From positions 4,118 to 68,117 of IMG/VR virus record IMGVR_UViG_3300030376_001752: DNA of 64,000 nt; one strand, 5' to 3'. Positions 1 to 64,000 of the stretch are shown one piece after another. This DNA is from a virus (Duplodnaviria; Caudoviricetes). The notes below the pieces were generated by a model that was not told the DNA's origin, did not search any database, and was given only the letters and a program-made list of their open reading frames with translations. A program made the position numbers and the translations under genes. Each line of letters opens with the position of its first letter. Position 1 is the stretch's first letter.

Positions 1-2
1 CT

Positions 3-1061
3 TCTCCAGAAGAAGTTACTAAAGTGGATTTAAGTGAAGCTAAGGTAGAAGAACCTGTTGAAGAGGTTAAAGAAGAGACTCCTGTAGTGGAAGTTAAAGA
101 CGAGGTTAAAGAAGAAGTAAAAGAAGAAACACCTGTTTTAGAAGAAATAACTGAAGAAGAAGTTAAAGAGCAAACAGAAGAACTAACTGAAGAAGTTGAA
201 GAAGCTGTAGCAGAAGCTCAAGAAACAGGTAGAGAATTACCAGAAAACATACAGAAAGTTGTAGACTTTATTGATGAAACTGGTGGTAGTTTAGAAGATT
301 ATGTTAGATTAAACCAAGATTATTCTGGTTTAGACGAACATCAATTATTAAAAGAATACTACAAAAATACAAAATCTCATCTATCTGACGACGAAATAAA
401 CTTTATTATAGAAGAAGAGTTTATGGTTGACGAAGATTTAGACGATGAGAAAGTAGCAAAAAAGAAAAAGATAGCACTTAAAGAGCAAGTAGCTAGTGCT
501 AAAAGCCACTTGGACGGGCTAAAGTCCAAATACTATGAAGAGATCAAAGCTGGTTCAAGGCTCACGGGTGAGCAACAGAAAGCAGTGGAGTTCTTTAATA
601 GATATAACAAGGAGTCTGAGGAAACTCAGAAAATAGCGGAAAAACAAAAATCCACTTTTCTACAGAAAACCGAGCAGGTTTTCAGTAATGATTTCAAAGG
701 TTTTGATTATCAAGTTGGTGAAAAGAAATTTAGGTTCAACGTGAAGGATTCTGCTAAAGTCAAAGATACACAAAGCAACATCAACAATTTTGTCAAGAAG
801 TTCTTGAATGAAAAAAATGAGATGAATGACGCTGCGGGTTATCATAAAGGCTTGTTTACAGCAATGAATCCTGATGCTGTCGCAAAACACTTCTACGAAC
901 AAGGTAAAGCAGATGCAATGAAAGAAAGCATGGCTAAAGCTAAGAACGTAGACATGAATCCAAGACAACAACATGGAAATGTTATTGAAACTGGAGGATT
1001 AAAAGTACGAGCGGTAACAGGCGATGATTCATCTAGACTTCGAGTTAAAATGAGAAAATAA
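3..1061 (+). CDS. Capsid scaffolding protein (5'-truncated by window edge)
   Basis: Frame is open from position 3; highly acidic Glu-rich N-terminus with EEVKEETP repeats, helical C-terminus, immediately upstream of the major capsid gene. Confidence 0.7.
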   Translation, partial: SPEEVTKVDLSEAKVEEPVEEVKEETPVVEVKDEVKEEVKEETPVLEEITEEEVKEQTEELTEEVEEAVAEAQETGRELPENIQKVVDFIDETGGSLEDYVRLNQDYSGLDEHQLLKEYYKNTKSHLSDDEINFIIEEEFMVDEDLDDEKVAKKKKIALKEQVASAKSHLDGLKSKYYEEIKAGSRLTGEQQKAVEFFNRYNKESEETQKIAEKQKSTFLQKTEQVFSNDFKGFDYQVGEKKFRFNVKDSAKVKDTQSNINNFVKKFLNEKNEMNDAAGYHKGLFTAMNPDAVAKHFYEQGKADAMKESMAKAKNVDMNPRQQHGNVIETGGLKVRAVTGDDSSRLRVKMRK

Positions 1062-1086
1062 GTTTAACTAATTAAAATTAAAAATT

Positions 1087-2562
1087 ATGCCTTTTAATTC
1101 ATCAGGTGCGGCGTTAGCCCACCTAACTCCAAGACCAACGCAAACGCTTTGGGGAGACAATTATTTAAGTTTCGACTCCGCTTCAGGAGGTGGAACTTTC
1201 GCGCAGCAGTTTTTACCAGAGATTTATGAGAAAGAAGTAGAAAGATACGGTAACCGTACTATTTCTGGTTTCTTAAAAATGGTAGGAGCTGAAATGCCTT
1301 TACAATCTGATCAAGTAATTTGGTCTGAGCAAGGAAGAATACACGTAGCTTACGATGGTATTGCAAATGCAAATACTGTAGAAGTATTAAATGCTGGTAA
1401 CTCTACGATTACTGTACCTTCTGGTCACTTAATCCAATTACATGATACTGTTGTAATTTCAAAAGCAGGTCAGCAAAACAAATGTTTAGTAACTAACGTA
1501 AATGCAAACGGTGTTGTAATCACTGTAGCTCCTTACGATATTGCTAACTTAGGTACTGGTTCTGCATATGCAAACAGTGATAACATTAAGTTATTCGTTT
1601 ATGGTACTGAATATAGAAAAGGATCATCAGGAATTGCTGGTTCTATCGATGCTTCATTTACTCAATTTAGCAACAGACCAATCATCATGAGAGACAGATA
1701 CCAAGTTAATGGTTCTGATACTGCTCAAATCGGTTGGGTTGAAGTTACTTCTGAGAATGGTGCTTCTGGTTTCTTATGGTACTTAAAGTCTGAGCACGAA
1801 GCTAGACTAAGATTTGAAGATCAAATGGAAATGGCTATGATTGAAGCAGAGGTTGCTGGAGCAAACTTCGCAGGTACTGGAGACTTCGCGGTTCAAGGTT
1901 CTGAAGGTTTATTTGCAGCTTTAACTTCAAGAGGTCTAGTATATAATAACGCTGATTTTGATTCTATTGGTGCGTGGACTGGTTCTGCTGCTCATGATTC
2001 AACAGTTATTAATACTGGTTTAGCTGAATTTGATACAATTCTTGTAGAGCTTGATAAGCAAGGAGCTATTGAAGAGAACATGATGTTCTTAGATAGAGCT
2101 ACTTCTTTATCTATTGATAATATGTTAGCTCAACAAAATGCTGCTTTCGGTGGTGGTACTTCTTACGGAGTATTTAACAACCAGGAAGATATGGCATTGA
2201 ATTTAGGTTTCTCTGGATTCAGAAGAGGTGCTTATGACTTCTATAAAACTGACTGGAAATACTTAAATGATTCTGTAACTAGAGGACTTATTGGTGACAT
2301 CGAAGGTGTTATCGTTCCTGCTGGTACTTCTACTGTATACGATCAGTCTATGGGTAAAAATATCTCTAGACCTTTCTTACACGTTAGATACAGAAAATCT
2401 GAAGCTGATGATAGAAAAATGAAATCATGGATCACTGGATCTGTTGGTGGAAACTATACTTCTGATGCTGATGAGATGGTAGTTAACTTCTTAACTGAAA
2501 GATGTTTATGCGTTCAAGCAGCAAACAACTTTGTATTACTTAAGAATACAACTGCAGCTTAA
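1087..2562 (+). CDS. Major capsid protein
   Basis: 491 aa, strongly biased high-expression codons, follows scaffold, followed by a strong terminator; composition consistent with an HK97-fold capsid protein (inference). Confidence 0.8.
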   Translation: MPFNSSGAALAHLTPRPTQTLWGDNYLSFDSASGGGTFAQQFLPEIYEKEVERYGNRTISGFLKMVGAEMPLQSDQVIWSEQGRIHVAYDGIANANTVEVLNAGNSTITVPSGHLIQLHDTVVISKAGQQNKCLVTNVNANGVVITVAPYDIANLGTGSAYANSDNIKLFVYGTEYRKGSSGIAGSIDASFTQFSNRPIIMRDRYQVNGSDTAQIGWVEVTSENGASGFLWYLKSEHEARLRFEDQMEMAMIEAEVAGANFAGTGDFAVQGSEGLFAALTSRGLVYNNADFDSIGAWTGSAAHDSTVINTGLAEFDTILVELDKQGAIEENMMFLDRATSLSIDNMLAQQNAAFGGGTSYGVFNNQEDMALNLGFSGFRRGAYDFYKTDWKYLNDSVTRGLIGDIEGVIVPAGTSTVYDQSMGKNISRPFLHVRYRKSEADDRKMKSWITGSVGGNYTSDADEMVVNFLTERCLCVQAANNFVLLKNTTAA

Positions 2563-2572
2563 TACTAACCTT

Positions 2573-2612
2573 AAAGAGTTGGGTGCTTCGGCACCCAGCC
2601 CTTTATTTTTTT
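2573..2612 (+). terminator. Rho-independent terminator after capsid gene
   Basis: Stem TTGGGTGC / GCACCCAG with a TTCG tetraloop, followed by a T-rich tract. Confidence 0.85.
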
Positions 2613-2635
2613 AAACTTTTTAATTATATTATATT

Positions 2636-3394
2636 ATGGAAAATAAAACAAAAGCTCCTAAATGGGAGGTTAAAGATAGAACTTACGTTCTAAAAGGAAA
2701 GAACACACCGATAGTTTCAAAAATACCATCAAGACATACTCAAAGAAAACCTTTATTATGGTTAGATCCTGAAAAAGGTTATCAACGAGAATTAAGATAT
2801 GCAACAAACCAACCATCACCAATAGTTGATGAACAAAAAGGTGTTGCTACACTTGGTCACATTGTTTTTAGAAACGGTGCGTTAGTTGTAAAAGCTAAAG
2901 ATCAAAACTTACAAAAATTGTTATCATTATATCATCCGTTAAAAGATGTTTTATATAAAGAACAAGACGAGGTTAAATCAGCTGAAATTGATTTAGATTA
3001 CATGGAGATGGAAATTGAAGCTATGAACATAGCTATAGATTTAGATATTGAACAAGCTGAAGCAATAATGAGAGTAGAGACTGGATCTAAGGTATCTAAG
3101 ATGACATCTAAAGAAATAAAAAGAGATGTTGTATTATTTGCTAGAAGAAACCCTGTGTACTTCTTAGAACTTTGTCAAGATGATACTATTGAATTAAGAA
3201 ACTTTGGTGTTAAAGCTGTTGAAGCAGGTATAATAAATCTATCAGCAGATCAAAGAACTTTTACAATGGGTAAAAGTAAAGGTAAATTGTTAAATGTTCC
3301 TTTTGATGAACATCCATATTCTGCATTAGCAGCATTCTTTAAAACAGATGAAGGTATGGAAATTTACAAAACTTTATCTAAGAAAATAAAATAA
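2636..3394 (+). CDS. Hypothetical head-associated protein
   Basis: 252-aa ORF with genome-typical codon usage in the structural operon. Confidence 0.7.
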   Translation: MENKTKAPKWEVKDRTYVLKGKNTPIVSKIPSRHTQRKPLLWLDPEKGYQRELRYATNQPSPIVDEQKGVATLGHIVFRNGALVVKAKDQNLQKLLSLYHPLKDVLYKEQDEVKSAEIDLDYMEMEIEAMNIAIDLDIEQAEAIMRVETGSKVSKMTSKEIKRDVVLFARRNPVYFLELCQDDTIELRNFGVKAVEAGIINLSADQRTFTMGKSKGKLLNVPFDEHPYSALAAFFKTDEGMEIYKTLSKKIK

Positions 3395-3401
3395 TCACTT
3401 T

Positions 3402-3439
3402 GTAGTAGCAGTCGCTCTACGGGGCGATTGCATACTATA
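3402..3439 (+). other. Intergenic hairpin (TACG tetraloop), no U-tract
   Basis: GCAGTCGCTC-TACG-GGGCGATTGC stem followed by an A-rich rather than T-rich run; possibly an RNA processing or stability element. Confidence 0.5.
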
Positions 3440-3452
3440 AAACAAAAAAATT

Positions 3453-4169
3453 ATGGCGGTAAACGTAGACACAGTATATCAAAGAGTTTTAGCTGCGGCT
3501 AATAAAGAACAAAGAGGTTATGTAACACCTCAAGAGTTTAACTTATTTGCTAATCAAGCTCAGATGGATATATTTGAGCAATATTTTTATGATAAAAATG
3601 CTTTTGGTAATGCACCAAGCAATGACACTACTTACTCTGATATGTTAGATTTGTTACAGGAAAAGCTAGATATATTTGAAAGATATAGACAAGCTGTTAC
3701 AATGACAGGTTCTAACGGTGTTGGTAACTTACCTACTCATTACAGAATGGGTGAGTTGTATTATTTAAAGCAAGGTAACTATTATGAGATAGAAAAGATA
3801 CGCCAGAACGAAATACACCATATGTTAAACTCACCATTAACCACACCTTCACTAACAAGAGCTATGTATGTTAGATCTCAAGGTGGAACAAATGGAGATA
3901 ATGCAATAATTGTTTATCCAACTACTATAAATGATAGTGTTTACTGTAACTATATAGCTAGACCCGCTACTGTTGTATGGGGTTATACAGTTGTAAACAA
4001 CCAAGCATTATACAACGCAAACACATCTACTAACTTTGAATTGCACCAATCTGAAGAATCTGAACTAGTATTAAAGATATTAGAATTAGCTGGTATGTCT
4101 ATAAAAGATCCTATGCTAGCTGATTATGCAAATAAAGAAGACATGGTTAACGTTCAACAAGAAAAATAA
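3453..4169 (+). CDS. Putative head-tail adaptor / tail ring protein
   Basis: 238 aa; position between head genes and the large tail protein, as in short-tailed Bacteroidota phages. Confidence 0.55.
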   Translation: MAVNVDTVYQRVLAAANKEQRGYVTPQEFNLFANQAQMDIFEQYFYDKNAFGNAPSNDTTYSDMLDLLQEKLDIFERYRQAVTMTGSNGVGNLPTHYRMGELYYLKQGNYYEIEKIRQNEIHHMLNSPLTTPSLTRAMYVRSQGGTNGDNAIIVYPTTINDSVYCNYIARPATVVWGYTVVNNQALYNANTSTNFELHQSEESELVLKILELAGMSIKDPMLADYANKEDMVNVQQEK

Positions 4170-4175
4170 TAAAAT

Positions 4176-5084
4176 ATGCCATTATTTCAAGGAACACAAC
4201 AAGCTTATTACGAGGGTGCTGACGGCCAGTTTAACACAGCTGATGATTTAGCTGTATATGGCGGTTATCAATTTATAACAATACAAGATATAATAAACAA
4301 CTTTATAATTTCTTATGTTGGACAAGAAAAATTAATAACTAAAATTAAAAGAGCTGACGTTGCATTTCATGCGCAAAGAGCGATACAAGAGTTAAGCTAT
4401 GATACTTTTAAATCTATAAAGTCACAGGAAATAGAAATACCACCAAGTTTATTAATGGTATTACCTCATGACTATGTTAACTATGTAAAGTTAACGTGGA
4501 CGGATAACTCAGGTATAGAGCATATTATATATCCCGCTATAAAAACTAGCAACCCACAACAAATATCTCAAGATGGTAATTTAGAATATATATTTGATAA
4601 TGATGGTAACTTAATTGATCCATTAACTTCAGATACATGGACGACTTTTCAAAACAATAATCCTGACGACAGCACTAGTAACTCGCCTGACGAAGATACT
4701 CAAGCTGTGTTTGTTGAAGGTAGAAGATATGGATTAAATCCAGAAAACGCACAAAGTAACGGTGTTTTTTATATAGACCCTAGATATGGAAGAATACACT
4801 TTAGTTCTGATATGTCTGGTAGAACAGTTACTTTAAAATACATATCTGATGGTTTAGCTACAGACGCTGAGATGATAGTTCATAAATTCGCTGAAGAAGC
4901 GATGTATAAGTCTATAGCTTACGCGATACTTTCTACAAGATCTAATGTACAAGAATATATCGTAGCTAGATATAAAAGAGAAAGAAGAGCTGCTATTAGA
5001 ACCGCTAAGCTAAGATTATCTAACTTGAAAGCCGAAGAGTTAACTCAAGTTATGAGAAACAAATCTAAACAAATAAAACACTAG
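4176..5084 (+). CDS. Putative tail ring/tubular protein
   Basis: 302 aa; structural operon context. Confidence 0.55.
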   Translation: MPLFQGTQQAYYEGADGQFNTADDLAVYGGYQFITIQDIINNFIISYVGQEKLITKIKRADVAFHAQRAIQELSYDTFKSIKSQEIEIPPSLLMVLPHDYVNYVKLTWTDNSGIEHIIYPAIKTSNPQQISQDGNLEYIFDNDGNLIDPLTSDTWTTFQNNNPDDSTSNSPDEDTQAVFVEGRRYGLNPENAQSNGVFYIDPRYGRIHFSSDMSGRTVTLKYISDGLATDAEMIVHKFAEEAMYKSIAYAILSTRSNVQEYIVARYKRERRAAIRTAKLRLSNLKAEELTQVMRNKSKQIKH

Positions 5085-5087
5085 AGC

Positions 5088-8000
5088 ATGCCAGAAATAA
5101 AACATCACTTTCGTGCAGGTAAGATGAATCAAGACCTGGACGAGAGGTTAATACCTAATGGAGAATATAGAGACGCTTTGAATATAGAGATCGCATCGTC
5201 TGAAGGAGATGATGTTGGTTCTATTCAAACTATCCCTGGAAACTCAAGAATTACTACCTTGGGTATTGCTGGTGCTGAGTGTATAGGTTCTTATGTAGAT
5301 CATGAGAACGACAAGATATATTGGTTTATATCAGGAACATTAATAGATGCTATAGCAGAGTACGATCCAAGAACAGATACTGTTGTACCTGTGCTTGTTG
5401 ATTCTCCTGCAACAAATGCTGACGCTATATTAGAGTTTAGTAAATACTGGCACATATGTGGTATAAACATTATTGATGGTTTATTATTTTGGACAACTGG
5501 TAATACAGAGCCTAAGATGATAAACATAAAAACATTTAAAGCTGGTTCAACAGACTTTAGCACTACTACTACTGTAGTAAATCAACACAATGGCTCATCC
5601 GGCCAATTTTCACTGTCAGATATAACTGTTATTAAAAAAGGGCCAACAATTGCCCCTACACTAACCATGTCTAATACTAAAAGATCTGGTATAGTTGAAA
5701 GCACTTTTACAACTATGGGCGCTCCAATTGTAAATAATAGTTTTACTGTTACAGATGCTTTAGGTGATATAGTTCCTGTAGAAACAACTATAAATCCTTT
5801 TATTATAACAATATTAGGTGGTAATATAATGGATTGGCAAGTTGGTGACAAATTAAGAGTTACACTTGCTGGTGGTTTAAGTAGTGAAGAAGCTATACTT
5901 AATGTTGTACAAACATTTTCAACATCACCTAATCAGTTTAGAGTAACTATAGATGCTATAAGTGAAGAGATAGAACAAGGTCAACAAGTGTGGGATATAT
6001 CTTTGGTTGAAGAGAAACCAATGTTTGAGTTTAAGTTTCCTAGATTTGCATTAAGATATAAGTTTAGAGATGGTCAGTATTCACCTATAGGTCCTTTTAG
6101 TGAATTAGCTTTTATACCAGACGAGTTTGATTACCAAGCTAAAAAAGGTTATAACTTGGGTATGAAAAATAATATAAGATCTTTAAAAATATCTGGTTTT
6201 GCAAACCCACCTTTAAACGATATAATTGAAATAGATATATTATACAAAGAAAGCAACCATAATAATATATACACAGTCCAAAGTATAAAATGTGAAACTG
6301 GCAAGCATGATCCAGAATATACGGCTGATGAGTTAGAAATAACGTCAGACATTATACACGCTGTTGTACCTAGTAATCAGTTGCTTAGGCATTGGGATAA
6401 CGTACCCAGAGAAGCTAGAGCACAAGAAATAACTGGTAATAGATTAGTATATGGTAACTTTACACACCAGTACAATCTAACAGACGCTAATGGTGGTGAG
6501 ATTACACCTAGGTTTGAAGTAAATATTGGTCAAAATAATTCTATATTACCTGAACCTAGAACACCGTCACCATCAATAAAATCATTAAGAACATATCAAG
6601 TAGGTGTTGTATATGCCGACGCATATGGTAGAGAAACGCCTGTGCTTACGGATCCAAGTGGTTCTTTTACTTTAGATAAGCAAGCTGCAGTTAACTATAA
6701 TGTTATGCAGGTTAAAATGCTTAGCAACGCTCCTTCATGGGCTGCTTCTTATAAATTCTTTATTAAAGAACCTAGTAACGAGTATTACAACGTGGCTATG
6801 GACAGACATTATGAAGCTGAAGATGGTAACGCTTGGATTTCATTTCCTTCATCTGAAAGAAACAAAGTTCATGAAGATAGATTTTTAATACTTAAAAAAG
6901 AACACGACTCAGATATTTTTGTACCTAAAGAAGCTAGATATAAAGTTCTAGCTGTTGAAAACGAAGCTCCGGATTTCTTGAGAATAGAAAACATAACTCA
7001 AGGACAATTAGAGTGTAACGATGATGGTAATCTGTTTTTAACACTAGGTTATCCTTCTACAGATCACGGGCATGTAGCAATACCTGGTGATAGATGGCAT
7101 GAAATATTTGGATCTGCCGACCCAACAGTAACCAACAATAACATACATACTTTAGCTTTACATGCTAAAAGTGATCTTGTACTTAGGGTATATACGGGTT
7201 CAAGAGAAACTAAGTTTTACGACGTTGCTAATATACAATACGTGCCAGCTAGTCCAGGTAATTATGCTGATGGTAGCACTGCTCCTGGTAATGATTATTA
7301 TAAAGTAGAAATTGATGGTAAGTTTGAAGAAGCTGATACGCAATGGTTAGGATCTGTTGCTGATAACAATACTTTAAGTAACTTAAATATTGAGTTTTAT
7401 CAAAAAAGAAGAAATAATAAACCAGAATTTACTGGTAGATTTTTTGCTAAACTAAACAAAGACTCAACACTAGAAGACGCTATATTATCAAAAGCAAATG
7501 ATGATGACCACAAGATAATACAGAGTATTAGAATGTGGGAGCAAAATACAGACACAAGAAATATAGACTACTGGCAAGATGCTAAAAAATTTAGCAACGG
7601 TGAAAGAGGTAGTGGTTGGTTTATAGACAGAGCTAAGAAAGCAAAAAGAAAAGGCGCTGGTGGTAGCGGTACTAATAGAAATACTGGTTATCCAGCACCA
7701 TACAATAAGAATAGTAATTGGAAAGGTATGGGTGTTCAAGCTGGTATGCAAGTTGTAGAGTTTGCTTATCACTGGTTTGGACATAAAGCACCTGGTAGTT
7801 GGGACGGACAATGGCATGGTTTTGAAACAAGTAAGAAACCACAATATGCTGATATGGTTAAACAAATGCAATCGCCTGGTGCTTTATTTAGATTTGGCGA
7901 TGATCCAACCCAAACAATTTATACTATCGTTAAATACAAAAGAAACCATTGGCAAGCATATAGCCATAAAAACGGTAAGTTCTCTTCTTCAAGAATTATT

Positions 8001-9521
8001 AGCTGGACGTTAGAGTTAGATAAGCCTATAGTTTGGGCTCCAGAAGACGAAACAGCAACTATAAACGGGACTAACTATAGTAACTTTGGTGGATCTAATT
8101 TAGGTGGTTCTACAGCTCATCACTCACGAGGTGATGTAACAACTCCTATTGAGTTTTTAGAAAAGTTTTCTGATACAGCTGGAGATGATAGTGATAGAAG
8201 TAAAAACCCTGCAATATTTGAAACAGAACCACTAGAAGATACTGATTTAGATTTATACTTCGAAGCTACGCACGCTTATCCTATTAGTCAACATGCTAAC
8301 CAGCAGACTCTACCTTATATGAATTGTTATTCGTTTAATAATGGTGTTGAGTCAAATAGAATACGTGATGATTTTAATGCTGTTACTATAGCTAAAGGTA
8401 TTAAAGCAAGTACAGTTTTAGCAGAAAAATACGAGACAGAAAGAAGAAAAAGTGGTTTAATATTCTCTGGATTATATAATAGTAACTCTGGAACAAACCA
8501 ACTTAATCAATTTATAATGGCAGAAGCTATTACTAAAGACTTAGACCCTAGTTATGGAAGCATACAAAAACTTCACGCTAGAGACACTAATTTAATTACT
8601 TTGTGTGAAGATAAGTGTTTGAGAATATTAGCTGATAAGGATGCTCTATTTAATGCAGACGGAAGCGCTAACATGGTAGCTGCTAATAGATTCTTAGGGC
8701 AAACCACACCTTATGTTGGTGAATTTGGTATATCTAAAAACCCTGAGTCATTTGCTAGTTATGGTTATCAAGCTTATTTTACAGATAAAAATAGAGGAGC
8801 TGTTATAAGGTTGTCTATGGATGGTATTACAAATATAACTGAACACGGTATGTCAGATTATTTTTCAGACAAACTTGGTAATGCTGCTAGACATGATTTA
8901 GTTATTGGTACTTATAATGAAGCTAAAAGACTTTATAATGTTACAATTAAAAACTCTGGTAGTATACATCAACCAGTTGCTGATAGAGGTGACACTACAG
9001 TTTCGTTTAGTGAAGCTGTAACAGGTTGGACAAGTAGAAAATCTTTTTCACCTGAATCAGGTGTTTCATTAAATGATAAGTATTATACATTTAAACAAGG
9101 TGATTTGTACGAGCATGGTGTAACAACAAGTTACTCTACATTTTACGGCACAGCTGTTACTCCTTTAGTTAGATTTATATTTAGTGACATGCCTAGTGTT
9201 GTTAAAACATACAAGACATTAAACTACGAAGGTACTCAAGCTAAATGGCTTGTTAACACGGCTGACAATGAGTATTATAATAATTTTGCTAAAGCAGGTT
9301 GGTACAACCAAAGCGTTGAAACTGATTTACAAGGTGGTAAAATAACTACGTTTAAAAACAAAGAAAACAAATGGTTTAATTTTATAGAAGGTTTATCAAC
9401 AGATATTAAAAATATAGACACAAATGAGTTTGCTGTTCAAGGTATAGGACAAGGAACTGTTACTGCTGATACTGGTAGCTTCAATGAATTAACATTAACA
9501 ATAAACGAAAACAACGACTAA
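5088..9521 (+). CDS. Large tail stabilisation / nozzle-like protein
   Basis: 1477 aa, beta-rich, N-terminal 'GKMNQDLDERL..GEYRDALN' pattern typical of podovirus tail stabilisation (nozzle-type) proteins. Confidence 0.65.
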   Translation: MPEIKHHFRAGKMNQDLDERLIPNGEYRDALNIEIASSEGDDVGSIQTIPGNSRITTLGIAGAECIGSYVDHENDKIYWFISGTLIDAIAEYDPRTDTVVPVLVDSPATNADAILEFSKYWHICGINIIDGLLFWTTGNTEPKMINIKTFKAGSTDFSTTTTVVNQHNGSSGQFSLSDITVIKKGPTIAPTLTMSNTKRSGIVESTFTTMGAPIVNNSFTVTDALGDIVPVETTINPFIITILGGNIMDWQVGDKLRVTLAGGLSSEEAILNVVQTFSTSPNQFRVTIDAISEEIEQGQQVWDISLVEEKPMFEFKFPRFALRYKFRDGQYSPIGPFSELAFIPDEFDYQAKKGYNLGMKNNIRSLKISGFANPPLNDIIEIDILYKESNHNNIYTVQSIKCETGKHDPEYTADELEITSDIIHAVVPSNQLLRHWDNVPREARAQEITGNRLVYGNFTHQYNLTDANGGEITPRFEVNIGQNNSILPEPRTPSPSIKSLRTYQVGVVYADAYGRETPVLTDPSGSFTLDKQAAVNYNVMQVKMLSNAPSWAASYKFFIKEPSNEYYNVAMDRHYEAEDGNAWISFPSSERNKVHEDRFLILKKEHDSDIFVPKEARYKVLAVENEAPDFLRIENITQGQLECNDDGNLFLTLGYPSTDHGHVAIPGDRWHEIFGSADPTVTNNNIHTLALHAKSDLVLRVYTGSRETKFYDVANIQYVPASPGNYADGSTAPGNDYYKVEIDGKFEEADTQWLGSVADNNTLSNLNIEFYQKRRNNKPEFTGRFFAKLNKDSTLEDAILSKANDDDHKIIQSIRMWEQNTDTRNIDYWQDAKKFSNGERGSGWFIDRAKKAKRKGAGGSGTNRNTGYPAPYNKNSNWKGMGVQAGMQVVEFAYHWFGHKAPGSWDGQWHGFETSKKPQYADMVKQMQSPGALFRFGDDPTQTIYTIVKYKRNHWQAYSHKNGKFSSSRIISWTLELDKPIVWAPEDETATINGTNYSNFGGSNLGGSTAHHSRGDVTTPIEFLEKFSDTAGDDSDRSKNPAIFETEPLEDTDLDLYFEATHAYPISQHANQQTLPYMNCYSFNNGVESNRIRDDFNAVTIAKGIKASTVLAEKYETERRKSGLIFSGLYNSNSGTNQLNQFIMAEAITKDLDPSYGSIQKLHARDTNLITLCEDKCLRILADKDALFNADGSANMVAANRFLGQTTPYVGEFGISKNPESFASYGYQAYFTDKNRGAVIRLSMDGITNITEHGMSDYFSDKLGNAARHDLVIGTYNEAKRLYNVTIKNSGSIHQPVADRGDTTVSFSEAVTGWTSRKSFSPESGVSLNDKYYTFKQGDLYEHGVTTSYSTFYGTAVTPLVRFIFSDMPSVVKTYKTLNYEGTQAKWLVNTADNEYYNNFAKAGWYNQSVETDLQGGKITTFKNKENKWFNFIEGLSTDIKNIDTNEFAVQGIGQGTVTADTGSFNELTLTINENND

Positions 9522-9522
9522 T

Positions 9523-11586
9523 ATGGCTTTAGCAAATTGTACAATAGATTCTAAAACAATAACCATATCAGCTGGGACTACAAACATAGCTACTCAGGTG
9601 TTGACAATTACACCTGATAATAACTTTACTGTATCAGCTGCTGATTTTACAAACAACACTGCATCTAATTCAGCTATTCAAAGTATTACTTTAACAAATA
9701 GCAGTACTCCTCATGCAGCTGGAAATACTGTATTGGTAACTGTTGATCTAGTTAACTCGTACGCAATGCCTAATACAAGCACTACAATAACTATAGATAT
9801 TGATGGTAAAGCTCTTTACTATGGTGAAAGACCTATAACTTTAGCTGGTACATGGGATGCTAGTGTTGGATCAAACATATCTCCTTCTAGTTCCAACGGC
9901 AATGTATACAGTGCTACAGGTTCTTTAGGCACTACGCACACTTTGTTTTCTGTAACATTTACTTGTGCTTCTGGTTTCTTTTTTGATAATGCTAATCCTT
10001 TTTCAGCGTATTTAACAACTGGAGATTATGCAAATTATTCTTTTAGTCAGACTAATACTATGACAGGTATAAATGGTGTTACTTACCACACGGCTGTTAG
10101 GTTTGATGTTGATGGTATAATACCAAACGCAGATGTAAGTGGTGATAATATTGATTTTACATTTGCTAATGCAGTGGCGATACCTAGTGTAGGTAATGAA
10201 ATAACTTCTTACTCTATGGATGTTAGTACAATACCACAAACAGGTGTTACTAGAACAGTAAGAGTTTATGGTACTGTTGGAGCTACATTTACAATTACAG
10301 CTACTAATGAAGACACGCATTATTACAACTTTCCTTCAGATACTTTTAATCCTAGTCCTCCTGTAAATTCTGGAACTATAACTATTGGATCAGAAGGTTA
10401 TGCGGAAGAAACGATAATATTCCCTAGTGTTACTGATGATGATTTATATACAATTGCAATTAATAAAGTTGGAACAACACAAGATAATATATCACAAACA
10501 GAACCTTTTCAAATAACTCAGCTTACTGATAAAAGCATTACGTTTTCTACTAACTCAGCTTCTGGGCGTAGTTATACTAGCAATCCTTCACAAGCATATA
10601 CAAATCCTGTAGGAGACATTGAGACAAGTAATCAACATAAGTTGTTTAATTTAGTATTGACTGATAATGAAAACATGGTTTTAAGAAGAGCTCCGTTAAC
10701 AACAGACTTTGTTAAAACAAATATAGTTAGTCCAGGTGGTGGTAATAATAGTTATGTACTATTAAAATCGATAACATCAAACCCACCATACTCAAACAAT
10801 ATGACACCTGTTCAATCTATAACTTTAACATGTGATAACTATTTATATAGTCAAGGCGCTTTAAACGCTACGGCTATATTAGCTTTGGATAATTTCATAA
10901 ATATTCCTCCTGTTGCTAGCAACGTTGGTACTGTTTCTGTTTTACATAACACAGCAAAAACAATACCTCTTGCCGCTACAGATGCTAATGGAGACTCGCT
11001 AACGTATAGTGTTGTTTCTAATTCGCTTAAAGGATCTGTTTCTATAAGTAGTAATGTAGCTACGTTTACACCAAACAACGGTGCTTCTGGTATGACAACT
11101 TTTACCTACAAAGCAAATGATTCGTTCCAAGACAGTAACACGGCCACAGTAACATTATCAATAGCTGGTAGTGGTCAAGTAATAAGTCTTAATGACACTT
11201 GGTGGTGGAATGATTCAACACAGAATAACACATACACAGGTATTGCATCTGCTACTAACCAAGGAAGTTTATCAACAAGTGGTTTCACTGTAGGTGCAAC
11301 CTCGTTTACAGCCTCAGTTTCTAACTGGAATTTATCAAACTCTTTAGCTGGTTTACCAAGTTATATAGATCATAGTGGAGACTTTACTGTTAACTTTATA
11401 TTTAAAAATGCAAATGGTACAACATTAGATAGTGACACTATTAGTATTGACCAATTCAATGGAACATTTAATAGTAGTGGTTCAACACTACATATACCAT
11501 CGTTTACAATAACACCTGGTGAGTCCTTAACCGCTCAAGCTTATCAGTTGCAAATTAGAGTGAGATATGCTAACGTATTACAATAA
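9523..11586 (+). CDS. Virion protein with Ig-like/cadherin-like domain
   Basis: 687 aa, Thr/Ser/Asn-rich; 'ATDANGDSLTYS...TFTP...TFTYKAND' is a typical bacterial Ig-like (Big_9-type) motif. Confidence 0.65.
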   Translation: MALANCTIDSKTITISAGTTNIATQVLTITPDNNFTVSAADFTNNTASNSAIQSITLTNSSTPHAAGNTVLVTVDLVNSYAMPNTSTTITIDIDGKALYYGERPITLAGTWDASVGSNISPSSSNGNVYSATGSLGTTHTLFSVTFTCASGFFFDNANPFSAYLTTGDYANYSFSQTNTMTGINGVTYHTAVRFDVDGIIPNADVSGDNIDFTFANAVAIPSVGNEITSYSMDVSTIPQTGVTRTVRVYGTVGATFTITATNEDTHYYNFPSDTFNPSPPVNSGTITIGSEGYAEETIIFPSVTDDDLYTIAINKVGTTQDNISQTEPFQITQLTDKSITFSTNSASGRSYTSNPSQAYTNPVGDIETSNQHKLFNLVLTDNENMVLRRAPLTTDFVKTNIVSPGGGNNSYVLLKSITSNPPYSNNMTPVQSITLTCDNYLYSQGALNATAILALDNFINIPPVASNVGTVSVLHNTAKTIPLAATDANGDSLTYSVVSNSLKGSVSISSNVATFTPNNGASGMTTFTYKANDSFQDSNTATVTLSIAGSGQVISLNDTWWWNDSTQNNTYTGIASATNQGSLSTSGFTVGATSFTASVSNWNLSNSLAGLPSYIDHSGDFTVNFIFKNANGTTLDSDTISIDQFNGTFNSSGSTLHIPSFTITPGESLTAQAYQLQIRVRYANVLQ

Positions 11587-11589
11587 GAT

Positions 11590-11952
11590 ATGCCTATAAC
11601 AATTACATTTCCAAATCCAATAAACGTTTCTGTGCAAGTAGGAGACGGTGTTTATTACACAAATACATCAACGGCTGGTGGTTTTACACATGATAATAGT
11701 GTTAGTGGTGGAACAGGTCTTGTGTATATGGGACCTTGTACAGCTGTAACCGCAACAACTTTAACATGTGAAATATCTAATTCTACTCCAAGACCTACTA
11801 GTAGTAGCTTTATTTGTTTTGCTAAAGACACTAGATTAAATAGATCTGGTTTAACAGGTTATTTTGCAGAGGTTGAAATGAGAAATGATGACTATGTTAA
11901 TCCTTCTGAGATGTTTATGGTTAGCTCTGAGGTGGTAGAAAGTAGTAAATAA
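11590..11952 (+). CDS. Hypothetical structural protein
   Basis: 120-aa ORF tightly coupled to the upstream gene. Confidence 0.65.
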   Translation: MPITITFPNPINVSVQVGDGVYYTNTSTAGGFTHDNSVSGGTGLVYMGPCTAVTATTLTCEISNSTPRPTSSSFICFAKDTRLNRSGLTGYFAEVEMRNDDYVNPSEMFMVSSEVVESSK

Positions 11953-11964
11953 CACTGAAAAAGT

Positions 11965-11975
11965 GTAACTATATA
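11965..11975 (+). promoter_or_regulatory. Candidate middle/late promoter motif GTAACTATATA
   Basis: One of five intergenic GTAAYWATAT(A/G) copies shortly upstream of an ATG. Confidence 0.5.
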
Positions 11976-11991
11976 TCTATAATTAAATTAA

Positions 11992-12588
11992 ATGGATATA
12001 GAAGATATAAATAAACAAGTTGAAGAATCTCCTTTAACAAAAGAAGAAGCTAAAGAGCAGTTTGTAGAGATGACAGAACAACTAGGTTTAGATCACAGTT
12101 ATAACTTTGATGAAGCTTGGGAGATAGGTCAAGAGTTAAGAAGAAGACAAGACTTTAGAAACACTATAGTTGAGTTTGAAGAAACTGTAAGAGAAAAAGG
12201 TGGTTGGTTATCTGAAGAAGATACAAAAAAATTAAACCCAGTAAAACATAGTTTTGCTGATGGTTGTTATATAAGGGAGATATTCAATCCCGCTGGTGAA
12301 TTGTTAGTTACCAAGATTCATAAAAAAGAACATCCGTTTTTTCTTATGAAAGGTAAAATGTCAATACTAACTGAAGAAGGTGTTAAGCATATAGAAGCAC
12401 CTCATCATGGTATAACACAACCAGGAACTAAAAGAATAATATACACGCATGAAGACTGTGTTTTTATTACAGTGCATGCGACAGATAAGACAGATATAGA
12501 AGAGATAGAAAAAGAAGTAATTGCTGAGAACTTTGAAGACCCAGCAATAAGCTTGGAAGACATTAATAAATTAAAACTAAAATTATGA
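11992..12588 (+). CDS. Cupin-fold protein
   Basis: 'HSFADGCYIREIF..GELLVTKIHKKEHPFFLMKGKMSI' and 'FITVH' match the His-containing cupin beta-barrel pattern. Confidence 0.65.
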   Translation: MDIEDINKQVEESPLTKEEAKEQFVEMTEQLGLDHSYNFDEAWEIGQELRRRQDFRNTIVEFEETVREKGGWLSEEDTKKLNPVKHSFADGCYIREIFNPAGELLVTKIHKKEHPFFLMKGKMSILTEEGVKHIEAPHHGITQPGTKRIIYTHEDCVFITVHATDKTDIEEIEKEVIAENFEDPAISLEDINKLKLKL

Positions 12589-13232
12589 GTTTTGTAACCG
12601 CAGCAGCCATAGCAGGAGGAGTAAAAGGTGTAACAAGCATTGCCTCCGGACTTATTGGTAGTAAAAAAAGAAAAGAAGAGCAACGTAATGCTCAGAACGA
12701 GTTTAATAGAAATAAGGCAGCTTATGAAAACCTAGACACGTCTAATCCATATGCTAACATGGAGAATACCATGGAAGACCTAACTGTTAATACACAGCAG
12801 GCAGATATGCAAATGCAACAGAATAATCAAAACTTGTCTAATATTATGGGTAACATGAACGCCGCTGCGGGTGGTTCTGGTATCGCTGGTTTAGCACAGG
12901 CAATGGCAAATCAACAAGCTCAAAATACTCAAGCAGCTTCTGCTAGTATTGGTATGCAAGAAGCAGCTAATCAAAAAGCAGCAGCTAGTATGGCTGGTAG
13001 ACTACAGTCTCAAGAAAGACAAGGAGATATGATGAGTAGAAGAATGGAAAAAGATAAAGTAGAGACAATGTTCGGTATGTCTCAGAATAGATTAAAAGAC
13101 GCTAACGCAGCTATCGATCAACAAAATGCTGCTATCATGGGTGGAGTTGGAAACTTAGGTGGTGTATTTATGAATGACCTAGGTAGTGTAGCTAACGCCG
13201 GCGGTGGAGGTGGGGGCCCAGTCGTTCCTTAA
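12585..13232 (+). CDS. Putative internal virion / ejection (pilot) protein
   Basis: Gly/Ala hydrophobic ends with a Gln/Asn/Met-rich coiled coil, typical of podovirus ejection proteins. Confidence 0.6.
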   Translation: MSFVTAAAIAGGVKGVTSIASGLIGSKKRKEEQRNAQNEFNRNKAAYENLDTSNPYANMENTMEDLTVNTQQADMQMQQNNQNLSNIMGNMNAAAGGSGIAGLAQAMANQQAQNTQAASASIGMQEAANQKAAASMAGRLQSQERQGDMMSRRMEKDKVETMFGMSQNRLKDANAAIDQQNAAIMGGVGNLGGVFMNDLGSVANAGGGGGGPVVP

Positions 13233-13249
13233 ATAAAAAATAAATAATT

Positions 13250-14530
13250 ATGGCATACACAGGTTACGAAAGATATGATTACGATAATAGATACGACCGC
13301 ATAGCAGCGGATCAACGTAGACGTAAAATAGACGAAAACGTTAGGCAAGATAAACTTGACTATAGAAAACAAAGAAGACTAAATAAAGCAAAGGTAGAAA
13401 AGTTTATTAACGATATGCCTGATGGTAGTGATATTACTGGTTTACCGTCAAAATACTCTACAGCACTAAACACGTTTTTAGAAAACGGTAAAGATAAGTA
13501 TTACGAACATGCTAAAGAAATAATGAAGTACGAGCCTGGTAGCGAAGGTTATAGGTATCATAAAGATGGTATGACTGCAGTTAAAAACGCTTACAAAACA
13601 GCAAAAGCACAAACTGATTTATTTGGTTCTAATAAAGTTGATTTAGGCACTGATATATCTACTAATACTTTTTCAAAAGGTAACGACGTAAACGAAATGA
13701 ACTTGTTAACATCTGTATACACTGATGAGTACGATATGGTTTTTAATGATGATGGTACTATTGGTTTTGATGATGGTGCAGGAAATATTACAAACTTTAA
13801 CGATTTACCTGATTACTTTAACAAAGACTTTAAAACAAGTGACGCAATACAGAAAATGGGTGTTGACTTATATAAATCAGGTATGCCTTTAAACAATGCT
13901 ACTAGACAAATGTATAGGTATAACTTAAGGAGTATGATAGAGCAAGGTGGTACTGAGACTTTATATTCTTTAGCTATGGACGACTTTTTTAATCAAGGTG
14001 GTCTTGGTATTCCTGAATCTGTGTTAAAAGATCCTAACAGAAGAGATGAGGTTGAAGAGATGGTTATAGACAGTTATATGAAAGTATTAGAGTCTCAAGC
14101 TAACGCAGGAAGTGTGTATAGCAAAAAAACCTCAAAAAAGGGTGGTAAATCCCACAGAACTTCTGATAACAAGCATTATTATGACGAAGGTACTGATAGG
14201 CCTTATACTAGGCAAATGCCAATAGATCCACGTGGTTATATAATAAGAACTTATGACGATGGTGGTATAGAGTATCATTATCAAGATGGTAGTGGTAAAA
14301 TAGAAGTTATACAAAAAGCAGGAGGAGCACCAAACACATCAACAAACACATCGACAAACACATCAACAAATACATCTGCTCCAAACGAAATAAATTTAAG
14401 CGAAGTAGAAGTAAAAAGAATAGAAGACCTTTATAAATTATATCCTAATTTTGAAGGAGACGCCCAAGCGTTAGTTAAAAAAGCCACAGCAGATGGGGTG
14501 GACTTGTCAATCTTAATGGGTAGAGACTAA
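13250..14530 (+). CDS. Putative internal virion / ejection protein
   Basis: 426 aa between the pilot-like gene and the giant gene. Confidence 0.55.
   Translation: MAYTGYERYDYDNRYDRIAADQRRRKIDENVRQDKLDYRKQRRLNKAKVEKFINDMPDGSDITGLPSKYSTALNTFLENGKDKYYEHAKEIMKYEPGSEGYRYHKDGMTAVKNAYKTAKAQTDLFGSNKVDLGTDISTNTFSKGNDVNEMNLLTSVYTDEYDMVFNDDGTIGFDDGAGNITNFNDLPDYFNKDFKTSDAIQKMGVDLYKSGMPLNNATRQMYRYNLRSMIEQGGTETLYSLAMDDFFNQGGLGIPESVLKDPNRRDEVEEMVIDSYMKVLESQANAGSVYSKKTSKKGGKSHRTSDNKHYYDEGTDRPYTRQMPIDPRGYIIRTYDDGGIEYHYQDGSGKIEVIQKAGGAPNTSTNTSTNTSTNTSAPNEINLSEVEVKRIEDLYKLYPNFEGDAQALVKKATADGVDLSILMGRD
14332..14377 (+). repeat. 12-bp tandem repeat encoding NTST x4
   Basis: aaacacatcaac / aaacacatcgac / aaacacatcaac / aaatacatct. 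Confidence 0.8.
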
Positions 14531-14552
14531 AACAATAACAAGCAATAATAGA

Positions 14553-17500
14553 ATGGGATATTTCAATAGAAAATATTATAATACAGATAACGGTATAATA
14601 GACATTAGTGAACTCGATGAAAACCAGCAAATAAAGTTTTTCGTAAATAATCCTAATGCTGTAGAAGCAACTGAGCTTGAAACTAGAGAAGCTGGGTTAA
14701 CTAGACCAAACTCTGAAATTGTTAGTGAAGAGAATAGATTGTCTAAAAAAATGGAACAAGAACAAGAAGAAAAGTTTTTGTATTTAAAGTATGGAACGCC
14801 TAGACAAGATGATATTGAAATTAAACCAAGAATGTATGTAGGTGGTAAAGGTGACGAGGTTTCTAGAGAAGATTTTAATAGCGATACAGAGTGGAAAGCT
14901 TATCAGGTATGGAACGGTGATTTGAAAAGAGAAGCTGTACCTTTAAAGACTCAGGTGTACCAAAGAGTTAGAACTAATGACTTAGATGTTGGTGTTCAGA
15001 CTAGTGACTATTATTACAATAGAGACAAAAAAACAGATTTTGTAGACACACATTATGATAGCAAATCTTTAGAAGAAGCCGGTATAGATGTTGCTAATTT
15101 TCAAGGTTACTTAGAAAGTTCAGGTTATAGAGACGAATTTGATGAATATATAAATGATAACTCTTTTGATGGAAACTGGATTTCAGGCCAAAAAGAGTTA
15201 GACATAGCAAAAAACCGTACGTTAAAAGGTTATTTAGAACGTTATTTACAAGACGAAAATAATAGATTTACCGAAAAAATGTTTGTTGATGATTACTATC
15301 ACAACCAAGATAAATATAAAGATTACAAAGATTATTTTGAAGCATATGAAGCGTTTAAGACAGAGCAGTTTGGAGCTAAGAACGGTGGTGGTACTGTGTT
15401 TGATTACGAAAAACTAAACGCATATTCCGATGTTAATTACAAGAATGTCAAAGATAGAGATGCTTTAAATAGAAGAAATTTTATAAAACATATCGATGAT
15501 GTAGAGCAGCAGGGAGACGTTGTTGGTGGTGGTGCCGGTGCTTTAGAATTTTTTACTAGTGCTATTGGTGGAGCTTGGAGTGGATTAGATGAGTTATCTA
15601 TAACACTAGCTGATTGGTTTTGGATGGACGGCGTTGCTAATAGACGTAGATTTATTGACCAAGAACAAGATCTAGGTGATGCAGAATCAAACGCACAGTA
15701 TATGCTTTTTAGAGGTAAAATAGGTGAGATTGATGGTGTTCAATACGGCGTGGGTGATGATGGTAGTGTATATAATATAACTGAAAACCGAAATGTAACA
15801 AACGCTTTAACAGTAAATGAGATTGAAGAAATAACACAAACAGCAGAAAAAGAGAACTGGGAAGATGGTTATGATTGGTCAGCGAGAGGAAGTAGTAATA
15901 TGTCTGGGCATGTTATTGGTAATGTTATTTTTCAAATATTCGGTACAAAAGGAGCTGGTTATTTAAGAAACGTTGCTTCGTTAAAATATTTAGCAGCCGC
16001 AAATGGTTTTAAAAACGTAGCTCAATATGAAAAATACTTAAGACAAATAAAACTAAACCCTGAAAGACTAAAACAGTTTGGTGCAGCTAACAAAGGAACA
16101 TTTGGTAAAAAACTACCTTTTGATCCTAGAATAGTAGACGCTACAACTTTTCAAACTTTTTACGGTGCTACTACTGGATATGAAAGAACATTAAACGCGG
16201 CAGTAAACGCTGGTATACCTCGTGACGAGGCAGAAAAATTAGCAAGAACTGCTTCTGGGCAAATGGCGTTATTGTATGGTGTTACAGGTCCTATAAATCC
16301 TAGATTAGGAGGAATGAAATGGCTTGATAAACAATACTCTAAAATCTTTGGTAATGCTCAGCTTAACAATGTAATTAAAGCTTATAAACAAGGAGGTTTA
16401 AAAGGTGCTAACGATCAAATAAAAAAAGGTATAAAAAGTTTTATACCTAACAACCCAGGACAAATGCACAAAGCATTTTGGAGCGAAGGTGCAAGAGAAG
16501 TTTTACAAGAAAACATACAGCAAGGTGGTGAGTTTTTATTGGTTAACAGAAGTTTAAACGAGGCAGCTGGCCAAGAATTTTTAAAACAAGATTACACTTT
16601 AAGAGATTTTATAGAAACATCTGTTCTTTCTTTAGCTGCAGGTGGTTTAGTTGGTGGTTTTAGTTCAGCAAGCACAAGCACTATTAATAGTAAAAAAGCT
16701 CAGCTACAAGATATGTGGTCGTTGTCTAATAACATGAAGCAAACCAAAGAGTTATTAGGAGGAGCTGTAGAGAATGACATGTTAACTCAAGAAGAAGCAG
16801 ATGATCTTTATAAGTCTATACAGTCTATTGGTAAAGCTAAGCTACCTGCTTGGATGATAAACACTCCTGAAGAATATATTGAAGCTGCTAACGTACAAAA
16901 CGCGTTGGAAGTTTTAAAAAGAAAATCAAAGAAATCAGGTGATGAATCATCTAATAAAGATCAAATAGCAGCGCTAGAGAACAACTTAAAAGACATTGTT
17001 AAAAAAGCAGCGTCAGCTGAAATCAATAAAGAAATAGATTTTGTAGGTAAGATAGTTGGTAAGAAAAACATAAAAGTTTTTAATACGCCTGAAGAAATAA
17101 AAAAAGCTGGTTTTAGCTCTGAAATGTTTACAGATGGTTGGTTTGAATCAAACGGGGTTATATATATAAACAAAGAAATGGCTGCAGCAAACCAAGCTGT
17201 TAGTGTAGCTTCTCATGAGCTGTTACATAAAATATTAAAAGCTGAGTTTAAAGGTAATCCAGAAATACAAAAAGTTGTAAACGAGTTTAAAGAAATACTA
17301 AAAGAAAAAGGCGTGTGGAGCGCTATAGAAAGAAGAGAGGCTTTGTATAAAGCTGATGGTAGAGCTGATTTAGATGGTGTAGATGCTGATGAGTATTTGA
17401 CAATGTTCTCTGATGCACTAGCTAAAAATGAAATACCTTTTGAAGCATTAGAAGAAGCACAGTGGAAACAAATAGGTAGATCTATAATGACCGCTTTAAA

Positions 17501-20500
17501 AAAGAAACTTCCTAAAGCTTTAGGTGGACAAACAACAGAGTTTGCTACTGGTAGACAAGTATATGACTTTATATTAGATTATCACAAAAACATAAAGAAA
17601 GGTAGAATATCTAACCAAGCACAAAGAATGCTTGACATGTTTGAACCTGATGAGTTACAGAAAGATGATAAAGGTAATACTATAAATAGAAAAAGATCTA
17701 TTAATATAGAAAAAGAATCTAATCAAGAAATACTTAACCAACTTCCTAATGGTTTTAACGAGGCAACAGGTCAACAAGAAACTGAATTTATAAAAAGCAA
17801 ACAGTTTCAAGCTGCAAAAGCATTGATTGATAACGGCGCTTTTGATAGATTAATAGGTGCTAAGTTAGCAAGTGGTAGTAATATATTTGGAAGACCTAGA
17901 GAAGAGGTTATGGAAGAGATACGTGCTCAACTTGTAAGGCACTTAGAAAACTTTAACCCAGCAAAAAACAAAGATCTATTTGCTTATTTAAACTCTTACA
18001 TAGGTAGAAAAGTAGGTACTGTTACAACTAGAATAAAAAAGAGAAGAGTAAGAACTACGCCTTTAACTAAAGACATTAAAGGTGAAACAGTTGAAACACA
18101 GATAGCTGATATGGCTCCTGATCCAGAACAACAAATGATACTTGCTGAGGAACAAGCGGCTGCACTTATTAAATCAACTGAGCTTAAAATGGGTAAGAAA
18201 CTAGACCCAGATACTGTAGCTAAAGTTAAAAAACTTATAGTACCTATAATTAGAGATATGGATGTAAAGCTAACAGCTGATAAATCTATAAACGCTAAGA
18301 ACTCACCAATGATAAAGTATTTAAAAAATGCTTTAAAGAACTCTTTAGTATATGACGCTATGATTGCTGAGCTTGGTAAAGGTGAAGTTACAAAACAAAA
18401 GATACTTGAGTTTAAACAAGATGTTTTAAAAAATGCTACTACAACTTGGCTGCAAGGTAAAACACAGAAAAATGGTACGGTTAATGGAGGTATACCACAA
18501 GCTATAGATAAAGTTATAAAACTACAAGACGGTAGTGAAGTTAGAGTATCTTATCCTGATTGGGTTGGAGAAAAAATAGCTATAGAAAAAATGGGTACTG
18601 ATAACGCTGGTAGAACCGCGGGTCATGCCTTAGTATTTAGAAGTGAGCAAGAAGTAAGTGATGAAGCTTACATGTCTCAGTTTTACAAAGATGGCAAGCT
18701 AATAAGAAATAGAAAAGAATCTTTAGCAGAAGAAATGGCTAAGGAAATAGGTATAGAAATAATACTTGACGAACTTGTTAATAATCCTAAAGGTGAAATA
18801 GCACAAGCATTTGAACAAAATCAATTAGCAAAAGGTGTTATGAATGCTGTGCAAAAAATTGGTGAAGTATTTGTACAAGCAGACAGATCAGGTATAAAAA
18901 GATCTTTATCAGCAAACAAAGAAGTTGCTATCGCTAGATTTGAAAGACTAGCTATATTAGGTTACGAAGGTAACTTTAAATCTTTAGCAATGGAAAAAGA
19001 AATGCTGAGAGGAACTCCTTACGAGTTTGTTATAAAAATATATGAAGAAAACTTTGCACTTGATGCTGAAGCTTTAACTGGTTTTATTGATCCAATGAAA
19101 GCTTACGCTGAAACATTACCAGAAAGCGATCCTACCAAAAAATATATACAAGAGTTTTTAAACATGGATAAAGCTCAGAAAATAAAAGCTATAGCTAGTT
19201 TTTCAGAAGAATTAGCTAAAGTTATACCACCTGAGTTGTTTAAACTACCTAATCTTGGTTACGACTTTTTAGGTGTATTTGATAGAGTTATAAAACCTAA
19301 TTCACCTGAAGGGGTTAAAATTAAAAAAGCAGCTGACAGTGATGTTGATGGTGAAGTCCCTGCTTGGATGGAAGATATACTACCTATATTCAGCACAGGT
19401 GGTATTGTAGGTTCTATAGTAAACAAAATACAAAACAAAACATTTGCTAGTAAAGAAGAAGCACAGCAAGAGTTTGATAAACTATATGCTGAGAAAATAG
19501 AAAAAGCAAACATTGCTAACATTAAACTCTTTAACTATATTGTAGACGCTGCTACTAAGGTTGTTGCTAAAAACCCTAAGCTTATGCCTGGTTATTTAGC
19601 TTTGTTCCAAAGTAACACGGGGGATATAATAAAAGGTATGAGAGCTTTTGGCGTATTGCAAGATGTAGAAATACATGCTGAGATACAAGCTCCTTTTATT
19701 AGTAAAGATGGTACTAAAGGTTATAAATCAATAGACGCTACAAATAGAAAAGCTTATGATGCTGGAGATATACAAATAAATTATAACCACCCTTTATTTG
19801 CTAGAGTAAAAAAATATGTTGACGATCAAATTGCTGAACTACAAGAAGAACTAGCAAACACAACAGCTCCTAAAAAGAGAGAGAAGTTATTAAAAAGAAT
19901 AAATAAAGACAGAGATGAATTATATAGAGCTCTACTAAGACCTTACACAGAACATAAAAACCCTGCTTCAAATAAATTTGGTGATATAGCAAGAGACCAA
20001 ATGGTGATACTTAGCAAGATAATAGGTAAAGGTTTGACAGATTCTCAAATAGATGTCGCTATAAACGCTTATCAACTGCACAACGGTAAGCTTGCAGATA
20101 TTATATCTGATTTTACAATGACTATAAACACTTCTGTTATATCAAAGATACAAGATGATATACATAGTAAGACGAGTAGTTTAGGAGATGCTAGAGTTTT
20201 TGCTATTGAAAATCAATACGTACAAAATTTATATCCTATAAAAGGACAGGTTCCAGCTTTAAAAAGAGCTGACAATGTTTTAAAAGCAGATGTTGATCAG
20301 TTTGTTAAGATAATGGAGCTGCAAAATGCTATCAACACATCTAATAGCACTAAAAGAAGTTTAAGCCCTAGAGGTATTAGTGTTTATGATTTTGACGACA
20401 CACTAGCTTTTAGTAAAAGTCAAATAATAGTAACAATGCCTAATGGTAAGGTGACTAGAATTACACCTGCTAAGTTTGCTACTGATGCAACTAAACTAGA

Positions 20501-22961
20501 AAAGCAAGGTGCTCAATTTGATTTCAGCGAATTTAATGATGTTATAGATGGTAAACCTGGACCGTTAATACCTAGGTTAAGAAAAGCAATTGATAAGTTT
20601 GGTAATAAAAACATATATGTATTAACAGCTAGACCACAAGCGTCTGCACTAGCTATATATAAATTCTTAAAAGGCTTAGGTGTAGAAATACCTTTAGAAA
20701 ACATTACAGGTTTAGAAAACGGTAAGCCTAGCGCTAAAGCTAATTGGATGATTGGTAAGATAGCTAAAGGTTATAATGACTTCTACTTTGTTGATGATGC
20801 TATGAAAAACGTGTCAGCAGTTAAACAAGTTTTAGAAAACTATGATGTAAAAGGTAAAGTTCAACAAGCTGTTATAAAAAGAAAAAGAAGTCTTAACATC
20901 GACATCAACCAGATGATTGAAAGAAACACTGGTGTTGGTGCAGAGAAAACATACTCTAAGGTTGTAGCTAGAAAGAAAGGTGCTGGTAAATTCCAAAACC
21001 CATTTGTTCCTTACAGTGCTGAAGATTTTAGAGGTTTAACATCTTACACTTTATCTGGTAAAGGTAAACAAGGTGAGCAAGATCAACAGTTCTTTGAAGA
21101 CAATTTAATAAATCCTTACATAAGAGGAGTTGCTGCCATGGAAACGATTAGGCAAGCAATGAAAAACGAATATGATAGATTGTTAAAAGCAAACCCAGAG
21201 CTTAGAAAGAAAATAAACAAAGAGGTTCCTGAATTAGGATTTACACATGACCAGGTTATAAGGATATACTTATACAACAAAGCTGGATATGAAGTTCCTG
21301 GTATATCTAAAAGAGATTTAAAAGCTGCGGTTGATTTTGTTACTAAAAACGAAGACATAGAATTATTTGCTAATGAACTACTTTTATTAACAAAAGGTAA
21401 TCAATGGGTAAAACCTGATGAATTTTGGGATGTTGGTAGTTTATTAAAAGATCTTAACACGTTTAATGATGATGTAAATAGAAAAGAATATCTAGCTGAG
21501 TTTATAGAAAACGTTGACATTATGTTTGACGAAGCAACCTTAAATAAACTTGAAGCTATATATGGAACAAAATATAGAAAAGCTTTAGAGAATATAATAG
21601 CTAGAATGAAGTCTGGTAGTAATAGACCAAGTAAAATGGGTACTACAGAAACAAAATGGATGAATTGGTTAAATAATTCTGTTGGTTCTATAATGTTCTT
21701 TAACAGAAGATCTGCTTTGTTACAGATGTTATCATTTGCTAACTTTACAAACTGGTCTGATAATAATCCAATTGCGGCTGCTGCGGCTTTTGCTAACCAG
21801 CCTTTATATTGGAAAACATGGGTAAGAATATTTAACTCTGATAAATTAAAACAAAGACGTGGTGGTTTAAAATCAGATTTACAAGAACAAGAGATTGCTA
21901 ACGCTGCTAAAAACTCTAAAGGTAAACCTGAAGCTATTATAGCTTATTTATTGAAAATAGGTTTTACACCTACACAAATAGCAGATAGTATGGCTATTGC
22001 TACAGGTGGTGCTAGCTTTTTAATAAATAGAACTAAAACATATTTAAAACAAGGTTTATCACAAGAAGAAGCTGATGCTAAAGCTTTTGAAGATTTTAGT
22101 AAAATATCTGATGAGACTCAGCAGTCTGGTGATCCAATGCTTATATCATCTCAACAAGCTAGTCATTTAGGTAGGATAATACTAGCGTTCCAAAACACTC
22201 CTATGCAGTATACGAGATTAATAAAGAAAGCTGCACAAGATTTATACAATGGTAGAGGTGATGCTAAAACTAATATATCTAAAATATTATATTATGGATT
22301 TGTACAGAACTTAATATTTAACGGTTTACAACAAGCTTTATTCGCATTAACAGATCCGTTCTTTGATGATGATGAAGAAGAATATGAAAAAGAATTAGCA
22401 AAGAAAGAAGTAAAAATAATAAACGGTATGATTGATAGTATATTGAGAGGTACTGGTTTATACGGAGCTGTTGCTGTTGGTTTAAAAAATACATACAGAA
22501 CTTACATGAAGCAAGAGGAAAAAGGTTATAGAGCAGATCATGCTCACACTCTTATTGAGTTAGCCAACATTTCACCTCCTCTTGGATCTAAAATGAGAAA
22601 AGTTTACTCTTCAATTTTAGAATACAAATACAACAAAGCATTAATTAAAGAAAGAGGTTGGTCGTTAACGGCTGACGGTAGAGTAAACGTTGCTCCCAAC
22701 TATATGATACTAGCTAATCTTGTTTCTGCTGGATTTAACGTTCCTCTTGATAGAGCTATTATAGAGATTAACGGTATTTCAGAATCACTTGATAATAGAA
22801 ACAATGCAATGCAAAGAATAGCTTTACTACTAGGATTTAGAACTTGGGATGTAAATGTTAAAAATGAAGAAAATGATTTTATAGAAGCTTTCTATAAAGA
22901 ATTAAAAGAATTAGAAAAGAAGAAGAAAAAGAGGCACACACCACGTAAAAGAAAGAAATAA
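14553..22961 (+). CDS. Giant (2802 aa) ejection/polyvalent polyprotein: zincin peptidase, sigma-region-2-like domain, HAD phosphatase
   Basis: Gly-rich hydrophobic helices near both ends; HELLH (HExxH) at about 17214; sigma-like segment at about 17800-18170; HAD motifs DFDDT / LTAR / K / FVDD at 20370-20850; four KRS[L/I] motifs. Confidence 0.75.
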   Translation: MGYFNRKYYNTDNGIIDISELDENQQIKFFVNNPNAVEATELETREAGLTRPNSEIVSEENRLSKKMEQEQEEKFLYLKYGTPRQDDIEIKPRMYVGGKGDEVSREDFNSDTEWKAYQVWNGDLKREAVPLKTQVYQRVRTNDLDVGVQTSDYYYNRDKKTDFVDTHYDSKSLEEAGIDVANFQGYLESSGYRDEFDEYINDNSFDGNWISGQKELDIAKNRTLKGYLERYLQDENNRFTEKMFVDDYYHNQDKYKDYKDYFEAYEAFKTEQFGAKNGGGTVFDYEKLNAYSDVNYKNVKDRDALNRRNFIKHIDDVEQQGDVVGGGAGALEFFTSAIGGAWSGLDELSITLADWFWMDGVANRRRFIDQEQDLGDAESNAQYMLFRGKIGEIDGVQYGVGDDGSVYNITENRNVTNALTVNEIEEITQTAEKENWEDGYDWSARGSSNMSGHVIGNVIFQIFGTKGAGYLRNVASLKYLAAANGFKNVAQYEKYLRQIKLNPERLKQFGAANKGTFGKKLPFDPRIVDATTFQTFYGATTGYERTLNAAVNAGIPRDEAEKLARTASGQMALLYGVTGPINPRLGGMKWLDKQYSKIFGNAQLNNVIKAYKQGGLKGANDQIKKGIKSFIPNNPGQMHKAFWSEGAREVLQENIQQGGEFLLVNRSLNEAAGQEFLKQDYTLRDFIETSVLSLAAGGLVGGFSSASTSTINSKKAQLQDMWSLSNNMKQTKELLGGAVENDMLTQEEADDLYKSIQSIGKAKLPAWMINTPEEYIEAANVQNALEVLKRKSKKSGDESSNKDQIAALENNLKDIVKKAASAEINKEIDFVGKIVGKKNIKVFNTPEEIKKAGFSSEMFTDGWFESNGVIYINKEMAAANQAVSVASHELLHKILKAEFKGNPEIQKVVNEFKEILKEKGVWSAIERREALYKADGRADLDGVDADEYLTMFSDALAKNEIPFEALEEAQWKQIGRSIMTALKKKLPKALGGQTTEFATGRQVYDFILDYHKNIKKGRISNQAQRMLDMFEPDELQKDDKGNTINRKRSINIEKESNQEILNQLPNGFNEATGQQETEFIKSKQFQAAKALIDNGAFDRLIGAKLASGSNIFGRPREEVMEEIRAQLVRHLENFNPAKNKDLFAYLNSYIGRKVGTVTTRIKKRRVRTTPLTKDIKGETVETQIADMAPDPEQQMILAEEQAAALIKSTELKMGKKLDPDTVAKVKKLIVPIIRDMDVKLTADKSINAKNSPMIKYLKNALKNSLVYDAMIAELGKGEVTKQKILEFKQDVLKNATTTWLQGKTQKNGTVNGGIPQAIDKVIKLQDGSEVRVSYPDWVGEKIAIEKMGTDNAGRTAGHALVFRSEQEVSDEAYMSQFYKDGKLIRNRKESLAEEMAKEIGIEIILDELVNNPKGEIAQAFEQNQLAKGVMNAVQKIGEVFVQADRSGIKRSLSANKEVAIARFERLAILGYEGNFKSLAMEKEMLRGTPYEFVIKIYEENFALDAEALTGFIDPMKAYAETLPESDPTKKYIQEFLNMDKAQKIKAIASFSEELAKVIPPELFKLPNLGYDFLGVFDRVIKPNSPEGVKIKKAADSDVDGEVPAWMEDILPIFSTGGIVGSIVNKIQNKTFASKEEAQQEFDKLYAEKIEKANIANIKLFNYIVDAATKVVAKNPKLMPGYLALFQSNTGDIIKGMRAFGVLQDVEIHAEIQAPFISKDGTKGYKSIDATNRKAYDAGDIQINYNHPLFARVKKYVDDQIAELQEELANTTAPKKREKLLKRINKDRDELYRALLRPYTEHKNPASNKFGDIARDQMVILSKIIGKGLTDSQIDVAINAYQLHNGKLADIISDFTMTINTSVISKIQDDIHSKTSSLGDARVFAIENQYVQNLYPIKGQVPALKRADNVLKADVDQFVKIMELQNAINTSNSTKRSLSPRGISVYDFDDTLAFSKSQIIVTMPNGKVTRITPAKFATDATKLEKQGAQFDFSEFNDVIDGKPGPLIPRLRKAIDKFGNKNIYVLTARPQASALAIYKFLKGLGVEIPLENITGLENGKPSAKANWMIGKIAKGYNDFYFVDDAMKNVSAVKQVLENYDVKGKVQQAVIKRKRSLNIDINQMIERNTGVGAEKTYSKVVARKKGAGKFQNPFVPYSAEDFRGLTSYTLSGKGKQGEQDQQFFEDNLINPYIRGVAAMETIRQAMKNEYDRLLKANPELRKKINKEVPELGFTHDQVIRIYLYNKAGYEVPGISKRDLKAAVDFVTKNEDIELFANELLLLTKGNQWVKPDEFWDVGSLLKDLNTFNDDVNRKEYLAEFIENVDIMFDEATLNKLEAIYGTKYRKALENIIARMKSGSNRPSKMGTTETKWMNWLNNSVGSIMFFNRRSALLQMLSFANFTNWSDNNPIAAAAAFANQPLYWKTWVRIFNSDKLKQRRGGLKSDLQEQEIANAAKNSKGKPEAIIAYLLKIGFTPTQIADSMAIATGGASFLINRTKTYLKQGLSQEEADAKAFEDFSKISDETQQSGDPMLISSQQASHLGRIILAFQNTPMQYTRLIKKAAQDLYNGRGDAKTNISKILYYGFVQNLIFNGLQQALFALTDPFFDDDEEEYEKELAKKEVKIINGMIDSILRGTGLYGAVAVGLKNTYRTYMKQEEKGYRADHAHTLIELANISPPLGSKMRKVYSSILEYKYNKALIKERGWSLTADGRVNVAPNYMILANLVSAGFNVPLDRAIIEINGISESLDNRNNAMQRIALLLGFRTWDVNVKNEENDFIEAFYKELKELEKKKKKRHTPRKRKK

Positions 22962-22964
22962 CAA

Positions 22965-22975
22965 GTAACTATATA
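22965..22975 (+). promoter_or_regulatory. Candidate middle/late promoter motif GTAACTATATA
   Basis: Identical to the copy at 11965; 13 nt separate it from the ATG at 22989. Confidence 0.5.
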
Positions 22976-22988
22976 TAAAAACACAACT

Positions 22989-24182
22989 ATGAGACAATTG
23001 CTAATTATAGTATTATTACTATCAAGTATCACAGGCTTTTCACAAGAGAAGAAAAATTTATTTAAATCTATATACGAAGACTTTTTTAAGTACAGTACCT
23101 TTTATGTAGCTGGTGATATAGAAAATCCAAAAGAAGAAGTTAAAGATTACTTTGTAAGAACAAATCCAGACGGTGGTTTATATGACATACCTGTTGTAGT
23201 AGACGGGACAGACTATTATGACTTTGATTATAGATATGGTTTTGGTGTGCGTAAACTAGCAAGGTTTGATTACGAGTTTAAAGGTAAACATTATTATGAT
23301 GGTACTGAAAGTAGTGTAGGTTTATCAGCTACTAACTCGCCTGTAAAAGGATTTGAGTATTTGTTTCATTGGGAAAAAGAAAGAGAAAGAGACGAGGTAT
23401 TTAATAATCACAGGTACTTCTTAAAGCATAGTGGAGATTATCACGTTGTTAAAATAGAAAGTAGAGCACAAGGTAAGGTTGATTTTAATTATAAATCAGC
23501 TGAGATAAAAGCTAAACTACCTATTGGTAATAAATTTAGTTTATCTGCTGGCGCAATATATCGTACACATGAAAGACCTTATGGATATAATCCTATAGAA
23601 ATATGGTTAAACGAAACACAAGTTATAGATGGTCAGGAATACCCAGTTAACTACTGGTATGAATTAGGTTTCGAATATGGATATGACGATATATACTACA
23701 CTCAAACAGATCAGTTTGGTAATGAGACCAGCGATTGGTATTGGATAGATCCAGAAGGAAACATTGTTGCTGATAGCGATTTAGAGTTTCGTGATGGTGT
23801 ATTTGCAGATCTTATGAATCAATATAATAATGAAATATTTGAAGACATAGACGCTTTCGGTGTTGTTTCACCTGTGGTCGGTTTTGACTTTTATCATTAT
23901 AAAAATAATTTTTGGCTACATGCTTACGGTAATTATTTATTACCATACCACAAGTATGTTTCAGGTGACGAAGACTTTAGTTATTTAAATAGAAACAACT
24001 GGGGTAAAGGCGGACTGGTACAAGACTCAGAGCCAGAGCAATGGGAAGATTATCAAGCCGGTGTGGTGTTTGGTTGGAAGCTAAGCAAGTCAGTCGGTTT
24101 GTTTGTTGAAGGAGAATATACTAAATTCTGGGATAGTAAAATCTATAACAGTTCTGTTGGATTAAATATAACACTAAGATAA
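22989..24182 (+). CDS. Putative outer-membrane beta-barrel protein
   Basis: Signal peptide ending GFS|Q; Tyr/Phe/Gly-rich amphipathic strands; C-terminal strand YNSSVGLNITLR. Confidence 0.6.
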   Translation: MRQLLIIVLLLSSITGFSQEKKNLFKSIYEDFFKYSTFYVAGDIENPKEEVKDYFVRTNPDGGLYDIPVVVDGTDYYDFDYRYGFGVRKLARFDYEFKGKHYYDGTESSVGLSATNSPVKGFEYLFHWEKERERDEVFNNHRYFLKHSGDYHVVKIESRAQGKVDFNYKSAEIKAKLPIGNKFSLSAGAIYRTHERPYGYNPIEIWLNETQVIDGQEYPVNYWYELGFEYGYDDIYYTQTDQFGNETSDWYWIDPEGNIVADSDLEFRDGVFADLMNQYNNEIFEDIDAFGVVSPVVGFDFYHYKNNFWLHAYGNYLLPYHKYVSGDEDFSYLNRNNWGKGGLVQDSEPEQWEDYQAGVVFGWKLSKSVGLFVEGEYTKFWDSKIYNSSVGLNITLR

Positions 24183-24466
24183 TGGCAAAGCAAATAGGAG
24201 AAGAGACTAAGATAACACTAGATCTTAAAACAATAGGTATGATTGTAGGTTTTACAATTACTTTAGCAAGCATGTATTTTGTAATGCAGGCAGATATAGC
24301 TAGAGCTATGGAACTACCAGCGCCTGTAATTGATAGAGTTGAATATGATTTAAAAGACGAGTTAATACGTCAAACAATCATGGACACACAAGATGATGTA
24401 GAAGAAATAAAAGAAACTATTGATAAGATAGATCAAAGATTATACGAAATACAAAAAAATAGATAA
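24182..24466 (+). CDS. Single-TM protein with C-terminal coiled coil
   Basis: TM 'IGMIVGFTITLASMYFVM'; acidic coiled-coil tail (spanin-like topology, inference). Confidence 0.6.
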   Translation: MAKQIGEETKITLDLKTIGMIVGFTITLASMYFVMQADIARAMELPAPVIDRVEYDLKDELIRQTIMDTQDDVEEIKETIDKIDQRLYEIQKNR

Positions 24467-24876
24467 TGAAACAATTAATTTTACTTTTAATACCGTTTTT
24501 ATCATTTGCTCAGTCAGACGTGCCAGAAAAATATTGGATAGATGATACTAATTTTGAAGAAAAAATAAATATAAAAGAAGCTTTCGGAGATGACAACACT
24601 AAACCTGTTGTTGTAGAGTTTTGGGCAAAGTTTAACGAGAAAAACTGTTTTGCTCAATGGGAAGAATTAGAAGATGCTGTGTACTATAGAGTTGATATAG
24701 CTAACGCACCAGAAGCTAAAAAGAAATATAAAGTCCGCATGGCACCAACTTTAATTATTTTTAAAGATGGTTTTAAAGAAGAGGTTTTTAAAGCTGGTTT
24801 AGATCTAACACTGCCAGCTGATCTAACAGATGTCCAAGAAGCTATTAATGAAGTTAATAACGCTAGTAAGTTTTAG
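24466..24876 (+). CDS. Secreted thioredoxin-fold protein lacking CxxC
   Basis: Signal peptide SFA|Q; 'VVVEFWAKFNEKNC' replaces WCxxC; 'RVDI...KYKVRMAPTLIIFKDG' thioredoxin C-terminal pattern with the cis-Pro position retained. Confidence 0.7.
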   Translation: MKQLILLLIPFLSFAQSDVPEKYWIDDTNFEEKINIKEAFGDDNTKPVVVEFWAKFNEKNCFAQWEELEDAVYYRVDIANAPEAKKKYKVRMAPTLIIFKDGFKEEVFKAGLDLTLPADLTDVQEAINEVNNASKF

Positions 24877-25186
24877 TATTTTAATACTAACAAGCTGTGC
24901 TAGTAGTAATATAGGTAAGGACAAATATTATCATTTTGCAGCAGGTGGAACATCTAGTTATGTTGCTAGTGAGCTAGACATGCCAGAAGTTACTTCTGCT
25001 TTTGTAGCTGGTTTTACAAAAGAAACTTATGATTATATTCGTTATGGCTATTTTGATGTTAAAGATTTAGCTGCTACAACGTTAGGTGGAGTAGTTATAA
25101 AATATATAATTAAATTAATAAAGAATGAGAAAACTAATAAAAAAATTCCTGAAAGACGTTTGGAACTACCTTTGGTCGAAAACTAG
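24848..25186 (+). CDS. Lipoprotein, YfiM/DUF2279-like
   Basis: MKLITLVSFSILILTS|C lipobox; 'DKYYHFAAG...KETYD...DLAATTLGG' pattern. Start moved from the track's 24830 to 24848. Confidence 0.6.
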   Translation: MKLITLVSFSILILTSCASSNIGKDKYYHFAAGGTSSYVASELDMPEVTSAFVAGFTKETYDYIRYGYFDVKDLAATTLGGVVIKYIIKLIKNEKTNKKIPERRLELPLVEN

Positions 25187-25358
25187 TCTTGATGAAAAAG
25201 CTATTGAAACATTAACTGAGGTTAAAAAAAGATATAAACTAACCGCGCAAGAAATACAAGATATTGCTGCGGCTATGAAGGAGGTTGGTAATCAAATAGA
25301 TGATATACCAGCTGCATTAGCAGGTAAGAAAAGAAAAGGAAGAAAAACTAAAAAATAA
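25125..25358 (+). CDS. Hypothetical protein
   Basis: 77 aa, amphipathic N-terminus, basic tail. Confidence 0.6.
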   Translation: MRKLIKKFLKDVWNYLWSKTSLDEKAIETLTEVKKRYKLTAQEIQDIAAAMKEVGNQIDDIPAALAGKKRKGRKTKK

Positions 25359-25362
25359 TAAT

Positions 25363-25728
25363 ATGTTTAAAGATAAAGAACTAAGAGGATATATAGGTGC
25401 TGCAACAGTATTTTTACTAGTAATGGGGTTATTACTGTTTTTAGCATTTTTTGAAATACCAGATACTAACAACGATATATTTAAGGTAATCGTCGGTATG
25501 TTAGTTGGTTCGCTTTCTGTTGTTATCTATACTTTTATAGGTAAAAACCCAGAGGAAGTTGAAGCACTTAAAGCTAAAAACGAAGCTTTAGAAGATAAAG
25601 TGTCAGCTATGGTTATTGAAAAAGATAAGCTAGAGGCTTTATTAAGAGATCTTCAAAACGAAATTATAGAGAAATTATCTATAACTGGTGGTAAATTCGA
25701 ATTTAAAAGCAATGGCAAAAATAAGTAA
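25363..25728 (+). CDS. Two-TM membrane protein with coiled coil (holin/spanin candidate)
   Basis: Two hydrophobic helices then a coiled coil; overlaps the endolysin start. Confidence 0.6.
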   Translation: MFKDKELRGYIGAATVFLLVMGLLLFLAFFEIPDTNNDIFKVIVGMLVGSLSVVIYTFIGKNPEEVEALKAKNEALEDKVSAMVIEKDKLEALLRDLQNEIIEKLSITGGKFEFKSNGKNK

Positions 25729-26176
25729 ACACATTAGCCACAGGGAAGGTGTGTATAGCATAACAGCGCAGAGGTTAGGCTTAGATAATAAACCTAATGA
25801 TGAACAGCTAGAATGCATGGGAACTATTGCTAGTAAAGTTTTTGAGCCATTAAGAGAGTTTGTTGGTGGACCAATAAAGATTAATTCTTTTTTTAGATCG
25901 CCAGAGCTTAACAAAGCTATAGGTGGATCAACAAAGTCACAACATTGCAAAGGCCAAGCTATAGATATAGATGATACATATGGACATGCTAGTAACGCTG
26001 AGATGTTTAAATGGGTTAGAGAAAACCTAAACTACGATCAAATGATATGGGAGTTTGGAGACGACAATAACCCAGCTTGGGTACATATAAGTTACGTAAG
26101 CCCAGAAGATAACAGAAACAGATGTTTAAAAGCATATAAAGATAATACTAACAAAACTAAATACATGATAATATGA
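25712..26176 (+). CDS. Endolysin, peptidase M15 family
   Basis: 'INSFFRSPELNKAIGGSTKSQHCKGQAIDI' and 'WVHISY' Zn-peptidase motifs. Start moved to 25712. Confidence 0.9.
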   Translation: MAKISKHISHREGVYSITAQRLGLDNKPNDEQLECMGTIASKVFEPLREFVGGPIKINSFFRSPELNKAIGGSTKSQHCKGQAIDIDDTYGHASNAEMFKWVRENLNYDQMIWEFGDDNNPAWVHISYVSPEDNRNRCLKAYKDNTNKTKYMII

Positions 26177-26379
26177 AAGCAACTTGGATGTCAAACATAA
26201 TGAAAGGACAGAGAGTAGGGAGTACTCCAAGTCCTATAAAGAAAAGATACTGTAGCACAGCAAAATTTAAAGGAGCAAACTCATCTAACTCTAGTTGTTG
26301 GAAAGGTTGTAAAAAAGTAGGTGAGAAAGAATCGCCTAGTAGACCTGGTGTAATGGTTAATGATTGTGATTGCTCATGA
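26173..26379 (+). CDS. Small basic Cys-containing protein
   Basis: 68 aa; SPIK motif; 'SCWKGCKKVG'. Confidence 0.6.
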   Translation: MKATWMSNIMKGQRVGSTPSPIKKRYCSTAKFKGANSSNSSCWKGCKKVGEKESPSRPGVMVNDCDCS

Positions 26380-26654
26380 ACTGGTTAATAAGACAAAGGA
26401 GTACATACTCTACACCTACGAAACATTGTGGGTGTGGTATTAGTCCTATTAAGCGTGTAGCTACAAGCTGGACGCAAGCTGATAGAGATGAATATAACAG
26501 AAAAACAGGTAGTAATCTAAAACCACCTCAACCAGAAGGTGGATCACGTAGGGATAGCTATTGTGCTAGATCTGCTGGTATACCTAAATGTAAAAATCCA
26601 GATAAAAACGGTGATTGTCCAAATGACATAGCCAGAAGAAAATGGAATTGTTAG
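26370..26654 (+). CDS. Small basic Cys-containing protein
   Basis: 94 aa; SPIK motif; 'GGSRRDSYCARS...ARRKWNC'. Confidence 0.65.
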   Translation: MLMNWLIRQRSTYSTPTKHCGCGISPIKRVATSWTQADRDEYNRKTGSNLKPPQPEGGSRRDSYCARSAGIPKCKNPDKNGDCPNDIARRKWNC

Positions 26655-26656
26655 TA

Positions 26657-26692
26657 TAAAAAAAAGGGAGCAAACGCTCCCTTTCTTTATTT
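26657..26692. terminator. Bidirectional terminator between convergent operons
   Basis: AAAGGGAGC-AAAC-GCTCCCTTT flanked by an A-tract on the left and a T-tract on the right. Confidence 0.85.
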
Positions 26693-26696
26693 ACAC

Positions 26697-26715
26697 AACT
26701 AACTAACTAACTAAC
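26697..26715 (-). repeat. (TTAG)n repeat at the nrdA stop
   Basis: + strand aactaactaactaactaac; places TAG in all three minus-strand frames. Confidence 0.7.
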
Positions 26716-28432
26716 CATCGCAGCTTAAACACTGCTCGTTCATAGCATTATCCGCTATGTCTCCTCTGAGAACTGATTCTGTTCTCATATAATATAAAGT
26801 CTTAATACCTTTTTTCCAAGCATCTAAATGAACTTTATTAATCCATTTAGGTTCTGCTTGTGAAGGAAAAGCTAAATTCAAACTAACAGATTGGTCAATA
26901 TATTGTTGACGTATTCCTGCTTGATTAACTAATTCCAGCTGATTTATTTCTTTAAAGGTTTTATAAACTTCTTTCATAGGTATATCATGCTCACCTACAT
27001 TTATCTTATCTAGCGCTTTTACTCCTTGCACAGATCCTCCATCTGCCAATATCTGATTCCAAACTTTATCATTATTAAGGTTGTGTTTCTTTAATAAGTC
27101 TACTAAAGTTGGATTTTTGCGGATGAAAGTTCCTTTTGCACTTTGGTCTGTAAAGACGTTAGCCGCCCAGGGTTCGATCCCCGGAGATACGTTGCCACTA
27201 AGCTTGCTGTTAGAAACAGTAGGCGCGATAGCCCGTAAATGAGTATTACGCATGCCAGTACCAATGCACCACAAAGGCTCGCCAAAAGCCTCAGCGAGAG
27301 CCATGCTAGCCCTTTCAGACTCAATTTTAATTTGTGAAAATATTCTTCTCGTTTCATATTGTGCTAATAATCCTTCGAATGGTAATCCTTTTTGCTGTAA
27401 ATAAGTATGCCAACCTAAAACACCTAAACCAAGTGCTCTACCTTTTTCAGCAAACCTTACAGAGTTTTCAAAACCTTTTCTGTATTTAGCCTGCTGTATA
27501 AACTCTTCAAGCACACCGTCTAAAAACCATATACTATCGTATATTAAATTAGAGTTTTTCCACTCTTTATATTTAGCTAGATTTAAACTAGATAAACAAC
27601 ATACAAAGCTATGGTTTTCATCTGTGTGTAGAACTATCTCACTACATATGTTAGTCATAAATACTTTTAAAGCATTATCCTTATATGATGGTGGGTTGTT
27701 CTTATTAACATTGCCTTTAAACATTATATATGGTTCACCCGTTGCTTTACGCTTTTGTAATAACTTGCTCCACTTACGTCTTGCAACTTTATCACCAGCC
27801 ATTAGCTTACGCATAAACTTATCACCAATAACTGTACATTGATGCATGTTTAAAGACTGTCTGTTAATATCTCCTTTAGGTTCTCTTATTTCCAACCAGT
27901 CTTCCCAATCTTTATGTTCTATATTTAAGTTAACTGATGCGGCACCTCTACGGACAGCACCTTGATTTGTAGCTAATATAGTTGAGTCATATATTTTACA
28001 AAAAGGTACTACTCCGTCTGAAGTCCCATTATCTGTTATTGGCGCACCTGCAGGTCTGATCTGGTTAATACCAATACCAACACCACCTCCGTGCTTTGCT
28101 AATAACATCATCTCTAAATTTTTAGTTCCAATATCTACTATGCTATCTGCTACATCAATACCGAAACAACTAATAGGTAAACCCCTACTAGTTCCTGTAT
28201 TAGAGAGTACAGGAGACGCTAAGCACAACCAACCTTTCCAGATATAATCAAAAAAAGTATCAGCCATCTCAGGTCTTTTTATACGTTTAGCAACTGTATC
28301 TGCTACACGTCTATAAGCTTCTTTAGGTGTTTCTCCATTAAATAAATATCCACCTTGAATTGTTTTTTTATAAACATCTGCGTCTGCCCATTCTGGGTAG
28401 TCAACGCCTTTTATCCATCTATTGCTCCACAT
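26711..28432 (-). CDS. nrdA: Ribonucleotide reductase class Ia alpha subunit (no ATP cone)
   Basis: 'TNICSEI', 'CCLSSLNL', 'RAIAPT', 'SQSVSLN'-like and C-terminal 'CLSCDG' motifs; 573 aa. Confidence 0.95.
   Translation of the reverse strand: MWSNRWIKGVDYPEWADADVYKKTIQGGYLFNGETPKEAYRRVADTVAKRIKRPEMADTFFDYIWKGWLCLASPVLSNTGTSRGLPISCFGIDVADSIVDIGTKNLEMMLLAKHGGGVGIGINQIRPAGAPITDNGTSDGVVPFCKIYDSTILATNQGAVRRGAASVNLNIEHKDWEDWLEIREPKGDINRQSLNMHQCTVIGDKFMRKLMAGDKVARRKWSKLLQKRKATGEPYIMFKGNVNKNNPPSYKDNALKVFMTNICSEIVLHTDENHSFVCCLSSLNLAKYKEWKNSNLIYDSIWFLDGVLEEFIQQAKYRKGFENSVRFAEKGRALGLGVLGWHTYLQQKGLPFEGLLAQYETRRIFSQIKIESERASMALAEAFGEPLWCIGTGMRNTHLRAIAPTVSNSKLSGNVSPGIEPWAANVFTDQSAKGTFIRKNPTLVDLLKKHNLNNDKVWNQILADGGSVQGVKALDKINVGEHDIPMKEVYKTFKEINQLELVNQAGIRQQYIDQSVSLNLAFPSQAEPKWINKVHLDAWKKGIKTLYYMRTESVLRGDIADNAMNEQCLSCDG
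27103..27357 (-). CDS. Candidate overprinted (+1 frame) membrane protein inside nrdA
   Basis: 84 aa, basic N-terminus then a long hydrophobic stretch; coincides with atypical GC-rich nrdA codons. Confidence 0.3.
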   Translation of the reverse strand: MKREEYFHKLKLSLKGLAWLSLRLLASLCGALVLACVILIYGLSRLLFLTASLVATYLRGSNPGRLTSLQTKVQKELSSAKIQL

Positions 28433-28433
28433 A

Positions 28434-28691
28434 TTATAAAGTTATTAAATGTTTTATCCATGCAACTAAACCATTTAAGTTTAGCGCTACTAAGTTCCAT
28501 TGTTTACGGTGACTAACTTGTATTATAACACATATAAAACCTATTATAAATAACATAGGTTCTAAAGTCCATTGTCCAGCTACTAAAAAACCAGCACCCA
28601 TATATCCAATACGAGTAGCCATTCTTTCTATAGCCGTTAGTCTCCTTCTTCTTTCTACTAAAAGTTTTTTCAATTTATATTTCATTCCCAT
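28434..28691 (-). CDS. Small membrane protein between RNR subunits
   Basis: Two to three hydrophobic segments; 'QWNLVALN'. Confidence 0.65.
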   Translation of the reverse strand: MGMKYKLKKLLVERRRRLTAIERMATRIGYMGAGFLVAGQWTLEPMLFIIGFICVIIQVSHRKQWNLVALNLNGLVAWIKHLITL

Positions 28692-29644
28692 ATGTCTTCA
28701 AAATCCTCTCCTTCGTTGGCTTTTGAATAATCTGTTGGTCTAATAGCGAAAAAGTCTGTATGTGTATGACCACCTGTTAAGTGGTAAAACCAATCTAAGT
28801 TAGAAGCAGAAGCTTCATCATACTTAAATATACCTTTGTAACCTAGTTCAACTAATTTTTCGTTTAATCTTTTCTTTATAAAATTCTTTAAATCTTTTGC
28901 TTTTAGATTTTCAATATCACCCATCTCAAACATCTTATCAATATACTTCATCTCTGCGTCGTGCATTGCACTAGCAGCATCGATAACAGAGTCTTTACAC
29001 TCTGACAATAGGTTCTTATCTTCTTCACACATGTGTCTAAATAGTTGACAACCCATTTTACTATGTAATGATTCGTCTCTTACAGACCACTTCATTTGTT
29101 GTCCTATTCCTTTGAGCATGTTTCGCATTTGAAAGCTATACAATACTGCAAAAGCACTGTATAAAGAAACACCTTCAGCAAACGCGGAGAATACCGCCAA
29201 GCTTTTTGCAATTTCTTTTTTATCATTTCCTTCATATCCTACTAAATTATCAAAACGTTCCATTGTTGCCTCGTCTTGTAAGAAAGCTTCAAAGTCTTCT
29301 AATCCTAACGTTTCGTTTAAATAACTATAAGCTACTGCGTGGATCGTTTCCTGTGATCCAAACATCATAGCCATTTGCTGTATCTCATGTTTTGGAAACC
29401 ATGATACAACTTTCTGCGTCCAATAATCTGACACAGCACACTCAGTCTGAGCAAAACCTAGTAAGATATTTCCTACTAGATTTTTTTCAGCTAAGGTTAA
29501 CTTTTCGTTCCAGTCTTTTACATCACCTGACATAGGTATTTCTGTATGTAACCAAAACGCTTGAGCTTGTTTTAACCAACCCTCAGTATAATACTCAGGG
29601 TACTCAAAAGGTTTATATGCTATTCTTTCGTCAAATAATCCCAT
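28682..29644 (-). CDS. nrdB: Ribonucleotide reductase class Ia beta subunit
   Basis: Di-iron motifs 'QETIHAVAYS', 'EGVSLYSAF', 'RDESLH'. Start moved to MGLFDER at 29644. Confidence 0.95.
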   Translation of the reverse strand: MGLFDERIAYKPFEYPEYYTEGWLKQAQAFWLHTEIPMSGDVKDWNEKLTLAEKNLVGNILLGFAQTECAVSDYWTQKVVSWFPKHEIQQMAMMFGSQETIHAVAYSYLNETLGLEDFEAFLQDEATMERFDNLVGYEGNDKKEIAKSLAVFSAFAEGVSLYSAFAVLYSFQMRNMLKGIGQQMKWSVRDESLHSKMGCQLFRHMCEEDKNLLSECKDSVIDAASAMHDAEMKYIDKMFEMGDIENLKAKDLKNFIKKRLNEKLVELGYKGIFKYDEASASNLDWFYHLTGGHTHTDFFAIRPTDYSKANEGEDFEDIWE

Positions 29645-29648
29645 TTTT

Positions 29649-29789
29649 TTAATAATATGTTGTGTAACAAATATCAAAGCATCCTAAGTATAATACGTAG
29701 TCTATCTTTGAATTTTCTTGATCCTCGTATTGTCTTATACCAAATAAAACTCCTGGTACTAAGCCAATGTTAATTTCCCATGCTTTCAT
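29649..29789 (-). CDS. Small hypothetical protein (46 aa, not in ORF track)
   Basis: MKAWEINIGLVPGVLFGIRQYEDQENSKIDYVLYLGCFDICYTTYY; fills the gap with an ATGA overlap. Confidence 0.6.
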   Translation of the reverse strand: MKAWEINIGLVPGVLFGIRQYEDQENSKIDYVLYLGCFDICYTTYY

Positions 29790-29920
29790 CTTCCTTGTCC
29801 GTTATATAATTTAACATAATTTTTACTTGATTTTAATTTAGACGTTTTTGTTTTTGCGTGAACGCCTGGTCTTTTTTTCCTTGCCGGTTTATATATATTT
29901 ACTATTATCTTTCTAGCCAT
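29786..29920 (-). CDS. Small basic protein (44 aa, not in ORF track)
   Basis: MARKIIVNIYKPARKKRPGVHAKTKTSKLKSSKNYVKLYNGQGR; overlaps both neighbours. Confidence 0.6.
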   Translation of the reverse strand: MARKIIVNIYKPARKKRPGVHAKTKTSKLKSSKNYVKLYNGQGR

Positions 29921-30371
29921 TTCTTTGTTGTTTTAATATTAAATCTACCGTTGTATCACACTCCTTTTGGTTCTGTGGTTTATATAATGTAAAAGGTCCT
30001 AATCTTCTTTCAGCTACTAACTTTTTAAATATCTTCCAACGTAGTGGAAAAGATTCGTTAGCTCTACCTTTACACTCTATAATCCAACCTTTACCTATAA
30101 AGTCTGGAGTATATTTCATATTCAATATCTTTTTGTTACCTCTATTCTTATATTCTCCTTTTCCATTAGCACATCTTTCATAACATTCAAATGGAAAGTC
30201 AAATGATTCTATAAGTTCAAAGGTTTGGCCTTCGTATAAAGCGTGTATCTTTGCTTTCTTTAAAGCTTGATACATATATTTTTCTAAACCAGAAGCGAAA
30301 GTTATCCCGTCAAAAGCAATCTTTTTACTTCTAACAGGACCTTTCTTTTTTCTTCTATAATTCTTCTTCAT
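29913..30371 (-). CDS. PD-(D/E)XK endonuclease, T7 endonuclease I / resolvase-like
   Basis: 'FASGLE...YTPDF...IIECKG' motifs. Confidence 0.8.
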   Translation of the reverse strand: MKKNYRRKKKGPVRSKKIAFDGITFASGLEKYMYQALKKAKIHALYEGQTFELIESFDFPFECYERCANGKGEYKNRGNKKILNMKYTPDFIGKGWIIECKGRANESFPLRWKIFKKLVAERRLGPFTLYKPQNQKECDTTVDLILKQQRNG

Positions 30372-30618
30372 CGTATTGCATTCTTTTTAACATGGATTCT
30401 TCAACCTCATCATTCAAACATCTTTTAGCAGCTTCAATGTATAATAACGCATCCATGATCTCTTCTTGCACATCAGTTAAAAAAGCCATAAGATCTTTAT
30501 CTCCACCTTCTATTTCCTCATGCATCATAGCTCCATATTTGGCTTGGCCAATTAAGCTACGTTCGTCCATCTTCCTTAGTACAGATTGTACTACCTTATC
30601 ATTTGTTTTAATCTTCAT
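30355..30618 (-). CDS. All-alpha NTP pyrophosphohydrolase-like protein
   Basis: 'KYG...LTDVQEEIMDALLY' resembles the MazG-superfamily EE..D motif. Confidence 0.5.
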   Translation of the reverse strand: MKIKTNDKVVQSVLRKMDERSLIGQAKYGAMMHEEIEGGDKDLMAFLTDVQEEIMDALLYIEAAKRCLNDEVEESMLKRMQYDEEEL

Positions 30619-31414
30619 CTTTTACAAATGTCCCGTTAACCATTTTGCCTGTACGTTTTGATATTACGTTGTATGCTTGTGCTATACACGTCTCTATATC
30701 TGTGCCGTGCAAATGTGCTAAGTTTGTTAATACTACAACCATATCACCAATAGCGTCGTTTATTTCGTCATGGTCATTATTTAATAATGCCTTGGCTAAT
30801 TCACCAGCTTCTTCCTGAAGCTTTACATATTGTGTGATTGTATTACCTTTTGCATAAAGACCTCGTTGCTCTGCCCAGTCTCTTATGTTTGAAAACATTT
30901 TTAAAGGTTTTTTAGAAGTTGTTCTTAAGCCCATTGATAAAGCTCCTGTTCTTGGGTATACATCATTGTTATCGTAAAACCTAGCAAACGCTTTGTTATA
31001 TACATAACATCTTTGTTTGTTATACATAGATTCTTTTACGTTGTTCATGATCCAAGTTATTGTTGCTGGTGTTATATTTAGCTCTCCATGCTCGGTATTC
31101 CAGCTCATACCTATATTATCCATCAGTCTTCCTTTCAGTTTGTTAACTGGTACAGGGAATGTTGTGGTTTGTTCAGTTACGTTTATGTTCATCTTTCTTT
31201 TTCTTTTTAGTTTTTTGTATGGTACCATATCTACTCTGTAACCATACTCTCTCTGTAATGTTGTCTCTTTATCTGATATATAATCTATATCATCAGAGCT
31301 TTCCAACACCTCATACTCATCGGCATTGTAACCTTGTTGAACTGTGACCCGGTTATTAAGATCACAGGTAACTCCGATTTTTTTACCTGGTATGTGATAA
31401 ATATAATATGTCAT
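30608..31414 (-). CDS. GIY-YIG-like N-terminus fused to MazG-like NTP pyrophosphohydrolase
   Basis: N-terminal 'YYIYHIPGKKIGVT..L..R'; C-terminal 'KLQEEAGEL...DAIGD...L'. Confidence 0.75.
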   Translation of the reverse strand: MTYYIYHIPGKKIGVTCDLNNRVTVQQGYNADEYEVLESSDDIDYISDKETTLQREYGYRVDMVPYKKLKRKRKMNINVTEQTTTFPVPVNKLKGRLMDNIGMSWNTEHGELNITPATITWIMNNVKESMYNKQRCYVYNKAFARFYDNNDVYPRTGALSMGLRTTSKKPLKMFSNIRDWAEQRGLYAKGNTITQYVKLQEEAGELAKALLNNDHDEINDAIGDMVVVLTNLAHLHGTDIETCIAQAYNVISKRTGKMVNGTFVKDED

Positions 31415-32052
31415 ATCTTATTGTTATATAAATGCATGTTATGTGCATGATGATAATACCAACCGACGTCAATAGACAGTCTGTCTGCAATCATTTTTTG
31501 TAATGATGAAAACTGATACTGATCGTTGCAGAAACCGTACCAGACGTCATTAGAACGCATATAGACAGACATATTTAATCTGTTACTAATTATTGTAAAC
31601 TGTACTGCGTAAGTACAAGGAGTATCAGACTCATATGTACCATGTTCTTTACAATCGTATATACTTATTGCAGCGTGTCTAGTGTTAGGGTTTGACTTTA
31701 GCTTGTTAACTACATAATCTATTTGATGATTACGTTGCCATTGCCAACCATAATTACTTCTTACGTGACCATTTTCATCTGCCATCTTTTCCCATATAGG
31801 AGGTATTTTACCGTATATATCACCTAGCTTTTTAATACTAGGATCACCAGATAAATACCACTGCCATTCAGCTTCAGCGTATTCTAACTTCCAGTTACGC
31901 TCCTTGTTTGTTATATGGTTATCGAGTGGGTTGTCTATATATAAACCCACATTGAATAAAGCTTTAGTATCGTCAAACGGAATACCTTCCATAAGTATTT
32001 CGTCTAACAGTGCTTCATAAGCTTGATTCGCGTTTTCAAATCTTTTTCTCAT
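31411..32052 (-). CDS. Thymidylate-synthase-fold enzyme, dCMP hydroxymethylase-like
   Basis: Catalytic 'TPC'; 'MRSNDVWYGFCND' has Asp at the position equivalent to T4 gp42 Asp179; 'HLY'. Start moved to 32052. Confidence 0.75.
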   Translation of the reverse strand: MRKRFENANQAYEALLDEILMEGIPFDDTKALFNVGLYIDNPLDNHITNKERNWKLEYAEAEWQWYLSGDPSIKKLGDIYGKIPPIWEKMADENGHVRSNYGWQWQRNHQIDYVVNKLKSNPNTRHAAISIYDCKEHGTYESDTPCTYAVQFTIISNRLNMSVYMRSNDVWYGFCNDQYQFSSLQKMIADRLSIDVGWYYHHAHNMHLYNNKI

Positions 32053-32305
32053 ATTTATTATAATAGTATTTATAAAATTCGTACATTTTCTCCCAAACAT
32101 CTGTAGGTCCATAAGCTTCAGGACTTTTAAATGTTTTCTTTCCTAGTTGTATTTCAAGATTCCACATCCTGTTTCTATATCCTGTTTCTACCGGCGTTAT
32201 AAATATATTGTTTTTAAAACACCATAAGTGTGCTTTTGCACATTCAGGATCTGTAGCCCAAGGACATTCGCCCATGTATTTTTTAGCTTTCCCAGGGTAA
32301 GGCAT
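32036..32305 (-). CDS. Hypothetical protein
   Basis: 89-aa ORF overlapping both neighbours. Confidence 0.6.
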   Translation of the reverse strand: MPYPGKAKKYMGECPWATDPECAKAHLWCFKNNIFITPVETGYRNRMWNLEIQLGKKTFKSPEAYGPTDVWEKMYEFYKYYYNKYEKKI

Positions 32306-34016
32306 CTTCTACTATTGTATCTATTATTTGAGGTATAAAACAACCTGACTTTGGCTCCCATTTAAAATGAGCTTCAGCTTGGTTCTCGCCAAGGTTTTGA
32401 AACTTAACTTTTAATACTTTAGCTTTAACTGTTTTAGCCTCGTAATCTCTATGTACTAATATACCGTGATAACTAGCATCGTACCATTCACCACCACCTT
32501 TAATACTGTACATTGTTGGTTCTTCTATTTGACCGTCTTTATCTCTGTACATTTTAGTCGGGTGAGCAACTATAAAAGTTAACACATCATACTTTTTACA
32601 AAACGTTTCTATCTTTGTTAAATACTCCATTGTATAACGGTTTACATCATCTGTACCCGCGTTTACATCTCTTATTTTATTAAATGGATCTATAACTAAA
32701 CATTTAATACCTTTTCTTTTGACTAACTCAGCGCCTTTTTTAAGCACAGCATCTAAAGTATATCTGTCCATATCAATAAAAAAGAAATTGTCGTTTACAT
32801 GATCTGCTACACGATTCCAAGACTCACCACCAATGTCAGAAGGTCTAGGCATATCCTGCCAAACCTTCCTCATCAGCTTGTGAGCATGTAAATATGTAGG
32901 TTGGTTCTCAGGACTAGCAAAAGCTGTTTTCCAGCCATAGTTTTGATTATAACCTACAACCATTTGGTCAACAAAGTCAGACTTACCGCTACTAGGTATG
33001 CCAGTAACAGTAATAAACTGACTCGTGTATGTACTAAATATCTTGTCGAAGTTTTCGAGCCCGACTTGATACCCAGGTTTAAAACCGTTTTTAACAAAGT
33101 CTTTAAGTTCATCTTCTATGTCATATAGTGTACTTACACCTTCTAACGGGACAGGTTTACATGCGTGTATAGCACTTTGTAAAGCGTCTTTGCCGTGTTT
33201 GGTTAAGTATTCGTTTGCGTCTTTGCAGTCAGCAAAATCTACAAGAAAACATACTTCAGCGCCAAGCCTACGTATTAACTCTTGTTTTAAAGCATTACCT
33301 GCTTCATCATTGTCAACTGCTAAAATAACTCTCTCCTTATCTTCAAAATAGTCTATACAATTGTCTAAGTAATCTAGGTTGTTACTATTAAGTGTAGCAC
33401 CATTAGGAACTGATATACTATTAGGTATACCAGCTTCGTGTAATGCCAACACATCCATTTCACCTTCAACAATTATACATGAATCATATCCAACTATACT
33501 ATCGATATTATAAAATATCTTTTCAGCACCTTTATACAGTTTAAAGTTTTTCCTACCGTCACGATATTTAATATTGATAAGCTCTCCACCCATCATATAA
33601 TTAAACTTAATCGTGTTTTCTTCTTTCTGCGTTTGAGGCATCCACTCAGTACCCTCACCGACTTGTAAGTCAATAAGAGTCTGAGCTGATATTCCTCTAT
33701 TTTTAAACCATTTCAAAACTTTCTGCTCTGGATCACCAGTTATATTGTAATCCTCCTGCTTATCAACAGGTTTAACATATATCTTTTCAGAGCTACCTTT
33801 TCTTTGATAGGTATGTAATTGAAATGAGGTGTTACAGTTATGACATGTTCCGAGACCACGTTCCCAATCATAAGAAGCACATTTAAGCTTTTGATTCTTA
33901 GGTTTCCTAGTGTGCGAGCAAAGAGGACATATACCCTGCTTTTTCCCTGTTTCTAAGTTGTGCTGATTGAAATTATCAATCAAGAATCCATTAATCTCTC
34001 TATTTTCTACTGTCAT
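32283..34016 (-). CDS. Primase-helicase (T7 gp4/Twinkle-like)
   Basis: Zn finger CPLC...CHNC; TOPRIM 'VEGEMDVL' and 'DNDEAG'; Walker A 'GIPSSGKS'; 'IDPFN'; 'AHP'. Confidence 0.9.
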   Translation of the reverse strand: MTVENREINGFLIDNFNQHNLETGKKQGICPLCSHTRKPKNQKLKCASYDWERGLGTCHNCNTSFQLHTYQRKGSSEKIYVKPVDKQEDYNITGDPEQKVLKWFKNRGISAQTLIDLQVGEGTEWMPQTQKEENTIKFNYMMGGELINIKYRDGRKNFKLYKGAEKIFYNIDSIVGYDSCIIVEGEMDVLALHEAGIPNSISVPNGATLNSNNLDYLDNCIDYFEDKERVILAVDNDEAGNALKQELIRRLGAEVCFLVDFADCKDANEYLTKHGKDALQSAIHACKPVPLEGVSTLYDIEDELKDFVKNGFKPGYQVGLENFDKIFSTYTSQFITVTGIPSSGKSDFVDQMVVGYNQNYGWKTAFASPENQPTYLHAHKLMRKVWQDMPRPSDIGGESWNRVADHVNDNFFFIDMDRYTLDAVLKKGAELVKRKGIKCLVIDPFNKIRDVNAGTDDVNRYTMEYLTKIETFCKKYDVLTFIVAHPTKMYRDKDGQIEEPTMYSIKGGGEWYDASYHGILVHRDYEAKTVKAKVLKVKFQNLGENQAEAHFKWEPKSGCFIPQIIDTIVEDALPWES

Positions 34017-34026
34017 TAATTAATTA

Positions 34027-34350
34027 TTAAAATGGTAAATCGTCTTCTACTACTGGTGCAGCTTGTGCTTGTGGCATAGCTGGAGCAGCTTGAGCTTCAT
34101 CTCGTGGAGCTACATCTACGTTTGTACCGTTAGTCCATACTACTTTTACATTTCCTAAATAAGTTTTCTCTACTTTAGCATCCCTTTCTTCTTTGGATTG
34201 CTCTACTACAACTGGACCTTGATTACCGAACTGATCTAAATCATCGTTCAAAGTAATTGTAATAGGTAGGTATTTACCTTTCTTACCTACAAAGATTTTA
34301 TCTTTAGGTATATTATTAAGGTTAATACTAGTTTTAATTATACTTGCCAT
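34027..34350 (-). CDS. Single-stranded DNA-binding protein
   Basis: Small beta-rich domain with an acidic C-terminal 'EDDLPF' tail. Confidence 0.75.
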   Translation of the reverse strand: MASIIKTSINLNNIPKDKIFVGKKGKYLPITITLNDDLDQFGNQGPVVVEQSKEERDAKVEKTYLGNVKVVWTNGTNVDVAPRDEAQAAPAMPQAQAAPVVEDDLPF

Positions 34351-34351
34351 A

Positions 34352-34531
34352 TTATGCGTATTGATTTATTTGGTTAAACATTCTTGCTATTTGTTCTTTA
34401 GTAGCATTAGTATTTCTTCTCATGTTATCAACAGCTTTTACGTGATTTTGATTTGCATAAAAATTGTTTACATTAGTTTCTAATCCTGTTACGCTACAAA
34501 TTTTAGTTTGAATTTTTCTTTTTCTTGCCAT
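34352..34531 (-). CDS. Small hypothetical protein (59 aa, not in ORF track)
   Basis: MARKRKIQTKICSVTGLETNVNNFYANQNHVKAVDNMRR...; fills the gap exactly. Confidence 0.65.
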   Translation of the reverse strand: MARKRKIQTKICSVTGLETNVNNFYANQNHVKAVDNMRRNTNATKEQIARMFNQINQYA

Positions 34532-34540
34532 AATATTAAA

Positions 34541-35272
34541 TTAAAGTGTTTTACTTATGAAATACTGTTTAGGGTCAAAACCCTTGGTCTTATAAAACAA
34601 GTCATAAGCTTCGCTTGCTTTACGCACCTTTTCTTCTCCTCTTTCATAAAACTGTGGAGAACAGTCGAACATACCTATTTGGTTTGTGTTCTTGTCTATA
34701 ACTATAAATAAAAATTCATAGCCAAATAGTTTACTATAGATATAAGCTTGACTATCGTAATTAAACTTACTAGCTGACCACTGAAACTTATCAATATCAC
34801 TAGTAGTTTTTAAGTCAATAATTAACTTTTCATCATGGTTAACAATATCTGCTTTACCTTTCCACTGATTACCAAATAATTCTGTAACCATAGGTTTTTC
34901 GTACTCGACATTACCTAGTTTAATAAGGTCTCTACATATATCATTGTCCATAACTTTTTCTCTCATTAATTCTATAGAATCTACTTCATGTTGCAATAGA
35001 CATAGTTCTCCTCCTGAAACATCCTTGTAAGCTTTGGTATTTCTAGTTGATGATTTTACAACTTTGTATTTATCTAGCTTGTTTGGCTCTAAAATACAAG
35101 TATGAAAATAACCTCCAACTAAAAACGCCGGTGATGGCTTACTAGGTTCGAAAGCATTTAATGGATCTTTTAGTAACTTACCAACGTGTGAGTTGGATAA
35201 AAACTTGTTACCAAATTTACCGTAATAGTCTTCGTCGTTACAGAGTCTTTGTAAGATTTTTTCTTTGTTCAT
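34541..35272 (-). CDS. PD-(D/E)XK exonuclease (RecE/DUF3799-like)
   Basis: 'LSNS', 'GGYFH', 'KGKADI', 'IDLKTT', 'YDSQAYIY'. Confidence 0.8.
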   Translation of the reverse strand: MNKEKILQRLCNDEDYYGKFGNKFLSNSHVGKLLKDPLNAFEPSKPSPAFLVGGYFHTCILEPNKLDKYKVVKSSTRNTKAYKDVSGGELCLLQHEVDSIELMREKVMDNDICRDLIKLGNVEYEKPMVTELFGNQWKGKADIVNHDEKLIIDLKTTSDIDKFQWSASKFNYDSQAYIYSKLFGYEFLFIVIDKNTNQIGMFDCSPQFYERGEEKVRKASEAYDLFYKTKGFDPKQYFISKTL

Positions 35273-35795
35273 CTGTCAATTTATATTTAGTTTCTATAGC
35301 ATCAATTTTACCACCTGCTGCTATATACTCAACAGCTTTAGCCATTTGATCTTTTGTTATAGCTGGCTTTGCTGCTTCTTTAATTTTAGACACAGCTTTA
35401 GATTTATGATTATTAGTGCTATCAGCATCAGCTGAATCATCTATCAAAAACAAATTGCCTAGTGCATATTTCTTTCCATATGAAGACGCAGCACCGAACT
35501 GCTGAGCAGTCTGCATACCTTTCTGATCAAGGTCTACACCTACTATAGCTGTTGCGTGTATAGCATTGTCGCCATCTGAAAATGATGCTGTTGATTGTAA
35601 AGTTGGAACAGGGTCATTAGATATTAACTCTTCGTTTATAGTCACAGTGACGCCATGTTCTATTAGAAATGGTTTGACAGCTTCAAGAATATCTTCAGCT
35701 TTACGGAAATAGTATTTTCCAAAGCTGTTATAGCTTGTCTTCTTGGTTTTTAGCTTAGTCTGAACTACTGCTAACTTTTGGTTTAATTCTTTCAT
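35238..35795 (-). CDS. erf: ERF-family single-strand annealing protein
   Basis: 'YNSFGKYYFRKAEDILEAVKP' and 'GAASSYGKKYALGNLFLIDD..DAD'. Confidence 0.85.
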   Translation of the reverse strand: MKELNQKLAVVQTKLKTKKTSYNSFGKYYFRKAEDILEAVKPFLIEHGVTVTINEELISNDPVPTLQSTASFSDGDNAIHATAIVGVDLDQKGMQTAQQFGAASSYGKKYALGNLFLIDDSADADSTNNHKSKAVSKIKEAAKPAITKDQMAKAVEYIAAGGKIDAIETKYKLTDEQRKNLTKTL

Positions 35796-35817
35796 ATTAA
35801 AAGGTTTTTGGTCTATA

Positions 35818-35828
35818 TATATAATTAC
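35818..35828 (-). promoter_or_regulatory. Candidate middle/late promoter motif GTAATTATATA
   Basis: Intergenic, upstream of erf on the minus strand. Confidence 0.5.
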
Positions 35829-35866
35829 ATATAGAATTGTAAAATTAAATTAACTTAACACCTAAC

Positions 35867-36631
35867 TTACAGGTAATCAAGCACTTGCGAGTGGTCTACG
35901 TTTTCTATTAATTTGTTTACCGCTTGCTTTTTTAGTTGTGAGACTCTTACATAAGAACTACTACCTTCAATATTTAATATTGATGCTATCTCTTTTGCTG
36001 AGTGTTTCTCACAGTCTAATCCATAACTTAATCTTAACACATTGTATTCTCTATCATCTAGATGTTTCTTTAACAAACTAGTTAAATACATATTAAGTAA
36101 GTTCATGTTGTATGGCTCGGATTTGTCTGGTATTTGATATATCATATTCTCATCATTGTTTGGTTTGTCATCAATGCTTAAGAATATTGAGTTGAAAAAC
36201 ATTGCTACCATTTTCTTATCCTTGCCAAAGTTTTTACGTATTTCGTTTAGCTTATGCTCAGGTATACGTATGTCACCTCTATGAATATCTATTGATCTTC
36301 TTATCGCGCCTCTAATTCTTTTAGATAAAAAGCTTTTCATTGTCTGCTCTTTATCTTCAGACTCATTCATTCTTTCCCAATCAATTCTATCCACAGCTTT
36401 TGTCAAGCCAATTCTTCCATCTTGTATAAGATCTCTTATGTCTAACACTCCAGAAGCTTGTTGACTTGTAGAGAATTTTCTAGCTAAGTTTTCTACTAAA
36501 GGTAGAAATTTAGTTATCAATTCATCTCTTGTGTACAAATGATAATCTGTACCGTAATCCGGTAACCTTTCTAAGGTTTCTTCAAGGTCATTCTTATCTC
36601 TAATGTAGCCTTGAATATTATATTTCTTCAT
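35867..36631 (-). CDS. Phage sigma-70 family RNA polymerase sigma factor
   Basis: Region 2 'LPLVENLARKF...DLIQDGRIGLTKAVDR...IRGAIRRSI'; region 4 HTH 'REYNVLRLSYGL...SAKEIASILN...RVSQLKKQAVNKL'. Confidence 0.9.
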   Translation of the reverse strand: MKKYNIQGYIRDKNDLEETLERLPDYGTDYHLYTRDELITKFLPLVENLARKFSTSQQASGVLDIRDLIQDGRIGLTKAVDRIDWERMNESEDKEQTMKSFLSKRIRGAIRRSIDIHRGDIRIPEHKLNEIRKNFGKDKKMVAMFFNSIFLSIDDKPNNDENMIYQIPDKSEPYNMNLLNMYLTSLLKKHLDDREYNVLRLSYGLDCEKHSAKEIASILNIEGSSSYVRVSQLKKQAVNKLIENVDHSQVLDYL

Positions 36632-37253
36632 TCATCAATTTTTTTTCTCGTTTTAAAGTATCACACATGTGTCTGTGTATTGTTCTTTGTGAAACACCTA
36701 ATAGTTCAGCCATCCAACGAATAGTTATTTTTTTGCCATTGTGGTTTATATCTACCATGCACTGATATATCGTTTCTTTATCTAGCTTGTTTCTACCTAT
36801 TAATTGTCCTACAATTTTTAATTTACCACTAAGGTCTAAACCAGAGTGAGGTTTAAATACTACTTTACGTAGCTTGTTTGCTGGTGGATCACCACCTTGG
36901 TTAAATACATCTTCTATCATAGAATATAATAAATTCTGTTTAATAAAAAAAGTAACGAAACCATTTTCTTTATTAGCTATAAATTTAAATACATACCTCA
37001 TATCATCTTCTAATGATATTTCATCACCATCTACACCATCTATATTTAAATAATATAATACAAGCATGTGCCACTTTAATGATTTGTATGTAGTTATTTT
37101 AGCCTTGCTATTAAACAAGTGATAACATTGATACGTACCATTTTCGTAGTATTTATATTGCTTGGTTTCAATAGTAGGTACATCAGTCGTAGGATCTCTC
37201 CTGTAGACGATGCGTCTATCATTTAACCATTTTAAATTTCTGTCTTGTGACAT
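36618..37253 (-). CDS. HTH-containing DNA-binding protein (regulator or replication initiator)
   Basis: C-terminal 'ITIRWMAELLGVSQRTIHRHM' HTH; its start codon lies inside a 47-bp palindromic element. Confidence 0.65.
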   Translation of the reverse strand: MSQDRNLKWLNDRRIVYRRDPTTDVPTIETKQYKYYENGTYQCYHLFNSKAKITTYKSLKWHMLVLYYLNIDGVDGDEISLEDDMRYVFKFIANKENGFVTFFIKQNLLYSMIEDVFNQGGDPPANKLRKVVFKPHSGLDLSGKLKIVGQLIGRNKLDKETIYQCMVDINHNGKKITIRWMAELLGVSQRTIHRHMCDTLKREKKLMNEEI

Positions 37254-37292
37254 AAGCCTATTACTATCTATATCTTAAGGGCTGTTGTCACA
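37246..37292 (-). promoter_or_regulatory. Palindromic element A (twin of 44976-45023)
   Basis: TGTGACAACAGCCCTTAAGATATAGATAGTAATAGGCTTATGTCACA; 40/48 identical to element B by manual alignment. Confidence 0.7.
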
Positions 37293-37368
37293 GTCCCTTT
37301 TGGTTTTAATGTTAAAAAAATAATTTTATTATTTTTAATAATTCTCTTTCTTAATTTATCTGTCATAT

Positions 37369-37869
37369 TTATACGGCTATATTATTAGGTATTTCTGTAT
37401 ATATTGTCTCGCTACTGTGCGCAATGCTTTTCTTATCGTGTATATAATACTGCCAGTACGCGTGTATAGCACTTTTGTGTTTGTACTCGTCAGGCATAGC
37501 TTGAGGAGGTTCATTGAACTCACCACCTAAAGGAATACCAACTGGACAATTTTTAAGTGCATCAAAACATTTAGTTATACTTAAATGCTTCTTGTTATAT
37601 CGTTTAGTATACTCATCACCTAGTGCTAACATATGATGAAACAACCAGTAATATTGTCTACTGTTTTGTCTACACCATATTGTTGATGGGTGATTATAAT
37701 GAGCTTTCTTATACGGTATATACTCTGCATCGTAACCTAACAACTCAGCATAATGATGATGAGCCGTACAAAGCATTTGAGCTGATTCTAAGATCATCTT
37801 AACTACATGCTTATTGTATTGTACTTGAGCAGCTTTAACAGGATCTTTATCTAAATAAAATATATTCAT
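37369..37869 (-). CDS. Pyrimidine-dimer DNA glycosylase-like protein (DenV-related family)
   Basis: 'MNIFYLD..P..AA....NKHVVKMILESAQML' and 'YKKAHYNHPSTIW'. Start moved to 37869. Confidence 0.8.
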   Translation of the reverse strand: MNIFYLDKDPVKAAQVQYNKHVVKMILESAQMLCTAHHHYAELLGYDAEYIPYKKAHYNHPSTIWCRQNSRQYYWLFHHMLALGDEYTKRYNKKHLSITKCFDALKNCPVGIPLGGEFNEPPQAMPDEYKHKSAIHAYWQYYIHDKKSIAHSSETIYTEIPNNIAV

Positions 37870-37958
37870 TCTTCTTCGTTTGGTATATAATACATAATTG
37901 CAAAGCAAATTATCGCAAATACTGTTAATACTAATATTGCTTCTGTTGTTACACTCAT
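37866..37958 (-). CDS. 30-aa single-TM peptide (not in ORF track)
   Basis: MSVTTEAILVLTVFAIICFAIMYYIPNEEE; ATGA overlap with the next gene. Confidence 0.5.
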   Translation of the reverse strand: MSVTTEAILVLTVFAIICFAIMYYIPNEEE

Positions 37959-38057
37959 TTGTATCTTTTATTATTTAATCTATTGTAATGTTTATCTAAT
38001 AATATGTTAGCAACTTCCTCGCTAATCATATTGTCATTATATAATTGCCAAATTAAC

Positions 38058-38270
38058 TTACTCATTGGTTGGTATTATTTCGCCAAATACAATTAGTTCT
38101 ACGTCTGTTTGACTGTAACAGTTTGTTTCTGGCCAGTTAATATATCTATTATATATCAGCAAGTGCTCATCAAGAGGTTGCTTGTAGCAATAATACATTG
38201 CTGTAAATACTCCTGCAAAATAGAACAAAGCTATTATACAGAACTTATCTACTAAATCTAGTTTATTCAT
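38058..38270 (-). CDS. Small membrane-anchored protein
   Basis: N-terminal TM; start moved to 38270, overlapping the ligase stop. Confidence 0.55.
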   Translation of the reverse strand: MNKLDLVDKFCIIALFYFAGVFTAMYYCYKQPLDEHLLIYNRYINWPETNCYSQTDVELIVFGEIIPTNE

Positions 38271-39105
38271 AATCTCGTATAGTTTTAAATAGCGGGTGTC
38301 TATAAGAACCTGCTTGTGTTCGTTGAAAATAGGTAAAGGTTGCACGCTTGCCAATGTAATCAGCGACGTTTGTCAACATCTCTTCTAAATCCTTGTAGTT
38401 GTAACCTTTGCCCGGCGGACAACCGAACTGTACACCTTCGTCATCTAGCATAATGAACTTGCCAAGTGTGCCTGTCCTTTTGCCTTTACCTAATTCATAA
38501 CCTATGATAGTTGCTTCAGTATCGCTGAAGTCTTTGAATTTCATCAGGTCGTAAGATCTACCGTGTTTGTATAGACCATCTAATCTAATAATAGAACCTT
38601 CGTAACCCTCACTTAAGAACGTGGTATGAATAGTTCTAGCATAATTATAGCTGTCAACTAATTGTGCAGGTACATTCTTTACGTAATCACCGTATATATC
38701 TATATCGCTGTTATAAAGATTTTGCATACGAGATTTATAGCTGTCGTATCTGACACCGTCGAAATAATCGTAGCAATGAAACTGTACAAGTTTTCTAGCA
38801 TCTAGTCTATCATCTGCGGTAGGCTTTTGCTTACGAACTAATGATATAATCTTTTCGAAATCATGTTTAAGTTCATGATTATATAATTCGCCATCAAGAA
38901 CAATATCTGGTTGTTGCTTGAAGAACGGTATAAGTGCTAACTCAATGTGAGCTAGATTTTTAAATTGTTTACCGGTACGAGAGAACGCACCATCTTTGGT
39001 AAGTAGACAGCGGACGCCATCTAGTTTCGGTTGTATGTACACAGGTAAAGACCAGTCAACTCTGTCGTCATCGTACTTGTGTGCAAGCATAGGTTTTAAT
39101 GTCAT
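38263..39105 (-). CDS. ATP-dependent DNA ligase
   Basis: Motif I 'QPKLDGVR', 'LDGELY', 'EGSIIR', 'MKFK'. Confidence 0.92.
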   Translation of the reverse strand: MTLKPMLAHKYDDDRVDWSLPVYIQPKLDGVRCLLTKDGAFSRTGKQFKNLAHIELALIPFFKQQPDIVLDGELYNHELKHDFEKIISLVRKQKPTADDRLDARKLVQFHCYDYFDGVRYDSYKSRMQNLYNSDIDIYGDYVKNVPAQLVDSYNYARTIHTTFLSEGYEGSIIRLDGLYKHGRSYDLMKFKDFSDTEATIIGYELGKGKRTGTLGKFIMLDDEGVQFGCPPGKGYNYKDLEEMLTNVADYIGKRATFTYFQRTQAGSYRHPLFKTIRDYE

Positions 39106-39383
39106 AGGTTATCTAATTTGTTATTTACTTCGTCTAATTTTTTCTTTATTATTGCTGCCTTCATGTATTCTTCATTTGTTTCGTACATGTGCATAAGTGT
39201 AGTTAGTCTAGCCATTTCGCCAACTAAGAACTCTTCTTCTGTTTCTTTAAAAGGCAATTGTCCTTTTAGTAACTCACCAACTGTCATCGGTGTATTATAT
39301 TGATGCCAATTAGGACTAGCTGATTTTTCTATTAATTTATCTAATACTCTATCAACTATTATGTTTAATTCATCATCTGTCAT
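39102..39383 (-). CDS. Hypothetical early protein with UVR-like helical C-terminus
   Basis: Starts directly after an early promoter motif; 'EEYMKAAIIKKKL'. Confidence 0.6.
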   Translation of the reverse strand: MTDDELNIIVDRVLDKLIEKSASPNWHQYNTPMTVGELLKGQLPFKETEEEFLVGEMARLTTLMHMYETNEEYMKAAIIKKKLDEVNNKLDNL

Positions 39384-39388
39384 GTTTA

Positions 39389-39420
39389 TATTATCCAACT
39401 TCGTTCGTATTTATATTGTA
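39389..39420 (-). promoter_or_regulatory. Early promoter motif copy 1
   Basis: TACAATATAAATACGAA-N8-GATAATA. Confidence 0.8.
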
Positions 39421-39914
39421 TTTGTAAGAATGTCAACAATTTTCTGTGCGTGACTTCTAACTCTGTTATAATTAGCTATATATCTAGTTTCGCCATTAGC
39501 AAAGTCAGTATAATCCATATCTTTCATGTATTTAGATATAATCTTCTCAGGTTTAAGTACAAACACGTTTTTACTACTATAATTATCATAGCAACTAACC
39601 CATCTGTCTTGTTTACCTGTAAATATAATATAAGTATATTGATGGTCAATATTAGCGTGATCCGCATATAAGTAGCAACTGTCATAGTACATATCATGAA
39701 CTAACTTAGCAGCTAAACGGCTACCGTCACTAGTTGGGTTAGCGTGTAACCAATTAGCGATCTGTATACCTTGCCACTCAGGATAACCGTCATGATGTAA
39801 GTACATATTTACATAGCTTTTGTCACTGAAAAAACTAGGGTTTTCTGCAAAACCAAGCTCTGATTCTTCAGCGTGTCGTCTATCTACGACCATAGTTAAA
39901 TTTCTTGTAGCCAT
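39411..39914 (-). CDS. Hypothetical early protein (YxHxDGYP motif)
   Basis: 167 aa; 'MYLHHDGYPEWQG'. Confidence 0.7.
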   Translation of the reverse strand: MATRNLTMVVDRRHAEESELGFAENPSFFSDKSYVNMYLHHDGYPEWQGIQIANWLHANPTSDGSRLAAKLVHDMYYDSCYLYADHANIDHQYTYIIFTGKQDRWVSCYDNYSSKNVFVLKPEKIISKYMKDMDYTDFANGETRYIANYNRVRSHAQKIVDILTNTI

Positions 39915-39915
39915 A

Positions 39916-40104
39916 TTATTTGGTTTCTATGTAGCCTGCTTCGATTAAATCTTTTAATGTACGCCCGAACCAACCTTGCAGACCGTTATAAAGTTCGTGG
40001 TCGTATATATATTGCCATGCAGCTAAAACTTCGTCGCTGTCATTTGCTTCTACGAAACCTTCAGCTATGCCAACAGCCTCGTAACTAGTCATTTTTCTTC
40101 TCAT
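39916..40104 (-). CDS. Hypothetical early protein
   Basis: 'AAWQYIYDHELYNGLQGWFGRTLKDLIEAG'; start moved to 40104. Confidence 0.65.
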   Translation of the reverse strand: MRRKMTSYEAVGIAEGFVEANDSDEVLAAWQYIYDHELYNGLQGWFGRTLKDLIEAGYIETK

Positions 40105-40105
40105 A

Positions 40106-40417
40106 TTATTGTTCTTTAAATAACGCATAGCCAAGCTTTGCATAGTTAATAATGTCAGCAAACCTAGATTCTATTGGTTCTGCTTCAGTTAAATCAGGAT
40201 TTTTTACGTGAGCAGCAACAGAACTACATTGCTTATCAAAGAATATAAGCCATACAGTTAAAGGATCTACACCAGCTTTAGCTGCAGTAGCCTTGAAGTT
40301 AGCCAACACGTCGTCACTTCCATTAGTATACTCTGGACCCTTGTGGTTCATAGTAGATTGAGCTAGTATATCTAACTCGTTAGTTAATTTATTAAATTCT
40401 ATCGTAGTCATAATCAT
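40106..40417 (-). CDS. All-alpha NTP-PPase-like / nucleotide-modification-associated (DUF1599-like) protein
   Basis: 'KGPEY...DVLANF...DK...IESRFADIINY'. Confidence 0.55.
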   Translation of the reverse strand: MIMTTIEFNKLTNELDILAQSTMNHKGPEYTNGSDDVLANFKATAAKAGVDPLTVWLIFFDKQCSSVAAHVKNPDLTEAEPIESRFADIINYAKLGYALFKEQ

Positions 40418-40425
40418 TTTTTTAG

Positions 40426-40499
40426 ATGCGCAGGAAGGATTCGAACCTTCGACCTCGAGCTTATGAGGCTCGCGAGCTGACCAACTGCTCCACCGCGCA
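40426..40499 (-). tRNA. tRNA with CAT anticodon (Met-like, atypical identity elements)
   Basis: Full cloverleaf: TGCGCGG/CTGCGCA acceptor, GAGC/GCTC D-stem, CGAGC-CTCATAA-GCTCG, GAAGG-TTCGAAT-CCTTC; U73; no encoded CCA. Confidence 0.9.
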
Positions 40500-40511
40500 A
40501 TGTGTATAGCA

Positions 40512-40769
40512 TTAATCTAGCAATACCATATAACCTGCTGAGTCCGTACTTCTGAACCAGTCTAAACCTTTGTAGAAGTCTTTAATTATCTTCTCATCAG
40601 TATTACCCATTTCAAAAGTCATTTGTGCACCCATTATAAAGTCATACATTGCTAGTTGTGCTGCTGTTAATTTATATTCTTCTCCGCTGAACGGATTTGT
40701 TACTGTATCACCTTCAGTATATACAGCTCCATTAAACCATTTTGGTAATTTGTTTTTATCTTTATTCAT
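40512..40769 (-). CDS. Hypothetical early protein
   Basis: 85-aa ORF in the early gene run. Confidence 0.65.
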   Translation of the reverse strand: MNKDKNKLPKWFNGAVYTEGDTVTNPFSGEEYKLTAAQLAMYDFIMGAQMTFEMGNTDEKIIKDFYKGLDWFRSTDSAGYMVLLD

Positions 40770-40995
40770 CTTTATTTAGGAATTTATCACCGTACATAAC
40801 ATCATGTGCAGTAAGTTGGTATGTATATAAGTCAGAATAAGAGCATAGATCACTAACGTCTGACACTGTTAGCTCTGACCATATGTTACTAGCCATAAGC
40901 TTGTAAGATAATCTCTTTGCTGAGTCATACTTCAAAGCATTAATCTCAAGAGTTGTTTGAATGTTTGGTCTTAGTAGTTCGTATAAGTTTTTCAT
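40762..40995 (-). CDS. Hypothetical early protein
   Basis: 77 aa, directly downstream of promoter copy 2. Confidence 0.65.
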   Translation of the reverse strand: MKNLYELLRPNIQTTLEINALKYDSAKRLSYKLMASNIWSELTVSDVSDLCSYSDLYTYQLTAHDVMYGDKFLNKDE

Positions 40996-41013
40996 ATTGT
41001 ATTTATTTAATTA

Positions 41014-41045
41014 TATTATCTAACTTGATTCGTATTTATATTGTA
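41014..41045 (-). promoter_or_regulatory. Early promoter motif copy 2
   Basis: TACAATATAAATACGAA-TCAAGTTA-GATAATA. Confidence 0.8.
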
Positions 41046-41120
41046 ATATCAAGGGTGACACCATGCACAGTGTCCAAGCTTTCTGAGGTGTTAACCGTCC
41101 TTCTTGTTTTACCCTGTTAG

Positions 41121-41167
41121 AGAACATGGTGGGATTCGAACCCACACTTTAGTACCGTAGCATGTTC
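41121..41167 (-). ncRNA. tRNA minihelix 1 (acceptor stem + T-arm, no D or anticodon arm)
   Basis: GAACATG-(15 nt)-GTGGG TTCGAAT CCCAC-CATGTTC-T, followed by CTAA. Confidence 0.65.
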
Positions 41168-41261
41168 TACCATAATTACTACTTGTCACTACGACTGGCT
41201 TTGTACAACTGATACCTCAAGGAAGCCAAGGCGTCGATTTACTGTTAAAGTAATAAATTAG

Positions 41262-41422
41262 TGGACGTGGCAGGATTCGAACCTGCGTTACCGGGTTGCG
41301 GTTGGATTCAACTAAACTGAGGCTGCCTCAATTAGCAACTCTTGCAGCAAGATTAACACCGTTGCTTTGAGTGTAAGTTTAGTTTACTGTTACCGATTTC
41401 CGGTCAATACCTCATCACGCCC
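41262..41422 (-). ncRNA. ssrA: Miniature tmRNA-like RNA (161 nt)
   Basis: GGGCGTG/CACGTCC acceptor with G3.U70 and A73; D-loop analogue ATGAGGTATTGAC; CCGG/CCGG helix; TAAC linker; T-arm GCAGG-TTCGAAT-CCTGC. Confidence 0.75.
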
Positions 41423-41532
41423 ATAAAGTAGCAGTTGTAGACTGGTAGTTAACTAGTATTGTCATTTATCTACAATTTCTGTTTTGCGAACCATAGTAGG
41501 AATTACCGCTAACGTGACCAGTATGCCGCCAC

Positions 41533-41784
41533 TTAGTTTCCAAACTCTATACCGCTTCTAGATGTCACCATCCATTCACAGTCTTGTAACTTGTGTCCTG
41601 CTCCGTATAGAAACGCTTCGCAAGATTCACAGTCTGGATTCCACTTATTTTCTTTGTTACATAAAGCGCTAATGTCATATCTATATACCTTACCAACTGT
41701 AAAGTCTAGTACAAATACATACTTAGCTACTGTATATTCTTTTTCTTCTTGCATTTCTGCATATGCTTTTTTTGAATCACTCAT
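41533..41784 (-). CDS. Hypothetical early protein
   Basis: 83-aa ORF. Confidence 0.6.
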   Translation of the reverse strand: MSDSKKAYAEMQEEKEYTVAKYVFVLDFTVGKVYRYDISALCNKENKWNPDCESCEAFLYGAGHKLQDCEWMVTSRSGIEFGN

Positions 41785-41797
41785 AATTATTATATTA

Positions 41798-42007
41798 TTA
41801 TCTTAAACAAGTACCGTAACCTCTACGAGCGGTTAGCTTACGTATTCTAGCTGCTTGGGCCTTTGGCATTATCTGAATAGTATTGCCGGTTTTGTGGTAT
41901 GTGATTGCCACACAGCCATAAGCTTCCGTACTGCTACAGTTAACACATTCTTTGTAACCGAGTGCTAACCGCTGCGGAGGTATTATATTATTACATTTAC
42001 ACTTCAT
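41798..42007 (-). CDS. DksA/TraR-like C4 zinc-finger protein
   Basis: 'CKCNNIIPPQRLALGYKECVNC' matches the C..C...IP..RL.....C..C pattern; start moved to 42007. Confidence 0.6.
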   Translation of the reverse strand: MKCKCNNIIPPQRLALGYKECVNCSSTEAYGCVAITYHKTGNTIQIMPKAQAARIRKLTARRGYGTCLR

Positions 42008-42201
42008 TATCCTCTTACCCAGGTTAAACCTTTGTGATTGAACCACTCGCTTATACCTTCTTTGTCAGTGTCAGCATTATATATAAAGCCGAAGTTGTTA
42101 GGTATACTACATATATCGTAAGCAATCCACTTTTGATTGTTGAGTAGTAATTGTTTAGGGTCTTTTTTAGAGTATTTGATAGTTTTGATAGTGTCTGTCA
42201 T
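42007..42201 (-). CDS. Hypothetical early protein
   Basis: 64 aa, downstream of promoter copy 3. Confidence 0.6.
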   Translation of the reverse strand: MTDTIKTIKYSKKDPKQLLLNNQKWIAYDICSIPNNFGFIYNADTDKEGISEWFNHKGLTWVRG

Positions 42202-42238
42202 AATTGTAAAGTTTATATTATTATTTTAAATTCATTTA

Positions 42239-42270
42239 TATTATCTGATTGTATTCGTATTTATATTGTA
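42239..42270 (-). promoter_or_regulatory. Early promoter motif copy 3
   Basis: TACAATATAAATACGAA-TACAATCA-GATAATA. Confidence 0.8.
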
Positions 42271-42273
42271 AAA

Positions 42274-42744
42274 CTATTCTTCATCTTCATCTTCTTCTAC
42301 AAAATATTCACCTGAATCTAATAACTCGTCTTTCTTTTCTGACTCTTTTTCTTCGTATACATCTGTCCACCACTGTTCTAATTCGTGGTTGAAGTCATAT
42401 TCCATATCGTCCCATAAGTGAGGTTCTACCCACACATCAGAACCAGATACTAATTCGTTTATCGCTTGTTCTGACCACTCTGGATAATCTTCATATTGAT
42501 AACCATCTTGTGAAACATAAGGTTTCTCGTCGTGAGTACACCAATATATATCATAACTATCAGCTGTTGACTCGCTATATATTTTTAACATGTGTCTACT
42601 ATCATTCCAGTCACTAGTGTTATCTAACTTACCACCATATTCTGTGTTGATATATTCTAGAAGCCAAGTCGCATCTGGCTCTTCCATGATGCCATCTTCT
42701 TCTAATTTTTCCTTTAAAATTTCGTCCGTTAATAATTCGCTCAT
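42274..42744 (-). CDS. Highly acidic early protein (possible DNA mimic)
   Basis: 156 aa, very rich in Asp/Glu and aromatic residues. Confidence 0.6.
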   Translation of the reverse strand: MSELLTDEILKEKLEEDGIMEEPDATWLLEYINTEYGGKLDNTSDWNDSRHMLKIYSESTADSYDIYWCTHDEKPYVSQDGYQYEDYPEWSEQAINELVSGSDVWVEPHLWDDMEYDFNHELEQWWTDVYEEKESEKKDELLDSGEYFVEEDEDEE

Positions 42745-43148
42745 TATGCATAGTTTTTAATATAATACTCTAACATATAATTTAAACGAGCAAGGCCAGA
42801 GTATATTAATGCTCTTGCTGTTTGTGTATAGTGTTTAGTAACTAAACCATTTTCAGTTAAATAAGTCCACCTAACATTTTGCTTATATTGTTTATTAAGC
42901 TGATAGTTTGATGAGCAACTATTACAGTTTCTTACATAACCACTCTTATATACTGCTAATCTTAGCTTGTATGATGATGGTTTAAGTTTACCGTTATAGT
43001 AAGCGTATCTAGCAGGCACTGGAAATTCAAATTCTCTTGTACCATTTTTCGCTTGTCTTTGTGTAGTTACTTCTTTGATTCCATATTCTACTAGTAATCT
43101 TCTTGCGTAAGCATTTTCTAATGCCTCTTGTTCTTGTTTCCAGTTCAT
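42744..43148 (-). CDS. Hypothetical early protein
   Basis: 134-aa basic ORF. Confidence 0.65.
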   Translation of the reverse strand: MNWKQEQEALENAYARRLLVEYGIKEVTTQRQAKNGTREFEFPVPARYAYYNGKLKPSSYKLRLAVYKSGYVRNCNSCSSNYQLNKQYKQNVRWTYLTENGLVTKHYTQTARALIYSGLARLNYMLEYYIKNYA

Positions 43149-43149
43149 A

Positions 43150-43356
43150 TTAATGATTTTTAAGTAAGTGATTAGCGATCTTCTCAGCAGTGAGTGACAT
43201 GAGATAACTATGAGCTTCGTTATATTCTAAGGGTGTAGAGCTAAGTAACTCGTCAATCTCACCACTGAGTGTCCAATCGCATATTTTATATATTTCTTTT
43301 ATTGCTTCTTTGCTAGCTTTGTCTGCTAGTCTATCAAATTCTTTAGTCTTGCTCAT
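43150..43356 (-). CDS. Hypothetical early protein
   Basis: Start moved to MSKTKE at 43356. Confidence 0.6.
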   Translation of the reverse strand: MSKTKEFDRLADKASKEAIKEIYKICDWTLSGEIDELLSSTPLEYNEAHSYLMSLTAEKIANHLLKNH

Positions 43357-43579
43357 AATATTCTCTTTTAAATGGTGAGTTCTCATCACCTGGTGCATAC
43401 TTATTCCAGTGGTCTACTAGTTCTTTAGTCCAACCGCCTTGAGCTTTAACTTTTTCGTTAATTAATTCCATTTGTCTTAACCCACCTTTCCAATATCTGT
43501 GGTCATCTGCCATCATATAAGTGAAGTCGTGATGTTTAATCATATCTTTTAGTGATAAGTCGTCGAAGTATTTAGCCAT
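43343..43579 (-). CDS. Hypothetical early protein
   Basis: 'HDFTYMMADDHRYWKGG' motif. Confidence 0.65.
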   Translation of the reverse strand: MAKYFDDLSLKDMIKHHDFTYMMADDHRYWKGGLRQMELINEKVKAQGGWTKELVDHWNKYAPGDENSPFKREYYEQD

Positions 43580-43581
43580 AG

Positions 43582-43701
43582 TTAATTAGTTTTATTGTAT
43601 ATTTCTAACACTTGTTGTCTTTGATTTTTAGTTAATAAAAATGGAGACTTATTAAATAGTTGTTTAGAAATGATTATTAATTGAGTTTGATTGTATAACA
43701 T
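43582..43701 (-). CDS. 39-aa early peptide (not in ORF track)
   Basis: MLYNQTQLIIISKQLFNKSPFLLTKNQRQQVLEIYNKTN; ATG 5 nt after promoter copy 4. Confidence 0.5.
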   Translation of the reverse strand: MLYNQTQLIIISKQLFNKSPFLLTKNQRQQVLEIYNKTN

Positions 43702-43706
43702 ATATA

Positions 43707-43738
43707 TATTATCTATATTAATTCGTATTTATATTGTA
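43707..43738 (-). promoter_or_regulatory. Early promoter motif copy 4
   Basis: TACAATATAAATACGAA-TTAATATA-GATAATA. Confidence 0.8.
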
Positions 43739-43845
43739 ATTCTAACACGGACAAAATATCCATAGTGTTATATAAAAGATATAGAATATAAACATTAGAA
43801 ATATAAAGTTAATTACTATATCAGTTATTTTATTTTTGTTCTTGT

Positions 43846-43980
43846 TTACCATCCGCCAAATGTTATAGTTGGATTATTAAATGCTAAGTGATAAGAAATC
43901 ATTAGTATTCCTGATAGTGCTAAAGTTGCTAGCGAAATTAGTATTGCATTGATTGCAAAGTGTTGAAACTTTCTTTTCAT
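43846..43980 (-). CDS. 44-aa single-TM peptide (not in ORF track)
   Basis: MKRKFQHFAINAILISLATLALSGILMISYHLAFNNPTITFGGW. Confidence 0.55.
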   Translation of the reverse strand: MKRKFQHFAINAILISLATLALSGILMISYHLAFNNPTITFGGW

Positions 43981-44001
43981 AGTTATAAATTTAGATATTA
44001 G

Positions 44002-44042
44002 TTGTCACGAGTGGAATCGAACCACTATTAACCATTGTGACA
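44002..44042 (-). ncRNA. tRNA minihelix 2
   Basis: TGTCAC(A)-(9 nt)-AGTGG TTCGATT CCACT-(C)GTGACA-A, followed by CTAA. Confidence 0.6.
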
Positions 44043-44138
44043 TTTGCTTGTTCGCATTTTTTATAAGTCGCTAAACAACGCGCAACTACGACTTTAGCCA
44101 CCTCAGCCTAATCAGCACTTCAGCTGAGGTATTTTTGA

Positions 44139-44366
44139 CTACGCTTGTACTACTTCGCGTGCAATTACAGGAATGTTATTTGAAGCAGTATAAGATTTGT
44201 ATTTGATAAAACATGGCATAGTTTCAAGTTTTTCTTTCATAACTTCATACACTTTATCGTGATTGTAAGTGACAGTTTTGCCATTTTTGAAGTTAACAGT
44301 AATGTTTTGATTTTTGCCAATTAGTGATTTTCTTATTACAAATCTTTTTGAAATTAAATTGCTCAT
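44139..44366 (-). CDS. Hypothetical early protein
   Basis: 75 aa, downstream of promoter copy 5. Confidence 0.7.
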   Translation of the reverse strand: MSNLISKRFVIRKSLIGKNQNITVNFKNGKTVTYNHDKVYEVMKEKLETMPCFIKYKSYTASNNIPVIAREVVQA

Positions 44367-44413
44367 AGTAAATTGATTTTAGTTATTATTATTATTATTA
44401 TTTCTTATATTAT

Positions 44414-44445
44414 TATTATCTAATGTGTTTCGTATTTATGTTGTA
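44414..44445 (-). promoter_or_regulatory. Early promoter motif copy 5
   Basis: TACAACATAAATACGAA-ACACATTA-GATAATA. Confidence 0.8.
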
Positions 44446-44520
44446 AAAGTAGATAATTTGTTTATATTATATTTTTTAGTGTGTAGTATTGCGCACACTC
44501 TCACAATTTCTAAATATTTA

Positions 44521-44673
44521 TTATAATTTTTCAACAGTGAAATGAGTAATGTTTGAGAAATTAATATCAATGTCAATTAGGAATTGAAGTAATTCGTTGT
44601 CGATTATATTAGTCTCGTGAGTGAGATATAATGGGTCGTCGTCGCGGAAGTTAAATGTAAATTCGTAAGTCAT
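44521..44673 (-). CDS. 50-aa acidic early peptide (not in ORF track)
   Basis: MTYEFTFNFRDDDPLYLTHETNIIDNELLQFLIDIDINFSNITHFTVEKL; first ORF after promoter copy 6. Confidence 0.5.
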   Translation of the reverse strand: MTYEFTFNFRDDDPLYLTHETNIIDNELLQFLIDIDINFSNITHFTVEKL

Positions 44674-44695
44674 ATCGTTTTATTTAGTATATATA

Positions 44696-44727
44696 TATTA
44701 TCTAACGCCATTCGTATTTAGGTGGTA
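44696..44727 (-). promoter_or_regulatory. Early promoter motif copy 6
   Basis: TACCACCTAAATACGAA-TGGCGTTA-GATAATA. Confidence 0.75.
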
Positions 44728-44975
44728 AATGCTATACATTATTTATAACTGTATGTAGCATGGCGAAACGTAGATAATATTGTTGTGAACTGTATATAGT
44801 AATGCTATACATAACGGTTAGTTGTGTGTATGCTGAGCAGAGTAAACACCAAAACAATATGCAATATGCAGATAAACAGGCGGGGCTAGTCAATATATAT
44901 ATGACTTTGGATAATGGGCTATGTGGTGGGAGGGGAGGAGCAACACTGTACCTCTATATATCTAACGTGTTTTTT

Positions 44976-45023
44976 TATGACAATAGCCTATAAGTATATA
45001 CTTAGTAATAGGCTTGTGTCACA
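44976..45023 (+). promoter_or_regulatory. Palindromic element B (twin of 37246-37292)
   Basis: TATGACAATAGCCTATAAGTATATACTTAGTAATAGGCTTGTGTCACA. Confidence 0.7.
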
Positions 45024-45049
45024 CTTTACTTAAATTTACTTTTTACTAT

Positions 45050-45060
45050 GTAATTATATG
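45050..45060 (+). promoter_or_regulatory. Candidate middle/late promoter motif GTAATTATATG
   Basis: At the head of the rightward operon. Confidence 0.45.
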
Positions 45061-45063
45061 TGT

Positions 45064-45309
45064 ATGGCGATTAATTATAACAACAACTCACAAGGATTAT
45101 CAAGAAGAGCGTTACTCGCTAAGAGAAAACGTGATCTGCTCGCTGCTAAAACTACTAAACGTAAAAAACGTAAGAAAGAAAACCAAGCATACGGACAGAA
45201 CAGTACAACTGATTTACACCACACATCTAGTGGAACAATAGTGAGAACAACAATCGCTTTTAATAGAGCAACTCACACAAGAGGTGAAGTTGGAACCAAG
45301 AACGCGTAA
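45064..45309 (+). CDS. Small basic protein
   Basis: Lys/Arg-rich; first gene of the rightward operon. Confidence 0.55.
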   Translation: MAINYNNNSQGLSRRALLAKRKRDLLAAKTTKRKKRKKENQAYGQNSTTDLHHTSSGTIVRTTIAFNRATHTRGEVGTKNA

Positions 45310-45360
45310 GTACGATCCGCGAAACCAAAGCATCGTATATTTAACCTAAATACCAATATA

Positions 45361-45681
45361 ATGACGTATTTTTATTACAAGACTAATACGTGGAATAGTC
45401 AACCACAAATATCCGAAGAAACAATAAACCTTTGGAAACACCTCGCAGAAAAGAAAAACTGGAGGATTGTACAACTACCTAACGGTTTCTATCAGACAGA
45501 GTACAAGGACATTAATTGCCCGTGTAATCCTGAAGAAGATTCATGTTGCGAAAAGTGGCATGATGTAACAAGAAGAGAAACTATAGAGGGTGCCGAAGCT
45601 GCAATTGATGGTAGCATCGAACATTATCTTAAAAAAGTAGACTTCTTAAAAGGACCTAAAGTAGTTAAAACATTCAAATAA
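45361..45681 (+). CDS. Hypothetical protein
   Basis: 106 aa; Cys-rich insertion 'CPCNPEEDSCC'. Confidence 0.7.
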   Translation: MTYFYYKTNTWNSQPQISEETINLWKHLAEKKNWRIVQLPNGFYQTEYKDINCPCNPEEDSCCEKWHDVTRRETIEGAEAAIDGSIEHYLKKVDFLKGPKVVKTFK

Positions 45682-45711
45682 TCAAAGTTTAATTAAATTC
45701 AATCAAATATA

Positions 45712-47283
45712 ATGGAATTCAATCATCCGAGCGATATTGTCAAAGACTTAAATTTTGGCAATGACGCGAAAAGTAAGATAATTACAGGTGTAGATAAGCT
45801 AGCTAAAGCAGTTAGATCTACATTAGGTGCATCTGGTAAATGTGTTATTTACGAAGACGCTAGAGGAAAACCGGTTATAACAAAAGACGGAGTAACAGTA
45901 GCAGAATCTGTTGTCTTATATGACCCGGTTGAGAATATAGGTGCTACACTTATAAAAGAAGCGGCTAGAAATACAGTGAAAGAAGCAGGTGACGGTACCA
46001 CTACGGCTACTGTCCTTGCTGAATCACTACTAAAAACAGTAAATAACGAAAAATACAAAGATGAACCTATTAGAGAAGTCAAGGCAGGAATCACAACCGG
46101 TCTTGAAAAGATTAATAAATACCTTTCAGAACACGCCAAAACAATATCTGGCTCTCAGCTTACCAATGTGGCAACGATTTCATGTAATAATGATCAGGAA
46201 CTTGGTGGCATTATTGCGTCAGCTTACGAAAAGGTAGGTGAAGATGGTGTAGTTTTAATGGAAGAAAGTGAAAATGAGGTAACATATGCTGATATTGTGC
46301 AAGGAGTACAGTTAGAATGTGGTATGACATCATCTCATTTTGTAACAGATAAAGATAGACAAGTAGCAATACTGGAAAATCCATACGTTTTGATCGTAAC
46401 GTCACCAATTGCTAACTTAAGAAAGATACAACCTATACTAGAGCATGTTATAAAGAAGAACAGATCTCTATTAATTGTTGCTGGTGTTGAAGAACAAGTA
46501 AAATCAGCGCTATTAATGAACAAAGTAAAGGGTAATATCAAGGTAAACATAATAGATCCGCCAGGTTTTGGCCCTACAAAGGAAGATACGGTGCAAGATT
46601 TAGCATTATTAACCGGTGCAACTATTATGAATGAAGAGCTTGGAGATGATCTTGATCTGATCCGGCCAGATTGTTTGGGTGAAGTAGTCAAATCTGTAAC
46701 TGATAACAGAACTACAGTCCTAACAACTGGCTCTACAGGAGAAAATCTACAAGATAGACTAAAAGAAATAAGAAAAAAGATAAAAGATTCTAAAGATCCT
46801 TATATAACACGTAGATTACAGCAAAGATTAGCTATGTTAAACGGTGTTGTAGGTATAGTAAAGGTAGGAGCAACCTCAAAAGTTGAATTAAAAGAGAAAA
46901 AAGATAGAGTTGAGGATGCAATTTACGCTACAAAAGCGGCTTTACAAGAAGGAATCGTTCCCGGCGGCGGTATTGCACTGTTAAACGCAGCTTTAAATAC
47001 AAAAGAAGAAAATGTTGGTGAAAAAATACTATCAGAAGCTATAGTTTCACCATTTAGAACAATTTTAGAGAACGCTGGAATAGAAAATATAAAAATTCCG
47101 TCTAAAGACGGTTACGGTATTGATGTTACTACTGGAAAAGAGGTTGATATGATTAAACATGGTATAATCGACCCAGTTTTAGTTACAAAAACCGCGCTAA
47201 AGAATGCAGTTAGCGTAGTTTCAACAATAATTTCTGCAGATTGTGTAATTTCTAATATAAGAATAACCAATGCGAGCAATTAA
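45712..47283 (+). CDS. groEL: Chaperonin GroEL (phage-encoded)
   Basis: 'TKDGVTVA', 'AGDGTTTATVLA', 'EGIVPGGG', 'GIIDP'; lacks the GGM tail. Confidence 0.95.
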   Translation: MEFNHPSDIVKDLNFGNDAKSKIITGVDKLAKAVRSTLGASGKCVIYEDARGKPVITKDGVTVAESVVLYDPVENIGATLIKEAARNTVKEAGDGTTTATVLAESLLKTVNNEKYKDEPIREVKAGITTGLEKINKYLSEHAKTISGSQLTNVATISCNNDQELGGIIASAYEKVGEDGVVLMEESENEVTYADIVQGVQLECGMTSSHFVTDKDRQVAILENPYVLIVTSPIANLRKIQPILEHVIKKNRSLLIVAGVEEQVKSALLMNKVKGNIKVNIIDPPGFGPTKEDTVQDLALLTGATIMNEELGDDLDLIRPDCLGEVVKSVTDNRTTVLTTGSTGENLQDRLKEIRKKIKDSKDPYITRRLQQRLAMLNGVVGIVKVGATSKVELKEKKDRVEDAIYATKAALQEGIVPGGGIALLNAALNTKEENVGEKILSEAIVSPFRTILENAGIENIKIPSKDGYGIDVTTGKEVDMIKHGIIDPVLVTKTALKNAVSVVSTIISADCVISNIRITNASN

Positions 47284-47527
47284 TTATTATCTAGTAGTAG
47301 AAAAAATAAAACAAGAGCCTAAAAAAGTAGCTGGTCTTATAATATCTGACAAGATAGATGAAGACAATAGGTACTTAAAAGCTAAAATTATATCAACTGG
47401 TAATCTTGTAGAAGGTGTAATTGATGGTGATGTTATACATTATGATAGACATGCTGGTCATAACATTAATTGGAAAGAAAAGCTTTATACAGTTATAACA
47501 GCTAAAGATATAGTTTTAGTAGAATGA
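47270..47527 (+). CDS. groES: Co-chaperonin GroES
   Basis: 'KKVAGLIIS', 'GDVIHYDRHAG', 'DIVLVE'; overlaps the groEL end. Confidence 0.85.
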   Translation: MRAINYYLVVEKIKQEPKKVAGLIISDKIDEDNRYLKAKIISTGNLVEGVIDGDVIHYDRHAGHNINWKEKLYTVITAKDIVLVE

Positions 47528-47964
47528 GAGTAAGCGCTCAAGATTTACGTGAAATGAATTTATTTAAGTATTACAGGCTTGTCAGACGATGGGCTTGTAA
47601 AACTTATGGGTTAAAAGATGCTGATTTAGAACTTTTAGTCTATTTAGATTGCAAATCGCGATTTACACGTAATGATTTTATAGATGGTGTATATACATAC
47701 TCATGGGATAAAAACCGATGGGAAAGACTAAGAAGAGATGGTTGGATAGATGTATGGCGTCATAGAAACAGAACAACAATTAAATATAGTATATATAAGA
47801 CTTCATTCAAATGCAGTCAATTAATCTCTCGTATATACAGAATCTTATTAGGCGAAGAGGACCTTCCCACATCCGAAAGAAGTAAATTTTTTAAAAACAA
47901 ATCATACACAGATAAAGTTTATAACAAAGCTATAGATGATATGATTAAAGACAAAGATAGATAA
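47524..47964 (+). CDS. Putative winged-helix DNA-binding protein
   Basis: 'LKDADLELLVYL...WERLRRDGWIDV...YSIY' resembles a MarR-like wHTH. Confidence 0.5.
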   Translation: MRVSAQDLREMNLFKYYRLVRRWACKTYGLKDADLELLVYLDCKSRFTRNDFIDGVYTYSWDKNRWERLRRDGWIDVWRHRNRTTIKYSIYKTSFKCSQLISRIYRILLGEEDLPTSERSKFFKNKSYTDKVYNKAIDDMIKDKDR

Positions 47965-48332
47965 TGCCTAAATTTCCAAAAAACACAGGATATAAAATGA
48001 AACCGAAAAGAGGTGAGTTGTTTAATTACGACAGATCCGCTTTTGACGATGCACCTATAATAAAGAAAAAGCTAGAACAAGGTGTAAAAGCAGAAGCAAA
48101 TAAAGACGGTAGTATTTATGTAGATCCTTCAGTAGATTTAGCATCGAAGAAAGGTAAAAAAATAATTGAGCACGAAAAAGTACATTTAGATCAATTTGCT
48201 AGAGGCGACTTAGATTATGATGCTGAAACAGTTACTTGGAAGGGTGAAACAATAAATAGAAAAAATATTAAAGAAGGCGCTAAAAACCTACCATGGGAAA
48301 AAGAAGCCTACGATAAAACAGAAAACGCTTAA
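47964..48332 (+). CDS. Small zincin metallopeptidase-like protein
   Basis: 'IIEHEKVHLDQ' (HExxH) and downstream 'PWEKEAY'. Confidence 0.7.
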   Translation: MPKFPKNTGYKMKPKRGELFNYDRSAFDDAPIIKKKLEQGVKAEANKDGSIYVDPSVDLASKKGKKIIEHEKVHLDQFARGDLDYDAETVTWKGETINRKNIKEGAKNLPWEKEAYDKTENA

Positions 48333-48336
48333 AATT

Positions 48337-49389
48337 ATGGGAAAATCAATATACGAAAAAATAAAAGAAAGCCAAGGAGAATCGCCTGCTAAAATAAGCA
48401 GTATTCTTGTAGAGCAATCTAAAGGTATAGGTAAAAAGTTTGTTAATCACTCTAAAGCTTTAATGCAAGGTTATAATGAGACATTGGACGAAGATGGTGC
48501 TTCTTATGGAGAAGATCTTGCTAGCGATGGTAAAGACGATCCGTTTGATTCAGTTGTTGAATACTCATCTCCAGTTAAAAACGCAGCGGACGAAGCTGCT
48601 GCAGCAGTAGCCAACACTACAAGGGTAAAAAGAGAAGGTGAGTTTAAAAACGTAGATGGAGATGCTTTAGACGTATACGATATTACTACAACTACTCCAG
48701 GCGAGGTAGATGACTACGACGGATCTGGTGGTTATATGTCTGATGAAGATTGGACAAAGTTTTTAGAAACTGAACAAGGTCAAGAGTATACAAAGAAACA
48801 TAGTCCTCAAGAAGAAAAATCTGTAGAGATGAATGTTAGACCTGAAGAAAAAGTGGAAAAAGATCCAGATGAAAAAGCAGAGTACAATATGGGTTGGATG
48901 GAAAGCAGAAATGCAAAAAGAGCTCGTAGAGTACAACATAGAGATAATAAAAAGAAAACACGCCAAATGAACAGACTTATTAAAAAGTTTGAAAGAAAAG
49001 GCGGTAATAAGGATAGTGAGAACATGCCACCAGAGGTTAGAGCTGCTTACGCACATTTTACTAAAGATGGTGCTACAAGTAAGTTCGACACACCTATTGG
49101 AAGTACAACGGGTGTTAATAAGGAAGGTGAAACTAGGGTAACTAAAGGTAACGAGGCTGGGACTGAAGATGCTGTTACATTAGATGAAAAAGGTAATCCT
49201 GTAAATTACGGTTCACCAACTAAATTTGGTGCTGGATTCCTTGGTGTGGCTGGTAAAGCTCTTGCATCTCCTACAGGTAAAAAAGTATTAAAAGGTGCTG
49301 CTGGTGCGTTAGGACTTGGCGGTATCATGTATAAGCAACCGGGAAAAAGTCTACCGGCTAATTTTAAAGACTTTGGAAAAAGAAAATAA
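48337..49389 (+). CDS. Hypothetical low-complexity protein
   Basis: 350 aa; SPAK, SPVK and SPTK motifs. Confidence 0.65.
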   Translation: MGKSIYEKIKESQGESPAKISSILVEQSKGIGKKFVNHSKALMQGYNETLDEDGASYGEDLASDGKDDPFDSVVEYSSPVKNAADEAAAAVANTTRVKREGEFKNVDGDALDVYDITTTTPGEVDDYDGSGGYMSDEDWTKFLETEQGQEYTKKHSPQEEKSVEMNVRPEEKVEKDPDEKAEYNMGWMESRNAKRARRVQHRDNKKKTRQMNRLIKKFERKGGNKDSENMPPEVRAAYAHFTKDGATSKFDTPIGSTTGVNKEGETRVTKGNEAGTEDAVTLDEKGNPVNYGSPTKFGAGFLGVAGKALASPTGKKVLKGAAGALGLGGIMYKQPGKSLPANFKDFGKRK

Positions 49390-49413
49390 TAACAAATAAC
49401 AAAAACAAAAATC

Positions 49414-50034
49414 ATGGCATTTAAATGTAAAATTAACAAGGACAACTTTATGAGCAAGTTTCATAATGAAACTCCTTCTGTGGCTAAAATGATTCCTGAA
49501 CAGTATATACCAAAAGGAAACAATGACGCAAAAGATACAAAAACAACAGAATCATCAACACCTAAGAAAAAAACATCTTACGCTGAAGCTTATAAAAAGC
49601 GTGATATGAAAACTTATGGAGACTTAAGTTTAGATGAGTACACAGCTGAAGCTAAAAGACAAAACAAGTCTAAGAAAGAAACTGGTAAATGGGATGCTCC
49701 TAAAAAACCTATGAAAGGTAAAACTAAAGAAGAAGCTAAGGTTGAGAAAACTGAGGTAAAAGAGAAAGAAGTTACAACTGAAAACAACGCTTCTGAAGAT
49801 AAGCCGAAGTCAGAATTGATTAAAGAAAAGAACACGAAGAAGGTAGATGAAATCAATAAAAAAGGAGACGAGAGAGTTAAAAGAATAAAAGAAAGAAAAG
49901 CAAGACGAGAAGCTAGAAAACAAGGTCGTCAAGATCGTAGAGAAGCTAGAAGAAACAGAAGAGAAAAAGTTAGAAACGCTAGAAAAGGTGTTGAGACTAA
50001 AGAAGAAACTGTAGCTACTTATAAAAAGAAGTAA
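49414..50034 (+). CDS. Lys/Arg/Glu-rich hypothetical protein
   Basis: 206 aa, highly charged. Confidence 0.65.
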   Translation: MAFKCKINKDNFMSKFHNETPSVAKMIPEQYIPKGNNDAKDTKTTESSTPKKKTSYAEAYKKRDMKTYGDLSLDEYTAEAKRQNKSKKETGKWDAPKKPMKGKTKEEAKVEKTEVKEKEVTTENNASEDKPKSELIKEKNTKKVDEINKKGDERVKRIKERKARREARKQGRQDRREARRNRREKVRNARKGVETKEETVATYKKK

Positions 50035-50037
50035 AAA

Positions 50038-50490
50038 ATGTCTAAAAAGAAATTTTCTGAAACCAAAGTTGGTAAATTTTTGTCACAAGCTGCACCTAGT
50101 ATATTAGGTGTGGCTGGTGATATTTTACCAGACGCAGGTGTTCTAGGCATGGTAAAAAATCTAATACAAAAAGATGATGTTTTACCTCCAGAAGACAAAG
50201 AAAAAGCTTTAAAACTATTAGAGCAAGACATGGTAGAAATGCAAGAAGTTTCTAAGCGTTGGGATAGTGATATGAAGTCAGATTCTTGGCTTTCTAAAAA
50301 CACACGTCCGATGTCTTTAATATTTCTTACAATATCTATGGTTACTCTTATTTTATTAGACAGTTTTGAAATTAACTTTCATGTAGCTGAAGGTTGGGTT
50401 TCTCTTTTACAAACACTTTTAGTTACAGTTTATGTAGCTTATTTTGGTTCTCGAGGAGCTGAAAAATTCCAATCAATTAAAAATAAATAA
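50038..50490 (+). CDS. Holin (3TM/GTA-holin-like)
   Basis: 'SWLSKNTRP', hydrophobic helices, 'YFGSRGAEK'. Confidence 0.7.
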   Translation: MSKKKFSETKVGKFLSQAAPSILGVAGDILPDAGVLGMVKNLIQKDDVLPPEDKEKALKLLEQDMVEMQEVSKRWDSDMKSDSWLSKNTRPMSLIFLTISMVTLILLDSFEINFHVAEGWVSLLQTLLVTVYVAYFGSRGAEKFQSIKNK

Positions 50491-50495
50491 GTATA

Positions 50496-51230
50496 ATGGG
50501 TAGAATTAGTAATTTTCAATTAGACACAACGATTGAAAGTGGTGATAAGCTTTTAGGTTCTAATACAGATGGATCTACAAAAAACTTTTCACTAGCTGAT
50601 ATTGCTAAGTTTTTAAGTAATACTAACGCAAGTGGTATTGCTGGTTCTGTCCCATATAAATATAGCAACACTGGTCCAGCTACTGGTGAGATAAAAGTTG
50701 AGAATAGTGGATTAACATCGCTTGCATTTCCTACTGGAGATAATCAAGCTTTTTTAGTTAGCAAATTCCCAAATGGTCAAACCTCTAGAGACACTGTTGC
50801 TGTTTTAAATACCTTTGTTGGTAAAGATGTTATAATTAGCCAAATACAAGATCCTAATGTTTTTGCTGTATACAGAGTTGTTTCTGTAACGCAAGTTGGG
50901 TCTACAAGTACATATAGAGTTATAATGAACTATGTTAACGGTAATAATGACTCAAACAACAAGGGTTTATATAATAATGTATACTTTAATATAATACCTT
51001 ATGCTGGTGCGCAAGATAAAGATTATCAGCAAGACTTTGTAACAAATGATTTAGTTTCTGAAAATAGCGAATATTATTTAGTAGTAAATCACAATTTAAA
51101 TAAATTTCCTAATTTAACTGTAAAAGTAAGTACAGGACACGTGGTAGAAGTACCAATAAAACACATAACTAAAAATCAATCAAGAGTATATTTTAAGGGT
51201 TTAAATTCCGGCACAGTATACGCAAACTAA
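50496..51230 (+). CDS. Tail-associated structural protein
   Basis: 244 aa; 'VNHNLNKFPNLTV' motif seen at tail-fibre junctions. Confidence 0.55.
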   Translation: MGRISNFQLDTTIESGDKLLGSNTDGSTKNFSLADIAKFLSNTNASGIAGSVPYKYSNTGPATGEIKVENSGLTSLAFPTGDNQAFLVSKFPNGQTSRDTVAVLNTFVGKDVIISQIQDPNVFAVYRVVSVTQVGSTSTYRVIMNYVNGNNDSNNKGLYNNVYFNIIPYAGAQDKDYQQDFVTNDLVSENSEYYLVVNHNLNKFPNLTVKVSTGHVVEVPIKHITKNQSRVYFKGLNSGTVYAN

Positions 51231-51246
51231 TTAAAACTAACATAAA

Positions 51247-53088
51247 ATGGCAATACAATATTTACACGATATTAATTTAAATGACAATGAGCTACAGAAT
51301 GCAAAAGTTCATGTTACTGATACAACGCCTACAGCCGCTGCTGGTCAAATATACTTGCATGAGACATCTGGAACGTTAAGGTTTCACACTGGATCGGGTT
51401 GGGTTACTGTGTCAACAGATACATCAGACGATAATAAATTTATAACAGGTTTATCGTTTAACACTACTTCTGGTGTTTTAACAGCAACATTTAACGATTC
51501 ATCTACTACAACAGTAGATCTTGACGGTAAATACGCTGACGCATCACACACGCATGCTGCAGGTGATATTACATCAGGCACATTTGCGGATGGTAGAATA
51601 CCTAGCTTAAACGCAAGTAAAATATCCGCAGGAACGTTTGCGGATGGTAGAATACCTAATTTAGGTGCATCAAAAATCACAAGTGGTACTTTTGCTGACG
51701 CAAGAATAGCATCTTCAAATGTTACTCAACACGTTGGTGATATTGTTCACGATAGCTTATCTGGCTTTGTAGCTAATGAGCATATTGACTGGACTGCAGA
51801 TTATAGTGCTACAGATCAAATTGATGCTGCTAACATACCAAATTTAGGTGCAGGTAAAATAACTAGTGGTACTTTAGGAACAGCACGAATACCTGATTTA
51901 GCAGCTTCTAAGATAACTTCTGGCACTCTTGGTGATGCAAGGATTCCTAGTTTAGCAGCTAGTAAAATAACATCAGGTACTTTCGATGCCGCTAGAATAC
52001 CAAACTTAAATGCTTCTAAAATAAACGCTGGTACAATAGCAGTTGCACAAGGTGGTACTGGTGCTGCTACATTAGACGGTGCTGGTATTGTTACAAAGTC
52101 AGGCACTCAAACACTTAGTGGTGCTAAAACATTTAGTGGCAATGTAACTATAAATGGTGATTTAACTGTATCTGGTAACCAAACAACTAAAAACTCTGAA
52201 GTTGTATTAATTGAAGATAATATAATTACTCTTAATAGTAATGAAACTGGCTCACCTAGTGAAGACTCTGGTATACTAGTTGAAAGAGGAACAGGTACAA
52301 ACGTACAGTGGATATGGGATGAGAGTGCTTCAAGATGGGGTGCTTTTGGTGGTGAATCAATGGACACTAAAGGAAACGTTGGTGTAGGAACATTATATGC
52401 TGATACAATTGATGCAACAAACTATGGTTTAATTGCAAGTGATATACCAAACCTTGCTGCTTCTAAAATTACATCTGGAACATTAGGTACAGCTAGAATT
52501 CCTAACTTAGCTGCTTCTAAAATTAATTCAGGAACACTTGATGCTGCTAGAATACCAACACTAGCATTTGGTACTAAAACTTCTGGCACTGTAGGTGTTG
52601 ACCGTGGTGGTACTAACGCTACGGCGTTTGCTGATAAATCAGTTATTGTTTCACAAGATAGTGGTACAGATACTTTACAGGCAAAAGCAATGACTGCTAG
52701 TGGATCATTATTAATTGGTGGTGCTAGTGGTCCTGAAGTTGCAACATTAACAGAAGGTTCTAACATTACTATAACTAATGCAGATGGAGCAATTACAATT
52801 GCATCTTCTGTTAGTACATCAGATATTAACACTCAGATCGATGCTAGATCTAGTGCTCATACAATTACTGGTGATGGTAACGATGTTGAGTTCACAATTA
52901 CTTATGGATTTACTGCAGCTGCAACAAACGATGTTATGGTACAAGTTGTTGATAGTTCTGGTGATCACGACGGTGATACAGTGTTTGCTGAGGTTGAAAG
53001 AGATTCAACTACTCAATGTAAAATTAAATTTGCTTCTGCACCTGCTAATAACAAAACGTATAGAGTGCTTTGCTTTAAAATAGCATAA
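51247..53088 (+). CDS. Tail fibre with 18-aa repeats
   Basis: About 10 copies of IPxLxASKITSGT(F/L)xxAR in three clusters. Confidence 0.8.
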   Translation: MAIQYLHDINLNDNELQNAKVHVTDTTPTAAAGQIYLHETSGTLRFHTGSGWVTVSTDTSDDNKFITGLSFNTTSGVLTATFNDSSTTTVDLDGKYADASHTHAAGDITSGTFADGRIPSLNASKISAGTFADGRIPNLGASKITSGTFADARIASSNVTQHVGDIVHDSLSGFVANEHIDWTADYSATDQIDAANIPNLGAGKITSGTLGTARIPDLAASKITSGTLGDARIPSLAASKITSGTFDAARIPNLNASKINAGTIAVAQGGTGAATLDGAGIVTKSGTQTLSGAKTFSGNVTINGDLTVSGNQTTKNSEVVLIEDNIITLNSNETGSPSEDSGILVERGTGTNVQWIWDESASRWGAFGGESMDTKGNVGVGTLYADTIDATNYGLIASDIPNLAASKITSGTLGTARIPNLAASKINSGTLDAARIPTLAFGTKTSGTVGVDRGGTNATAFADKSVIVSQDSGTDTLQAKAMTASGSLLIGGASGPEVATLTEGSNITITNADGAITIASSVSTSDINTQIDARSSAHTITGDGNDVEFTITYGFTAAATNDVMVQVVDSSGDHDGDTVFAEVERDSTTQCKIKFASAPANNKTYRVLCFKIA

Positions 53089-53111
53089 CAATTAAATTAA
53101 AATAAAATAAA

Positions 53112-53297
53112 ATGATAATTAAAGTAGAATATGATAAATCAGATGCTACTTTAACGCTCACAAAAGACGATAATATAGTTGCTGTTATCAATGACAATAC
53201 GGTTGTTGATAATAGCGACACATTATCTTTTGAAATAGCGTTAAACGTATCTCAATATCAAGAACAATTTTTAATAGATGGCGAACCTAACGAGTAG
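53112..53297 (+). CDS. Small hypothetical protein
   Basis: 61 aa between tail genes. Confidence 0.55.
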   Translation: MIIKVEYDKSDATLTLTKDDNIVAVINDNTVVDNSDTLSFEIALNVSQYQEQFLIDGEPNE

Positions 53298-55824
53298 TCA
53301 GTCTGGTAACTGGACAAGCTCTTCAACTTGGGGAGGTTCCACTCCTGCTGACGGAGACACATTTACTATTTCACAAGGACATATAGTAACAGTAAACTCT
53401 GATCAAAGAGCTGGTACTGGTTTTGGTGATATACTTGTTAGAGGTAATCTACATTTTGCAACTAACGGTAAAATTAGAATTAACGGTAGAATTACTGTAC
53501 AAGGTAATGGTTCTACTGATTATTCTAAAAGTGGTGGTGTTTCCGCACAAGACTTTACTGAAGGTGGTAGTTCTTCTGGTGCTTTATTATCTGCTACAGG
53601 TAACAACATACATTTAGAATTTGAAGGTACTGATGCTGATCAACATGGTATATGGGTAGAAAACATAAGCTATTCATCTTGGAAGTTTATAGGTGATGAT
53701 AGTGTAACAACCACAGAGTTAAGCGCTGTTGCTAATACAAATGATGATTATATAACTGTTGATAGCGCTACTGGTTTTGGTATTGGAGATTGGGTTGCAA
53801 TATACAAAGGAGTAGGAACTAATAGATATTACCATGGAGATGAAGGTTGTTGGGTTCATGATGTTGATACATCTAATAATAGAATATATGTAAAAAAGTT
53901 TGTAGGTCCTAAGGCAATAGTTTCTTCTGCCAGCGGTACTTCCTTAGTTGTTGATCACACTAAAATATTCAGAGTAGGCTACAAAATTATATTCGGCACA
54001 GGAAGTAATAGAAACACAAGAACTATAACCGCAATAAATCACACAACAAATACATTAACATTAAATTCTACTATATCTGGTACTATATCAAGTGGTACTG
54101 AGGTATATGAAACTGGTTTAGATAAAAAGCACGCGGTCGACTGTAAAGTTAGGGTTAATGCGCATGTGCTTACTAGCGCTGGCGCTGTTGGTGATACTAC
54201 AGTAACTGTTAGCGATGCAACAGATATAAGTGTTGGACATACCATAAATATTGATGTTAATAATGATGTTGATACAAATTGGGATTATAATAGCGAATAC
54301 GAAGTTACTAATAAAAGTGGTAACACATTAACAATTAGTCCAGCTCTAGGACACGTTAGAAAAGTTGGTAGTTTAGTACAAAGATTAGATAGATCAATAA
54401 CAATAGAAGGTGTAGATACAGATGTTAGAGCTTTTTGCTACGTAGAATATGATACTGATAGTAATAGAGCTGGTACAAGAGAAATTGGTTTAAAAGATAT
54501 ACGTTGGTACAGAATGGGTGGTAATACTAATAATAATTTTTACCGCGGTGCTTGTATGGTTGCTGGTTATAATAGTGATATTGGTACTGGTTATGCTACA
54601 AACTCAAGAGAAGATTATCAAAGTGGTTATCAAAATTGTGTAGTGCATGACTCAAATAATAAGAATAATTACACTGGAATGAACAGTAGGCATGCTATAG
54701 GTTTTATTTGGAGAAATTGCATTTCAGTTAATGCTGGTCAAAGAGCTTATTGGCAATGGTCGTCTCATTACAACGTACAGTTTGTAAATAACTACGGTAC
54801 AAGAAATGCTTACGCTACTGTAGATAACGGCGCGATGTATGATAACCCAGAATACGCATACAATTACTCAACAAGATCTGATGATTATGCTTGGCTGCTT
54901 CATCACATGAGAAACATAAACTCAATACATAATAACATTTTCTTAAATCACGAGCAAAGACCTTTTTATATATATTACCAAACATCTGGAATACAATTTA
55001 GAAGAATGCATTTTGATGGTTTTAGAAATATACCTTATATAGGTATGGGTGGTGGACCAGTTGAATTTAGAGATTCATATTTTCAAAACAAATATTATAA
55101 ACACATACCAGGTACATACGCTGGTTATACAGACACTTTTGGCGTTGTGGATGCAAATGATTATATGGGTAATAGCGGTTGGGACGGTAGAGCTGATTAC
55201 ACTAGAAACCCAGGTTTTGGTATGTTAAGTGAGTGGTTTGATTGGAATTTTGAAGAAAATAAAACCGCTGTTGTAGAGGCAACAAACTTGATATGGCAAG
55301 AAAACCAAGACAAGATATGGGGTCTTGTTAATTTAAGATCAGAACATGCGTTAGCCTGTCAATCTCATATATACGTACCACCAAATACAAGTGTTACAAT
55401 AACAGGTGAATTTAAAGGTCAAGCTAGTGGAAGTTATACAAGACCTTATTTACTCGCTAGAAAAGCAACTGAAAGATGGATGGGTAGATACTCAATTTTA
55501 AGTGGAGAGCATACATCAACTTTTAATCTTAGTAGCAGTAGTGATGTTAAAAATAGTAATGTGTATGGTTTTTTAGAACAAACACAATTTACTGAATCTA
55601 GTTACGGTGCTTGGGAACAAAAAACATTAACTTTAGATGCACAGAAATATGGCTATAAATTAATAGCTGGTTACAAAATAGCTAGTAACAATCAAGAAGA
55701 AATAGGCTATGTAAAAGATTTAGAAATAACACTTGGCTCAAAATCAAAAATGAAGTCAAGACATTTTGAATCAAGATCAATACATAGCGGTGCTAGTAAA
55801 AAACGAATATCAGGAAGAATTTAA
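53278..55824 (+). CDS. Tail spike-like protein (G8-like N-terminus, beta-helix)
   Basis: 'SSQSGNWTSSSTWGGSTP..GD' N-terminus; Asn/Tyr-rich central repeats. Confidence 0.6.
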   Translation: MANLTSSQSGNWTSSSTWGGSTPADGDTFTISQGHIVTVNSDQRAGTGFGDILVRGNLHFATNGKIRINGRITVQGNGSTDYSKSGGVSAQDFTEGGSSSGALLSATGNNIHLEFEGTDADQHGIWVENISYSSWKFIGDDSVTTTELSAVANTNDDYITVDSATGFGIGDWVAIYKGVGTNRYYHGDEGCWVHDVDTSNNRIYVKKFVGPKAIVSSASGTSLVVDHTKIFRVGYKIIFGTGSNRNTRTITAINHTTNTLTLNSTISGTISSGTEVYETGLDKKHAVDCKVRVNAHVLTSAGAVGDTTVTVSDATDISVGHTINIDVNNDVDTNWDYNSEYEVTNKSGNTLTISPALGHVRKVGSLVQRLDRSITIEGVDTDVRAFCYVEYDTDSNRAGTREIGLKDIRWYRMGGNTNNNFYRGACMVAGYNSDIGTGYATNSREDYQSGYQNCVVHDSNNKNNYTGMNSRHAIGFIWRNCISVNAGQRAYWQWSSHYNVQFVNNYGTRNAYATVDNGAMYDNPEYAYNYSTRSDDYAWLLHHMRNINSIHNNIFLNHEQRPFYIYYQTSGIQFRRMHFDGFRNIPYIGMGGGPVEFRDSYFQNKYYKHIPGTYAGYTDTFGVVDANDYMGNSGWDGRADYTRNPGFGMLSEWFDWNFEENKTAVVEATNLIWQENQDKIWGLVNLRSEHALACQSHIYVPPNTSVTITGEFKGQASGSYTRPYLLARKATERWMGRYSILSGEHTSTFNLSSSSDVKNSNVYGFLEQTQFTESSYGAWEQKTLTLDAQKYGYKLIAGYKIASNNQEEIGYVKDLEITLGSKSKMKSRHFESRSIHSGASKKRISGRI

Positions 55825-55834
55825 AATATAAAAC

Positions 55835-58800
55835 ATGGCAATACCGTTTTTAAATAACATAACAATAGATAAAGCTGGTCACATACAGTTTAAAACAGCT
55901 GCAGGTGCTAACGCTGGTAAAATAGATCAAGACGGAAACAATTTAGTTTTAACTAATGCTGTTGGTGATATTTTATTAGGTGATGGTTCATCTGACGTGT
56001 ATATTGGTGACGGTACAAATAATGTTGATATTATATTTGAACAGTCTGGTAGTATAAAAGGTGACGGTAGCGCAGTAACACTTACATTAGGTGGTGCTAA
56101 TACAACATTAAATTTAGAAAACCCAAATATAAATGGTGCATTATCACTAAGTGGTGCTACAACCATAAGCAACAAACTTACATTTACCACTTCAAACGGT
56201 TATATATTATTTGATTACGAGCCATCAGGAGATACGGGTGAATATTCTACAGAAACACCTTTACTAAAAGTTGACATGAATGGATCAGAGTCAACAATAC
56301 TATCAAGAATAAGTGAATATAGAGCTGTTGCTTTAGGTATTGACGATACAGTATGGTTGAGAGCTGGTGACACTGGATCTGTTATAAAAGCAAATGTAAA
56401 CTTATCAGCTGAGCAAGTTCTTATGTCAGCTGAAGGTGGTTTCCACGCATATGGTTTTCCTGGTAATGATACAGCTTGGTCAAATAGAGTAGAATTTAAA
56501 TTTAGAGCAGATAGCACAACAGCTAGTGATAATGGGTTATACATAGGTGATGGTGGTAATACACAATTTATAGATTTAAGTAGAAACTTAAAAAATATTG
56601 GAACAATAAATTCTGGAGCTATAACTTCCACAGGTACGGTAACGGCAAATCAAATAAACCTAGACTCTGTAGGTGATTATATAACTTTTTATGGTGGTGG
56701 TGAAACAAACCACTCTATTACATCTAGAGAATTAGGTGGTGGAACTGGAGATGATATAAGAATAAATACATATGGCTCTTTTATTGTGAATTTAGATTCA
56801 AACAATAATCAAACGTCTGCGGCTAACTCTAGTTTCTTTGTTGGTAGACATGGGGGTAATGCTTCTGGAATATCTGGTAATAATCTTTTATTTCAAATAG
56901 ATGGAGCAACTGGTAACGTTCTTCCCGGTGCAGATAGCACTCATGATTTAGGTACTTCATCAAATAGATGGGCAAACATATACGCAGATACACTATATGG
57001 TGATGGTAGTAATTTAACAAACATATCAGCAACTGATAGCACAAAGCTACCTTTATCTGGTGGTACTTTAACTGGTGACGTTACGTCTAATTCTGTTATA
57101 ACGGCAGATACACTTAAATTGACAAATGATGCCACTGATACAACTAGAAATAGAATTTCAGTATACGATTCAGGTGCCGTATCATACGGTATGATGTTAT
57201 GGAACGCTAATGGTACTTCAGGAGATTGGGCTACAATGATTTACGGTCCAAACCAAGCTAATAGAAGAATATCGTTTGGTAAAGCTAATTCAAACTTTGC
57301 AACTAATCACGCGGGTGTAGATGAACTAGCTTGGTTAGATTTAGATAATGGTAATTATTTTACTGATGGTAGCATGTACCCGTCAAATCAAACAACACAC
57401 TATGTAAGTTCAGGAAGAATACAAAACTGGCAAACTGCATATACACATTCACAAGCCGATCACGCGCCTAGTAATGCTGATGCTACACCATCATGGGTTC
57501 CAAGTTCTGATCCTGGTTATTTAACATCATCATCTACACAATCAAAATATTTAAGAAGTGATGCAGATGATACAGCCACTGGTCAAATAACTTTAGCTGA
57601 TAGTAATGCTTCTGATAGTCCCTTAATATTAGGTAGTAGTTCTCAAACAACCTATACTCTTCAACAATTTAGAACTTCTTCACACGGGTTAAACGCCGCT
57701 TATTTAATTGCGTATGGTGCTAGTCATGGATCGCAAGCAGGTAACTTTGCAATTAAAAATACGTTAAGTGGTAAAAACATATTTTTTGAAGTTGATGGCG
57801 TGGTTCCTTTAAAGTTAGAAAACGGTACTTCAACTATAACTGGAAATTTATTTGTAACTGGTGATTTAAATATAACAGGTGATATAAATTCTTACAATGT
57901 TACAGATTTAGATGTAGTTGATAAAACCATAACAATTGGTAAAGGCCAAACAGAAGCTAACTCAGGTGGTTCGGGTATTATTGTCGATGGTGCTAGCGCT
58001 AGTATTTTATGGGACGAATCTAATACTCTTTTTGATTTCAATCAAAATATTAATATAGAAACTGGTAGTATCGCTTTAGGTGGTGATGTTACTTTATTTA
58101 GAGACGGTGCTAACATACTAAGAACAGATGATGCTTTTCACGCTAACAATAATGTTTATGTTGGTGGTGCAGGTAAGTTATATGATAGAGCGGATAATAA
58201 TAATTACATCGAACTAGCCGATACAATACAAGTATCTACAGATACAAAAATATCAGGTAATCTTACTGTAGGTCCATCAGCAACTACTGGTGGTAGAATA
58301 TTAGCTCAAACATATACATCTGCAGATAGATTAGGTGTAATAAGTTCTCACGCTTCTAGTGGTAATCTTTTAATAGGTTATGGTGCTGAAGGAAAAACAA
58401 GTTCAAGTGGAGATTTTGTTTCTACATACGGTAACTTTAGTGGTGGTCACTCAGCTTTATCTGTTTCTGGTACACATCTTCGTTGGTACTCAGAAGCATC
58501 AAACTCAACAACATCTGTAGGTAGTGATTTAACATTAGCAAACGTATTTAGTGTTGATAGATCTGGTAACGTAGCTTTATCAGGTACTGTTGATGGTGTA
58601 GATATAGCGGCGCTTGCTGCTGCAAACACAGGTGATCAAGATTTAAGTGGACTTGTTACAAAAGCTAGTGCTCAAACAATATCAGGTGCTAAAACGTTTA
58701 GCGTGATGCCAACTTTTAACGCTGACACATTACACAATGGTCATATTTACGGTAGATCTGTAAATGATGAAGCTTCTAGATTATATAGATTTGGTGGTTT

Positions 58801-61021
58801 ATGGTTAACTTGGGATAGTGATAGTTATGGAACTAATTTCAATCACTCAATAACATCTACAGACAACGGAACATATAGTGATAGTATTACTATTAATTCA
58901 TTTGACAAAGTTAGAATTAATATTGATAGTAATAATAATGATTCTGCTTCTACATTTAGTATTGGTAAACATGGAACTGGAACAAGTGGAACTTTATTAA
59001 CACTTGATGAAGATGGTGATTTAACAATAACAAGAGATTTATATGCAAATAAGGTTGTAGTAGGTAGTGATCAAGATACTTATATAGAAGATGTAGGCGA
59101 CTCAACAATGCAGTTTGTTGTTGGTGGTATTCTTTCATCACAACTACAGAGCGGTGGTAATCTTATATTGTCGGGTACAATATCAGGAACTAGTGGTACT
59201 TTTACAGGTAATGTTACTATAGATAAAAACACGCCTAAACTTACGTTAGGAGAAGTTAACAACACAGTTGGTAATGCTAAAATTCAACTTTACAGCAAAA
59301 ATAATAACGTTGCAAATGGATTTGCAATACAATACAATAAAAATACTAATATTGATAGACTAGAATTTATTGATGGTGGTGGTACAGCGGCTTTTCAATT
59401 TCATAATGGAGGTACCGCAACATTTGAGGGTGATATAACTGCTAATGGCACTGTGTTAACCGGTAATCAAGATATTTCTGGAATAGCAACAAATGCTACT
59501 GCGATTAGTAATATAACTAGTTTCCCTGGTTTTGGTACAACTTCAGGAACTGCATTAGAAGGAGACACATCAATACCAGTTGACTTAACAGTTGATGGAG
59601 CTGGAACAGTACACGCTAACAATTATACAAATACAACTTATTCTGTAGGTGATGGTGGTTTAACACAAAATAACCTTACAAACGCGTTAAAAAGTAATTA
59701 CGACACAGCATATACGCACTCACAAGCAGCTCATGCTCCTAGTAATGCAGAGCAAAATGTACAATCTGATTGGAACGCTACATCAGGTGACGCGTTTATA
59801 AATAACAAACCTACTATACCATCAGGCAACGCAATTATAGACTGGACAGCTGAAAACGCTGGTACAATACACACTAGTAATTTTGCAGATAATAATACTT
59901 TTAGAACTGTAGAGATTGATAGTAATGGTAATGGTTCTGTTAACAGTACTTTAACCTCGTCTGAAACATTAAGGCTTAAAAAAGGATCTAATGTAAGTTT
60001 ATCAGAATCTTCTGGTGTTGTAACTATATCAGCTACAAACACCACCCCTACAACAACTAACGTAAGAGCGGCTGGAGCTTTAATGGATGATGAATGTGCT
60101 AGTTTAGGACATGTAAAAGCAATTGATCAAAGTCTAGAAGACGGTGCTTCGCCAGTGTTTAGTACAGAAAACATGACAGACGCTACAAACAAACGTTTTG
60201 TTCTTGATGCTGACGCTACTAAGCTTGGTTATATAACAATTACAGGCGCTCAAGATTTAGACAGTGTATCAACAAGAGCTAATAATGGTCATACTGCTTT
60301 TGGTTGGGGCAATCATGCAAGTGCTGGTTATAGTACGGCTACAGGAGTAGCAAATAATGCAGACGTAACACCTTCTTGGGTACCAAGTTCTAATCCTAAC
60401 TATTTAACTGTTTCAGAATCTGTACAAGTTAATAATAATTCTGGTTTATATAAAGGGTCTGGTAATAGTCCAACTTTACGATTTGATTCAAACAACTTAA
60501 TTAGTTTTGACACGGAATCAAACGAGATTACTCATTTAGTAGGAAAAGATGATGAAGATGCTAGTACAAAAGTCACAGCTGATCAGTTTATGTATCAAAC
60601 AATTGTTTGTCATTTCTCACAATCAGGAGGATCTACGTCTGACTTTTTAATACCTATGAATCACAACTCTGAATCTACATCAGCTCAATACTATCACATG
60701 TGGGCTCCACCTCATAATGGAAGGGTAGAAACAATGATAATGAAACACGGTCATGGATCTGCACCTAGTTTAGCTTCAACTGCTCCAACAAGATTTAGAA
60801 TAGCTAAAAACAGTACTTCAGCCTCGTATTCATCTAGTTATAAAACAAGGGTGAGAGTTGAAGGTAGAAGTGATGATTATTACTCGTATATACGTCAAGA
60901 TAATATCAATTTCGCTTTCAACGCTGGCGATAGAGTTTATTTTAAATTCCAAAACTCTTCTTCATCAACATTATGGAGAAACTGTAGTGTTTCAATAGTA
61001 GTAAGATATAATTTAGTATAA
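55835..61021 (+). CDS. Long tail fibre (1728 aa)
   Basis: Gly/Thr/Ser-rich modular fibre; internal repeats 'AYTHSQAxHAPSNA' and 'TPSWVPSS.P.YLT'. Confidence 0.8.
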   Translation: MAIPFLNNITIDKAGHIQFKTAAGANAGKIDQDGNNLVLTNAVGDILLGDGSSDVYIGDGTNNVDIIFEQSGSIKGDGSAVTLTLGGANTTLNLENPNINGALSLSGATTISNKLTFTTSNGYILFDYEPSGDTGEYSTETPLLKVDMNGSESTILSRISEYRAVALGIDDTVWLRAGDTGSVIKANVNLSAEQVLMSAEGGFHAYGFPGNDTAWSNRVEFKFRADSTTASDNGLYIGDGGNTQFIDLSRNLKNIGTINSGAITSTGTVTANQINLDSVGDYITFYGGGETNHSITSRELGGGTGDDIRINTYGSFIVNLDSNNNQTSAANSSFFVGRHGGNASGISGNNLLFQIDGATGNVLPGADSTHDLGTSSNRWANIYADTLYGDGSNLTNISATDSTKLPLSGGTLTGDVTSNSVITADTLKLTNDATDTTRNRISVYDSGAVSYGMMLWNANGTSGDWATMIYGPNQANRRISFGKANSNFATNHAGVDELAWLDLDNGNYFTDGSMYPSNQTTHYVSSGRIQNWQTAYTHSQADHAPSNADATPSWVPSSDPGYLTSSSTQSKYLRSDADDTATGQITLADSNASDSPLILGSSSQTTYTLQQFRTSSHGLNAAYLIAYGASHGSQAGNFAIKNTLSGKNIFFEVDGVVPLKLENGTSTITGNLFVTGDLNITGDINSYNVTDLDVVDKTITIGKGQTEANSGGSGIIVDGASASILWDESNTLFDFNQNINIETGSIALGGDVTLFRDGANILRTDDAFHANNNVYVGGAGKLYDRADNNNYIELADTIQVSTDTKISGNLTVGPSATTGGRILAQTYTSADRLGVISSHASSGNLLIGYGAEGKTSSSGDFVSTYGNFSGGHSALSVSGTHLRWYSEASNSTTSVGSDLTLANVFSVDRSGNVALSGTVDGVDIAALAAANTGDQDLSGLVTKASAQTISGAKTFSVMPTFNADTLHNGHIYGRSVNDEASRLYRFGGLWLTWDSDSYGTNFNHSITSTDNGTYSDSITINSFDKVRINIDSNNNDSASTFSIGKHGTGTSGTLLTLDEDGDLTITRDLYANKVVVGSDQDTYIEDVGDSTMQFVVGGILSSQLQSGGNLILSGTISGTSGTFTGNVTIDKNTPKLTLGEVNNTVGNAKIQLYSKNNNVANGFAIQYNKNTNIDRLEFIDGGGTAAFQFHNGGTATFEGDITANGTVLTGNQDISGIATNATAISNITSFPGFGTTSGTALEGDTSIPVDLTVDGAGTVHANNYTNTTYSVGDGGLTQNNLTNALKSNYDTAYTHSQAAHAPSNAEQNVQSDWNATSGDAFINNKPTIPSGNAIIDWTAENAGTIHTSNFADNNTFRTVEIDSNGNGSVNSTLTSSETLRLKKGSNVSLSESSGVVTISATNTTPTTTNVRAAGALMDDECASLGHVKAIDQSLEDGASPVFSTENMTDATNKRFVLDADATKLGYITITGAQDLDSVSTRANNGHTAFGWGNHASAGYSTATGVANNADVTPSWVPSSNPNYLTVSESVQVNNNSGLYKGSGNSPTLRFDSNNLISFDTESNEITHLVGKDDEDASTKVTADQFMYQTIVCHFSQSGGSTSDFLIPMNHNSESTSAQYYHMWAPPHNGRVETMIMKHGHGSAPSLASTAPTRFRIAKNSTSASYSSSYKTRVRVEGRSDDYYSYIRQDNINFAFNAGDRVYFKFQNSSSSTLWRNCSVSIVVRYNLV

Positions 61022-61022
61022 A

Positions 61023-61565
61023 ATGGCAAATATAAACGACAACATAAGAGGTAAAAAATTATTTAAATCTGGTAGCTCAGGACAGTTAGCTGTTAAGGGT
61101 AGCGATGGTGAAATAACAATATCAAGTGAAAAAGCTACAGAGCTATCTGCTTTAACAGATATATCTGAAATTTATAACGACGAAGCTTTATTCCAGACAA
61201 ATAAGTTTTTATTAAAACAAATAGAAGATTTAAGAGCAGACGTAGAAGAACTACATGCTTTTACAAAAGCTGCTTTCGGTAAAGACTCTTCACAAGCTTC
61301 ATCAAAAGGTAGCAAGGGCGACACAGGTTCACAAGGACCAAAAGGTGATAAAGGTGATAAAGGTGATACTGGAGCAACTGGATCTCAAGGACCTAAAGGT
61401 AATACTGGTGCTACAGGCGCGGCTGGTGCTGATGGTAAAGACGGTAAGGATGGTAGTGACGCTTCTGTTAGTGGAGTTTCTTCAGATGTAGTCGTGGTAG
61501 TTAACTCTAAGGGAAGTACAAAGACACTAGAATTTACTAACGGACTACTGAAAACGGTTAGTTAA
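61023..61565 (+). CDS. Collagen-like (G-X-Y) virion protein
   Basis: About 17 G-X-Y triplets at about 61308-61460. Confidence 0.8.
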   Translation: MANINDNIRGKKLFKSGSSGQLAVKGSDGEITISSEKATELSALTDISEIYNDEALFQTNKFLLKQIEDLRADVEELHAFTKAAFGKDSSQASSKGSKGDTGSQGPKGDKGDKGDTGATGSQGPKGNTGATGAAGADGKDGKDGSDASVSGVSSDVVVVVNSKGSTKTLEFTNGLLKTVS

Positions 61566-61586
61566 GGTAAAAAACGTGAAAATAGC

Positions 61587-61597
61587 GTAATAATATA
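61587..61597 (+). promoter_or_regulatory. Candidate middle/late promoter motif GTAATAATATA
   Basis: Intergenic, heads the terminase operon. Confidence 0.45.
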
Positions 61598-61627
61598 AAT
61601 AAGTTAAATTAAATTAAAATTAAAATT

Positions 61628-61894
61628 ATGGCAAAGAAAACAGATGATTTAAAAATCACAGACGAGCAATTACAAAACTTACAAGGTAAGATTAAAATTA
61701 TTCAAAACATACAGACAGAAGTTGGTATGCTAGAAGCTAGAAAGTTTAACATGCTTAATCAACAAGCTATGCAGCAAGTTGAACTAGGAAAATTGCAAAA
61801 AGAACTAGAAGAAGAGTACGGAAAAGTTAACATAAGCGTTGCTGATGGTACTATAACAGAGGTTGAAGAAGATGAAGCTGATAAGAAAGATTAG
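61628..61894 (+). CDS. Coiled-coil hypothetical protein
   Basis: 88 aa. Confidence 0.65.
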   Translation: MAKKTDDLKITDEQLQNLQGKIKIIQNIQTEVGMLEARKFNMLNQQAMQQVELGKLQKELEEEYGKVNISVADGTITEVEEDEADKKD

Positions 61895-62090
61895 TATAGG
61901 TAAAGACTATAAGAACGAAGCAATGCATTATTCTGTAGATCAAGAGGTTTATGGAGGACATATTATTGATAGTATAGTTGAAAACGAAGATAAATTTTGT
62001 ATATTTATTAAAAAACAAGACGAAGTGCTACCATGGAAAGAGTTTAATAAAAACATGGCTATCGCAGTAGAATTTAACTTGGAGTATTAA
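61872..62090 (+). CDS. Hypothetical protein
   Basis: MKLIRKISIGKDYKN...; start moved to 61872. Confidence 0.65.
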   Translation: MKLIRKISIGKDYKNEAMHYSVDQEVYGGHIIDSIVENEDKFCIFIKKQDEVLPWKEFNKNMAIAVEFNLEY

Positions 62091-62674
62091 TGAAGGGAAT
62101 TTATAACTTTGTTATCGAGCCTGTAGGCGAGAGATACAATAATGTAAAAAAAATAGGTGATAAAGATCTAATACTAAATACTAAGATGTTTACACATCAA
62201 TTTGTAAACAGAGAAGGTTTAGTGTTAGAAACACCTATTATAAACGATACTGGTATACAAAAGGGAGATATAGTTGTAGTTCATCATAACATTTTTAGAC
62301 GTTACCAAGATATAAGAGGTGAAGAAAAAAATGGTAGATCATACTATAAAGACAACAAATATTTTGTTTTTAGTGACCAAATATTTTTATACAAAAGAAA
62401 TAATATAGCCTATCCATTAAAAGGGTATACTTTTGTAAAACCAATAGAATCAAATGATATTTTTAATTTAAGTAAAGAAACTGAGTTAATGGGTATAGTA
62501 AAACATACAGACTCTAACGACTTTAAAAAAGGTGATTTAGTTGGTTTTAAACCAAGTAGTGAATACGAGTTTGTCGTAGATGGAGAAAGGTTGTATAGAG
62601 TTTTAACACCAGCAATAACAGTTAATTATGAATATCAAGGAAACGAAAAAGAATATAATCCAAGCTGGGCATAG
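62090..62674 (+). CDS. Tandem GroES-like protein
   Basis: Two halves with GroES patterns ('IQKGDIVVVH'; 'PLKGYTFVKP...KKGDLVGF...VDGERLY'). Confidence 0.55.
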   Translation: MKGIYNFVIEPVGERYNNVKKIGDKDLILNTKMFTHQFVNREGLVLETPIINDTGIQKGDIVVVHHNIFRRYQDIRGEEKNGRSYYKDNKYFVFSDQIFLYKRNNIAYPLKGYTFVKPIESNDIFNLSKETELMGIVKHTDSNDFKKGDLVGFKPSSEYEFVVDGERLYRVLTPAITVNYEYQGNEKEYNPSWA

Positions 62675-62903
62675 AGCAGTCGAGGAGCTTATTAAAGTTG
62701 CTAAAGAAGCTATTGTAGATTCTGACGATGATATATCAGCTGATAGATTAAAAAATGCTGCAGCTACAAAAAAGCTAGCTATATTCGATGCTTTTGAAAT
62801 ATTAAACAGAATACAAGACGAGCAAGACATGCTTGACGGTAAAGCAAAAGAAGAAAAGAAGGAAGAAACTTTTGGTGGTTTTGCAGAAAGAAGATCTAAG
62901 TAA
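62628..62903 (+). CDS. Putative terminase small subunit
   Basis: 91-aa helical protein whose stop overlaps the terL ATG. Confidence 0.55.
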   Translation: MNIKETKKNIIQAGHRAVEELIKVAKEAIVDSDDDISADRLKNAAATKKLAIFDAFEILNRIQDEQDMLDGKAKEEKKEETFGGFAERRSK

Positions 62904-64000
62904 TGTACGAGCAGACTTTATACAAGGTTATAGAACCTATAAAAATAAACGTAATAAAACGGCTTAATAAAAAGAAAGCATGGGATTACGGATATAACAA
63001 GGAACATGATGTTATAGTTATATCAAAAACTGGTCAAATTGGTGAAGTATATGATATACAAAATTTAAAAATAGCTTTACCTAAAATACCGAAAGAAGTA
63101 CATAAATTTGAGACTGATAGGTGGGAGGTAACAGAATATCCAAAAGAATTAAATAGAATTAAAACTATATTTGATTGGAAGCAATACCCACAAGATTTTA
63201 AAAATAAATATATAGATTATATTGAGAATGAGTTTAAGAAAAGAGAAGAAGGTTTTTGGTATTATAACAAAGGTAATCCTACTTACATTACTGGCACTCA
63301 TTATATGTACTTGCAGTGGTCTAAAATTGACGTCGGGAAACCAGACTTTCGGGAAGCAAATAGATTATTCTACATTTTCTGGGAAGCTTGTAAGGCAGAT
63401 AAACGATCCTATGGGATGTGTTACCTTAAGAACAGACGTTCCGGGTTTTCTTTCATGGCCTCTGGAGAGGTGGTCAACTTGGCAACCATATCAAGTGACT
63501 CCAGGTATGGTATATTATCAAAGTCCGGTCCTGATGCTAAGAAGATGTTCACAGACAAGGTGGTACCCATATCGGTTAATTATCCCTTCTTTTTCAAACC
63601 CATCCAGGACGGAATGGACCGTCCAAAGACCGAGCTTGCCTTCCGTGTCCCCGCGTCCAAGCTCACAAGACGGAACATTACAAGTTCCGATAAACCCGAA
63701 GCCCTACAGGGTCTTGACACCACCATCGATTGGAAGAATACCGGTGACAACTCCTACGATGGGGAGAAACTCAAACTCCTCGTACATGATGAATCGGGGA
63801 AGTGGGAACGTCCGAACAACATCCTCAACAACTGGAGGGTTACGAAAACCACATTAAGATTAGGTAGTAGAGTAATTGGTAAGTGTATGATGGGATCAAC
63901 ATCAAATGCTTTAGACAAAGGAGGAGATAACTTTAAAAGACTTTATAATGCATCAGATGTTACTAAACGAAATAGAAATGGACAAACAAGCTCAGGCCTA
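62903..64000 (+). CDS. terL: Terminase large subunit (3'-truncated; missing from ORF track)
   Basis: ATG at 62903, open to the window end; Walker A variant 'KNRRSGFS', Walker B 'LLVHDESGK', 'MGST'. Confidence 0.9.
   Translation, partial: MYEQTLYKVIEPIKINVIKRLNKKKAWDYGYNKEHDVIVISKTGQIGEVYDIQNLKIALPKIPKEVHKFETDRWEVTEYPKELNRIKTIFDWKQYPQDFKNKYIDYIENEFKKREEGFWYYNKGNPTYITGTHYMYLQWSKIDVGKPDFREANRLFYIFWEACKADKRSYGMCYLKNRRSGFSFMASGEVVNLATISSDSRYGILSKSGPDAKKMFTDKVVPISVNYPFFFKPIQDGMDRPKTELAFRVPASKLTRRNITSSDKPEALQGLDTTIDWKNTGDNSYDGEKLKLLVHDESGKWERPNNILNNWRVTKTTLRLGSRVIGKCMMGSTSNALDKGGDNFKRLYNASDVTKRNRNGQTSSGL
63228..63857 (+). CDS. Candidate overprinted (+1 frame) lipoprotein inside terL
   Basis: 209 aa: basic N-region, hydrophobic helix, 'IICTC|SG', Pro/Ser/Thr/Arg-rich tail; terL third positions turn C/G-rich over most of this span. 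Confidence 0.5.
   Translation: MSLRKEKKVFGIITKVILLTLLALIICTCSGLKLTSGNQTFGKQIDYSTFSGKLVRQINDPMGCVTLRTDVPGFLSWPLERWSTWQPYQVTPGMVYYQSPVLMLRRCSQTRWYPYRLIIPSFSNPSRTEWTVQRPSLPSVSPRPSSQDGTLQVPINPKPYRVLTPPSIGRIPVTTPTMGRNSNSSYMMNRGSGNVRTTSSTTGGLRKPH

What the first reader, a model, noticed from the sequence alone, without database searches (positions are those of the whole stretch)
41262..41422. 161-nt miniature tmRNA: intact alanyl-tRNA-like domain, no pseudoknot ring
Seen: G3.U70 and A73 alanine identity, D-loop analogue ending GAC, P2-like CCGG/CCGG helix, TAAC linker and T-arm. The interior is nested hairpins (AACTAAACT/AGTTTAGTT, AGCAAC/GTTGCT, TGAGG/CCTCA). Established: standard tmRNAs are about 350-400 nt with pseudoknots and a tag ending in a degron such as LAA; phage tmRNAs are known, but this one is under half size. 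One frame reads ...SNGVNLAARVAN-stop, an LAA extended by RVAN, and is largely base-paired. Inference: either an SmpB sponge that disables host trans-translation or a ribosome-rescue RNA that adds a non-degrading tag.
Basis: partly seen in the sequence, partly recalled or inferred. Interest (0 to 1): 0.85.

Follow-up and report, generated by a model that had tools for sequence, protein, structure and literature searches.

The report
Phage mini-tmRNA with non-coding cap
A marine phage carries a real 161-base gene for the alanine-accepting, tRNA-like end of the bacterial ribosome-rescue RNA (tmRNA). The tag-coding ring is replaced by a lineage-specific bundle of hairpins, so it is a large-insert member of an already known class of phage "tag-less" tmRNA mimics, not a working miniature tmRNA.

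Summary
On the minus strand, 41422..41262 encodes a 161-nt RNA with a complete tmRNA-type tRNA-like domain: G3·U70, A73, a stem-less D-loop ending GAC, the H2 connector helix and the T-arm. ARAGORN misses it. Rfam tmRNA matches end to end at 27.5 bits, below the cut-off of 47. The published TLD-only tmRNA of mycobacteriophage DS6A is also below cut-off, at 43.2 bits.

The RNA belongs to a large family in uncultivated phages: at least 120 IMG/VR contigs, with sizes of 65-192 nt. Its own sub-family has 34 distinct sequences of 96-182 nt. They share one scaffold, and the tip of H2 carries unrelated, interchangeable hairpin modules.

The "SNGVNLAARVAN" frame is not supported:
- Frames of that length occur in 89% of shuffles.
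- The LAA codons form the stem of a small hairpin.
- Relatives carry other inserts.
- The family shows no ORF enrichment.
- Variants of this insert differ by +21 nt and -4 nt at one loop.

The most likely role is a tag-less tmRNA mimic that engages host AlaRS and SmpB and interferes with trans-translation. This is inferred, not shown. This scan has reported the class many times on other DNA. New here are the large modular cap and an early "RNA island" of four conserved structured RNAs.

The parts
41262..41422 (-). Mature-length mini-tmRNA gene (161 nt, G1 to discriminator A)
   Evidence: Sequence read. Rfam RF00023 full-span hit at 27.5 bits. Fold z = -3.1. Scaffold covariation.
41416..41422 (-). 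Acceptor stem, 5' strand GGGCGUG (G3 pairs with U70)
   Evidence: In the sub-family, pair 3:70 is G·U in 33 of 34 sequences. Pairs 2:71, 4:69 and 6:67 show compensatory changes.
41403..41415 (-). Stem-less D-loop analogue AUGAGGUAUUGAC. Its last two bases, A19 and C20, open helix H2 and overlap the next part.
   Evidence: It aligns to the tmRNA consensus GAucuGGaUUCGAC. A8, G12, G13, U14, U16-C20 are invariant in 34 relatives.
41392..41404 (-). Connector helix H2, 5' strand (ACCGG, loop AAAU, CGGU)
   Evidence: MFE fold. Pairs counted (helix 2).
41385..41391 (-). Invariant internal-loop strand AACAGUA
   Evidence: Invariant in 34 sub-family sequences.
41310..41384 (-). Lineage-specific non-coding cap at the H2 tip (75 nt). 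It has a closing stem AACUAAACU/AGUUUAGUU, hairpin AGCAAC/GUUGCU enclosing UCUUG-CUG-CAAGA, and hairpin UGAGG-CAG-CCUCA. It sits where the pseudoknot/tag ring of a full tmRNA would be.
   Evidence: Fold. Other sub-family members carry unrelated inserts here, and all four closing-stem pairs covary. Only L222 (identical) and L243 (same insert plus a 21-nt nested module) share it.
41328..41366 (-).
   Evidence: statistics; L243, +21 nt; X3 contigs lack 4 nt at 41353-41360.
41303..41309 (-). Conserved internal-loop strand GAAUCCA
   Evidence: G114-U117 and A120 are invariant in the 34 sequences; C118 and C119 are at least 90% conserved.
41290..41302 (-). Connector helix H2, 3' strand (ACCG, loop CAAC, CCGGU)
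41270..41289 (-). Linker AAC plus T-arm GCAGG-UUCGAAU-CCUGC
   Evidence: T-stem covariation across the wider family.
41262..41269 (-). Acceptor stem 3' strand CACGUCC plus discriminator A
41259..41261 (-). 3' trailer CUA in place of CCA. The same trailer follows the phage's tRNA-Met, its tRNA-like minihelix and the DS6A TLD RNA.
   Evidence: repeat family D3.
42239..42270 (-). Nearest upstream copy of a six-fold repeated promoter-like element. It is the probable start of the early transcription unit that ends with the RNA island.
Evidence: Repeat families D1 and D2. Promoter function is inferred.

Best explanation
This is a phage-encoded, tag-less tmRNA mimic. It keeps the complete tRNA-like domain (TLD) and the H2 connector helix of tmRNA. 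The pseudoknot/tag ring is replaced by a 75-nt, lineage-specific, non-coding hairpin cap.

Proposed mechanism (inferred):
1. The RNA is transcribed at the end of a small early operon.
2. Host RNase P and a 3' tRNA-processing nuclease cut it out like a tRNA.
3. Its CUA trailer is replaced by CCA.
4. Host AlaRS recognises it through G3·U70 and A73.
5. Host SmpB, and then EF-Tu, bind it at the D-loop/T-loop elbow.

Because it has no usable resume codon or tag frame, it competes with host tmRNA for SmpB and for stalled ribosomes. This blunts ssrA tagging and trans-translation during infection. H2 points away from the ribosome like a long variable arm, so its tip tolerates insertions. That would explain why the cap is hypervariable and built from exchangeable hairpin modules.

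Shown: the anatomy, family membership, structural conservation, and the lack of evidence for coding. Inferred: processing, charging, SmpB binding and the effect on the host.
For: Identity and anatomy:
- All TLD hallmarks are present and align to both ends of Rfam tmRNA.
- The published DS6A TLD-only tmRNA behaves the same way in the same search: full-span hit, 43.2 bits, below the cut-off, and also ending A-CUA.
- The genome is a complete 68-kb virus record with no SmpB gene and no other tmRNA piece.

Family and structure:
- The 3' TLD motif is found in at least 120 IMG/VR contigs. These give 92 distinct mini forms of 65-192 nt.
- An H2-like closing helix is present in 94 of 121 distinct sequences, against 13% after shuffling the interior. 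It has 36 different helix sequences.
- In the sub-family scaffold, 90.9% of cells are paired against 31-42% for slid controls, with 10 compensatory pairs.
- Position 3 is G in 108 of 121 sequences, although A would give a Watson-Crick pair with the fixed U70. This points to selection for alanine identity.
- The D-loop analogue is invariant. Literature ties D-loop/T-loop contacts to SmpB binding, and G3·U70 plus A73 to AlaRS (PMC3968760).

No tag:
- and the X3 variants all argue against a tag frame.

Precedent for the mechanism:
- A DS6A-like TLD molecule strongly inhibits tmRNA in E. coli, perhaps by titrating SmpB (Mao et al. 2009, as reported in PMC4131195 and PMC11915505).

Maturation and context:
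- A CUA trailer also follows the phage's bona fide tRNA-Met.
- A metatranscriptome contig of the neighbouring minihelix RNA (from a relative, 4 mismatches in 43 nt) ends U-C-C-A plus poly(A), where the genome reads U-C-U-A.
- The gene lies among small early genes upstream of the replication module, between two copies of the repeated promoter-like element.
Against: - There is no direct evidence of expression. The one RNA run laid on the region covered the flanks but not 41259-41422.
- Charging, SmpB binding and any effect on trans-translation are untested.
- The host is unknown.
- A pure decoy would not need alanine identity, since Mao et al. found inhibition 'whether or not chargeable' (PMC4131195). 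Yet G3·U70 is strongly kept.
- A pure decoy also does not explain why hairpin modules are shared between different scaffolds and also occur free-standing next to the gene.
- The element is accessory. Only 6 of 19 related GroEL-encoding phage contigs with enough upstream sequence carry one at the syntenic place, one of them with A3-U70.
- It fails the Rfam gathering score (27.5 against 47).
Confidence: 0.5

Rival explanations
1. Tag-less rescue rather than blockade. The alanyl-RNA enters stalled ribosomes with SmpB and EF-Tu and accepts the nascent chain. Because no message follows, the peptidyl-RNA drops off or is hydrolysed. Ribosomes are freed, and truncated (phage) proteins escape the ssrA degron.
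For: G3·U70 is strongly conserved where A-U would pair as well. That suggests charging matters, which a simple SmpB sponge would not need. CDS-less tmRNAs in jakobid mitochondria and some plastids are thought to be retained for a function (PMC3985003, PMC11915505). All the anatomy cited for the best explanation applies equally.
Against: There is no known release route for a peptidyl-TLD. No peptidyl-tRNA hydrolase or ArfB-like gene was seen among the 30 proteins of the window scanned, though the scan was not exhaustive. The published experiment reports inhibition, not rescue.
Confidence: 0.17
2. The tRNA-like domain is mainly a scaffold or processing handle. The functional part is the exchangeable hairpin module(s) at the H2 tip, acting as protein-binding decoys or regulators. 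The TLD gives them stability and precise ends.
For: Inserts are hypervariable while the scaffold is near-invariant. The same modules recur on different scaffolds and nested inside one another. Examples are ACCAGGGAAUCCCAUGGU, ACCGCGGCGAAAGCAAAGGU and CGGAAGUGUAUUACA. Some also occur free-standing just upstream of the gene in other phages. The gene sits in an island of other conserved structured RNAs.
Against: Many family members are TLD-only (65-80 nt) with no payload, as is DS6A. A mere scaffold would not need G3·U70 or the invariant SmpB-type D-loop. The window's own insert was found in only one other scaffold (L243). No module matched an Rfam family.
Confidence: 0.15
3. A genuinely functional miniature tmRNA. 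The cap holds a resume codon and a short tag frame (SNGVNLAARVAN, or AARVAN from GCU75, or the overlapping ATVLILLQELLIEAASV frame) that is added to stalled proteins without a ClpXP degron.
For: The cap sits topologically where the tag ring belongs. Three of the four E. coli pseudoknots are dispensable in vitro, and plastid tmRNAs have few or none (PMC3985003). L243 keeps both frames open despite a 21-nt insertion. An internal [LVI]AA occurs in only 2.8% of shuffles.
Against: Frame length is ordinary (89% of shuffles). LAA is not C-terminal, and its codons are the stem of the hairpin UCUUG-CUG-CAAGA. Keeping the frame in L243 has a prior of about one in four, and the inserted piece is a recurrent structural hairpin. 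X3 contigs lack 4 nt inside the frame. 60 family members with interiors of at least 45 nt show fewer Ala-start ORFs than shuffles (4.5 against 6.2 codons), and none has a degron-like end. No sub-family relative with another insert has a comparable frame.
Confidence: 0.05
4. A non-functional remnant: a decaying tmRNA or tRNA-Ala pseudogene, or an attP-type copy of the 3' end of a host ssrA gene.
For: tmRNA genes are frequent integration sites (PMC11915505). The element is accessory among related phages.
Against: Both acceptor strands are present and covary. The scaffold is near-invariant across 34 distinct sequences while the inserts turn over. The fold is more stable than shuffles. Relatives conserve the gene's position. 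No integrase was seen in the proteins scanned.
Confidence: 0.03

Closest known systems
CDS-less 'TLD-only' tmRNA of mycobacteriophage DS6A (tmRNA Website tmID 11587; Mao et al. 2009 via PMC4131195; PMC11915505)
   Same: Both are phage-encoded, with a complete alanine-type TLD (G3·U70, A73, stem-less D-loop ending GAC, T-arm), a short H2 helix and no tag frame. Both give a full-span but sub-threshold Rfam tmRNA hit, and both genes end A-CUA instead of A-CCA.
   Different: DS6A is 83 nt with a small H2 cap, in a temperate actinophage. This RNA is 161 nt, with a two-segment H2, an invariant internal loop (AACAGUA/GAAUCCA) and a 75-nt three-hairpin cap. It sits in a marine phage with no integrase among the proteins scanned, distantly related to Flavobacteriia phages. 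Only short conserved TLD motifs are shared at the sequence level.
Standard one-piece bacterial tmRNA (Rfam RF00023)
   Same: The TLD and the start of H2, and the topology: the insert sits at the tip of H2, where the ring is attached.
   Different: There is no pseudoknot ring (116-nt interior against about 326 in the model), no supported tag frame and no encoded CCA. The score is 27.5 against the gathering score of 47.
CDS-less organellar tmRNAs (jakobid mitochondria; about 65-nt forms in Mallomonadaceae plastids; PMC3985003, PMC11915505)
   Same: A TLD retained without tag frame or pseudoknots. The function without tagging is unresolved.
   Different: Those are cellular or organellar genes working with their own imported SmpB. 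This one is viral and must use the host's SmpB. Some organellar forms are two-piece; this one is one-piece.
Other phage mini-tmRNA genes reported earlier in this scan (e.g. e1-5847578, 110 nt; e1-3408686, 74 nt)
   Same: The same family by anatomy, and ARAGORN and Rfam behave the same way.
   Different: This one is at the large end of the size range. It documents the modular, exchangeable H2-tip inserts and the surrounding RNA island.

Membership tests
tmRNA (standard one-piece, RF00023) | Acceptor stem with G3·U70 and discriminator A73 (alanine identity) | tested here: met
   GGGCGUG/CACGUCC followed by A. G·U in 33 of 34 sub-family sequences.
tmRNA (standard one-piece, RF00023) | tRNA-like T-arm, and a reduced D-loop without a stem that carries GG and ends GAC | tested here: met
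   Aligned to the model consensus at posterior 0.8-1.0. Invariant in relatives.
tmRNA (standard one-piece, RF00023) | Long connector helix H2 leaving the TLD | tested here: met
   Two helical segments in the MFE fold. 80.7% of cells paired, with compensatory changes.
tmRNA (standard one-piece, RF00023) | Pseudoknot ring (typically PK1-PK4) | tested here: not met
   The interior is 116 nt against 326 in the model, and the fold is fully nested. A single small pseudoknot cannot be excluded.
tmRNA (standard one-piece, RF00023) | Conserved tag reading frame with resume codon and stop | tested here: not met
   The frame is statistically ordinary, absent from relatives, and variable by +21 and -4 nt.
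tmRNA (standard one-piece, RF00023) | Reaches Rfam's gathering score | tested here: not met
   27.5 bits against 47.
Phage CDS-less / TLD-only tmRNA (DS6A type) | Phage-encoded complete TLD without a tag CDS | tested here: met
   Virus record, CheckV 100%. TLD. No supported CDS.
Phage CDS-less / TLD-only tmRNA (DS6A type) | [quoted passage not shown] | tested here: not met
   161 nt against 83 nt for DS6A. The excess is an extended H2 plus a 75-nt cap.
Phage CDS-less / TLD-only tmRNA (DS6A type) | Binds SmpB and inhibits host tmRNA | not testable with these tools
   Known only from Mao et al. 2009, as cited in PMC4131195 and PMC11915505. The phage has no SmpB of its own.
Two-piece (permuted) tmRNA | Acceptor piece and coding piece made from a circularly permuted gene | tested here: not met
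   The 5' and 3' acceptor strands are in one gene in standard order. Apart from a 17-nt T-arm match in the neighbouring minihelix, no other tmRNA hit exists in the whole genome.
Canonical tRNA-Ala | D-stem and anticodon arm | tested here: not met
   ARAGORN calls nothing here. No D-stem or anticodon arm appears in the fold. tmRNA outscores tRNA within the Rfam clan.

The most novel reading that the evidence does not exclude
The H2 tip of these phage TLD RNAs may be a docking site for a pool of exchangeable structured-RNA modules. The gene may be one unit of an early-expressed 'RNA island': a leader element, the mini-tmRNA, a 70-nt conserved RNA and a 47-nt CCA-tailed tRNA minihelix. On this reading, marine phages field a modular RNA toolkit aimed at the host's tRNA and translation quality-control machinery, with the TLD delivering the modules to SmpB or to ribosomes.
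Probability: 0.15. Interest if true: 0.75.

Novelty: new variant of a known kind. Interest (0 to 1): 0.42.

Why it matters
Phage interference with trans-translation has been argued from a single example, DS6A. This locus belongs to a family that is abundant in marine phage sequences and invisible to ARAGORN and to Rfam at its gathering score, so phage genomes are systematically under-annotated for it.

The large-insert forms show that the tip of H2 freely accepts and exchanges hairpin modules while the SmpB/AlaRS-facing parts stay fixed. That is a natural structure-function map of the TLD. It also raises a concrete question: decoy only, or decoy plus payload?

The strong retention of G3·U70 offers a testable handle on whether charging matters. 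For this particular finding, the practical message is a correction. It is not a record-small working tmRNA, and the tag-like frame is a by-product of hairpin sequence.

Tried and rejected
- ARAGORN on the whole window found only tRNA-Met. Rfam at gathering threshold also found only tRNA-Met.
- BLAST against 50,697 GenBank phage records. The 2-kb region matched only through tRNA-Met. The 164-nt element matched only T-arm-sized pieces of about 22-33 nt, many in annotated tRNAs. No cultured close relative was found.
- The first IMG/VR pattern, with a fixed D-loop and a 105-135 nt gap, found nothing.
- The pattern GTGATNAGGTATTGACCG also hit coding sequences (L203-L205, L207-L211), which are chance matches.
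- Searches for the window's insert core gave one chance hit in a CDS (L212) and no hit for the 3' half. In IMG/VR the insert is unique to this record.
- The genome-contig scan with the acceptor/T-arm motif returned tmRNA-like ends from many unrelated phyla, so it gave no host inference.
- The host is therefore unassigned. The only hint is about 40% GroEL identity to Flavobacterium, Cellulophaga and Maribacter phages.
- The sigma-70 promoter and terminator scan found nothing useful on the minus strand: 6 promoter-like sites against 6.0 expected, all on the plus strand.
- RNA evidence for the element itself: the metatranscriptome run X15 had contigs on 41120-41248 and 41441-41533 but none on 41259-41422. 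Contigs cannot show absence.
- A contig joint in run X1, skipping 41045-41422, ends exactly at G1 of the gene. It starts in the repeated promoter-like element, comes from one contig at 85% likeness, and 'between' is not known. It is not interpreted.
- Mao et al. 2009 is not in the library and is cited only through papers that describe it.
- Rfam on a 188-nt relative (L095) matched only the TLD/H2. The SCARNA14 hit at E = 0.16 was dismissed as chance.

Full report
**What is there**

The element lies on the minus strand. Read 41422 to 41262, it is a 161-nt RNA. In order, it contains:
- acceptor strand GGGCGUG;
- an unpaired stretch AUGAGGUAUUGAC;
- helix ACCGG/CCGGU, an internal loop, then helix CGGU/ACCG;
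- a second internal loop, AACAGUA opposite GAAUCCA;
- a 75-nt cap;
- the linker AAC;
- the T-arm GCAGG-UUCGAAU-CCUGC;
- acceptor strand CACGUCC and a discriminator A.

Pair 3:70 is G·U. The gene continues CUA, not CCA.

ARAGORN reports nothing here, and Rfam at gathering threshold reports nothing. With permissive thresholds, the tmRNA model RF00023 aligns from its first to its last position. It matches the TLD on both sides and deletes 326 model positions against 116 nt here, scoring 27.5 bits (cut-off 47) with E = 1e-8. The fold is fully nested at -52.6 kcal/mol, with z = -3.1 against dinucleotide shuffles.

**Genome context**

The window is part of a 68,117-bp IMG/VR virus record that CheckV rates complete. 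It has 34% GC.

The minus-strand block downstream of the RNA encodes an ATP-dependent DNA ligase, a sigma factor, Erf, an exonuclease, primase-helicase, thymidylate synthase, MazG and ribonucleotide reductase. A GroEL gene lies 4.3 kb away on the other strand. The nearest cultured relatives of that GroEL are Flavobacterium, Maribacter and Cellulophaga phages at about 40% identity. A marine Bacteroidota host is therefore possible but not shown.

The phage has no SmpB gene. It has no other tmRNA piece apart from a 17-nt T-arm match in the neighbouring minihelix.

A promoter-like element is repeated six times on the minus strand, a lead from note e1-5895386 that I confirmed as repeat families D1 and D2. 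Copies lie at 42239-42270 and at 41014-41045. The RNA gene therefore appears to lie at the distal end of a short early transcription unit, after three small ORFs.

**It belongs to a large family**

Relatives of the GroEL gene gave 80 loci. Of the 19 with at least 6.5 kb of upstream sequence, six carry a TLD RNA at the syntenic place, one of them with A3-U70. Their interiors differ, giving total lengths of 73 to 138 nt.

After pairing each hit with its 5' acceptor strand, I obtained 92 distinct mini forms of 65-192 nt and 11 full-length tmRNAs of 246-433 nt.

Across 121 distinct mini sequences:
- An H2-like helix closes the interior in 94, against 13% when interiors are shuffled. It uses 36 different helix sequences.
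- Position 3 is G in 108 and A in 8, although A would make a Watson-Crick pair with the U fixed by my search pattern.
- In 40 short forms, the free positions of the acceptor and T stems change only in compensatory fashion.

The published precedent is the TLD-only tmRNA of mycobacteriophage DS6A. I located it at JN698994 28478-28560. It gives the same kind of full-span, sub-threshold Rfam hit (43.2 bits) and also ends A-CUA.

This scan had already reported the class many times on other DNA: 169 notes matched my word search, including a 110-nt form.

**The window's own sub-family**

A scaffold pattern found 54 metagenome contigs, a few of them chance hits in coding sequence. With the IMG/VR members, this gives 34 distinct sequences of 96-182 nt.

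The first 38 and last 48 positions are almost invariant. This includes the D-loop analogue and the two internal-loop strands.

On a structure that I specified, 90.9% of pair cells are canonical, against 31-42% for partners slid by 1-3 columns. Ten pairs show changes on both sides. These include all four pairs of the stem that closes the variable cap.

Between the two internal-loop strands, the sequences are unrelated hairpins. They are built from recurring modules such as ACCAGGGAAUCCCAUGGU, ACCGCGGCGAAAGCAAAGGU, GAACUGGUGAGGGAUCGUUAUGAACUCAGGAAU, or a block ending CGGAAGUGUAUUACA. These modules also occur in other TLD sub-families. In some phages they stand free just upstream of the gene.

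The window's cap recurs only twice. L222 is identical and may be the same phage. L243 has a different H2/acceptor scaffold, and there GGUGU in one hairpin loop is replaced by 26 nt containing the ACCAGGGAAUCCCAUGGU module.

**Is there a tag?**

The frame ...SNGVNLAARVAN-stop exists, as does an overlapping frame ATVLILLQELLIEAASV-stop. Several tests argue against coding:
- 89% of shuffles of the 116-nt interior contain a stop-terminated frame of at least 16 codons, and 36% contain two frames as long as those seen.
- An internal [LVI]AA is rarer, at 2.8% of shuffles. Here, however, it is not C-terminal, so it is no ClpXP-type degron. Its codons CUU GCU GCA are one arm and the loop of the small hairpin UCUUG-CUG-CAAGA.
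- Among 60 distinct family members with interiors of at least 45 nt, the longest Ala-initiated, stop-terminated frame averages 4.5 codons, against 6.2 in shuffles. None ends like a degron.
- In another sub-family (L047, L102, L162), a stretch that reads like a tag (ASDNASAAA...) varies by compensatory changes in a hairpin stem, GUGC/GCAC to GUAC/GUAC to GUAC/GUGC. That is RNA-level selection, not protein-level.
- The loop at RNA positions 63-70 is an indel hot spot. L243 has +21 nt there, which keeps the frame. I estimate that outcome at about one in four by chance. Contigs of DNA run X3 lack 4 nt there, which breaks the frame. Those contigs are short and only about 90% alike, so this point is weak.

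Taken together, nothing supports a tag, and the family-wide evidence argues against one. I put the functional mini-tmRNA reading at about 5%.

**Mechanism**

Shown:
- an intact, conserved TLD with alanine identity;
- a conserved, SmpB-type, stem-less D-loop;
- a covarying H2;
- a permissive, hypervariable H2 tip;
- a phage genome without SmpB.

Established from the literature:
- G3·U70 and A73 suffice for AlaRS recognition.
- SmpB binds the TLD elbow and needs the D-loop/T-loop interaction.
- All known tmRNA partners except protein S1 bind the TLD.
- H2 projects like a long variable arm (PMC3968760, PMC3985003).
- A DS6A-like TLD molecule strongly inhibits tmRNA in E. coli, 'perhaps acting by titrating SmpB' (PMC4131195; also PMC11915505).

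Inferred: the RNA is excised like a tRNA, receives CCA, is charged, and competes with host tmRNA for SmpB and stalled ribosomes.

Two observations bear on maturation. First, the phage's own tRNA-Met gene and the neighbouring minihelix also end N73-CUA. Second, a metatranscriptome contig matching a relative of the neighbouring minihelix ends ...U-C, then a non-templated C, then 23 A, where the genome reads U-C-U-A. A CCA-tailed RNA captured with a poly(A) tail would look exactly like this. It is a single 67-nt contig.

Two facts do not fit a pure sponge. Alanine identity is retained, and modules are exchanged between scaffolds. I therefore keep tag-less rescue (0.17) and scaffold-plus-payload (0.15) as live rivals.

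**Comparison and novelty**

By function and anatomy, this is a member of the phage CDS-less tmRNA class typified by DS6A.

It fails as a standard tmRNA on three tested defining features: the pseudoknot ring, the tag frame and the Rfam cut-off. It departs from DS6A in size and in its elaborate, modular H2 extension. I class it as a new variant of a known kind.

A specialist would not be surprised by a phage TLD RNA. The abundance of the family in marine phages, the modular caps and the surrounding RNA island are the parts worth following up.

**The RNA island**

The 540-bp non-coding stretch 40996-41532 is packed with conserved structured RNA on the minus strand:
- a leader element immediately 5' of the gene, with compensatory stem changes;
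- the mini-tmRNA;
- a 70-nt element with an invariant core and a closing stem that has seven compensatory pairs;
- a 47-nt 'armless' tRNA-like minihelix with covarying acceptor and T stems in nine variants.

None of them matches an Rfam family at E up to 10.

Noticed in passing
window 41121-41167 (-): A 47-nt 'armless' tRNA-like minihelix: acceptor GAACAUG/CAUGUUC, the conserved 15-nt linker CUACGGUACUAAAGU, a canonical T-arm, U73 and then CUA. Nine sequence variants in relatives show compensatory changes in both stems. It has no alanine identity (3:70 is A-U or G-C). The linker looks like a TLD D-loop plus linker with H2 deleted. A metatranscriptome contig from a relative (4 mismatches in 43 nt) ends at 41120 and is followed by a non-templated C and 23 A, i.e. 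CCA plus poly(A).
   Followed up: partly
window ~41180-41256 (-): A conserved structured RNA of about 70 nt between the mini-tmRNA and the minihelix. Its core is invariant (UAACAGUAAAUCGACGCCUUGGCUUCC...AAGCCAGUCGUAGUGACA). Its closing stem has seven pairs with compensatory change in 12 sequences. No Rfam match at E up to 10. In L113 it lies 1.7 kb from the mini-tmRNA, so it is an independent unit. RNA-run contigs cover 41136-41248.
   Followed up: partly
window ~41432-41481 (-): A conserved leader element just 5' of the mini-tmRNA, present in at least 13 distinct loci. Its stem varies in compensatory fashion (UUGUAGA/GUCUACAA, GUGUGGA/GUCCACA, GAGCGGA/GUCCGC) around the invariant GAUAAAUGACAAUACUAG. 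It may be a processing signal or a separate small RNA.
   Followed up: partly
window 39389-44727 (-), six sites: Six copies of a promoter-like element (minus strand TTACAATATAAATACGAA-N8-GATAATA), each ahead of small early genes (families D1 and D2). It partitions the early region into short units.
   Followed up: partly
window 41000-41520 (-): The pentamer AACAG recurs on the 5' side of four stems: in the leader, in the mini-tmRNA internal loop, in the 70-nt element and after the minihelix. By my own rough base-composition estimate, about 0.7 occurrences would be expected. It may be a protein-binding or processing motif.
   Followed up: no
window 40425-40499 (-); 41259-41261; 41118-41120: All three tRNA-type genes of this phage end N73-CUA rather than CCA (family D3). 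So do 133 of 135 family members, where the pattern partly forced it, and the DS6A TLD RNA, where nothing forced it.
   Followed up: partly
L230:1167-1276 (-); L074:2705-2842 (-); L104/L199: A few family members have A3-U70, sometimes with A2-U71 (acceptor GAACGUG/CACGUUC or GGACGUG). They have lost alanine identity while keeping the rest of the scaffold. The GAAC acceptor resembles that of the 47-nt minihelix.
   Followed up: no
window 14553-22961 (+): A 2802-aa ORF with no PHROG match, in a 68-kb phage that also has 1477-aa and 1728-aa ORFs. It may be a giant virion protein.
   Followed up: no

Follow-up and report, generated by a model that had tools for sequence, protein, structure and literature searches.

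The window analysed here, a stretch of 64,000 nucleotides, comprises bases 4118-68117 of a viral record of 68,117 bp, and both end at the same base. The N-terminal 366 codons of a large terminase gene (terL) occupy positions 62903-64000 on the plus strand (match to phrog_6681, E 5e-78); the gene exits the window and resumes at the start of the record, giving a total length of 739 amino acids. The terL annotation is shared with the relatives MW202828 and Cellulophaga phi18:3, and a P22-like portal gene directly follows the annotated terL in MW202828. Searches of terL against Pfam and PDB sequences returned no match, and AlphaFold2 modelled residues 170-341 of its N-terminal half with pLDDT <50, too low for a fold search. 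Its N-terminal position, the PHROG match and a putative Walker-B-like motif (LLVHDE, 63776-63793, plus strand; L292, L293, H295, D296 and E297 invariant in alignment A2) suggest that the part of terL discussed below belongs to the ATPase domain. Upstream, terL is preceded by a gene for a GroES-like protein (62090-62674, phrog_13932), and two genes upstream of the latter, positions 61023-61565 encode a 180-aa protein with a collagen-like G-x-x repeat (GDKGDKGDTGATGSQGPKGNTGATG…) and matches to tail-fibre PHROGs. Among named phages, the closest ones have Flavobacterium, Cellulophaga, Tenacibaculum and Maribacter as hosts, so the host of this phage is probably a marine member of the Flavobacteriaceae.

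Nested within terL on the same strand is an open reading frame (ORF) of 209 codons plus a TAA stop at 63228-63857, in the +1 frame relative to the terL start, (63228-62903) mod 3 = 1. It begins with an ATG at 63228 (an alternative TTG at 63222 would yield 211 codons), opens with the residues MSLRKEKKVFGIITKVILLTLLALIICTCSG and stops with the TAA at 63855-63857; the runner-up nested ORF in the window would encode 138 aa. An earlier note on this DNA had described this ORF, and its coordinates, frame and reading of the N-terminus all proved correct. The predicted protein (N-terminus MSLRKEKKVFGIITKVILLTLLALIICTCSGLK) comprises a basic N-region, MSLRKEKKVFGIITK (63228-63272, plus strand), with the lowest GC content of the gene (0.20) in the DNA just upstream, a hydrophobic core, VILLTLLALII (63273-63305, plus strand), and a C-T-C-S-G motif (63306-63320, plus strand), whose small residues may form a signal-peptidase region and which contains no canonical lipobox. 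These are followed by a predicted disordered, basic tail rich in Ser, Thr, Pro and Arg, encoded over a GC3-rich patch of terL (63410-63857, plus strand) and containing a C-terminal motif, RTTSSTTGG (63813-63839, plus strand), over the terL residues ERPNNILNNW. Windowed GC is 0.42-0.56 across 63410-63860, compared with 0.20-0.33 before and 0.31 after, and terL GC3 is 0.59 in the patch versus 0.25 in the remainder of the gene. The switch in terL codon endings reported in the earlier note is thus real, with the baseline regained directly past the nested stop, and its description of the tail was likewise borne out (P+S+T 30%, R 10%, compared with 10% and 3% in dead alleles; pI 9.8-11.6).

The patch also coincides with the ends of the assembly. 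Positions 63705-64000 match record bases 66-361 at 99% (296 bp), forming an assembly overlap, and record bases 1-65 represent another GC-rich, likewise +1-open variant of window positions 63640-63704, in which the variable terL linker resembles that of two related loci, L036 and P0013 (…NLPPPPP.KPYR…). Since the record ends diverge into two GC-rich versions, the sample contains at least two carrier variants. The contig break falls inside the GC3-rich patch; the window allele may itself be a local chimera. An origin of the nested ORF as an assembly artefact was rejected, as the feature recurs across dozens of independent assemblies.

Distribution among relatives and constraint on the +1 frame

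A scan of viral contigs identified 80 related metagenomic terL loci with 78-92% amino acid identity, which were codon-aligned with the window to give 81 sequences. Full carriers, the window included, make up 22 of the 81 and keep ~210 +1 codons open between the same boundaries, whereas 21 partial carriers are open over 82-185 codons and 38 non-carriers contain 6-18 stops each, from codon 12-66 on. Every full carrier has an ATG ahead of the hydrophobic segment, occupying one of several aligned positions, and in 17/21 of them it lies 0-17 codons past the last upstream +1 stop; a few partial carriers have no ATG before the hydrophobic segment. In the partial carriers, GC3 is 0.38 within the ORF versus 0.27 past its stop (Wilcoxon P 7e-5), while the same breakpoints reveal the opposite trend in full carriers and no trend in dead alleles. 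The three states are interspersed on a tree of the terL flanks, with the exception of one 18-member clade lacking the ORF, which suggests that the segment recombines among relatives. The cultured relatives MW202828, Cellulophaga phi18:3 and Flavobacterium elemoE contain neither the nested ORF nor the patch, and no carrier was found among the cultured phages of the phage collection. The earlier note had counted +1 stops in homologous terL genes against a nested gene. Such stops do occur in about half of the relatives, which we read as a presence/absence polymorphism of a putative gene that is accessory or dispensable, rather than as an absence of selection. Past the window end, terL codons ~360-408 (L002:300-520, where L002 is the locus at the start of the record) are free of +1 stops over ~48 codons in every relative, carrier or not, with a 70-aa ORF of mildly raised GC3 at L002:309-521; this open frame is probably forced by conserved terL residues.

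The open frame could have arisen with no gene at all, as a compositional patch produced by GC-biased gene conversion at a recombination hot spot or by import from a higher-GC relative, with few stops simply by GC-richness. The apparent recombination of the segment, the contig break at this place and the two variants in the sample are in keeping with such an origin, as are the lack of constraint on most of the tail and the junk-like appearance of the protein to AlphaFold2 and language-model search (described below). Stop counts argue against it. When synonymous codons of the window terL were shuffled across the whole region, 0/2000 shuffles retained a stop-free +1 frame, and 0.35% did so when shuffling was confined to 35-codon blocks. 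In sequences grouped by GC3 alone, a grouping that reduces but does not remove the survivorship bias of a full-carrier class defined by openness, the same block-wise shuffling predicted 3.0 +1 stops per sequence in the GC3-rich group, whereas 0.32 were observed (ratio 0.11). The corresponding ratios in the controls were 0.85-0.92 when the +1 frame was examined outside the region or in low-GC3 sequences, and 1.05-1.08 when the +2 frame was. GC-richness by itself did not bring about comparable depletion, as GC3-rich blocks had ratios of 0.69-0.78 elsewhere in terL versus 0.18 in the nested region. Furthermore, avoidance was confined to T-A-purine at codon positions 2-3-1: xTA codons stood at 1% before a purine, the only context that creates a +1 stop, versus 31% before a pyrimidine, and codons ending in A with any other second base (C, A or G) remained at 20-34% before purines.

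The carriers are also too diverged for a recent common import. Carriers differ from one another at a fraction of 0.44 of comparable third positions in the patch versus 0.38 in the flanks, and the value for non-carriers in the patch region is 43%. Divergence among 20 non-redundant carriers requires at least 396 synonymous changes, and with 6.4% of the possible changes creating a +1 stop, the neutral survival of open frames would be (1-0.064)^396 = 4e-12. Over the patch, the terL amino acid distance between carriers and non-carriers is 0.15, the same as inside each group, which argues against a foreign donor. The alternative in the earlier note of a recombinant from a higher-GC relative is therefore contradicted, the patches being as diverged synonymously as the flanks and the terL distances equal. 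In addition, the hydrophobic segment is constrained even though it is rich in T3 and not in GC3, and motif positions have fixed rare codons, so that a patch without a gene appears very unlikely. RNA structure was rejected as a cause of the patch, since folding of 63400-63860 revealed nothing unusual relative to shuffles (z = -0.12). The stop avoidance is seen again in a sister clade, with 0 +1 stops observed versus 2.6-4.7 expected and xTA frequencies of 0.00 before a purine versus 0.38 before a pyrimidine. Frame- and context-specific stop avoidance in two clades thus lends good support to the proposal in the earlier note of a gene overprinted on terL.

Predicted product and its export signal

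Constraint on the predicted product is concentrated in a few short segments. In the hydrophobic core, terL third positions are 68% T and 7% A in carriers versus 48% and 36% in non-carriers, and the synonymous diversity of terL codons 120-139 in carriers is half that of non-carriers. T at terL third positions generates xTx (hydrophobic) codons in the +1 frame, and the hydropathy of the segment is 1.5-2.3, compared with 0-0.7 for resampled synonymous codons (P <= 0.007 in 22/22 full carriers). The C-T-C-S-G motif requires the terL codons TAC (Tyr136), TTG or CTG (Leu137) and CAG (Gln138), all of which are present in 22/22 full carriers, whereas non-carriers mostly use TAT, TTA and CAA; TTG and CTG together account for only 5% of Leu codons in the terL flanks. 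The RTTSSTTGG motif is near-invariant in alignment A1 and found in the sister clade too, with a synonymous diversity of 0.17 in carriers versus 0.35 in non-carriers and 58% C at third positions. The most conserved part of the +1 frame is C-terminal, from ...SIGR to RTTSSTTGGLRK. The synonymous constraint that the earlier note had proposed to look for was therefore detected at the hydrophobic segment, C-T-C-S-G and RTTSSTTGG, and not over most of the tail, and the nested product could matter little beyond its N-terminus.

AlphaFold2 predicted one helix at residues 3-30 of the nested protein and pLDDT <50 for the remainder, and the language-model "recognition" score lies within the range of shuffled sequences. 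Searches of the nested protein against Pfam and PHROGs returned no match, and the ESM Atlas contained just viral "hypothetical" clusters with a low recognition score. At least 83 database "homologues" were retrieved, of which those inspected are the same nested ORF, called because terL is broken by indels (2-3x long-read contigs, e.g., L083 and L084 from ENA) or by an N gap (scaffold L087), and some of their products are chimeras of both frames. As repeat calls of one ORF on broken contigs, these entries were rejected as independent support, and the inspected matches included no free-standing homologue. Assembly errors can thus plant overlapping-frame products in databases.

The earlier note had interpreted the product as an outer-membrane lipoprotein, either a spanin partner or an exclusion factor. 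In the window allele, the basic n-region MSLRKEKKVFGIITK and hydrophobic VILLTLLALII are followed by Cys27, and the two Cys contexts are LII|C and ICT|C. The lipobox consensus is [LVI][ASTVI][GAS]C, with a small residue at -1, and accepted or tested lipoboxes, including unusual ones such as AWAC, LNGC and FVGC, contain G, A or S at this position (PMC6139136). Neither window context fits, and the -1 residue in 38/38 window-type carriers is I, T or L (Cys27) or T (Cys29), so that 0/38 match the consensus. The T-C-S-G run of small residues that follows the 11-residue core is more reminiscent of a signal-peptidase I region or signal anchor.

The sister clade, in which terL is ~75% identical, contains the same nested ORF, mostly of 232-235 codons, here with a canonical lipoprotein signal, [VG][IT]GS|C (e.g., MILNNIRTILKKSIMTISTVSLLGGIMVIGS|CAT). 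Its -1 Ser requires the terL Phe to be encoded by TTC, as it is in 14/14 sequences, though TTC accounts for ~30% of Phe codons. The terL residues at the lipobox are WFMC in the sister clade versus W[YF]YN in the window type.

Lipid anchoring of the window allele itself, through Lgt and LspA at Cys27 or Cys29 as in lambda Rz1 or T5 Llp, would be consistent with this canonical signal kept by a rare codon in a homologous ORF, with the invariance of both window-type Cys residues, Cys29 being kept by a rare Leu codon, and with the existence of unusual lipoboxes (PMC6139136). We nevertheless consider it unlikely, given the I, T or L at -1 where known lipoboxes have G, A or S. Furthermore, the residue before Cys27 is dictated by terL Tyr-Met codons and Cys27 itself is forced by terL Met-Tyr, a canonical lipoprotein is already encoded beside the endolysin of this phage (see below), and no i-spanin gene is present nearby. 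The lipoprotein assignment is therefore not supported for the window allele, but it holds for the sister clade and so has merit for the family. The N-terminal signals of the two clades point to a family directed to the envelope by two different devices, with a lipid anchor predicted for the sister clade and a signal anchor or cleavage for the window type.

Taken together, we favour, with a probability of roughly two in three, a real overprinted gene that is translated in the +1 frame and yields an exported, disordered, basic accessory product of the envelope. Ribosomes would initiate internally on the late mRNA, at the ATG at 63228, which lies within the most AT-rich part of terL, presumably in the Bacteroidota manner without a Shine-Dalgarno sequence. 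The product would carry a Sec-type export signal (basic n-region, 11-residue core and C-T-C-S-G) and a tail of ~175 residues, which is predicted to be disordered, strongly basic and rich in Ser, Thr, Pro and Arg. C or G at terL third positions generates xCx or xGx codons in the +1 frame and so sets the composition of this tail. Selection would act on the open frame, the hydrophobic signal, two short motifs and the composition of the tail, and not on most of its sequence.

The +1 frame might instead be translated without an independent function of its product, either as a frameshifted terL fusion or with translation itself regulating terL or mRNA stability. The variable position of the start codon among carriers and the freedom of the tail sequence to vary are compatible with this explanation, as is the failure to find a carrier-specific internal promoter; the Bacteroidota promoter motif TAnnTTTG upstream of the nested start was rejected as a candidate, being forced by terL TIFDW and commoner in non-carriers. 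However, all full carriers have the ATG before the hydrophobic segment, mostly close behind the last stop, no slippery site was identified, and the selected signal, the sister-clade lipobox and the tail composition point to an exported product, which makes this explanation highly improbable. A small exported envelope protein is most likely the product of the nested gene.

Candidate role and comparison with known systems

A probable lysis cassette was identified at 24182-26176, ~37 kb from the nested ORF. It encodes a 94-aa protein with a single transmembrane segment (24182-24466), a 118-aa protein with a canonical lipoprotein signal, LILTS|C (24830-25186), a 121-aa protein with a transmembrane segment and a coiled coil (25363-25728) and an M15 peptidase endolysin (Peptidase_M15_3; 25688-26176; phrog_894, PF08291). 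The cassette could comprise a spanin pair and a holin. Genes for o-spanins are embedded in, overlapping with or adjacent to the i-spanin gene and are usually found in the lysis cassette (PMC6139136), whereas the gene hosting the nested ORF is terL. Since the phage already has a lysis cassette with a canonical lipoprotein beside the endolysin, a spanin role for the nested product appears unneeded. A homologue of the cassette lipoprotein was detected in two carrier genomes (G001 = L003 and G004 = L036) but in neither of two complete non-carrier genomes (G002 = L024 and G003 = L053). Replacement of the cassette lipoprotein by the nested gene was therefore not adopted as an explanation, as this pattern is the opposite of compensation and four genomes are too few to conclude. 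Being accessory, variable in length and 37 kb from the cassette, the nested gene would better fit an envelope-acting accessory factor than a core spanin. Our best guess for this candidate late envelope role is superinfection exclusion or the masking of receptors; a core step of lysis seems less likely.

Some of these features are shared with overprinted genes of very small phages. Protein E of phiX174, encoded inside gene D, has an N-terminal hydrophobic segment and a basic, poorly conserved tail, and selection acts mainly on the hydrophobic part. The nested product resembles E and the overprinted genes of microviruses and leviviruses in its hydrophobic N-terminus, basic tail and selection mostly on the hydrophobic part. 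Those genes, however, belong to tiny ssDNA or ssRNA genomes under size pressure, with E as the sole lysis gene, whereas the nested ORF is an accessory element of a dsDNA phage whose genome of 68 kb includes an endolysin cassette. Lambda Rz1 (PMC5295617, PMC6139136) is, like the nested ORF, a same-strand +1-frame gene located wholly within another late gene, and its product is exported, proline-rich and largely unstructured; the canonical lipoprotein signal is matched by the sister-clade form. In contrast, Rz1 lies in the gene of its partner, the i-spanin Rz, and not in a terminase ATPase region distant from the lysis cassette. The nested product is also 3-5 times longer than Rz1, has no canonical lipobox in the window allele and is present or absent among close relatives. 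T5 Llp (PMC9586334) is comparable in being a small, non-essential and lineage-variable envelope protein of a phage, and the sister-clade form is likewise a predicted lipoprotein. Llp differs in being a folded 7-kDa protein expressed early from a free-standing gene next to the receptor-binding gene, while the nested product is predicted to be disordered, presumably late, and encoded inside another gene.

An essential piece of phage DNA here appears to code for two proteins. Long gene overlaps are well known from very small viruses; for tailed dsDNA phages, to our knowledge, reports are rare apart from a handful of examples, Rz1 among them, and annotation pipelines disallow such genes. Searches of the full-text literature uncovered no previous description of a terL-nested gene. 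We would give even odds to the more specific proposal, taken as a whole, of a gene that arose de novo by overprinting in the essential terminase ATPase region and is still segregating, with two export signals in two clades, with lengths of ~80, 115, 150-185, 210 or 235 codons where it is not absent, and with a footprint on terL consisting of the GC3-rich tail, the T3-rich signal, fixed rare codons and terL amino acid changes such as the lipobox-creating WFMC.

If the nested gene is real, terL, which is both essential and widely used as a phylogenetic marker, has a second coding layer in some lineages that distorts its codon usage and local GC content and possibly its amino acid evolution. The combination of a local GC3 patch, frame-specific stop avoidance and a T/C third-position bias that tracks hydropathy would then constitute a signature that can be scanned for. 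The gene would also represent a candidate envelope-acting accessory factor for phages of marine Flavobacteria. Its polymorphism in presence and length would provide an unusual opportunity to follow an exported protein as it is born, tuned and lost and, should the de novo origin hold, a natural series on how new exported proteins arise and vanish.
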